In this document: piece by piece, positions 1 through 25,446 of the stretch
Layout: each line of letters opens with the position of its first letter
Numbering within the stretch: position 1 is the first letter of the stretch
Origin: a virus
Lineage: Duplodnaviria > Caudoviricetes
Strand: one strand, 5' to 3'
Length of the DNA stretch: 25,446 nucleotides
Virus record (IMG/VR): IMGVR_UViG_3300034062_003341
Location: 1 to 25,446 of that record
Translations under genes and position numbers: made by a program
Notes under the pieces: generated by a model
Databases searched by the model: none
Seen by the model: only the letters and a program-made list of their open reading frames with translations
Told to the model about the DNA's origin: nothing

Positions 1-438
1 CGCCTCGCCGGGGCATTCCTGACAACCCTGTCAGACCTCGACCACCAGCCGCAGTCGCAGCTGTCACCGTCAGCCGAAGGTGAGCGCATCTTGTTCGGAC
101 GCCCAAACCCTTTCGCCCAAGAAAAGGCTATCCCCACCCCCATTGCGCAGGAAGAAGCACCCTCAAAAAAGAAACGTGCTGCCAAGACTGCGCCGGAGAG
201 CTTGGCGGACAGTGGTCAGAGCCCGTCTGCACCGATTGTTGGTGGCAGCGATACTGCGGACACAAGCTCGGCTCCGGCCGTCGACCTGCCCAAGGTACGC
301 GCGCTGCTGTCTGAGAAGAGCCGCACCGGCAAGCTCACCCAAGTTCAAGCACTGATCGCCCAATACGGTGGCAAGACACTCCCCGACATTCCGGCCGACA
401 AACTGGCCGAGGTTTATTCCAAAGGACTCGCACTATGA
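1..438 (+). CDS. Phage protein, 5'-truncated (type usually found just upstream of DUF2800/DUF2815)
   Basis: Frame 1 is open from base 1, so the true start lies upstream of the window and the track's 91 start is internal. An Ala/Pro/Ser-rich linker precedes the helical C-terminus 'LPKVRALLSEKSRTGKLTQVQALIAQYGGKTLPDIP'. ATGA overlap with the next gene. Confidence 0.75.
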   Translation, partial: RLAGAFLTTLSDLDHQPQSQLSPSAEGERILFGRPNPFAQEKAIPTPIAQEEAPSKKKRAAKTAPESLADSGQSPSAPIVGGSDTADTSSAPAVDLPKVRALLSEKSRTGKLTQVQALIAQYGGKTLPDIPADKLAEVYSKGLAL

Positions 439-659
439 AAGCATTCATCGTAATTACCGACGCCGAAGACGGCACACTGACACTGGAAGGCGGCCTTGAA
501 AACCCGGAGGAGATCTTGGCCGAGGGAGGCATGAGCGGAGCCGCGATCTACTGGTCCTTCTTGACACAGAACAGCGACCGGCTGATGGAAGAAGCCGCGG
601 TATGGTTCGCCGATAAAGTTAAGCTGGCGGCGGAGGGCAAAGATGAACAGTCCCACTGA
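435..659 (+). CDS. Hypothetical acidic protein (74 aa)
   Basis: ATGA-coupled to the upstream stop; AAGGA SD-like site upstream; fills the gap to the next gene. Confidence 0.75.
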   Translation: MKAFIVITDAEDGTLTLEGGLENPEEILAEGGMSGAAIYWSFLTQNSDRLMEEAAVWFADKVKLAAEGKDEQSH

Positions 660-1833
660 ACACCGAGCGCACGCGATCTGCAGCGCCTCGGGCAGTGGCA
701 AGTGGCTCGTCTGCACGCCCAGCGCCAGGCTCGAAGAGAACTTCCCGGATGAGGGCAGCGCGTTTGCCTCCGAAGGGACGTTGGCGCACGAAGCATTTGA
801 TGCGATGCTGAAGTGCTACCTTAGCGGCAACGACGATTCGGACGTGGCGCACGCGATAGCGATCACCGCCACCCTGCCAGATGGCATGCTGGACTACGTT
901 CAAGAGGCGTACGACCGAGCGGTGGTGCTGATCGATGACGCCTACGCCCGCTGCCCTGACCCGGTGATCCTGGCAGAGAAGCGCCTGGACTTCAGCAGAT
1001 GGGTGCCGGAAGGGTTCGGCAAGGGCGACCTGGTCATCATCACCGACGACCTGGTAGACGTTGCTGACTTGAAGTACGGCAAGGGTGTGCTTGTGCCGGC
1101 GCAGGGCAACAGTCAGATGCGCCTGTACGGGCTGGGGGCTTACAACGAACTCAGCCACCTGTATCCGATTAAACGCGTGCGCATGCACGTTTTTCAGCCC
1201 AGGCTGGACAACTGGAGCTGCGAGGAGCTTACCGTTGAGGAGCTGCTCACCTGGGCCGAGGAAGTTGTTGTGCCCAAGGCCAAGCTGGCGTTTGCTGGCG
1301 AGGGCGAGATGGTTGCCGGCGATCACTGTCACAGTTCGTTTTGCCGGGCCAGGTTCACCTGCCCTGAGAGGGACAAAGCGCGCCGAGAGTTAGTGGAAAC
1401 GTCCTTCGCGCTGCAGCCCGCAGAAGCGCTGACAGTAGAGCAGATGGCGCAGGTCCTCTCCCTCGCTGACCAAGTCATCAAGTGGCTGGGTGATGTGAAG
1501 GAGTGGGCATTCCAACAGGCGGAGAGGGGCAACCCGGTGCCAGGATTCAAGCTGGTCGAAGGGCGCAGCAATCGCAAGTACCGCAGCGAAGAAGAGATCA
1601 TCGAGCTTCTCTCCGTGGAGGGTATCCCGGAAGCGTTGGTTTACAAGCGCAACCTAATCGGGATCACCGAGATGGAGAAGCTGCTTGGCAAAAAGAAATT
1701 CGCCGAGGTTCTCGGCAACGCAATCGAGAAACCGCAGGGCAAGCCAACGCTTGTCCCGGAGTCCGATAAACGGCCAGCGCTCGACACGCTGTCCTATTTT
1801 GAAACTGAAGAGTCCCAGGAGGACCCGCAATAA
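643..1833 (+). CDS. DUF2800-family Cas4-like PD-(D/E)xK nuclease
   Basis: Motifs SASGSGKWLVCTPS, EGTLAHE, GKGDLVII, DLKYGKG, QMRLYGLG and the C-terminal Cys cluster HCHSSFCRARFTC; GGAGGG SD; adjacent to the SSB gene. Confidence 0.9.
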   Translation: MNSPTEHRAHAICSASGSGKWLVCTPSARLEENFPDEGSAFASEGTLAHEAFDAMLKCYLSGNDDSDVAHAIAITATLPDGMLDYVQEAYDRAVVLIDDAYARCPDPVILAEKRLDFSRWVPEGFGKGDLVIITDDLVDVADLKYGKGVLVPAQGNSQMRLYGLGAYNELSHLYPIKRVRMHVFQPRLDNWSCEELTVEELLTWAEEVVVPKAKLAFAGEGEMVAGDHCHSSFCRARFTCPERDKARRELVETSFALQPAEALTVEQMAQVLSLADQVIKWLGDVKEWAFQQAERGNPVPGFKLVEGRSNRKYRSEEEIIELLSVEGIPEALVYKRNLIGITEMEKLLGKKKFAEVLGNAIEKPQGKPTLVPESDKRPALDTLSYFETEESQEDPQ

Positions 1834-2378
1834 TGAGCACACAACTTGTACTGAAGAACGTCCGTTTGTCCTACTGCTACGCCGTCAAAGGCAAGCTGAA
1901 CAAGAAAGGCGACCGCGTCTGGAGCACCACCCTTTTGGTGCCCAAGGACCACCCGCAGGTGGAAGAGATCAAAGCTGCGATCAAGTTCGCGATCGATAAG
2001 AATGCGGCGAAGCTGGGCAAGGGGCTGATCAAAAAGCCGCTGCTGGACGGCGACGCGAAGGAAGACGACCAGTTCAAGTATGGGGACGCGATCAATCGTG
2101 GCCACTACCTGCTGCGTGCGGCAAACTACAACCGCGCACCGAAAGTTGTTGACCAGCAGAAGAACGAGATCCTGGACGCCGATCAGCTGTACAGCGGCTG
2201 CTACGCGAACGTGGTGATCAACTTTTACGCCTACGCCGGCGACGAGAACAAGGGCATCAGCCCAGGGCTCGAAGCGATCCAGAAGAAGCGCGACGGTGAG
2301 CGCCTGAGCGGATCTGAGGTCGACGTCAACGAAGTCTTCAGCACCGAAGACGACGATGACTTGGACTTCCTGAAGTAA
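1833..2378 (+). CDS. DUF2815-family single-stranded DNA-binding protein (T7 gp2.5-like)
   Basis: NVRLSY, PLLDGD, LYSGCYANVVINFYAY, NKGISPGLEAIQKKRDGERLSG and the acidic tail TEDDDDLDFLK; TAATG coupling; AGGAGG SD. Confidence 0.9.
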   Translation: MSTQLVLKNVRLSYCYAVKGKLNKKGDRVWSTTLLVPKDHPQVEEIKAAIKFAIDKNAAKLGKGLIKKPLLDGDAKEDDQFKYGDAINRGHYLLRAANYNRAPKVVDQQKNEILDADQLYSGCYANVVINFYAYAGDENKGISPGLEAIQKKRDGERLSGSEVDVNEVFSTEDDDDLDFLK

Positions 2379-2385
2379 GAAAGGC

Positions 2386-2409
2386 GGCGCCTGCCAAGAC
2401 GGGGGCGCC
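2386..2409. other. GC-rich stem-loop directly after the SSB stop codon
   Basis: GGCGCC (2386-2391) pairs with GGCGCC (2404-2409) and extends inward with a bulge. It lies in the only real intergenic gap of the + block. No U-tract follows on the + strand. Confidence 0.45.
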
Positions 2410-2452
2410 AACCACCCCGGATGTCCAACGTGTGACCCAGAGGAGAGCGAAG

Positions 2453-2590
2453 ATGATAATTCGGCAGGTAAAGGATGATTGGTTCAGATTGGACGCTGAC
2501 GGTCTCGTGTTTTTTGGATACACCCAAGAGCACGTGCGGCATAAGTTTCTCGCTTGGGTGCGAGAGCATGACCTGAAGGGGCTGCGGTGA
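2453..2590 (+). CDS. Small hypothetical protein (45 aa), not in the ORF track
   Basis: Translated by hand: MIIRQVKDDWFRLDADGLVFFGYTQEHVRHKFLAWVREHDLKGLR*. AGGAG at 2441-2445; its TGA overlaps the next ATG (TGATG at 2588-2592). Confidence 0.75.
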   Translation: MIIRQVKDDWFRLDADGLVFFGYTQEHVRHKFLAWVREHDLKGLR

Positions 2591-2985
2591 TGCTCTACGA
2601 AATCATGTGCATCGCTATGGCGATCTACCACGAAGCCCGTGGCGAGCCACTTGAAGGCCAGTACGCAGTGGCTCAAGTAGTGATGAACAGGGTCCACGAT
2701 CCACGGTACCCGGATGACGCTTGCAGTGTGGTGTACGAAGGCGGCGAGACACGGCATGAGTGCCAGTTCAGCTTCTTTTGCGACGGCAAGTCAGACCAGC
2801 CCACCGACGATGTACCGTGGAGAGTAGCGCAGCTGATTGCTGCAGCGGTGTACGAAGGGCGCAGTGCTCCGGTAGTTGGCGAAGCAACGCACTACCACGC
2901 ACGACGAGTGCATCCTGACTGGGCGAGTAATGGCTACGTTGTAGCTACGGTTAACGATCACATATTTTATCGAGGTGTGAAATGA
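2590..2985 (+). CDS. Cell wall hydrolase, SleB/Hydrolase_2 family
   Basis: CIAMAIYHEARGE (catalytic Glu), AVAQVVMNRV, CQFSF, ATHYH, HIFY. ATG 2590 is preferred over GTG 2587. Confidence 0.9.
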   Translation: MLYEIMCIAMAIYHEARGEPLEGQYAVAQVVMNRVHDPRYPDDACSVVYEGGETRHECQFSFFCDGKSDQPTDDVPWRVAQLIAAAVYEGRSAPVVGEATHYHARRVHPDWASNGYVVATVNDHIFYRGVK

Positions 2986-3197
2986 CGATATCACTACTAC
3001 GCGGCCGGCTGAACGTGGCACGTGCGCAGTACGCCCTGTCGCGGGTATACCTGTCAGTAGCAAACAAGCGGAAGATGCCACGTGGCCCCGCCCTTTGCGC
3101 TTGCCGACACTGGCGCAACGAGATACTTACAACAGCAATCCAGCTGCGCATCGCGCTGCTAAGGGGGAAGGTATGCACTTTGTTTATTGCCAAGTAG
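2982..3197 (+). CDS. Hypothetical basic protein (71 aa)
   Basis: ATGA coupling with the hydrolase stop; GAGGTG SD; no recognisable family. Confidence 0.6.
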   Translation: MTISLLRGRLNVARAQYALSRVYLSVANKRKMPRGPALCACRHWRNEILTTAIQLRIALLRGKVCTLFIAK

Positions 3198-3574
3198 GAG
3201 GATGTCTGAATTCAAGGGAAGGCTCATCCGGGTACTGCGAAGAACACTCGCACCGGCAAGAGTCAGCAATACCCACTGCCCCGCAAATACTAAAGACCGC
3301 AATCGGTCACATGGAAGAACGCGCAGCGACATACGACCAGCCGCAGGGCGAGCGCAGCATGGGCAAGACGGTGACAATGTTCAACGCGCTGACCGGCAAC
3401 ACGCTGACAGACGAGCAGGGCTGGCTGTTCATGGCCTGCTTGAAGATGGTCAGGGCGCAGCAGGGCGGCTATCGTGCCGACAGCTATGAGGACGGCGCAG
3501 CGTACTTCGCGCTTGCCGGTGAGAGCGCAGCACAGGAGCGAGGCGAGGGTGGGTTCGGGAGCACTGGGCGATGA
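3173..3574 (+). CDS. DUF6378-like phage protein with an N-terminal Cys/His knuckle and a dUTPase-motif-V-like tail
   Basis: ATG 3173 follows an AAGGGGGAAGG SD and is preferred to 3095. Core ERAATYD...GWLFMACLKMVR...DSYEDGAAYFALAGE; N-terminal CQVGGC...YCEEH; ends RGEGGFGSTGR. Confidence 0.75.
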   Translation: MHFVYCQVGGCLNSREGSSGYCEEHSHRQESAIPTAPQILKTAIGHMEERAATYDQPQGERSMGKTVTMFNALTGNTLTDEQGWLFMACLKMVRAQQGGYRADSYEDGAAYFALAGESAAQERGEGGFGSTGR

Positions 3575-3780
3575 GAAGCAACACCTACTATTACAACCTG
3601 AGCCGCGCCGCCGACAAGCAGAACCCTGAGCGCGAGAAGCTGGAAGCGCAAATAAAAGAGTACCTTGCAAAAGGCGGCAAGATCAAACATGTACCCCTCG
3701 GGGCCAGCGCGATGGGTCCGATCACGGATCACGAAACTTGCAAGAAGCTGGAAAAACTAAAAATATTTGGAGATGAATGA
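3571..3780 (+). CDS. SutA-like RNA-polymerase-binding-domain protein
   Basis: EREKLEAQIKEYLAKGGKIKHVP resembles the SutA core (EEFLSRGGKVQEI); ATGA coupling at both ends. Confidence 0.6.
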   Translation: MRSNTYYYNLSRAADKQNPEREKLEAQIKEYLAKGGKIKHVPLGASAMGPITDHETCKKLEKLKIFGDE

Positions 3781-3998
3781 TGGACGAGGACCTTATGAAG
3801 TTTGATGGCCTTGATGACGCAATTCTTGGCGTCGCCTGCCGTGCCGGTGGAGATCAGTTCTTTGTGTACTCACGAGCTGTCTGCATTAAGCTGTTGATGG
3901 CCCAGAACGACTGGGATTTTGAAGAAGCTGAAGAGTATTTCCAGTTCAACGTGGAGTGCGCTTGGATCGGTGACAGCACCCCAGCGTTCATGGAATGA
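3777..3998 (+). CDS. Conserved phage hypothetical protein (73 aa)
   Basis: DGLDDAILGV...VYS...EEAEEYFQFNVECAWIGDSTPAF is a pattern typical of a small phage family; GGAG SD; coupled at both ends. Confidence 0.8.
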   Translation: MMDEDLMKFDGLDDAILGVACRAGGDQFFVYSRAVCIKLLMAQNDWDFEEAEEYFQFNVECAWIGDSTPAFME

Positions 3999-6004
3999 AA
4001 AGACTACACATAGACATAGAGACTTACAGCAGCGTTGACCTTAAAAAGTGCGGTGTGGCTCGGTACGCCGAGTCGGATGACTTTGAAATCCTGCTATTCG
4101 GTTACGCGGTAGATGACGAGCCGCTCCAGGTTGTGGATCTTACAGCGGGGGAAGAGATCCCGGCGCAGATACTATCGGCGTTGTTTGACCACAAGGTTCG
4201 CAAGAAGGCGTTCAACGCCCAGTTCGAACTGACCTGCCTGCAAGAGCACCTCGACGAGGTCCTGCCGCCTGAACAGTGGGAATGCACCAGCGTACACGCC
4301 CTGTACGTTGGTTTGCCAAACGACCTGGACGGCGTGTGCAACGTGATTAAAATCCCAGATCAATACCGCAAACAGAAGGTCGGGTACTCGTTGATACGCA
4401 CGTTCTGCCTACCCTGCCGGCCGACCAAAACGAACAACAACCGCACCCGCAACTTGCCGCATCACGAACCAGAGAAGTGGCAGCTGTTCAAACAGTATTG
4501 CGGGATGGACGTCGAGTGCGAGCGCTATGTGGCGTTGGCGCTGGCAACCTTTCCAGTGCCAGAGAAAGAGCACCGGCTGTGGGTCTTGGACCAGCACATG
4601 TTCCGACGCGGCGTCGGCCTGGACCTTGAGCTCGTAGAGGCCGCGATGCACTGCGACGCTATCGTGAAACAACGCTTCCTCAAGGAGGCTGTTGCTTTGA
4701 CCGGCCTGTCCAACCCCAACAGTGTGTCGAAACTTTTGAAGTGGTTTGAGGAGGAGATGGAAGAAGAGGTTGCGGATCTGCGCAAGAAAAGCATTCCCAA
4801 GCTGCTTGAGAAGGCGGACAGCGCAACGGTGCACCGCATGTTGCAGTTGCGCCAGGAGCTCTCGAAGGCGTCCGTTAAGAAGTACGAGGCCATGCGCCGC
4901 AGCGTGTGCGCAGACAACCGGCTGCGTGGCGTCACGCAATTCTATGGGGCCAACAGAACGGGTCGATGGGCCGGCCGTATTGTGCAGCTGCAGAACTTGC
5001 CACAGAACCATTTGAAAGACCTGCACCTGGCCAGAGACCTGGTGAAGGCGCGAGACATCGAGACGATAGAGACCTTGTTTGGGTCCGTGCCAGACGTCCT
5101 CTCCCAGCTGATCCGCACCGCGATGGTCCCCAAAGAGGGCAGGCGCTTTGTGATCTCCGACTTCAGCGCTATCGAGGCCAGGGTGATTGCATGGATGGCC
5201 TGGTGCGCGTGGAGACTCGACGTGTTTAAAACCCACGGCAAGATCTACGAGGCGTCAGCGGAGCAGATGTTCAAGTTGCCGCCGGGCAGCGTCACAAAGA
5301 AAAGCCCCTACCGACAGAAGGGTAAGATCAGCGAACTGGCCCTGGGCTTCCAGGGTGGGGCCAACGCCATGGTCAACATGGGCGCGCTGGACATGGGGCT
5401 GGAAGAGAAAGAGCTGCAGCCGATTGTTGACGCTTGGCGGACGGCGAACCCTGAGATCGTCGAGCTGTGGTCCAGCGTAGAGACCGCGATGAAAGAGGCC
5501 TTGCGGACCAAGGTCCCCGTCACTTTGAAGATCGCAGGCGGGCGCAGCCAGATCGTTTACACCTTTGAGAACAAGTACCTGATAGCGACGCTGCCCAGCG
5601 GACGCAGACTTTTCTACGCAAAAGCACGACTAGAGCCGGAAGATTTGTGGCAAGACCTTGCAAACGGTGGCAGAATACAGATCGCCAGGGAGGGGTCCGT
5701 GACATACGAAGGCGTGGACCAGAGGACCAGACGTTGGTGCCGCATGGGGACCTTTGGTGGTCGGGCGGTGGAGAACCTGGTCCAGGCAATTGCGCGGGAC
5801 TGTCTTGCTGAGGCCATGCTGGCGCTCGACGCCGCCGGGTTTAGCCAGACGTTCACTGTTCACGATGAAGACGTGAGCGAAGAGGAAGAGGATCGCCTCA
5901 TCGAGATGGAGCAGATCATGGGCCGGCCGATTAGCTGGGCGCGGGGTCTACCTTTAAAGGCTGATGGTTTTACAACTGACTACTACATGAAGGAAATCGA
6001 ATGA
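3995..6004 (+). CDS. polA: Phage family A DNA polymerase with 3'-5' exonuclease domain
   Basis: Exo motifs HIDIETYS, FNAQFE, YCGMDVE; RTGRWAG, QLQNLP; motif A DFSAIEARV; motif B RQKGKISELALGFQGG; ENLVQAIARD; motif C TVHDE. Confidence 0.96.
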   Translation: MKRLHIDIETYSSVDLKKCGVARYAESDDFEILLFGYAVDDEPLQVVDLTAGEEIPAQILSALFDHKVRKKAFNAQFELTCLQEHLDEVLPPEQWECTSVHALYVGLPNDLDGVCNVIKIPDQYRKQKVGYSLIRTFCLPCRPTKTNNNRTRNLPHHEPEKWQLFKQYCGMDVECERYVALALATFPVPEKEHRLWVLDQHMFRRGVGLDLELVEAAMHCDAIVKQRFLKEAVALTGLSNPNSVSKLLKWFEEEMEEEVADLRKKSIPKLLEKADSATVHRMLQLRQELSKASVKKYEAMRRSVCADNRLRGVTQFYGANRTGRWAGRIVQLQNLPQNHLKDLHLARDLVKARDIETIETLFGSVPDVLSQLIRTAMVPKEGRRFVISDFSAIEARVIAWMAWCAWRLDVFKTHGKIYEASAEQMFKLPPGSVTKKSPYRQKGKISELALGFQGGANAMVNMGALDMGLEEKELQPIVDAWRTANPEIVELWSSVETAMKEALRTKVPVTLKIAGGRSQIVYTFENKYLIATLPSGRRLFYAKARLEPEDLWQDLANGGRIQIAREGSVTYEGVDQRTRRWCRMGTFGGRAVENLVQAIARDCLAEAMLALDAAGFSQTFTVHDEDVSEEEEDRLIEMEQIMGRPISWARGLPLKADGFTTDYYMKEIE

Positions 6005-6243
6005 CGCACCCTAAGCAATTGGAGTTACCGTTTACTGGGAGACACATCTTGAACGACAAACTCTTAACGCCAAAAGAACTCGCAGAGATGTTGCGGCTGT
6101 CACCCGAAACGGTGAAGGCGGACTGCCGTCGAGCCCCGGATAAACTTCCGCCCCGTTTCAAACGCCCCGGATCAAACCGTCTTTTGTGGCGACTGAGCGA
6201 TGTCGAAGAGTGGATCAATAAATATTCTGGAGATCCTAAATGA
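6001..6243 (+). CDS. AlpA/excisionase-like helix-turn-helix DNA-binding protein
   Basis: KLLTPKELAEMLRLSPETV...LPPRFKRPGSNRLLWRLSDVEEWI; ATGA coupling. Confidence 0.8.
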   Translation: MTHPKQLELPFTGRHILNDKLLTPKELAEMLRLSPETVKADCRRAPDKLPPRFKRPGSNRLLWRLSDVEEWINKYSGDPK

Positions 6244-6875
6244 GTTTTGTATGCCCGCTGCCACCGATCAAAGTCTTTGTGCGCTCTGAGTATTTGCAGG
6301 ACCACCTGCGCGGGCACGGCTCTTACGTTGAAGGGATCTGGTGCAGTGTAAAAAGTATACGCGGCCAGGCTTTTCGTTTTGAGACGTACCTGCCTGAGTA
6401 CGGCGCGTTGTATGACAAGCTGCCGATCAGCGCTTTTGCGTGGAAAGAAGCTATCGAGGACGACCAGCCGCTGGACGTGTTGCAGATCTGGGATTGCCTG
6501 GGGTACCACATAGAGGTGATCGAGAAGCCCCTGCTCGCTGGGCTCAGAGCCAGCGTATTCTGCAAGGACCGGGTCGCCCGAGAGGGTATCTACATGTTCA
6601 CACTTGATGGCGCGCAGCCAGACCCACGGGTGCCCGACTTCACGTTCACGCAAACCCCGGACGAGCACAAAAGCTACAACGTCATCCGGTTGGACAACGG
6701 GCAGTTTGCGCTACAGCCGAACAACCGTTGCCAGTTCTTTGACAACGCCTTTGTGCCGGAGACGTTGAAGACCCCGGACTTCGAGGTCTGCACGCACATT
6801 TACGCTGTCGAACACAAAAGCAAGTGGCGTCTGGGCGGCGATGTTAACTTTCGATACGAGACACCCGATCGTTGA
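6240..6875 (+). CDS. Conserved phage hypothetical protein (211 aa)
   Basis: Globular composition (VRSEYLQDH, GALYDKLPISAF, QIWDC, YMFTLD, EHKSYN, NGQFALQPNNR); ATGA coupling; last gene of the + block. Confidence 0.8.
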   Translation: MSFVCPLPPIKVFVRSEYLQDHLRGHGSYVEGIWCSVKSIRGQAFRFETYLPEYGALYDKLPISAFAWKEAIEDDQPLDVLQIWDCLGYHIEVIEKPLLAGLRASVFCKDRVAREGIYMFTLDGAQPDPRVPDFTFTQTPDEHKSYNVIRLDNGQFALQPNNRCQFFDNAFVPETLKTPDFEVCTHIYAVEHKSKWRLGGDVNFRYETPDR

Positions 6876-9800
6876 ACTGCTTCATCCTATTTGTGATCTG
6901 CTGCTCGATGATTTTCACGGACTCTCGCGAGGCTCCGCGCTCCACCATTTCTCTCTTGCGCTTGCGCAGATCCTGCACTTGGCGATAGACCCTGCTGGCC
7001 TGGGTGGCCAGCCGGGCGTCAGGGTTCTCGCGCAGATACTCCCCAGTGGGCTCCCGGCGCAAACGCCTGCCCTGCAGCTCGTTGTTGTGGACGTTCATCT
7101 TGCGGATGTTATCGTAGAAGGCACTGGCCTCTGCTGCACTGCCAGTGGTCTTGCCATACAGCCTGCCTGCCAACGGGATCTGGTAAGGCGGCAAGTCTTG
7201 CCCGGTCGCCAGCGCACTGATGGTCTGCTCAACCTTCATCGACTCCCGACCCACGCCTCCTGTAACCTGCCCTATCAGGTAATCCAACTGGTCCGGTGTG
7301 GGGCTAACCCCTCCCGGTGCAAAATCCGTCCCCCCTGAAGCCAGGTTCAAATAGTACGAAAGTTGGTTGCTGAACCAACTGGCGGTGTCCCTTCCCCGGA
7401 GGTAGCCGGGAGTTGGGTCCAGGCTGTTCAGATCCTCTCGCGCGATGGGGTTGCCCGTCCAGTCTCGGTTCTCCCACAAAGCCACAAAAGGGTCTGCCAG
7501 CGTGGGGGCAATAGTCTGCCCAGACCACCCTGCGTTGCCGATCGGGTTGAACATGTCGAAGAAGGCCGTCGTTATTTCGATCGCCCTCTCAGGAGTGTTC
7601 TCGAACCCGGACAGTGCCCACTCTGTGGCGATGCGGCTGGTGTTGGGGATCACGTTGAAACCCAAAGGCATCGGGATTGCGATGTAGTCTCCCCCGCCTA
7701 TCGGGATCACGATGTTGCGCTCGCGAATGAACTTCGGGGGCTCGTCTTCGCCGAAGCCAGCGGCAGCCATCATAAGAGCCTGTGCGGACCCCAGGAGCAG
7801 GCCGCCGTACATGATCTTCTTGCCGGCAGGGCCGGTCAGCGTCTCGGCCAGGCGGGCGGTACCTTGCACGGCGGCGTTGAAGAAAGCGAACAGCGCGCCG
7901 GCTTGCGTAGCGCGCTGCCCTTTCTTGTTGAAGTTGACCGTCAGGTTCTTGGCCATAGCCGCCGCACGGTCTTTGCTCATGCCGTTGTCCAGCCCCACCT
8001 TGTAGGCAGATAGCCGCACCGCGTTCTCCATGGCGGTGTTGTAGTCAGACAGCCAGTCGAGGACTGCGCGGCCGGCCTTCTTGGCGGTACCGTTGGTCAG
8101 CGCCTTGAGCTCTTTCTCCAGTGCCTCCTTGCGTTCCGTGCTCTGGCTGAACTGGTCTCTGAAACCCGTCTGCCCGCCTGCACCCTGGAACTCCTCCCAC
8201 AGCTGCGCCCACTGGCCGGTGCCGGCTCCTGTGCGCAGGTCCCTGTAGATCCCGTTTAGAGCCGGCAAAGTGTTGGCCAGCACTTGCGTCTTTTTGTTTG
8301 CGATCGGGGTAGTGGACAGGTTGAGCAAGCCGCCCTGCACGTCACGCGTGAAGTTGATCACGCCGAAGATAGGGTTGTACTGGGTGTTCACACTGGAGAA
8401 CCAGCGGGTCCCTTTAGCCGCTATGCTCATCGCCCGGCCAAGCTGGTCAGCGTCAAGGTTTTTCAGCGACAGGGCCATCCGCTCGGCCTGGGGGTTCTGC
8501 GGGTTCAGAATCAGGTAGCGATCCTTTCCGTTCACCCGTGTGGCGATTACGTTCGCGGAGCTGCGCAGGAAAGGGTTCACCCTCGAAGTCACCAGTCCCG
8601 TTCTGGGGTCAGGGTAGGTCTGCCTCGGTTCTTGCGCGATGTTGTTGGCTTCTATCGGATTGATCCCCATGCCGACCAGCTCAGCAGCCAGGGCCTGCGG
8701 GTTTTTAATTCCGTCAGGGTTAATCGGCAGCCAGAAAGAAGGCGACGGATTCTTCAGAGACAGACCGTATAATGCCTGGCTGACCCTGTTCTTCTCCGCC
8801 CGGACGATCGCCCTTTCGCGTTGCATTACGACGTTGGCCAGGATGTCCACGACCTTGCGGGTAGCTGAGCCAGTCGCACGCTTGGACGCGGACCCGCGCA
8901 CACTGACGCCTTGCCCCGTGCCCGCGCCTTGACCACTGAAATCGAAGTCAATCTCTTCGCGCATCAGGGGAACGTACTTACCGTACGCCCCTTCCCACGC
9001 GTCGATCGTGTCTTGGTTTTCCAGCCCAGCGTCCAGAAGAACGCGACGGGTGCCAGCGGTGATCGCATCGATCTTCCTGGCCAGGCCCTCCAGCGCCGCA
9101 CGGCGCGCTGCAGGCAGGGCCGCCATGTAGGCCTGGGCGTCAGCGGTAGTAATGCCAGAGCCCGCGTCAGGCAGCGCAGGATTGATCTTCGCAATGGCGG
9201 CGTTGCGCTCAGGAGCGTGGCGGTTGTGCAGGTATTGATCGAAGTCCTCGATCGAGACACTGTAGCGCCCCATGGCTTCGATCAGAGACTTGAGTTCAAT
9301 CTCCGCGAAGTCCTTGGTTTTGGTTGATACCTTGCCGTGGTAGAGCGTCTCTTGCAGGTACGGGTCCCACTTGTCGGCGATCTGACCGACCGCCTCGTTG
9401 ATGCTCTCCACCACCCGCTTCGTGTCAACCAGCTTGTCCTGCAGCTTGTAGATGGTGTCATCCAGCCGGCCTTGTTTGACTTGCCAAGCGGTAGCCGGTA
9501 GCGGTTTGCCGAAGATATTCTGCGCTCGGCTGAACATGGGCAACCCGGTGTCCATGACCTGGTCTTTCATTTCAGGCGTGATTGAGAAACCCCTCGCCTT
9601 GATCTTCTTGAAAGAGACCTTGGAACGGTACTCTTCGATGAGCTCATTTCTTTCGTCGGTCTCCAGCCCCCGCCAGTAAGCATCCTGCTCATCGGCGGGA
9701 ATGCCAAGCTCCGCCATGACCTGGTACCCCGTCGCCCAGCCTCTGGGGTCTCCAGGGACGTTGATTTCTACGGTCTCGACCTTTGTTCCGCCTATCTTTG

Positions 9801-12800
9801 GCAGCAGCTTGTTCAACGTCTTCGGGACGATGAAGTCGTAGAACGCTTTCATGCCCTCGCCGCCCACAGAAAGGCCTTCGCCGCTGATCTCCTTGGCTCT
9901 GAAGCGGCCACCCTTGGTACGGGGCTCTGCGTCCAGCAGCTTCTGTGCTACCTCTTTGCCGACTCTCTCGGCGATCTGTTCCGCAGAAGTTACCTTGCCG
10001 CTCACGTCGACAATCTCGTTGCCTTCCAGGTCGAAGACGGTCAAGTAGCCAGTAGAGAAGTCCTCCCCTTGGAGAGAGCTCAAAGGAGACTCAAGCTCTA
10101 TGGAGCTGACCTGCTGGGCCAGATCGTAATGCTTGGCGCTTTGCTCGCCACTGACGAAAGCGACCTTGTCGTAGCCTTGTTCGACGGCTATCGCGATGAC
10201 GCGCTTGAGCGCCAGGTTCAGCCACCCGCCTGTGGTCTGCACGAACGGCGCAGCGGGGACGGGTCTCCCGATAGCGGCGACTCCCACGAAAGACCCTTCC
10301 ATCCGAACGTAATCTTTTGCAACAGCTATCGCTTCTTCTTCGTAGCCTTCAACGGGTTTCACGCTGTAGACGTTTTTGACCAGGATTCCAGACTCGGTGG
10401 TAACTCTCCAGAAAAGATTGCCGTATTCGTCGTAGGCTTCAATTTTGGCGACCATAGGTTGGTCAAGCAGGTCCCCTTTCAGGAAGCCCTTCTCTCGGCC
10501 CTCCTGCCCCCAGTCAGACTGCAGCTCTTCGACGAACAGAACCTCATTGCCTTCGTCGTCGAGGCGGTCCTTGAGGCGGATGTGCGCCAGGACGTTTCCT
10601 TGTTCCCAATGGGTGTGTCGGTACAATGGGGCAGGGGTAGACCCGTCGGTATGCTTAACCGTCCCACCATATTCTCTTGCCAAAGAATCAAACCTGGCTC
10701 TTTCAGCTTGCGTAAGCCCTTCAAACACAACGACTTTTCGGTTTCCTGCTTCGTCTTCTATTCCGCCATAATCAAGGCTTTCAAAACCCTCCGCGCTTAA
10801 AGTGGTTAGGAAGTCGTCTACGGAATCTTCGTCAGAGAATGTGATTTCTCCCGCGTTCCCAGGAACAAAATCCGTGGGTAGCGTCAGCAGGATCTCGCGA
10901 TAGTTTTCTCCGCCGGGCACGGTGTACTTGCCGTACTTTGCGTCGCCGTCTACGCCGCGCGGCGTCCCGCCGATAGGCACCAAAGAAGTTGCAAAAGCCT
11001 CTTCTGGGTCTTCGCCGCTTTCTTCGAGCTCTTGTACCCAGTCGTCGTACGACATCTCATTGCCGTTAAACGGGCTTCGCCAGAAATCATCTGGGTACAC
11101 TTCGCCGGAGTTGCCGAGAACAACCTCACCGACCTGCACGCCATTCTCGGCCAGGAAGGTGGTGACCTGTTCACGCGTGATGGCGCCGGTCTGGGTGTCC
11201 AGCCAGTCTTCCACGCCGGACCACTCGATCTCTTCAGGGTTGATGCCCTTCTGGTTGCGCAGGAAACCTTTCCACTGCTGGGCCTGGCCTTTGGTTGGGC
11301 CTGCTTCAGCGGCGCGAGCCAGCGCGCTGTAGAGCTTGAGCGGGGACTTCTGCGCCTGGCTGAACCGGACATCCGGTATAGCAGGATCAAACGCCCCGGT
11401 GTTGCCGGTGGCGGATTTGACTTGCTCAGGACGGAAGGCGATGTAATGCGTAAGCGCTTTGTTTCCGCTGTCGATACGCTGGGCTATTACCCCGTCGAAC
11501 CCGGCTGCGATTGCATTCTCTTGCGCTGCAGCATCGCTAACAGGATTGCCGTCGTTATCTTTTCCAAAGCGTTTCCAGTAAGCCTCGACCCCTTCGGTAT
11601 AGGGGTTCTGCAAGCTCACATAAACCGGCATCGTGTTAAGAGGTGCTTGCTCAATATCCCGCGATCCCGCACCTACTGCATATTGGAAGGCTTCGCCAGC
11701 ATTATCTGTAGTGTAGATAGCTGGCCCAAACTCACCAATACGGGTCCGCTTAAAAACGTCAAAATCAGAAGCAGTGCCGTGGTACACAACCAGCGGCTCA
11801 CCGTCAGTATCAACCACCTTGCTGTCGCCGAACCAGCGCTTGAACGCAGGCGTGTCGGTCTGCGAGCGGCTGAACTGCGGCCCTCCCATTTTAGTGTAGC
11901 CGGTCTGGTCCAAGAGATAGAGCAGGTTTGTAGACTGCGACACGTCTCCGTCAGGACCGATAGTCTCCACATACACAACAGGGGTGTAAACCGTATCGTC
12001 GAACGTGTATTCAAATTCAGAAGATATAGGGTTCAGGCGGCCTGCAGGCTTGCGCATAGATGGCCCGACACGGGATAAGCTTTTAGCGATAACCCTATTA
12101 CGCCAGCGGCGCCCTCCCGCTCCCTGGGTCAAATACGTGTCTCCTACCTCTAGCCCCAGGAAACCCCCATCGGCGTCAACTTTACGAGTATTCTCGGCAC
12201 GGGTTTTAGCTGACTCTGACATTCGGGACCGGAAATCTTTAGAGAGCTTTCGCAGGTCCCGCATTTCACGGGCCTCGCTGATGTTGGTAACCCCGTCGTC
12301 GTCGCCCTGCTTACGGCTGAACGCCACGTCGCGCGCCACGATACCCCGCGAGTCAACGGCACGCTCTTCATCAAAACGCCGCGCTTCGGTCAAGGGGTAC
12401 AGAAACTTTGTGCTGCCGGGCTTGATGTCAAACGCTGAGCCCTCTGGCACCAGGTGCTCAGGCTCGAGCTCGCGGAACTCTTGCTCGTCGACCTTAATTG
12501 GCTCACCTATTTTTACCGAACCAATAAGACGGGCGGGTCCTTCTCCGGTGCGAATAATTCCAACTGTCTGGCCAACGTACGCACGCAGACTGTTGGTGTT
12601 GCGCGACTCCATGGTCTTCTCGCCATCCACAATCAAATCGGCATAAAGGTTATCGCCGTCGTTGCGAACATTGATCCCGCGTTGCGAGCGGCTAAAACGA
12701 AAATCCTCTTTGTTACCGTACACTGGGTTCTTAGCAAGAACGAGTGGGCCCACCTGGATTGCTTCGTCAGCAGACACGACTGGCTCGCGCGTGGCGCGGT

Positions 12801-15800
12801 CGTAGAAGTACGCGTGCCGGGTAGGGTCCATACCTACCTGCACCCAGTTCTTTGAACCCATAGCAAGCTTGGCAGCAGCAGCAGCTTGCTTAGGAGTGCT
12901 TGGTTTCCAGTCGCCCTTCATTACCGCGATGGTGGCTTTCGGTTTCCCGGAGGCGATGTTGAGCGCTGCGCTTTCAACGACGCCAAAGGTAGGGTTTGTC
13001 ACCGAAGCTACGCTCTCGTAACCGATCGACTTGCCGGCAGCAAAGCCTGGGATCTGATCGTGGACAGAGACGACCCACACGCCGTGGTTGGCGTAGGCCG
13101 GAATGTCCAGGCGCAGACCGACCGGGTCTCCGGCCTTAAGCGTTTTACTGGGCACGCCGATTCGATCAAGTTTGTCAGACGTCAACGCGCGTTGGATGTC
13201 AGCAGGCTTTGCTGGCTCCGGAACCTCGGTGTACGGGGTCACCGGTTTAATTGCATCTACAAGCTCGCTGTACTCAGCGCTCGTAACCGTTCCTTCCTTC
13301 ATCCCCTGAGCGGCTTGCTCGAGACGTGGATCTCTGGCCAGAACGTCGCCTTGCTTACGGCTGAACTTCGGTGTCAAACGCTCCATCTCACGGTTTTGCA
13401 GAGCTACCGCACGGTCGTAATCGTTCAGAACTCTGCCGTCTTTAGAGCTGTACTCGGCGTCCGTCTTGCTTGGGTCGTAAACCATGAAGACAACGTCTGG
13501 CTCGCCGTTGTTAAAAGGTCGGAACGTATCTTTGTCCCATTCGGTAGGGGCGAACTCGTCACTCCATTTGGTGCGAGCTACCGCTCGGAAGCCATGCGGA
13601 GCGTAGAACTCTGGGAGGATTGTGTCGAAAGCGTCCAGCTTGCGGCCGCCGGCAGATACCGCCAGCTCCATGATTGCACGGCCAGCGCCGCCGGTGCTGA
13701 ACACCGAGACGATGTCGCCGTCAAGTTTGATCGCCACGCCAGACTTGCCGTCTTTGGTCAAGAACATGCGCATAGCCTGGTAGTCTTCGGCCGGGTACAC
13801 GTTGACCTCAGCGCCAAACTTCAGGGTCTCTTTGTTCTCAGAAACCGCTTGCCGGAACTTGGTAGCGTTTTCAAGCGTAGATGCCAACTCGAAAAACTCA
13901 GGAGTGGCCAGGTCGTTGGCGCGGAATACCGTGCCGAGGTCTCGACCGGCTTTCCACGTTTGGGTGTAAGTGACACCCAGAGTCTTTAGAAGCCGAACTC
14001 TTCCGCCATTTGCTCCGCCGTCTCCCGCGTAAGCCCCGGATTGTTGCGCATCGCCCGCTCGATTGGCCCGAGATCGGAGGACCGCGCGTTCGCCAATGAA
14101 CTTCCTTCTTCCCTGGCGAGTAAAGCCTCCAGGCGCTGCCTGCTCCCCGGCTCCAACAGCTTGCCCTTGCGTATCGCTGCTTGCAGCTGCAGGTCGTGCT
14201 CTTCCTGATCGCTCATCTTCAACCCTCTTCAGTGCGGCGTTAATACGCCGATCGGTGATTCCTTTTTCACGAGCCACAGACGCCGCTGCGTTGGCGTAGT
14301 CTGGCGCGCTGTCATCAGCGTACCCTTCTACATCCTCATCAGTCTCCAGCCCCTGCGGATCTTCTTTGGCCGTCTCATACAAACGCTTTTCAGCATACCA
14401 TAAAACGGCTTGTAAGTCTGCCATTGTAAGGTCTTTGTACGCATCTGTCTGCCTTAAGTCGTCTAGTATGTCACCAAACACCGCACGAATGTACTTTCTT
14501 TCGTCTGGGTTTTGCGGGGCTTCTTTCTGCCCATCAAGGTATTTTGCCAGGCTGTTGCCGGCTTTACGAAGCTCCTGCCCAACCTCTGTTTTGTTAAGCG
14601 CAGAACGGATCTTTGGGTCCATAGAAGCAATTTGAACCGCGCCAGCCAGTGCGTTTACGTCGTCGGTAATCTCTTCGCCGAGCAGAGCGCTGAGCCGTTT
14701 GGCTTCAGCTGGGTCTGCCAGAACCAAACGCACGGTGTTTTGTAGCCGCGCGCGCGCTTTGGCCGTTTGCTCCGGCATGGCTTTGATCAGAGTACCGGTC
14801 CAGCGGCCCCATGTTCGGATCAGCCAACGGTCCATGGTCAGGCTGTCAAAGTTGCCGTACAGATTGGAGAAGAAACCGTTGCCGATCTTTGGTCCAAGGA
14901 TTGCGGCACCTTTTACAATTACTTCTGAGTGTTCACCGCTTGGCTTAAGCGCTTTGCTGATCCCGCTGATTTCGCTGACAGTGAAGTTGGTCTGCATGAA
15001 ATTACGCAGGCTATCTATGCCCCACTCGTTGCGAAGCGTGTTGAACAGATCCAGTGCGTCATTTATTTTTGAGCCCGCTGTGCCTACTCCGACATTGTTT
15101 GGCATGACCCCGGTGCGCTTGTACTCGCTGTACGCTCTTTCAGCCAGCTGAAAGTTCTTGCCGACCTTGAGGCCGTTGGATGTGACGGCCAGCGCCCAGG
15201 TAAAAGCAAAGCGGGCGTTTTCATCGCGCGCGATCTCAGGGTGTACCAAAGACATCACAGCCAACGCCTGCCGAGTCTTGGTGTCGTACCAGCCAATGGC
15301 GTTTGCGTTTTGTTTGAGCGCGGCGATGGCGTCACGCAAACCTACTTCCAGCAAATATCTTCTAGTTTTTGGAGTGTCTTGCGTGGTGTCGATTCCTTCA
15401 GCCATGCCGGCGTCGAGTACCTGGCGCTGCAGTGCAACTTTAAAATCTCGCCCGCGTTGCCAGTCTTGAGACCTGGCCAGTTTACTGGCAGCGTCAAGAG
15501 AAGACGTGTCAACCAGGGGCTGCGTACGGCTGAACGCCGGAGCGGCACCTTGCGCAGGAGCAGCAGGAGCAGCAGGAGCAGCAGGAGCCTGGCCACTGGC
15601 CTTGCGGTAATTGATCAGCGCGCTCTGGGCGACCATCTTGGCCTTGTTCAGATCGCGGATGTACGTGTCGACCTTGGCGGATTCGGTCTTGCTGCGGTTC
15701 TTGGCGCCGCGCAGAGTGACCAGCAAATTGTCGATGGCAGCCAGCCAGCGCTTAACAAAGCTTTCGAAGCCGGTCGGGTCTGCTTTGGCCAGGTCCTTCC

Positions 15801-18726
15801 AGAATTTCTTGTCCGTGGCGCGATTGCCCAGGAAGTCAGCGACCATCTCGCTGCGCAGTTCAGGATCTTGCAGCAGCTCTTGCATGCGCGTTTCACGGGC
15901 ATCGCCTTCAAGGGCAGACAGTTCATCAACGGCGATAAAGTTTTCAAGGTACGCGCGCTTGCCTTCTTCGGTGATGTCGTCAAAGACGCTGTCGATCTGT
16001 TCGACAAACTCCTGAGCGGGCGTGTCCGTCATCCCGGCTGCGGTCTCGGCCTTGGCAATCTGCTCCACCGTGTGCTTGAACTCATGCAAAGCGGTGCGCT
16101 GCACGCCGGCTTGGTTGCCACTCACGTTCACGTAAGCGACTTTGCCAATTGCTACGCCGTTGATGGCGCCTGGGCGCGGGTCAGAGAAAGCAACAACCCG
16201 ACCTCCCCACTGGCTGCCGATCAGATCTGTAATCTCAGCTACGCTGGCTTCGAGCTCGGGAGAAGCGGCGTTAAAGGCGACTGGGCTATTGGTGCCTTGG
16301 GAAGCTGCCCAGGTGTCCATAGCCCGCTGAGCAGTTGCTCGCGCTGCGTCTCCGGCAGACTGTCCAGCCACCGGTTGAGCGGCCACGTTAGACACCGGCG
16401 CTGGGATACTAATGAAGTTTTCATCTGTAACTGTCTCCTGTACTTGCGGGGCCGGCGGTATCCGTCGAGCGCGCAGTTCTACTTCTGCACCACGTCGAGT
16501 GACAGCCGGCACAGTGTTGTTTGAAATAAGAGTTTCGAGATCCGTTTCCGAATACAACTCGGTGGCCTTGCCGAGAAGCTTGGTTGGGCGAGGAACCTCG
16601 ACGCGAGGCGCCGCTGTTTGTGCGGCTGGGGTGCGCGCCTGTACCGGGCCGACGGTGCGGCCATAGACTTCGGCGGCTCTTTGCAGGGCGGCGGTCTGCA
16701 CAGGGCCAGGTTGGGCACCGCGTGCCATGGCCAGGTTGGCATTAAAATCTTCACGGTCTTGCACTTCCATGCCACGGGTGTCGGCCGACATCAGGGCGTC
16801 GAGGCTCGGAGCGGCTGTGCGGGTGCGCTCTTGCGGCAAATCCTGCGCGCGTGCGATAGCCTCCTGGGGCGTGACGCTTGGCAGCGGCTGCTGCACCGGG
16901 CCGACTGTGCGGCCGTAGGTCTCAGCTGCGCGCTGCAGCGCCTGTTCGCGCTGTACGGGCAGGTTTGCTGTACGGGCGGCGGTAAGGTCGTCCAGGAACT
17001 CCTGCCGCTCTGGCGCGGGCATCGTGGAGATGTCGGCCTGCGTCAAGGTCTCGAGTGTAAGGGTCGGCGCCATGGCTTGAGCCAGAAGGCCCTGGCCCTG
17101 CGGCGCTGCAGTGCTGACTCCAGGAACGGCGGTGCTGACTCCAGGAACGGTGGTCACAGGGGCGACAGCACTGGCCACGGGGGTGGTGGTGCCAATGCCG
17201 GCTTCGCGCTCCAGCGCTTCGATGTCTGTGTCGACCATGTCAGAAGCGGCTTGGACCGCATCAGCGGCAGAGGTGGCTTCGTTAAGGCGCTGCTCTGCTG
17301 CGACTTTGATCTTGAGATTGTATGCCGTGCCGAGCGCTTCAGGGTTACGGACGTTGTTTACCAGGAACTCCAGCTCAGCCTTTTCGTTGTCGCTCAGAAA
17401 CTCTGCCGGACGGCCTGGAGAAATAACGGTTTGCCCAGTCGTAGGGTCCACGATTTCAGTGGCAGCTGTGCCTTTGCCTTTTGCGGTAAGCTCTTCCAAA
17501 CGTGTGCGCGCGAAGGCAGTGGCCTGTTCTGGCGACACTTCCGCTGGCGCTGGCGGGGGGTTACCAAACTTCAGAACTTCGTCTTCAGCAGGGCGCTGTT
17601 GGTCTCGCGCGGATCGCAAGCCTGCGCTAACAAATTTCTTACCCAGCGCGGGCACTTCAACGATTGCACCGCCTGCTTCACCAAGCATTTCAAGCGCAAC
17701 GGCTTCCAGGTCAGCTTCTCCGTAAGCAGCAATCTGGCCGGCGGTCTCGCCTACGCCAGCGCCGGCCACGTCGACCCCGTAACCCTTGGCGCCGGCAACC
17801 AGCTTTTCAGAAAACGGCAAAGCGTCGAGGTTGCGTTGGACCAGGGCGTTGACGTCTGCGCCTGTCTCAAGTGCTTCTTTGGCCGCGGCTGCCACTGTTG
17901 CGCGCATAGGCGCTGATGAGATCCGGCCTCCGAGGATGCTGGTTGCGGCGTCGACCGCTGCCACGGTGGTGCCTTTTATCCTCGCCTGGCTGGTAGCGGT
18001 ATCGCGGAAGGTCTTGTCTTGCAAAAGAGCGTTGATGTTTTCTTCGGTAGGTTGGAGTCCTCGAGCAGCCAGTTCGCTGCTTACGATCCCCATGAATTCG
18101 GCTCCAATCTCCATGGGAGCAGAAGCCGCAAAAGCGCCCATTACGCCGCCCACGGCGGTGCCAATACCTGGCGTTACAACGGTGCCAGCAGCCGCGCCGC
18201 CCATCCCGCCCAAAAGAGTCGGGACCATGTTGGCAGCTTGCTCGGCCGTAAAGTAGGCCATCCCGCGCGGGTTCGTGACGAGCTGTTTGCCCATTTCGAC
18301 GGCGGTTCCGCCAATTGCGCGAAGGCCCTGCGACGAGTACCAGTTCTCCGCTTGCGCCATCATCTCGGCTTCGTCTTTGAAAGCCCCAGCTACTTCTTTC
18401 AACTCTTCAGGTTGATACCGTTCAGTTGTCAGGTTTTTAGCAATGAGCCCGGCAGTGCCCTCTACGTCGCCAGCGATTACCTGCGGGCCAACTTGATAAG
18501 AGCTGACAGCCTGTTCAGCGCCTTGCTTGAACAGCGTGCCGACGTTTTTAAAGAAACCTGGCTCTTCTTCCGGCTGTGCCGGCGTTGGCGCCATGTTGAG
18601 AGCGGCGTCAAAATCTGCGCGATCAATCTTCCCCGCGTAGTATTTGGAATACAAAGAATCAGACAACTCTTGGTCGGAGAGGTTGCTGTACTGGGGATAC
18701 TTCGCGCGGAAATCGTTAAGACGCAT
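6844..18726 (-). CDS. Giant (3960 aa) polyvalent protein, probably virion-ejected: zincin-like, HhH-like, GNAT-like, ASCH, ART-like and LPD38-like domains
   Basis: Uninterrupted 11.9-kb ORF with an AGGAG SD. Motifs: HEFKH (aa 881-885); GPKIG..TMDRW; GAGRAIMELAV..KLDAFD..FYAPHGF; GEKTMESR; VYHGT..GPAIYTT..GFDGVI; VEELQSDW; NLTVNFNKKG..FFNAAVQG..IPMPLGF..ENRDWTGNPI. Last gene of the internal-virion cluster. Confidence 0.9.
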   Translation of the reverse strand: MRLNDFRAKYPQYSNLSDQELSDSLYSKYYAGKIDRADFDAALNMAPTPAQPEEEPGFFKNVGTLFKQGAEQAVSSYQVGPQVIAGDVEGTAGLIAKNLTTERYQPEELKEVAGAFKDEAEMMAQAENWYSSQGLRAIGGTAVEMGKQLVTNPRGMAYFTAEQAANMVPTLLGGMGGAAAGTVVTPGIGTAVGGVMGAFAASAPMEIGAEFMGIVSSELAARGLQPTEENINALLQDKTFRDTATSQARIKGTTVAAVDAATSILGGRISSAPMRATVAAAAKEALETGADVNALVQRNLDALPFSEKLVAGAKGYGVDVAGAGVGETAGQIAAYGEADLEAVALEMLGEAGGAIVEVPALGKKFVSAGLRSARDQQRPAEDEVLKFGNPPPAPAEVSPEQATAFARTRLEELTAKGKGTAATEIVDPTTGQTVISPGRPAEFLSDNEKAELEFLVNNVRNPEALGTAYNLKIKVAAEQRLNEATSAADAVQAASDMVDTDIEALEREAGIGTTTPVASAVAPVTTVPGVSTAVPGVSTAAPQGQGLLAQAMAPTLTLETLTQADISTMPAPERQEFLDDLTAARTANLPVQREQALQRAAETYGRTVGPVQQPLPSVTPQEAIARAQDLPQERTRTAAPSLDALMSADTRGMEVQDREDFNANLAMARGAQPGPVQTAALQRAAEVYGRTVGPVQARTPAAQTAAPRVEVPRPTKLLGKATELYSETDLETLISNNTVPAVTRRGAEVELRARRIPPAPQVQETVTDENFISIPAPVSNVAAQPVAGQSAGDAARATAQRAMDTWAASQGTNSPVAFNAASPELEASVAEITDLIGSQWGGRVVAFSDPRPGAINGVAIGKVAYVNVSGNQAGVQRTALHEFKHTVEQIAKAETAAGMTDTPAQEFVEQIDSVFDDITEEGKRAYLENFIAVDELSALEGDARETRMQELLQDPELRSEMVADFLGNRATDKKFWKDLAKADPTGFESFVKRWLAAIDNLLVTLRGAKNRSKTESAKVDTYIRDLNKAKMVAQSALINYRKASGQAPAAPAAPAAPAQGAAPAFSRTQPLVDTSSLDAASKLARSQDWQRGRDFKVALQRQVLDAGMAEGIDTTQDTPKTRRYLLEVGLRDAIAALKQNANAIGWYDTKTRQALAVMSLVHPEIARDENARFAFTWALAVTSNGLKVGKNFQLAERAYSEYKRTGVMPNNVGVGTAGSKINDALDLFNTLRNEWGIDSLRNFMQTNFTVSEISGISKALKPSGEHSEVIVKGAAILGPKIGNGFFSNLYGNFDSLTMDRWLIRTWGRWTGTLIKAMPEQTAKARARLQNTVRLVLADPAEAKRLSALLGEEITDDVNALAGAVQIASMDPKIRSALNKTEVGQELRKAGNSLAKYLDGQKEAPQNPDERKYIRAVFGDILDDLRQTDAYKDLTMADLQAVLWYAEKRLYETAKEDPQGLETDEDVEGYADDSAPDYANAAASVAREKGITDRRINAALKRVEDERSGRARPAAASSDTQGQAVGAGEQAAPGGFTRQGRRKFIGERAVLRSRANRAGDAQQSGAYAGDGGANGGRVRLLKTLGVTYTQTWKAGRDLGTVFRANDLATPEFFELASTLENATKFRQAVSENKETLKFGAEVNVYPAEDYQAMRMFLTKDGKSGVAIKLDGDIVSVFSTGGAGRAIMELAVSAGGRKLDAFDTILPEFYAPHGFRAVARTKWSDEFAPTEWDKDTFRPFNNGEPDVVFMVYDPSKTDAEYSSKDGRVLNDYDRAVALQNREMERLTPKFSRKQGDVLARDPRLEQAAQGMKEGTVTSAEYSELVDAIKPVTPYTEVPEPAKPADIQRALTSDKLDRIGVPSKTLKAGDPVGLRLDIPAYANHGVWVVSVHDQIPGFAAGKSIGYESVASVTNPTFGVVESAALNIASGKPKATIAVMKGDWKPSTPKQAAAAAKLAMGSKNWVQVGMDPTRHAYFYDRATREPVVSADEAIQVGPLVLAKNPVYGNKEDFRFSRSQRGINVRNDGDNLYADLIVDGEKTMESRNTNSLRAYVGQTVGIIRTGEGPARLIGSVKIGEPIKVDEQEFRELEPEHLVPEGSAFDIKPGSTKFLYPLTEARRFDEERAVDSRGIVARDVAFSRKQGDDDGVTNISEAREMRDLRKLSKDFRSRMSESAKTRAENTRKVDADGGFLGLEVGDTYLTQGAGGRRWRNRVIAKSLSRVGPSMRKPAGRLNPISSEFEYTFDDTVYTPVVYVETIGPDGDVSQSTNLLYLLDQTGYTKMGGPQFSRSQTDTPAFKRWFGDSKVVDTDGEPLVVYHGTASDFDVFKRTRIGEFGPAIYTTDNAGEAFQYAVGAGSRDIEQAPLNTMPVYVSLQNPYTEGVEAYWKRFGKDNDGNPVSDAAAQENAIAAGFDGVIAQRIDSGNKALTHYIAFRPEQVKSATGNTGAFDPAIPDVRFSQAQKSPLKLYSALARAAEAGPTKGQAQQWKGFLRNQKGINPEEIEWSGVEDWLDTQTGAITREQVTTFLAENGVQVGEVVLGNSGEVYPDDFWRSPFNGNEMSYDDWVQELEESGEDPEEAFATSLVPIGGTPRGVDGDAKYGKYTVPGGENYREILLTLPTDFVPGNAGEITFSDEDSVDDFLTTLSAEGFESLDYGGIEDEAGNRKVVVFEGLTQAERARFDSLAREYGGTVKHTDGSTPAPLYRHTHWEQGNVLAHIRLKDRLDDEGNEVLFVEELQSDWGQEGREKGFLKGDLLDQPMVAKIEAYDEYGNLFWRVTTESGILVKNVYSVKPVEGYEEEAIAVAKDYVRMEGSFVGVAAIGRPVPAAPFVQTTGGWLNLALKRVIAIAVEQGYDKVAFVSGEQSAKHYDLAQQVSSIELESPLSSLQGEDFSTGYLTVFDLEGNEIVDVSGKVTSAEQIAERVGKEVAQKLLDAEPRTKGGRFRAKEISGEGLSVGGEGMKAFYDFIVPKTLNKLLPKIGGTKVETVEINVPGDPRGWATGYQVMAELGIPADEQDAYWRGLETDERNELIEEYRSKVSFKKIKARGFSITPEMKDQVMDTGLPMFSRAQNIFGKPLPATAWQVKQGRLDDTIYKLQDKLVDTKRVVESINEAVGQIADKWDPYLQETLYHGKVSTKTKDFAEIELKSLIEAMGRYSVSIEDFDQYLHNRHAPERNAAIAKINPALPDAGSGITTADAQAYMAALPAARRAALEGLARKIDAITAGTRRVLLDAGLENQDTIDAWEGAYGKYVPLMREEIDFDFSGQGAGTGQGVSVRGSASKRATGSATRKVVDILANVVMQRERAIVRAEKNRVSQALYGLSLKNPSPSFWLPINPDGIKNPQALAAELVGMGINPIEANNIAQEPRQTYPDPRTGLVTSRVNPFLRSSANVIATRVNGKDRYLILNPQNPQAERMALSLKNLDADQLGRAMSIAAKGTRWFSSVNTQYNPIFGVINFTRDVQGGLLNLSTTPIANKKTQVLANTLPALNGIYRDLRTGAGTGQWAQLWEEFQGAGGQTGFRDQFSQSTERKEALEKELKALTNGTAKKAGRAVLDWLSDYNTAMENAVRLSAYKVGLDNGMSKDRAAAMAKNLTVNFNKKGQRATQAGALFAFFNAAVQGTARLAETLTGPAGKKIMYGGLLLGSAQALMMAAAGFGEDEPPKFIRERNIVIPIGGGDYIAIPMPLGFNVIPNTSRIATEWALSGFENTPERAIEITTAFFDMFNPIGNAGWSGQTIAPTLADPFVALWENRDWTGNPIAREDLNSLDPTPGYLRGRDTASWFSNQLSYYLNLASGGTDFAPGGVSPTPDQLDYLIGQVTGGVGRESMKVEQTISALATGQDLPPYQIPLAGRLYGKTTGSAAEASAFYDNIRKMNVHNNELQGRRLRREPTGEYLRENPDARLATQASRVYRQVQDLRKRKREMVERGASRESVKIIEQQITNRMKQFNDRVSRIES
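9520..15534 (-). repeat. Seven dispersed copies of TTYAGCCRNNNGCAR encoding F-S-(R/Q)-x-Q at module boundaries
   Basis: Copies at 15520-15534 (FSRTQ), 13351-13365 (FSRKQ), 12682-12696 (FSRSQ), 12307-12321 (FSRKQ), 11860-11874 (FSRSQ), 11350-11364 (FSQAQ) and 9520-9534 (FSRAQ). Confidence 0.9.
13986..14216 (-). CDS. Candidate nested (+1 frame) 76-aa gene inside the giant ORF
   Basis: AAGAGGG SD-like site 6 nt before ATG 14216. The product MSDQEEHDLQLQAAIRKGK...IERAMRNNPGLTRETAEQMAEEFGF looks helical, while the main frame here is an R/G/A-rich low-complexity linker. Confidence 0.6.
   Translation of the reverse strand: MSDQEEHDLQLQAAIRKGKLLEPGSRQRLEALLAREEGSSLANARSSDLGPIERAMRNNPGLTRETAEQMAEEFGF
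15554..15589. repeat. 9-bp tandem repeat x4 (GCAGGAGCA) encoding an Ala-Pro-Ala linker
   Basis: Three perfect units plus one with a single mismatch; encodes APAAPAAPAAPA just before the first FSR motif. Confidence 0.9.
16635..17070 (-). repeat. Internal duplicated ~60-aa unit (84-aa period) in the giant protein
   Basis: ALQRAAETYGRTVGPVQ and ALQRAAEVYGRTVGPVQ lie 252 bp apart; the upstream halves also align loosely. Confidence 0.85.
17111..17152. repeat. 21-bp tandem duplication encoding VPGVSTA x2
   Basis: gtgctgactccaggaacggcg followed by gtgctgactccaggaacggtg. Confidence 0.85.
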
Positions 18727-18744
18727 TCTGTGCTCCTGCTGTTT

Positions 18745-19425
18745 TTAGAAAAGACCCAACGGATCAGCGGCACCCGAAGACCGTCCAAGCAGTCTTTCTG
18801 CGTCGCGTCTCAAAGGAGCTATCTTTGCATCGAAATCTTTTATGACCGGGTCGTCGATTTCGTAGCCCCGCTCAATAGCCTCTGAACGGTCTTTTTGGTA
18901 CGTATTGATCTGGGACTGGATGAATTCCAGTTCTGCCTCCACGCGGGGGTCGAGACGCGTCTGCGTACCCTCCAGGTCCTGCAGCTGGCGGCTGATCTCT
19001 GCTCGCTCAGGGGAACCCTCAGGCGTTGCCGACAGCATCCGACGCAGAGTGCGTACATGTTGCTCGTCGCCAAGCAGCCCTCGCGTACGCTGTTGCTCCA
19101 GTTTCTGCCCCGCCGTTTCGGTGGCAGCGAGCTGTTGTTGGATAAGCCCTGGGTACGCACTGCCTTCTCCGAATCTACGGGACAGGATCGCCTCGTCGGA
19201 GGCTGCGATCGCTTCGGCTTGACGAGGTATGTTTGCCAGATTGCGCTCTTCAGCCGCAATGTTACGGGCTTCTGTGCGACTTTCAGCGGCCTCGGCCAAG
19301 CGGGCGCGCATCTCTTCTTCGGCCTCCATCAACGCTTTGCGGGAGTTGACTTCAATCTGGCCAGCGGCCACTTCGCCAACGCCTTTCGACACGCCTCCAA
19401 GAACTGACGCAATCAAGCCCCTCAT
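18745..19425 (-). CDS. Putative internal virion/ejection protein (226 aa, coiled-coil)
   Basis: Gly-rich amphipathic N-terminus, helical E/R/Q-rich body, ends ADPLGLF; directly upstream of the giant gene; ATGA coupling. Function inferred from position. Confidence 0.65.
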   Translation of the reverse strand: MRGLIASVLGGVSKGVGEVAAGQIEVNSRKALMEAEEEMRARLAEAAESRTEARNIAAEERNLANIPRQAEAIAASDEAILSRRFGEGSAYPGLIQQQLAATETAGQKLEQQRTRGLLGDEQHVRTLRRMLSATPEGSPERAEISRQLQDLEGTQTRLDPRVEAELEFIQSQINTYQKDRSEAIERGYEIDDPVIKDFDAKIAPLRRDAERLLGRSSGAADPLGLF

Positions 19426-19838
19426 GCCGCCACCCCCTGCCCAAGGGCAGCGTCAAATTCAGAACGGTCTTCTCCGAAGCCTTCGAACAGCGAGTCGATC
19501 AAGACCTCCATCGCCCGTCCTATTTCCTCATCAGACACCTGGCCTTTTCCAGACTGGTTTACAAAGTCTGCGGCCTTGAGCAACAGGATCATTGCCGCTG
19601 GGACGATCACGTCCTGCGGCATTGTGCCGTTGGACTCGTTGAAAAGAAACACAACTACCTTAGCAATGCCCTGGCCCAGCTTGGTCGCTGTGTCCCCTGG
19701 GGCGCTCAACTGTTGCAGCATAGCGTCGTGGGTTTGTTTCGAGAACAGCACTTTCATGCCGGCAGCCACTACGCGTGCGTAGGCGTCCTGCATTTCAGGC
19801 GGCAACTGGATATTGTTTTGAACGTCATCTATGTTCAT
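19422..19838 (-). CDS. Hypothetical protein of the virion/ejection cluster (138 aa)
   Basis: Coupled by ATGA overlaps on both sides; helical composition. Confidence 0.75.
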   Translation of the reverse strand: MNIDDVQNNIQLPPEMQDAYARVVAAGMKVLFSKQTHDAMLQQLSAPGDTATKLGQGIAKVVVFLFNESNGTMPQDVIVPAAMILLLKAADFVNQSGKGQVSDEEIGRAMEVLIDSLFEGFGEDRSEFDAALGQGVAA

Positions 19839-20575
19839 GCAGGCACCCCCGGCATGTTCTGGCTTAAAAGGCCTGTCGGTTTAAGAGAGGTGTTGACCGA
19901 GAGGTAACCCTGGTTTAGGTTCTGCCGGCGACGCTTTTCGTCATCAAGCGCTTGCAAAGTCTGTTGCGCGTTGGCGTCGGTGTTGCGGATTTGAGATTTC
20001 AGTAGATCAATATCCGCGTCCGTTTTACCGCTCAGGTAACTAGCCAGCTCAGTGCCACCGGCTGCCAGGATCTGCGCCACCTCGGGGTTGTCTCTCACCA
20101 GTCCTGCGCCAGTCTTCAGCGCGCTCCCCGCTGCCGTCACGCCTTTCTGGAACAAGCTGGGCGGCGGTGCGGGTGGCACCAAGCCGCTGGTCGCTTGAGT
20201 AGCAATTTGGCTTCGAAGCAGGCCCCCGCTAGTCTGCGCTGCTGATTGGTAGCCGCCGGCTGCTGCGTTGAGCGGGCCTCGTCCTTGCATAGCTTGGCGA
20301 GTAAAAGTTTGGCCAGCCGGGGCAGCGTAAGCCGTGGCCGCGGTCTTAGCCGCTTGACTCATGCCCAGCGTTTTGGCTCCGGCACCGAACGCGCCCATGG
20401 TCCCAAGGCTGCCAACGGTTCCCACCACCGCGCCAATCTTCATCAGCTTTTCGTTTTTGGTTACCGCACCGACAGCTGACATCGCCGTACCTGCGATAGC
20501 CAAGCTTTTCATAACCCCGGCTGCGGCGACGGCGCCTTTGACTGCGCCGGCGACTGCTATTACGGCTGGTGGCAT
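19835..20575 (-). CDS. Putative DNA-ejection/pilot protein (246 aa, Ala/Gly-rich hydrophobic N-terminus)
   Basis: True start is probably ATG 20575 (MPPAVIAV) after a GAGGAG SD, not 20662. It follows the GNAT-like gene, matching the gene order of podovirus ejection modules. Confidence 0.65.
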   Translation of the reverse strand: MPPAVIAVAGAVKGAVAAAGVMKSLAIAGTAMSAVGAVTKNEKLMKIGAVVGTVGSLGTMGAFGAGAKTLGMSQAAKTAATAYAAPAGQTFTRQAMQGRGPLNAAAGGYQSAAQTSGGLLRSQIATQATSGLVPPAPPPSLFQKGVTAAGSALKTGAGLVRDNPEVAQILAAGGTELASYLSGKTDADIDLLKSQIRNTDANAQQTLQALDDEKRRRQNLNQGYLSVNTSLKPTGLLSQNMPGVPA

Positions 20576-20576
20576 A

Positions 20577-20933
20577 TCAGTTCTCCTCTCTTCGCTCCCA
20601 CGGCAACGTGCTGAGCAAGTAGTATTCAAAGTCACTATCGTTCCAGGTGGGTTTAAAGCCAAGCCTTCGAACGAACTTTTTTGTCTTACCCATGGCCCTT
20701 GGCACGCGGGTGGTCAACATGCCAAAGCGATCAAACACGGGTTCCAACATTTCTCGAACTGCTTTTCTGACGCTACCCGCTGGCCGCTCTATGAGCGCGA
20801 AATGCACTTCCATGCCTTTGACGATCAGTGTACCAGCATGCTTGCCAGCAAGCATCAACGGCACAGGCTCCCACCCTTCAAGAGTTTCAAGTGGCAACCC
20901 AATCGGAGCAAGCAGTTCCTCGCGCGTCATCAA
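20577..20933 (-). CDS. GNAT-fold virion assembly protein (P22 gp14/T7 gp13-like)
   Basis: EVHFALI...MLTTRVP...KFVRRLGFK pattern; position immediately before the ejection genes. Confidence 0.6.
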   Translation of the reverse strand: MMTREELLAPIGLPLETLEGWEPVPLMLAGKHAGTLIVKGMEVHFALIERPAGSVRKAVREMLEPVFDRFGMLTTRVPRAMGKTKKFVRRLGFKPTWNDSDFEYYLLSTLPWERREEN

Positions 20934-22471
20934 ACACCGTACTTGGTGCGGATGTCGTCCATGCTGTTGACTTGGCCCTCAGAGATCAGCCTGTAAGCTT
21001 CACTTACCGCTTGATCGGGTGTGAGGCCAAAGCGACTTGCGGCCAGTCTAAGCTCCCCCAGATCCTCTTCGGTAAGGCCGCCAGGGTTGGTCTGCGCGGG
21101 CGGGGGCGGTGTGACCGTTGCGGCCGGGGGCGTTGCGGCCGGGGGCGGGGTGACCGTTGTAAACGTGACCAGTTCTTTCAAGCCGGTTACCTGGCTTGCT
21201 TTTTCCAGGAACGTAAGCGTTTCGTTAAGCGATTGTTTTTGTTGGTCTACCGCGGCTTGCTTCGCCTCTGGGCTGAGCTCTGTGTCCGCCATAATCTTGG
21301 CAATGCTCTCGGTGGTCTTTTGGAATATGTTGGTCGCTTGCTCAGTCACTCTGGCGCGTTCGTTGAGTTTTTGAAGGTCTTTGTCAGCGGTGATCAAACG
21401 GTCATTTTCAGTGCGTCGATTGGCAGCGTCCGCTGCGAATCGATTGGCGTCATTCGTGGCTTGTATCGCCAGTTGCGCCGCCCGTTGAGAATCTGCCGTC
21501 GCGTCTCTGGCCGCAGCGTTGGCGTCGGCAACGGCTTGAACGCCAACCGCGTTCTTAGCCTGCGCGAGGAAAGCCGCAGCGTTGTTCTTTGCCAGTGTCG
21601 ATGCCGCAGAAGCCTGGTTGGCCGCTTCTGTTGCAGAGCGCGCGGCGTCATTGAGCGCGGCGGCGTTGTTTGCAGCCGCAGCGTTGTTTGCGTTGGCCAA
21701 GAACTCTGCGGCGCTATTGAGCACGCGCTGGTTGTCAGCCTTGGCGGCGTTGGCGGACTCAGCGGTAAAAGCCGCTGCCGCGTTTATTTCTCTTACGTTG
21801 AACTGTGCCAGGATGTTTGCTTGTTGCGCGTTGACCTCAGCGGCCCTGAACATAGTGCCGGCGTCAGTGGTGGCGATGTCTCGAGCGCTCTCTGTTACTG
21901 CACGCAACGCCTCGCCTTCTGCCATGCTGGAGCTGAGCAGCCCCTTGGCGGCCATCCCCTGTCGAGCCTTGGTCTCTTGCAAAGTCAGCAGGGGCGATCC
22001 TTTCTTGAGCAGCCCTTGAATCCGATCCTCGACCAGTTGATCCGGTGTTACGTTCAACGTGGTCAGAGCCGCCTGCTTGGCGTCGTAAGTCTGGGAGTCG
22101 CGTTTAATCGCGTCAAAGCCCCCAGGCTTGTACTGCGTGGCCGTATACCCTGCTGAGGTGTACGCCTCCGGGGTGTACCCCAGTGCGTCGGCTGTTTTTG
22201 TAGCCGCTGGCGTTGCACTGGAGAAAGGCGCAGAACTGACAGGCGTGTAGCCGCTGGGCGCGGTCAGGCTGGGTGCGGGCTGCGCGTTTTTAGCGCTTAG
22301 CTTTTCAGTCGCTATTCTGCGCAAGTCGGTCATGTTGGCGGCTTGGCCGGAGACAAGAAACTGGTTCGCTTCTGCCAGGCCTGCTTCTGGGGTCATGTTG
22401 AATTGAGATGCCAGGTTGCGGATCTCTTGTTGTTCAGAAGCGGTCATCTGATACGGGTTTGTAACGGCCAT
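20930..22471 (-). CDS. Ala/Asn-rich virion-associated protein (~513 aa) with homologous N- and C-terminal mini-domains
   Basis: ATG 22471 lies 6 nt after TAAGGTG (the track uses GTG 22480). Contains GMAAKGLLSSSMA, a long A/N/Q coiled-coil and Pro-rich linkers. Confidence 0.75.
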   Translation of the reverse strand: MAVTNPYQMTASEQQEIRNLASQFNMTPEAGLAEANQFLVSGQAANMTDLRRIATEKLSAKNAQPAPSLTAPSGYTPVSSAPFSSATPAATKTADALGYTPEAYTSAGYTATQYKPGGFDAIKRDSQTYDAKQAALTTLNVTPDQLVEDRIQGLLKKGSPLLTLQETKARQGMAAKGLLSSSMAEGEALRAVTESARDIATTDAGTMFRAAEVNAQQANILAQFNVREINAAAAFTAESANAAKADNQRVLNSAAEFLANANNAAAANNAAALNDAARSATEAANQASAASTLAKNNAAAFLAQAKNAVGVQAVADANAAARDATADSQRAAQLAIQATNDANRFAADAANRRTENDRLITADKDLQKLNERARVTEQATNIFQKTTESIAKIMADTELSPEAKQAAVDQQKQSLNETLTFLEKASQVTGLKELVTFTTVTPPPAATPPAATVTPPPPAQTNPGGLTEEDLGELRLAASRFGLTPDQAVSEAYRLISEGQVNSMDDIRTKYGV

Positions 22472-22481
22472 ATTATTCACC

Positions 22482-22961
22482 TTAAGATAAGAACAACGCG
22501 CGCTCTGCTTCTCTGCGCCGGACCAGTCCGGCGAGCACTACCCCGTTCGATTTTCGCCATTTCAAGAATTCGTCTGCTGCGCCTTCAAATTCGCCTCGAT
22601 TGTACTTCATTCTCAGGGTAGATGCTTGCAGGTTGCCTAGTCCCACGTTGAAACTAAAGCTGACAATTGCGTCAAACTGAGACTGGCTATCAGCAGCAGA
22701 AGGACATAGTCGTAAAACCCCAGCCTCAAATCTCTCCAAATCCTTTTCAAGTATCGAATCAATTTCGTCATACTCAAAAGTCCTGTTGTGTTCAGCGTTA
22801 AGCGGGTAGGCCGTTCTTTCTGGCGTTTTCAGCCGTGCTTGGTCAGGGTACAGTACATGACCATAGCCTATCGTCCAAAGCGCAGCAGGGCACCGGTAAG
22901 GGCTTCTATGACAGCCCTCGAAAGACTTAATAAGCTGGATGCCCGCCTCGGAGATTTTCAC
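22482..22961 (-). CDS. Endolysin, GH24 phage lysozyme
   Basis: FEG-x7-C-x5-TIGYGH (E15/C24/T30), QFDAIVSFSFNVG, GLVRRREAERALF; GTG start overlapping the holin stop. Confidence 0.93.
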   Translation of the reverse strand: MKISEAGIQLIKSFEGCHRSPYRCPAALWTIGYGHVLYPDQARLKTPERTAYPLNAEHNRTFEYDEIDSILEKDLERFEAGVLRLCPSAADSQSQFDAIVSFSFNVGLGNLQASTLRMKYNRGEFEGAADEFLKWRKSNGVVLAGLVRRREAERALFLS

Positions 22962-23443
22962 TTTTTGCTGAAAGCCTGTGACCCAAACCAGAATGCAATA
23001 ATGGCTGCGAGAATACTCATCTCATCGTCGCTAAAAACCATGTCCATCGCAGTAGCAAATGGAACACCAGTGCTGTAGGCGTACCAGATTCCCGCTACAT
23101 CCACGACCACCAGCAGCAGCACAAAGATGTACGTCACGATGGGGCGGACGCTGGCTCGCAGGTTAATCACCCACGTTGACGCGCCCTCACCAATCTTCAT
23201 GTCGTGCTTCCACATTGCAAGTTTTTCCTGCGCCTGTGTCTGCATTTGAATCTGCTCGGTCTTGATTTCTTCCACCGCTGCCTGTGCGATAAAGCCTTCC
23301 TTTGCCAGTGCAATCTCGCGCTCACGATTAGCGGCCATCAGAGCCAGTTCGTGCTTCTTGTCGCCTCTGTCTTGGACAAAATCTAGGACTTTAGGCAGAC
23401 CGCCAGAGGCAAATCCAAGAAGAGTAGAGATTAGGGTCATCAT
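22958..23443 (-). CDS. Probable holin (GTA 3TM-holin-like)
   Basis: VRPIVTY followed by a TM segment and a C-terminal IIAFWFGSQ; immediately upstream of the lysozyme. Confidence 0.7.
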   Translation of the reverse strand: MMTLISTLLGFASGGLPKVLDFVQDRGDKKHELALMAANREREIALAKEGFIAQAAVEEIKTEQIQMQTQAQEKLAMWKHDMKIGEGASTWVINLRASVRPIVTYIFVLLLVVVDVAGIWYAYSTGVPFATAMDMVFSDDEMSILAAIIAFWFGSQAFSKK

Positions 23444-23697
23444 TTTTTGCTACCTCGGCATGGCGGTTCTTCATCGGCATTGCTGAGTTTTACCCCAGCA
23501 AGCAGGCCAATGAAGCCCCCGATAATTGTCTGAAAAGCAGGAGAGATTAGTTTAAATATTTCGGCATTGTCGATGTTGTTAAACCATAGGCCAGCAACCA
23601 ACGCGACGACCATAACTAAAACAGAGAAGCACAACGTAGCAGACACCATAAGGGTTACTGCAAAGGTTAGCTTCCCTTTCATATCAACTTCGTTCAT
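23440..23697 (-). CDS. Small two-TM membrane protein
   Basis: Two hydrophobic segments (LTFAVTLMV...GLWF and AFQTIIGGFIGLLAGV); coupled to the holin gene. Confidence 0.7.
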   Translation of the reverse strand: MNEVDMKGKLTFAVTLMVSATLCFSVLVMVVALVAGLWFNNIDNAEIFKLISPAFQTIIGGFIGLLAGVKLSNADEEPPCRGSKK

Positions 23698-23700
23698 TTG

Positions 23701-24177
23701 CTACCCCACGTTTTGAATAATGCCAACAAGAAACACACCAAGAAGCCCAGTCAGTGCCGCGATCGCTATAATAGTTATCGTGTTCATAACAAGGTTCCGC
23801 ATCTTCCTGCGCTGGTTTTGAATTGTTCGTTCTCGAGTGTCTTTAATTTTAACTCGATCACGCATCATCGCCGTGTATTCTTCAGTACCCCATCTCCAGA
23901 CGATTAACTCTCTGAGTTCCTTCTCTTGCTGCTCGATCTTCTTACGTGCAAACAGTGCCTGGAGTGCTTGTTGTTCAACACTGCCTTTAGCGACTAGCTT
24001 TTTAAATAAGGGCGGGTCTTTGGCTTCCTCCTCCGCATTTTTGACATCAGAAACAGCACCGAACCAAGTCCCCAGTTGACCGCCCATATCCTCCAGCTCA
24101 CGGCCCATCTCAATGCCTTTCTTGATGGCTTTGTAGGCAGAGGTCGCTATGGCTAAGGCTGAGACGGGGTCAATCAT
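23701..24177 (-). CDS. Conserved phage membrane-anchored protein (158 aa)
   Basis: MIDPVSALA N-terminus, coiled-coil and a single C-terminal TM; GGAG SD; ATGA coupling. Confidence 0.75.
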   Translation of the reverse strand: MIDPVSALAIATSAYKAIKKGIEMGRELEDMGGQLGTWFGAVSDVKNAEEEAKDPPLFKKLVAKGSVEQQALQALFARKKIEQQEKELRELIVWRWGTEEYTAMMRDRVKIKDTRERTIQNQRRKMRNLVMNTITIIAIAALTGLLGVFLVGIIQNVG

Positions 24178-24422
24178 TCAGGGCTATCTCCACCGCTAAG
24201 TTTACTCCAGGCACCAAGCATGAGCAGACCAAGGACGAACATTGTCCCTGCCCTGGCAAGCGTCTGCCAGACGACTTTCTTGATGCCGCGCCAGTCGGTA
24301 ATCAAAGAACGTAGATCGCGTACATCATTACCAGCGTCATCGTCGTGGAGGCCGACTTCCTTGAGGACTGACTTCATTTCCTCGCGGATGATTTGGCGTA
24401 GGGCTATCTCATCTATGTTCAT
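24174..24422 (-). CDS. DUF6127-like small membrane protein
   Basis: VGLHDDDAGNDVRDLRSLITDWR followed by a C-terminal TM; GGAG SD. Confidence 0.6.
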   Translation of the reverse strand: MNIDEIALRQIIREEMKSVLKEVGLHDDDAGNDVRDLRSLITDWRGIKKVVWQTLARAGTMFVLGLLMLGAWSKLSGGDSPE

Positions 24423-24425
24423 TGG

Positions 24426-24665
24426 TCACTCCGCAGCTTTATTGATCGTTGCCGTCGATGTTGCCTTGTCTATTACTAACACCCCGTGACAACTGATGTT
24501 CCAGTCCTCTCCGGTTCTCTCGCTGGAGGATGGCACGTTCAAAACAAAGTGCTTGAACAGGTACTCTTTCTCAGCCTTGTCGCCTTCAAAGACACGCCAA
24601 ACGTGTTCCATTGTGCCTCGACCAGCCTGACCACGCGATTTGTTGTAGCGTATAAGATACTTCAA
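24426..24665 (-). CDS. Hypothetical protein (79 aa)
   Basis: TTG start overlapping the upstream TGA, with a GAGG SD; beta-rich sequence IRYNKSRG..HVWRVFE..EYLFKH..WNISC. Confidence 0.7.
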   Translation of the reverse strand: MKYLIRYNKSRGQAGRGTMEHVWRVFEGDKAEKEYLFKHFVLNVPSSSERTGEDWNISCHGVLVIDKATSTATINKAAE

Positions 24666-25318
24666 ATGACCTCTGCCGCACTGGTGCTACACGCTTGCGG
24701 CGCGTACTGCACACTCAAATTGAAATGCACAAACTTGATCGGCTTGTCTGAACCATGCCGCCCAAACGAATGCGGGAGCCAAGCGTTACTAATCAGCACC
24801 ATACCCGGCTCAGGCAAGAAGTTAATGATGTTGCTTGCCGGTGTTGCGTTGCTCATGTTTGCTTCCGGCAGGTTGATCTGCACCTTGCCGCCTCGCGGAT
24901 CGTGGAACATGGCTCTGGAACATCCTTCCGGTGTCTCAAGGAAGTAGAACCCCACCAACTGATGCCCGCCACCGTGAACGTGCTGCTCCATCAACGAATG
25001 CTTGTGATGCTCCTGCGTCCACACTGCGTCTACTACCACGTTGAAGCTGTCCATTGCGTAGCCTTGGCTCTGCAAGATGCTCCAGCCGTTCTGACCAATA
25101 TACTGCACAAAGTCCTGCACTCTTGGATCATTGGCGAAGTTGTCAGTGTTGTGCATCGGATAAAGCTCATGCACGTCATGTGTGAGCTTGCCTAACATTT
25201 CCTCAGAGACTTCGTTAACAGCTTTAAGAAACTCAGGCTTCTTGCTTGCGTAAACAGCAGACGGGAAGTAGTAGTACGCTTCAAACTCGGGCTGCTCTTG
25301 TTTCTTCTTTTTAGACAT
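24662..25318 (-). CDS. 2OG-Fe(II) oxygenase, TIGR02466-like
   Basis: YFPSAVY, W..., HVH, VGFYFL, FHDPR, PEPGMVLISNAWLPH and terminal HFN: double-stranded beta-helix pattern with HxH...H ligands. Confidence 0.8.
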   Translation of the reverse strand: MSKKKKQEQPEFEAYYYFPSAVYASKKPEFLKAVNEVSEEMLGKLTHDVHELYPMHNTDNFANDPRVQDFVQYIGQNGWSILQSQGYAMDSFNVVVDAVWTQEHHKHSLMEQHVHGGGHQLVGFYFLETPEGCSRAMFHDPRGGKVQINLPEANMSNATPASNIINFLPEPGMVLISNAWLPHSFGRHGSDKPIKFVHFNLSVQYAPQACSTSAAEVI

Positions 25319-25445
25319 TTACTTGTATCCATACCCACTGCGCGAAATCAAATGCGTACTGGCCTTCACCTTCCGGTTTTGCTGGGGCTTCTTTCCAGTT
25401 GTTGTCTGCACCAGACCAGCGGAATATCTTGCCTTCTTCTACTGG
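25311..25445 (-). CDS. 3' end of a Trp/Pro-rich tail-associated protein (partial)
   Basis: Translated by hand: ...PVEEGKIFRWSGADNNWKEAPAKPEGEGQYAFDFAQWVWIQVNV*. Its stop overlaps the oxygenase start by 8 nt. Function is inferred only from composition and position. Confidence 0.55.
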   Translation of the reverse strand, partial: PVEEGKIFRWSGADNNWKEAPAKPEGEGQYAFDFAQWVWIQVNV

Positions 25446-25446
25446 G

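Follow-up and report, generated by a model that had tools for sequence, protein, structure and literature searches.

A repeated seam motif in a giant phage polyvalent protein is a site of cassette exchange and a likely site of self-cleavage

Layout of the giant gene

The window (the whole 25,446-nt stretch of lake-phage DNA that was analysed) carries on its minus strand a giant polyvalent protein gene (6844..18726), a 3960-aa ORF supported by domain profile matches, in which the motif FS[RQ]xQ recurs seven times. This raises the question of whether the repeated motif serves the protein, as a site at which it is cut, or the gene, as a site at which it is recombined. The reading preferred here is that the motif is a dual-purpose seam: a 15-nt site of cassette exchange and, as seems likely, also a peptide cut between F and S by the protein's own zincin-like domain.

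From the N-terminus, the copies are FSRTQ at aa 1065 (seam 1, 15520..15534), FSRKQ at aa 1788 (seam 2, 13351..13365), FSRSQ at aa 2011 (seam 3, 12682..12696), FSRKQ at aa 2136 (seam 4, 12307..12321), FSRSQ at aa 2285 (seam 5, 11860..11874), FSQAQ at aa 2455 (seam 6, 11350..11364) and FSRAQ at aa 3065 (seam 7, 9520..9534). They run from nt 15534 down to 9520 on the minus strand, as do all features of the gene given below, and leave segments of 1064, 723, 223, 125, 149, 170, 610 and 896 aa. Only 0.038 copies are expected by chance, and the maximum across 10,000 shuffles was 2. When any 3+1 pattern is allowed, the 6 copies of FSRxQ give a p-value of 1.6e-13, and the best pattern was weaker in all of 200 shuffles (lowest 2e-7). 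The copies also match as DNA: TTYAGCCRNNNGCAR has seven exact occurrences, all in frame and on the minus strand, and a single plus-strand match with one mismatch; when up to one mismatch is allowed, chance would give 1.37. The preliminary description had given the same seven motifs, positions and segment lengths, but it missed this agreement at the DNA level. A further FSQ, at aa 3526, does not count as a seam, since it falls within the conserved C-terminal domain. Sequence flanking the seams is no more disorder-prone by composition than the cargo overall.

Domains and cassettes

The N-terminal region (aa 1-790, 16357..18726) is seam-free, with a hydrophobic stretch near aa 183; family searches gave only a weak 30-aa PHROG match. 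It is followed by the zincin-like domain (aa 791-1043, 15598..16356) and, after seam 1, by the cargo.

Cassette E (aa 1065-1787, 13366..15534) is swapped for other cassettes in relatives. Two or more domains share this 723-aa interval, and a degenerate FTRQ at aa 1535 is all that separates them. PHROG matches fall at aa 1316-1401 and 1618-1748; the cassette matches PHROG 38712 (weak) and PHROG 2563 (E 5e-19) and has conserved residues. The first domain may resemble HhH-GPD glycosylases, and the second may be GNAT-like. Cassette D (aa 1788-2010, 12697..13365) is L5 gp82-like (PHROG 586) and falls under the Pfam cut-off. Cassette I (aa 2011-2135, 12322..12696) contains an ASCH domain (PF04266), which reaches its cut-off (23.9 bits, cut-off 21.2) only in a scan restricted to the 125-aa interval; the match spans positions 7-71 of the 103 in the profile. 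This cassette forms a separate segment in 3 of 19 cassette-parsed proteins and is also found by BLAST in another relative (P0012). Cassette F (aa 2136-2284, 11875..12321) had no match in Pfam, PHROG or NCBIfam searches.

Cassette C (aa 2285-2454, 11365..11874) is ADP-ribosyltransferase-like. ART-PolyVal (PF18760) matches aa 2306-2446 of the full protein with an E-value of 1.9e-26, the entire profile lying inside one interval; scanned alone, the interval gives 1.5e-28 (100.7 bits, cut-off 31.2). Across the 47 rows of an alignment H2316 is invariant, and position 2427, a His here, is variable, with Glu the commonest residue yet present in only 11 rows. Cassette B (aa 2455-3064, 9535..11364) has conserved residues and a weak match to part of a long PHROG profile; family profile searches gave it no named family. 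The conserved C-terminal domain (aa 3065-3960, 6844..9534) contains LPD38 at aa 3661-3852 (E 1.7e-39) and a hydrophobic stretch near aa 3638.

With LPD38, ART-PolyVal, ASCH and an HExxH domain in one chain, the protein is by sequence a phage-type polyvalent protein, and the earlier family assignment holds. By analogy with its relatives it is probably packed in the virion and ejected. The motif had also been described as a domain seam, which is borne out, as the junction position holds across relatives. The further claim that motifs bracket domains tightly holds for ART-PolyVal; ASCH is matched in part, and the interval of cassette E contains more than one domain.

Seams as crossover points

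Blocks of DNA shared with close relatives begin or end within a few bases of the motif. Against one relative (L018), a 93% block runs from -4 to +14 relative to the motif. Of all 3-mers, FSR is the most frequent where homology breaks (105 of 1585 breakpoints, compared with 18.1 at random). When 19 proteins are cut at their seams, close relatives read as different strings of cassettes, including E-D-I-F-C-B-A, E-D-J-F-B-A, G-D-C-B-A, G-D-I-C-C-B-A and others. Cassettes are thus gained, lost or exchanged for others, and the breakpoints fall within a direct repeat, the pattern of microhomology cassette-shuffling.

The same variation is seen inside natural populations, where cassette F may be present or absent. 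In four freshwater runs (X7, X8, X9 and X10) an in-frame skip of 447 nt joins the motif of seam 4 to that of seam 5, with 9 nt that fit both sides, and contigs bearing the cassette co-occur with skip contigs in all four. Contigs from three of four runs diverge from the window at 13367, beside seam 2. The motif is therefore the crossover point in the DNA where related phages trade cassettes, a directly demonstrated role that the preliminary description missed; this role and the cassette polymorphism inside populations are new here.

The zincin-like domain and its seams

The only HExxH of the protein is that reported earlier at aa 881-885 (nt 16086-16072), and E960 (nt 15849-15847) is the third ligand. 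H881, E882, H885 and E960 are invariant in 36 of 36 aligned relatives, and HExxH is kept in 99 of 100 further ones. An AF2 model has the three-stranded sheet, the helix on the N-terminal side and the pair of C-terminal helices of a zincin (order H44-61, E64-69, E78-81, E84-88, H93-117, H176-187); the HExxH helix follows the three strands, and the HExxH and third ligand are both helical. A Foldseek search found nothing with an E-value of 0.001 or below. The region aa 791-1043 is a predicted zincin-like metallopeptidase with its metal-binding residues intact. Seam 1 lies in a linker modelled at low confidence (pLDDT under 50 at aa 1053-1090) and is left unplaced by the model, not sitting in the active site.

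The motif follows this domain in relatives as well. In 100 further relatives, the 146,702 aa that lie downstream of this peptidase clade contain 238 copies of [FY]Sx[RK], and the 79,110 aa that lie upstream of it contain 17. Other clades differ. Q[FYL]ALP occurs in 6 of 6 class-7 proteins (18 copies) and in none of 128 others, and [DE]INx[SAM] in 10 of 13 class-4 proteins (14 copies), with 2 copies in 121 others. Cassette D ends in FRFSRSQ here; its counterpart in a class-7 protein, 57-59% identical, ends in FQFALPQ. Two relatives, P0068 and P0072, are 94, 85 and 95% identical in the N-terminus, cargo and C-domain, and differ in peptidase and seam. These comparisons suggest that other peptidase clades carry seam motifs of their own, even on the same cargo. 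On a tree of the C-domain, the pairing of class 4 with DIN has a p-value of about 0.03 (range 0.016-0.06) as one of five uncorrected tests, with 6.2 of 8 pairs changing the same way and 0 the opposite way. The same tree gave no support for class 0/1 with FSR (2.0 same, 1.0 opposite, 4.0 no difference), and on a tree of the ART none of the peptidase-seam pairings was significant. Because peptidase and seams are physically linked, their co-variation may come partly from recombinational homogenisation.

It is also conceivable, although unlikely, that the peptide is read but the built-in domain does not cut it. The peptide could serve as a tag for docking or handling, recognised by the zincin-like domain, by a packaging partner or by an unfoldase, or it could be cut by another protease, of phage or host origin, and the chain may stay whole, tethered like the N4 vRNAP. 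A tag would account for conservation of the peptide without cleavage. According to the text available, N4 vRNAP gp50 is a similar ejection protein of ~3500 aa, built as beads on flexible linkers with an HExxH domain (PMC13434306), and it is packaged unprocessed (PMC5512222), handled at full length (PMC13434306) and remains anchored. That an HExxH-bearing protein stays whole counts against the cleavage reading. It differs from the present protein in its single RNA polymerase cargo, and the available portion of PMC13434306 makes no mention of a repeated seam. The authors of the phi24B study propose, in the text available, that the metallopeptidase degrades peptidoglycan (10.64898/2026.04.10.717836), which also fits a tag. 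However, neither the catalytic Glu nor the third ligand varies, and the motif often stands directly after class-0 peptidases, both of which speak against this reading. Were a host protease responsible, the motif should not change when the peptidase module alone is swapped, as it does between P0068 and P0072.

Selection on the seam peptide

Among 28 sites in 17 distant loci, the Ser is written 15 times as AGY and 13 times as TCN. Because distant relatives use both classes, the peptide itself is also selected. The first position is loose, with Q, K, M, R or A in place of F at the ART ends of several class-1 proteins. In the 34 close copies, variation is confined to third positions, the free fourth codon and changes from R to Q, and their Ser is AGC in 34 of 34, which indicates DNA-level constraint or recent copying. 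This last feature would also fit a motif that is a recombination scar only, in which a 15-nt microhomology is copied with each insertion and homogenised by crossover and the peptide is a tolerated linker. The crossovers do map to the motif, and in Stx2 phage 86 gp35 all three YSR seams (1439, 1670 and 1870) use TCC CGT. Nevertheless, a scar alone is quite improbable: the variation is synonymous, different lineages have the same FSR with disjoint Ser codons, the seven exact DNA copies share one frame, and Ser codon class within a gene agrees in only 9 of 13 pairs in distant loci, compared with 6.9 expected.

Position of the cut and proposed mechanism

Stand-alone ART proteins end at the residue equivalent to the F of seam 6 in 6 of 25 cases, one of them (L186) with a genuine TAA at this position, and a cut between F and S is therefore predicted. 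The peak of stop codons may only mark the end of the ART fold. Another reading, in which the motif is a structural cap that closes each domain and the peptidase targets the host envelope or host proteins, agrees with the conservation of the ART tail (NxGxFDPxxPDI) up to the motif and with the peptidoglycan role proposed for phi24B, but is very improbable, as unrelated cassettes share the motif, one cassette changes its motif from one backbone to another, the last residue of stand-alone ARTs that stop at the F position may be F, T, G, H, A or K, and seam 1 falls in a low-confidence linker.

Under the dual-purpose reading, whole cassettes swap between related phages at the 15-nt coding sequence of the motif. 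The giant protein would be packed in the virion and then ejected, and its zincin-like domain would cut the seams between F and S and free the cargo, most likely after ejection, as the chain refolds in the host. An incoming cassette would stay in frame and be flanked on both sides by a site that the resident peptidase would read. The two roles would thus reinforce each other, since a cassette recombined at the motif keeps its frame and gains flanking sites. The cleavage proposed in the preliminary description gains comparative support from the intact catalytic residues, clade-specific seams and ARTs that end at F, but the tree tests for FSR do not support it.

More tentatively, LPD38-type giant proteins as a group may be programmable effector polyproteins with a protease-to-seam code, a proposal about which we remain slightly doubtful. 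Clades would read FSR, QxALP, DINxS or FQRE, the seam codons would double as recombination site, populations would reshuffle the injected effectors, and the resident protease would release them at an X|S-type bond.

Relation to known systems

MuF and other polymorphic toxins also have swappable effector modules, of which one C-terminal tip is exchanged; RNA-virus polyproteins process themselves at a repeated site, with a fixed gene order. In contrast to the single tip of the toxins, five internal cassettes stand here in series, each exchangeable. The phage-type polyvalent proteins of Iyer et al. 2017 (PMC5512222) are likewise large and multidomain, with MPTase, ART-PolyVal and LPD38, and the MPTase was proposed there to process the protein into functional units. 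Self-processing in general terms is thus a proposal of 2017. The text available of that paper names no cleavage motif ('RFS' has 0 matches), motif-peptidase co-variation or fixed-seam cassette exchange, although its alignment files may show tails, and the seam motif was not found in print in the portions of the literature available. phi24B gp47, which bears LPD38, is abundant in virions and is a proposed ejection protein (10.64898/2026.04.10.717836, text available). It and Stx2 phage 86 gp35 share with the present protein a C-terminal domain of ~30% identity and the combination of LPD38 and metallopeptidase, but their cargo differs (LPD5, LPD1). FSR also stands at 2616 and 3306 in gp57 of Bacillus phage Dartukuta. 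The gp65-gp66-gp67 polyprotein of crAss-like phages is similar in that its virion cargo is fused and described as 'likely cleaved', the candidate for this being a zincin-like domain; unlike here, the cargo is unrelated, and the text available names no site and describes no cassette shuffling (10.1101/2020.03.07.982082).

With E882 and seven F|S bonds named, the 2017 proposal becomes testable, the predicted fragments being 112, 79, 24, 14, 17, 18, 67 and 98 kDa. The seams also provide a rule by which many giant phage proteins that lack annotation can be divided into candidate effectors against host defence, and a route by which a phage could vary its injected payload inside a single population. 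Pairs of peptidase and seam could, if the code holds, also be used as orthogonal site-specific proteases.

Genomic context

Relatives of the protein are found in 341 phage records. A PHROG search of the window places DNA polymerase, exonuclease, annealing protein and endolysin genes in the neighbourhood. The exonuclease and ssDNA-binding/annealing genes (643..2378, plus strand; PHROG 69, E 4e-118, and PHROG 112, E 5e-44) are candidates for driving the microhomology recombination.

The giant gene and its seams

The stretch singled out in the preliminary description forms the central part of a single ORF on the minus strand (18726–6844), which encodes 3960 aa. The seven FS[RQ]xQ copies reported there are present, beginning at aa 1065, 1788, 2011, 2136, 2285, 2455 and 3065 (seams 1–7), where 0.038 would be expected and no more than two occurred in any of 10,000 shuffles. 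All match TTYAGCCRNNNGCAR at the DNA level in a single frame. The Pfam domains LPD38 and ART-PolyVal, together with weaker ASCH and L5 gp82 matches, fall within single intervals. Cassette E (aa 1065–1787) contains two domains, which may resemble HhH-GPD glycosylases and GNAT, respectively. These are separated by a degenerate FTRQ at aa 1535 (nt 14124–14110), whose F is retained in 11 of 14 rows; no swap at this point was seen. Seam letters also occur at aa 3526 (nt 8151–8137), inside the C-terminal domain (aa 3065–3960), where RDQFS[QR]S is conserved in many relatives, yet there is no junction.

Cassette exchange

Relatives of the C-terminal domain were found in 341 phage records and among 1125 of 2007 scored candidates; the best 120 of these 1125 are the relatives studied. 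The window reads E-D-I-F-C-B-A (I, ASCH; C, ART; A, C-terminal domain), and relatives read, for example, E-D-J-F-B-A, G-L-F-C-B-A, L-D-I-C-B-A, G-D-C-B-A, G-D-F-J-C-B-A or G-D-I-C-C-B-A (19 relatives cut at a broadened motif, which missed cuts in the more distant proteins P0008–P0022). BLASTP matches to the window have 148 of 354 endpoints within 15 aa of a motif, versus 10% expected, many of them at the start of the C-terminal domain. When 148 proteins were compared all against all, no 3-mer was more enriched at breakpoints than FSR (105 of 1585, versus 18.1 at random, maximum 29); the majority of breakpoints lie elsewhere because other lineages have seams of other types or drift apart gradually. 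In nine closely related genes, shared nucleotide blocks begin or end a few bases from a motif.

Public contigs contain a joint, 11866–12314, that omits 447 nt, with 9 nt fitting both sides, and keeps the frame from the motif at aa 2136 to that at aa 2285. Its shorter side is 30 letters, one below the bridging threshold, and it was seen in X7 and X9 of four metagenome runs at 88% likeness, and in X7, X8 and X10 of four at 95%. Cassette-bearing contigs occur in these runs too, at comparable depths (17.9, 15.9 and 8.5 versus 18.5, 8.9 and 5.5), and the assembled relative locus L018 shows the identical join. Contigs of three runs part from the window at 13367, which lies two bases beyond the edge of seam 2. 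The motif is demonstrably a crossover point for cassette exchange in DNA.

Other length changes were also observed. One low-depth contig (run X5) carries a 21-nt in-frame insertion directly after seam 3 (window 12677), and cassette I of L018 is 7 aa longer. In another relative locus, L002, a deletion from within the ART cassette near aa 2347 has left 11 aa between two seam-like motifs.

The putative peptidase domain

In the zincin-like domain (aa 791–1043), H881, E882, H885 and E960 are invariant in all 36 aligned relatives, and 99 of another 100 relatives retain HExxH. In the AF2 model of aa 780–1090, built on 28 sequences (mean pLDDT 79), a helix and three strands precede the HExxH helix, and E960 sits on a helix further along. 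The pLDDT is below 50 for aa 1053–1090, where motif 1 lies. Foldseek returned no match to the model at E up to 0.001, with zincins among the weak rows; motif and topology suggest zincin membership. Counts of [FY]SR are 8 in the 32,454 aa before HExxH and 105 in the 60,016 aa from there to the C-terminal domain. For [FY]Sx[RK], a pattern picked after viewing the data, an independent set of 100 further relatives has 17 in 79,110 aa upstream and 238 in 146,702 aa downstream; both sets of counts take in homologous sites.

Upstream of the peptidase, aa 555–754 hold an internal repeat of ~130–200 aa (the same relatives matched twice, overlapping). An LPD38-type C-terminal domain lies in the same chain in only 28 of the 101 long relatives of the peptidase (P0153–P0270). 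In fifty of these relatives a Cys lies within the final 8 residues, and 23 of the fifty end 62–81 aa past the last seam motif; those with a terminal Cys and such a short tail look like split forms.

Seam type and peptidase clade

Clustering of HExxH and HExxxH contexts gave several peptidase clades, and seam patterns were read for each class off the data themselves. The pattern is [FY]SR in class 1 (92 copies in 29/33) and class 0 (48 in 28/44), Q[FYL]ALP in class 7 (18 in 6/6; 0/128 others), [DE]INx[SAM] in class 4 (14 in 10/13; 2 of 121 others) and [FY]Q[RQK][DE], without FSR, in class 2 (21 in 12/27); the motif search gave none clear for classes 3 and 10. Cassette D ends in FRFSRSQ in the window versus FQFALPQ in the class-7 protein P0114. 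The relatives P0068 and P0072 are 94% alike at the N-terminus, 85% in one cargo and 95% in the C-terminal domain, and differ in peptidase and seam.

A tree of the C-terminal domains of 116 proteins was used to compare independent pairs: class 4 and DIN agree in direction in 6.2 of 8, with none opposed (median p 0.03). The same tree gives no support for class 0/1 with FSR, p 0.125 for class 2, p 0.25 for class 0 with PAAxR, and one pair for class 7. On an ART tree built from 40 domains, under half of the listed ART ends, class 4 agrees in 3 of 3 pairs, which is not significant. The seam motif appears to follow the peptidase clade, with peptidase–seam linkage as a possible alternative.

Proposed cleavage and its alternatives

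Stand-alone ART proteins bear on where a cut would fall. Six short ART-PolyVal proteins, among 29 of which 25 have a readable tail, end exactly at the F2455-equivalent as read from protein sequence, the last residue being F, T, G, H, A or K; with 25 to 40 positions taken as equally likely, the probability of this by chance is 0.009 to 0.001. A stop within 130 codons follows 10 of 144 ART tails in viral loci, one of which (L186) has TAA at the F2455-equivalent position. In class-1 ART ends the Ser is retained and the F varies, which with the stand-alone ends points to the X|S bond. The stop peak could merely mark the end of the fold.

The giant protein would be packed and ejected, like phi24B gp47; the zincin-like domain would then refold and cut at every seam, and each freed cassette would target host defences or machinery independently. 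Crossovers may be driven by the phage exonuclease and annealing protein. Self-cleavage, the reading of the preliminary description, is somewhat favoured overall and, as a prediction, has good comparative support; the motif's reality and its added role in recombination are secure. It is distinctly less probable that the seam is a tag bound but not cut, or cut externally.

The seam is selected as a peptide in addition to serving as a DNA crossover, and a pure recombination scar is improbable. Among 34 close copies, the only differences are R to Q replacements, changes in the free fourth codon and changes at third codon positions; the Ser codon is AGC in all 34, as a scar would allow. Distant seams use AGY 15 times and TCN 13 (28 sites, 17 loci), and 126 fused ART ends most commonly have Ser at the matching position (69; AGY 42, TCN 27), followed by Gln (23) and Ala (11). 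Retention of Ser across disjoint codon families is not expected of a pure DNA scar. A structural cap is very unlikely.

In their accessible portions, earlier sources propose MPTase processing (Iyer et al. 2017, PMC5512222), describe N4 vRNAP as packaged whole (PMC5512222) or treat it as full length and tethered (PMC13434306), assign the phi24B peptidase to peptidoglycan (10.64898/2026.04.10.717836) and call fused crAss cargo of phi14:2 'likely cleaved' (10.1101/2020.03.07.982082). The accessible parts of PMC9144972, PMC9503650 and PMC9024508 contain nothing on cleavage sites, and no description of the motif, peptidase-specific seams or cassette exchange there was found in the literature searched, chiefly openly accessible main texts and abstracts. 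Further information on prior description of the motif, and on whether gp47 is whole, may lie in the 2017 alignments and the phi24B gel-band table.

Genomic context and minor features

Genes around the giant ORF are those of phage replication, recombination and lysis, and the stretch was found in lake and freshwater metagenome runs. Upstream, at 18745–22480 (−), lie four genes (226, 138, 275 and 516 aa) with no NCBIfam and no or marginal PHROG matches; judged by position, they are likely further virion or ejection proteins. A PHROG 3704 'ferredoxin' gene at 6240–6875 (+) converges on the stop codon of the giant gene, and 24662–25318 (−) encodes a 2OG-Fe(II) oxygenase. In cassette B, aa 2704–2743 form a block (HW-x3-N-x-LAH-x-R plus E-x-QSDW) conserved in 28 proteins and without a family name, which looks catalytic. 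The closest cultured relatives of the C-terminal domain, at 43–46% identity, are Methanosarcina virus MetMV (L016) and Bacillus phage Dartukuta (L015), whose recorded hosts are archaeal and Gram-positive, respectively.

Follow-up and report, generated by a model that had tools for sequence, protein, structure and literature searches.

The Rz/Rz1 pair of phage lambda is a case in which one gene is fully embedded in the +1 frame of another and the products bind; these spanins are partners in membrane fusion. Small ORFs that look like immunity genes usually come after MuF toxin genes, as described in the sections of Jamet et al. 2017 (PMC5576092) covered here, and in the Rpn system an internal start within the toxin gene gives rise to the antitoxin (Koonin commentary, PMC10400984). 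For the toxin AtaT, the covered part of a review describes AtaR's C-terminal region as disturbing the alignment of acetyl-CoA (PMC7758455). GNATs are listed among the predicted effectors that polyvalent proteins deliver at invasion (Iyer et al. 2017, PMC5512222, covered passages), and Rac of the phiKMV-like phages is a predicted GNAT acting on the host, with cleavage of RNA polymerase alpha (PMC7552054, covered passages). The main text of PMC5512222 uses the words "linker" and "overlapping" 0 times, and internal immunity genes are absent from its passages covered here; the main text of PMC5576092 uses "GNAT" and "acetyltransferase" 0 times. A full-text literature search, over incomplete holdings and with supplements outside its scope, brought up no paper about out-of-frame immunity genes in polyvalent or MuF proteins. 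Here we describe a candidate for such a gene.

The window, that is the whole stretch of DNA analysed, comprises 25,446 nucleotides of a Caudoviricetes virus (IMG/VR record IMGVR_UViG_3300034062_003341). According to the gene annotation of the phage record, the replication genes lie on the plus strand and the lysis and late-type genes on the minus strand; all features described below are on the minus strand. The host gene (6844..18726) encodes a 3960-aa protein with profile matches to ART-PolyVal (11389..11811, E 1.9e-26), to LPD38 (7171..7746, E 1.7e-39) and, weakly, to ASCH, and it also contains a HExxH motif and a GNAT domain. Very large, multidomain and equipped from the ART/LPD/MPTase repertoire, it is by these profile matches a phage polyvalent protein as Iyer et al. 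use the term. Family knowledge and the position of the gene among late-type genes make it likely that the protein is packaged into the virion and delivered by injection. Seven FS[RQ]xQ motifs were found in the 3960 residues (at 1065, 1788, 2011, 2136, 2285, 2455 and 3065). An FSRTQ motif (15520..15534) opens and an FSRKQ motif (13351..13365) closes a cassette of upstream domain, linker and GNAT, and the scan of the host protein gave no such motif between the two domains, in line with the first-pass annotation, which had pointed to this HhH-like/GNAT-like junction as one lacking FSRxQ. A second +1 candidate in the window (16424..16239), located before the HExxH domain, has a protein-likeness score of -42.9 and scores as off-frame. 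Separately, a second nested family was observed ahead of an ART-like domain in several lineages of the examined loci, including Limnohabitans phage DC33.

The GNAT-fold acetyltransferase domain (13378..13986), the predicted effector, was assigned from its structure model, Foldseek and its relatives. Folded alone, the model reaches a pLDDT of 93.5, the Foldseek matches listed are GNAT acyltransferases (best E 7.8e-4, probability 1.00, TM about 0.4) and the relatives are annotated as acetyltransferase; a Pfam search of the domain gave no Pfam GNAT match. Model and Foldseek hence bear out the GNAT-like character that had been proposed from the letters. The beta4-alpha3 loop VFSTGGAGR (13678..13704), which lies in the interface predicted below, is presumably the acetyl-CoA pyrophosphate loop. 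The usual GNAT motif A loop has the form Q/R-x-x-G-x-G, and because STGGAGR departs from it, catalysis by the domain is not certain. The upstream domain (14362..15495) is modelled as all-helical with a pLDDT of 86.7, and its HhH-glycosylase-like label is a putative one, from motif resemblance. It gave no significant Pfam or PDB sequence match; the best Pfam match is a weak one to DUF7178 (E 0.023, 2/27 members).

In the linker between these domains lies the nested gene (P0002, 13986..14216), whose 76-aa product is a candidate immunity protein on the basis of its homologs, selection and pairing with the GNAT. It is read in +1 relative to the host ORF, over host residues of about 1504-1581, where the host frame is an R/G/A-rich stretch. 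The Shine-Dalgarno-like AAGAGGG (14223..14229) stands 6 nt before the ATG at 14216, and the 76 codons end at TAA 13986; all of these coordinates, claimed at first pass, were reproduced. Since 13 of the 126 +1-frame stop-to-stop segments in the host gene are 76 codons or longer, and +1 remains open in 62% of cases when the linker is recoded synonymously, the length of the ORF is at chance level and was rejected as evidence for a gene; it proves nothing. Composition is more telling. Among the 15 +1-frame ATG ORFs of 30-140 aa in the host gene, a positive protein-likeness score is reached by the nested ORF alone (+31.8 vs -20 to -110 for the other 14), which agrees with the early impression of a protein-like product next to a main frame that reads like an off-frame translation. 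Two further candidates were dropped as support. An internal promoter came down to one sigma-70-like site (14451..14423) against 0.6 expected by chance. The nested ORF is spanned, fully or in part, by RNA contigs from four metatranscriptomes; as the runs were found via small shares of the window, the overlap is conserved in DNA and contigs cannot rank expression, we do not count them as support, and they carry no information on translation.

Searches with the nested protein gave 31 homologs among 34 candidates; the tblastn matches L020, L066 and L067 were false, being located within other long ORFs, and were discarded. Its profile is matched by 236 clusters at 50% identity (E up to 0.001), and none of the sequence searches against Pfam, PHROGs, ESM Atlas and PDB assigns it to a family. 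Stops in the +1 frame or a missing ATG in homologous linkers had been put forward as signs against a gene; instead, start, stop and the open +1 frame are retained in the homologs. An SD-like word precedes the start in 22/37 representatives, and the stop position is fixed across all 37, where all three stop codons are employed. Nor does conservation follow the main frame, the other warning sign named at the outset: amino-acid identity is higher in the nested frame in 566/666 pairs of the 37 representatives. Host third positions differ by 0.248 upstream and 0.251 in the GNAT vs 0.116 in the overlap (16 non-overlapping pairs of nested loci). An overlap-aware selection test with 15 of these pairs, the most divergent one being left out, gave a pNN/pSN of 0.45 for the nested frame (95% CI 0.33-0.60), so that the proposed comparison of the two frames reveals purifying selection in the nested one. 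The host frame in the overlap gave 0.55 (0.41-0.77) in the same test. Judged by this ratio, the main frame in the linker is more than neutral filler, and purifying selection acts on it too. Constraint on the nested frame falls on both ends of the overlap (0.44, 0.41) and that on the host frame chiefly on the middle segment (pNN/pNS 0.28), a pattern by which the two frames divide labour. With its start, stop and open frame kept and its own frame under purifying selection, the nested ORF behaves as a real, conserved second gene, and the region is dual coding. The cultured Limnohabitans phage DC33 carries the gene as well; its annotation lists the large CDS only.

Which neighbour does the small protein belong to? 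The first-pass annotation had suggested that it serves a flanking enzyme domain, and positional pairing together with the predicted complex supports this and narrows the partner to the GNAT. A search with the GNAT alone as query, which avoids ascertainment, gave 160 loci (the best 80 of 447 plus the best 80 of 356), and 79 were kept after those with <420 nt upstream, a weak GNAT score or >85% identity were left out. Within these best-80 lists, a +1 ATG ORF ends near the GNAT start in 78/79 non-redundant loci, and the C-terminal aromatic motif ends the ORF in 73/79. A control position, 300 nt into the GNAT, had a +1 ORF in 19/79 loci and the motif in 0/79. One of the 78 ORFs, that of L156, is spurious, and the motif-bearing ORF of this locus lies farther upstream. 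Among loci found by the upstream domain (best 80 of the longer list), a nested match occurs in 39/39 with GNAT vs 0/5 without. Five loci whose upstream domain seems by eye to be unrelated (L042, L059, L137, L153, L158) also keep the nested ORF before the GNAT. Absence of the upstream domain from many loci was considered and rejected; most hold distant subfamilies of it, and the truly independent contexts number about 6/86.

In Microbacterium and Methanobrevibacter viruses, this GNAT family also occurs in fusion with minor capsid proteins of the MuF type. The MuF-GNAT protein of the unrelated Microbacterium phage Caron has a nested ORF of 47 aa with GAAAGG in front and ILSGW at its end, and the archaeal virus vir075 has no nested ORF and a small overlapping downstream gene instead. 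A small gene is hence tightly linked to the effector domain across carriers, as in toxin-immunity systems. It does not sit directly downstream of a C-terminal toxin tip, but upstream of the internal GNAT domain and overlapping into it; the downstream layout was seen in vir075 only. By position, the nested gene is strictly paired with the GNAT domain. In phages UNO-SLW1 and Lika a solo GNAT homolog is the first annotated gene at a genome end, and in Alpheus it is the third; this location fits action at entry. The solo genes of UNO-SLW1 and Lika have no annotated gene upstream, which counts against an immunity function of the small protein.

The C-terminal module of the nested protein (residues 50-76, 13989..14069, PIERAM..PGLTRE.AE.MA..FGF) travels with the GNAT and is predicted to bind it. 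When the GNAT (203 aa) was co-folded with nested residues 40-76, each chain with a 39-row alignment, three runs gave ipSAE values of 0.81, 0.81 and 0.82 vs 0.02 for the best of three control pairs, which included no unrelated GNAT. The co-folding suggested at first pass thus lends predictive support to binding. The ipSAE mark is reached by 116/157 solved complexes and 2/215 mismatched pairs, a rough guide only, as the alignments here are custom-made. At least 96% of contacts are shared between the runs, and the partner has a pLDDT of at least 79. GNAT toxin-antitoxin complexes have been solved; a PDB sequence search found no solved structure similar in sequence to either chain. In the predicted complex, nested residues 50-76 pack on GNAT residues 55-60, 95-103, 121-130, 157-159 and 178-181, and the contact surface is made up of the beta4-alpha3 loop and the beta5-alpha4 segment. 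In GNAT enzymes these two elements form the acetyl-CoA cleft. The C-terminal module is therefore predicted to bind the acetyl-CoA cleft, and on this model it is likely that the small protein blocks the GNAT domain. In the small protein, conservation is higher at interface columns than elsewhere (0.67 vs 0.50 and 0.43). In the GNAT it is equal inside and outside the interface (0.63 vs 0.63), which counts against the immunity reading. A binding prediction cannot tell an inhibitor from a chaperone or an activator, and these are weighed below.

The N-terminal module (nested residues 1-36, 14109..14216) behaves differently: to judge from its distribution, it travels with the upstream domain and not with the GNAT. 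Where the upstream domain is not followed by a GNAT, 21/23 non-redundant loci of the best-80 list have a +1 ATG ORF shortly after the domain, mostly at 124-145 nt. An SD word, often near-perfect, precedes 17 of these 21 ORFs and an N-terminal AQ(Q/E/D)EQ-type motif is present in 14, and the C-terminal motif was found at the end of 0/16 examined in full, five longer ORFs being left out. In the motif region of these loci, pNN/pSN is 0.20 vs 1.29 for the host frame, from 9 pairs with small counts and loci picked by the motif. Among the 86 GNAT loci, the N-terminal module follows the upstream subfamily (type A 26/30, type C 10/12), and the DQEFAQAMKLKL module goes with upstream type B in each of its 22 loci (10 by pattern, 12 by eye). 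The partial rho is 0.48 for the N-terminal module with the upstream domain and 0.29 for the C-terminal module with the GNAT, with pairs that are not independent. Because physical linkage alone gives such co-variation between a module and its neighbour, a function of the N-terminal module on the upstream domain is putative.

The search for stand-alone homologs, recommended at first pass, furnished 29 distinct copies outside a long host frame, after exclusion of four truncated nested loci. The former host frame contains stops in 19/29, and the small frame has a pN/pS of 0.34 (9 pairs), by which the stand-alone copies remain under purifying selection. In 9/29, a short remnant of the GNAT N-terminus follows the stop (by eye), and we conclude from these remnants that those nine were cut out of nested loci. 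The idea of a once-independent gene engulfed when its neighbours fused consequently finds no support in the stand-alone copies. Their neighbours include integrase, AlpA, PriCT-2, AAA_25 or D5 primases and IS genes, and further an ADP-ribosylglycohydrolase, an HD domain and Schlafen helicases. One copy in a Limnohabitans MAG (L076) lies between integrase plus primase and gltX, and one in a Burkholderiaceae genome (L075) adjoins gltX, with an AAA_25 gene. By this gene content, several stand-alone copies are in satellite-like islands. PADLOC gave strong candidate-defence neighbours in 3/9 stand-alone loci scanned and in 0/4 MAG loci, and a defence-island setting is for this reason only partly supported.

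Taken together, we consider it probable, on the model of the complex and the pairing, that the small protein is the immunity protein of the adjacent GNAT, which its C-terminal helical module is predicted to bind. The giant polyvalent protein would be made late and packaged, and translation from the internal SD would at once yield the small protein from the same mRNA, so that the GNAT stays silent in the producing cell. Injected without the small protein, the GNAT domain would then act in the next host. The N-terminal module may do the same for the upstream domain, which would make the protein two-headed. Hosts and satellite-like elements would have captured the gene to neutralise the injected domain, and the captured copies may weaken the injected enzyme or act against helper phages. 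An internal domain of a polyprotein would have no free downstream slot for an immunity gene, and the low-constraint linker may give room for one that moves together with its domain.

A folding or packaging chaperone, which holds the GNAT and possibly the upstream domain fit for encapsidation or ejection, would fit the shared mRNA, the fixed position and the predicted binding equally well, and the cassette could be clamped by the two modules, one towards each neighbour. It would leave unexplained why stand-alone copies are under purifying selection where the GNAT is gone, at least for a chaperone acting in cis, and the GNAT folds confidently alone (pLDDT 93.5) and occurs as solo genes; we regard this explanation as unlikely. 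About as unlikely is a co-injected activator, substrate adaptor or effector, which would bind the GNAT or host GNAT-fold/acyl-CoA enzymes and be kept by islands for interference between elements. Predicted binding fits either sign of effect, and orphans in satellite-like elements could act on helper phages; however, the predicted site covers the cofactor cleft, much as the C-terminal region of AtaR does on AtaT in the covered part of the review (PMC7758455), and solo GNATs do without the small protein.

Two readings deny the small protein an ordinary translation of its own. Programmed frameshifting into +1, which would give a shorter polyprotein with a 76-aa tail and without the GNAT and downstream domains, is suggested by the database protein P0137, which joins the upstream domain to the nested sequence, and by a similar join in L112; yet these joins are at different places and look like indels, the dedicated ATG stands at a fixed place with an often near-perfect SD (17/21 of the ORFs after GNAT-less upstream domains) and stand-alone copies keep the ATG, which makes frameshifting very improbable. 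That the ORF is an untranslated shadow of main-frame conservation is scarcely credible, even with open +1 stretches of this length being common (13/126) and the host frame under selection too (0.55), since nested-frame selection is independent of the host frame, identity is higher in the nested frame, specific binding is predicted and the orphan copies contradict it outright, the gene outliving a destroyed host frame in 19/29.

Beyond the single pair, a wider proposal is conceivable, although we would not bet on it: that polyvalent linkers hold a further, hidden layer of +1 immunity genes, which can be two-headed, that domain shuffling through the linker rebuilds the matching inhibitor, and that bacteria and satellites steal these genes as defences. 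If it holds, the immunity reading would answer how a phage builds a virion protein full of host-modifying enzymes without harming its own late infection, a question that becomes testable in the cultured pair of Limnohabitans phage DC33 and its host or in an E. coli toxicity-rescue assay. It would further provide a rule by which functions could be given to linker genes that stay hidden from annotation, point to those polyvalent domains that are dangerous enough to need an inhibitor, and suggest that bacteria have taken over a class of very small defence genes from phages.

How does the locus compare with the known systems? Like Rz/Rz1, it has a +1-embedded gene whose product binds, here by prediction, the product of the host gene; the partners here are an enzyme and a candidate inhibitor instead of spanins. 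With the polyvalent proteins in the covered passages of PMC5512222, the host protein shares ART-PolyVal, LPD38, the HExxH motif and the GNAT domain. The GNAT Rac is a free protein made during infection, likened here by description only (PMC7552054, covered passages), whereas our GNAT is a domain of a giant protein. With Rpn the locus shares a small gene for a (here candidate) antagonist inside the effector gene and with its own internal start; RpnS, however, is in frame, a copy of the toxin C-terminus and part of a bacterial defence gene (PMC10400984), whereas the nested gene has unrelated sequence, lies in +1 within a phage gene and provides no in-frame internal start for a C-terminal toxin fragment. 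AtaRT, TacAT and KacAT, in the covered part of PMC7758455, resemble it in a small gene upstream of the GNAT and in a C-terminal region that binds near the acetyl-CoA site (here predicted). They have a free GNAT toxin, whereas the GNAT here is a domain of a 3960-aa protein; P0002 gave no match to Pfam and PHROGs, including none to RHH/DUF1778, so that the two-gene operon of RHH/DUF1778 antitoxin and free GNAT which defines these type II systems is not what we see. The MuF polymorphic toxins, as far as PMC5576092 is covered here, share the virion-associated carrier, the variable effector domain and the small ORF. Their immunity ORF follows the toxin gene, a layout to which the small downstream gene of vir075 conforms, whereas the nested gene lies inside the gene, out of frame and upstream of an internal domain. 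Although it has the defining layout of neither, the nested gene is, by these analogies, best read as working like a polymorphic toxin-immunity pair or a GNAT antitoxin.

The N-module of the nested gene (residues 1-36) also occurs joined to a different tail. At five homologous loci (L278, L285, L286, L301 and L308), nested ORFs of 114-129 aa combine this module with another conserved tail, VLENLMSTLPPE, and they are located downstream of the upstream all-helical domain, with the GNAT domain being absent. The tail is possibly a module that serves another downstream domain.

A second group of nested +1 ORFs, 37-62 aa long and for the most part preceded by SD words, was found in several lineages, where these ORFs overlap the start of a domain with HYS...RIYFY that we take to be ART-like (L157:12117-12302, L146:1764-1937, L032:6003-6176, L073:4150-4320, L140:1716-1889 and L059:5181-5291, each in the coordinates of its locus). 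In the cultured Limnohabitans phage DC33 (L157), the ORF of this group lies immediately downstream of GNAT. A candidate third nested +1 family, MTPAK.MEARA..., precedes other domains (L079:2227-2334, L146:6270-6359, L068:5725). The window itself holds a 61-aa +1 ORF with AGGAG ahead of the HExxH domain (16424..16239, minus strand); it clusters with ORFs of three other loci (L012, L023 and L154; W.ESL...REQL), and its composition scores as off-frame.

The domain junctions of the giant protein carry seven FS[RQ]xQ motifs (window positions 15534, 13365, 12696, 12321, 11874, 11364 and 9534, minus strand), which may be processing sites of the HExxH peptidase domain or else marks of recombination. 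DC33 is devoid of FS[RQ]xQ motifs. Its 39 kb record (PQ492659.1) is assigned to Inoviridae, a label that is likely wrong, because the phage codes for a 3125-aa polyvalent protein together with a peptidase lysin. Among the remaining window genes are a member of PHROG 3704, annotated as ferredoxin (6240..6875, plus strand), and a 2OG-Fe(II) oxygenase gene (24662..25318, minus strand).

Orphan copies of the nested gene, standing outside a long host frame, have among their neighbours genes for an ADP-ribosylglycohydrolase and for an HD-domain protein (L038:6256-7086, L035:8271-9107); these two enzymes could undo the action of other polyvalent effectors.

Solo members of the GNAT family also occur (L160:752-1231, L161:831-1208, L162:1484-1951); T7-like Pseudomonas phages carry them at the genome end, and the family is matched by more than 100 Streptomyces phage records. 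The solo GNAT is a candidate early host-takeover or anti-defence enzyme. In Microbacterium phage Caron (L158, OQ190481.1), the gene for the minor capsid protein contains an unannotated nested ORF of 47 aa, which is situated where the MuF-type part gives way to the GNAT part (about 2710-2860 of the locus), and the same GNAT fusion is present in phages UtzChips and Barnstormer. In Methanobrevibacter virus vir075, an acidic 89-aa gene overlaps the 3' end of the MuF-GNAT gene (L159:3429-3698), and its product is a candidate for an unrelated immunity protein of an archaeal virus.
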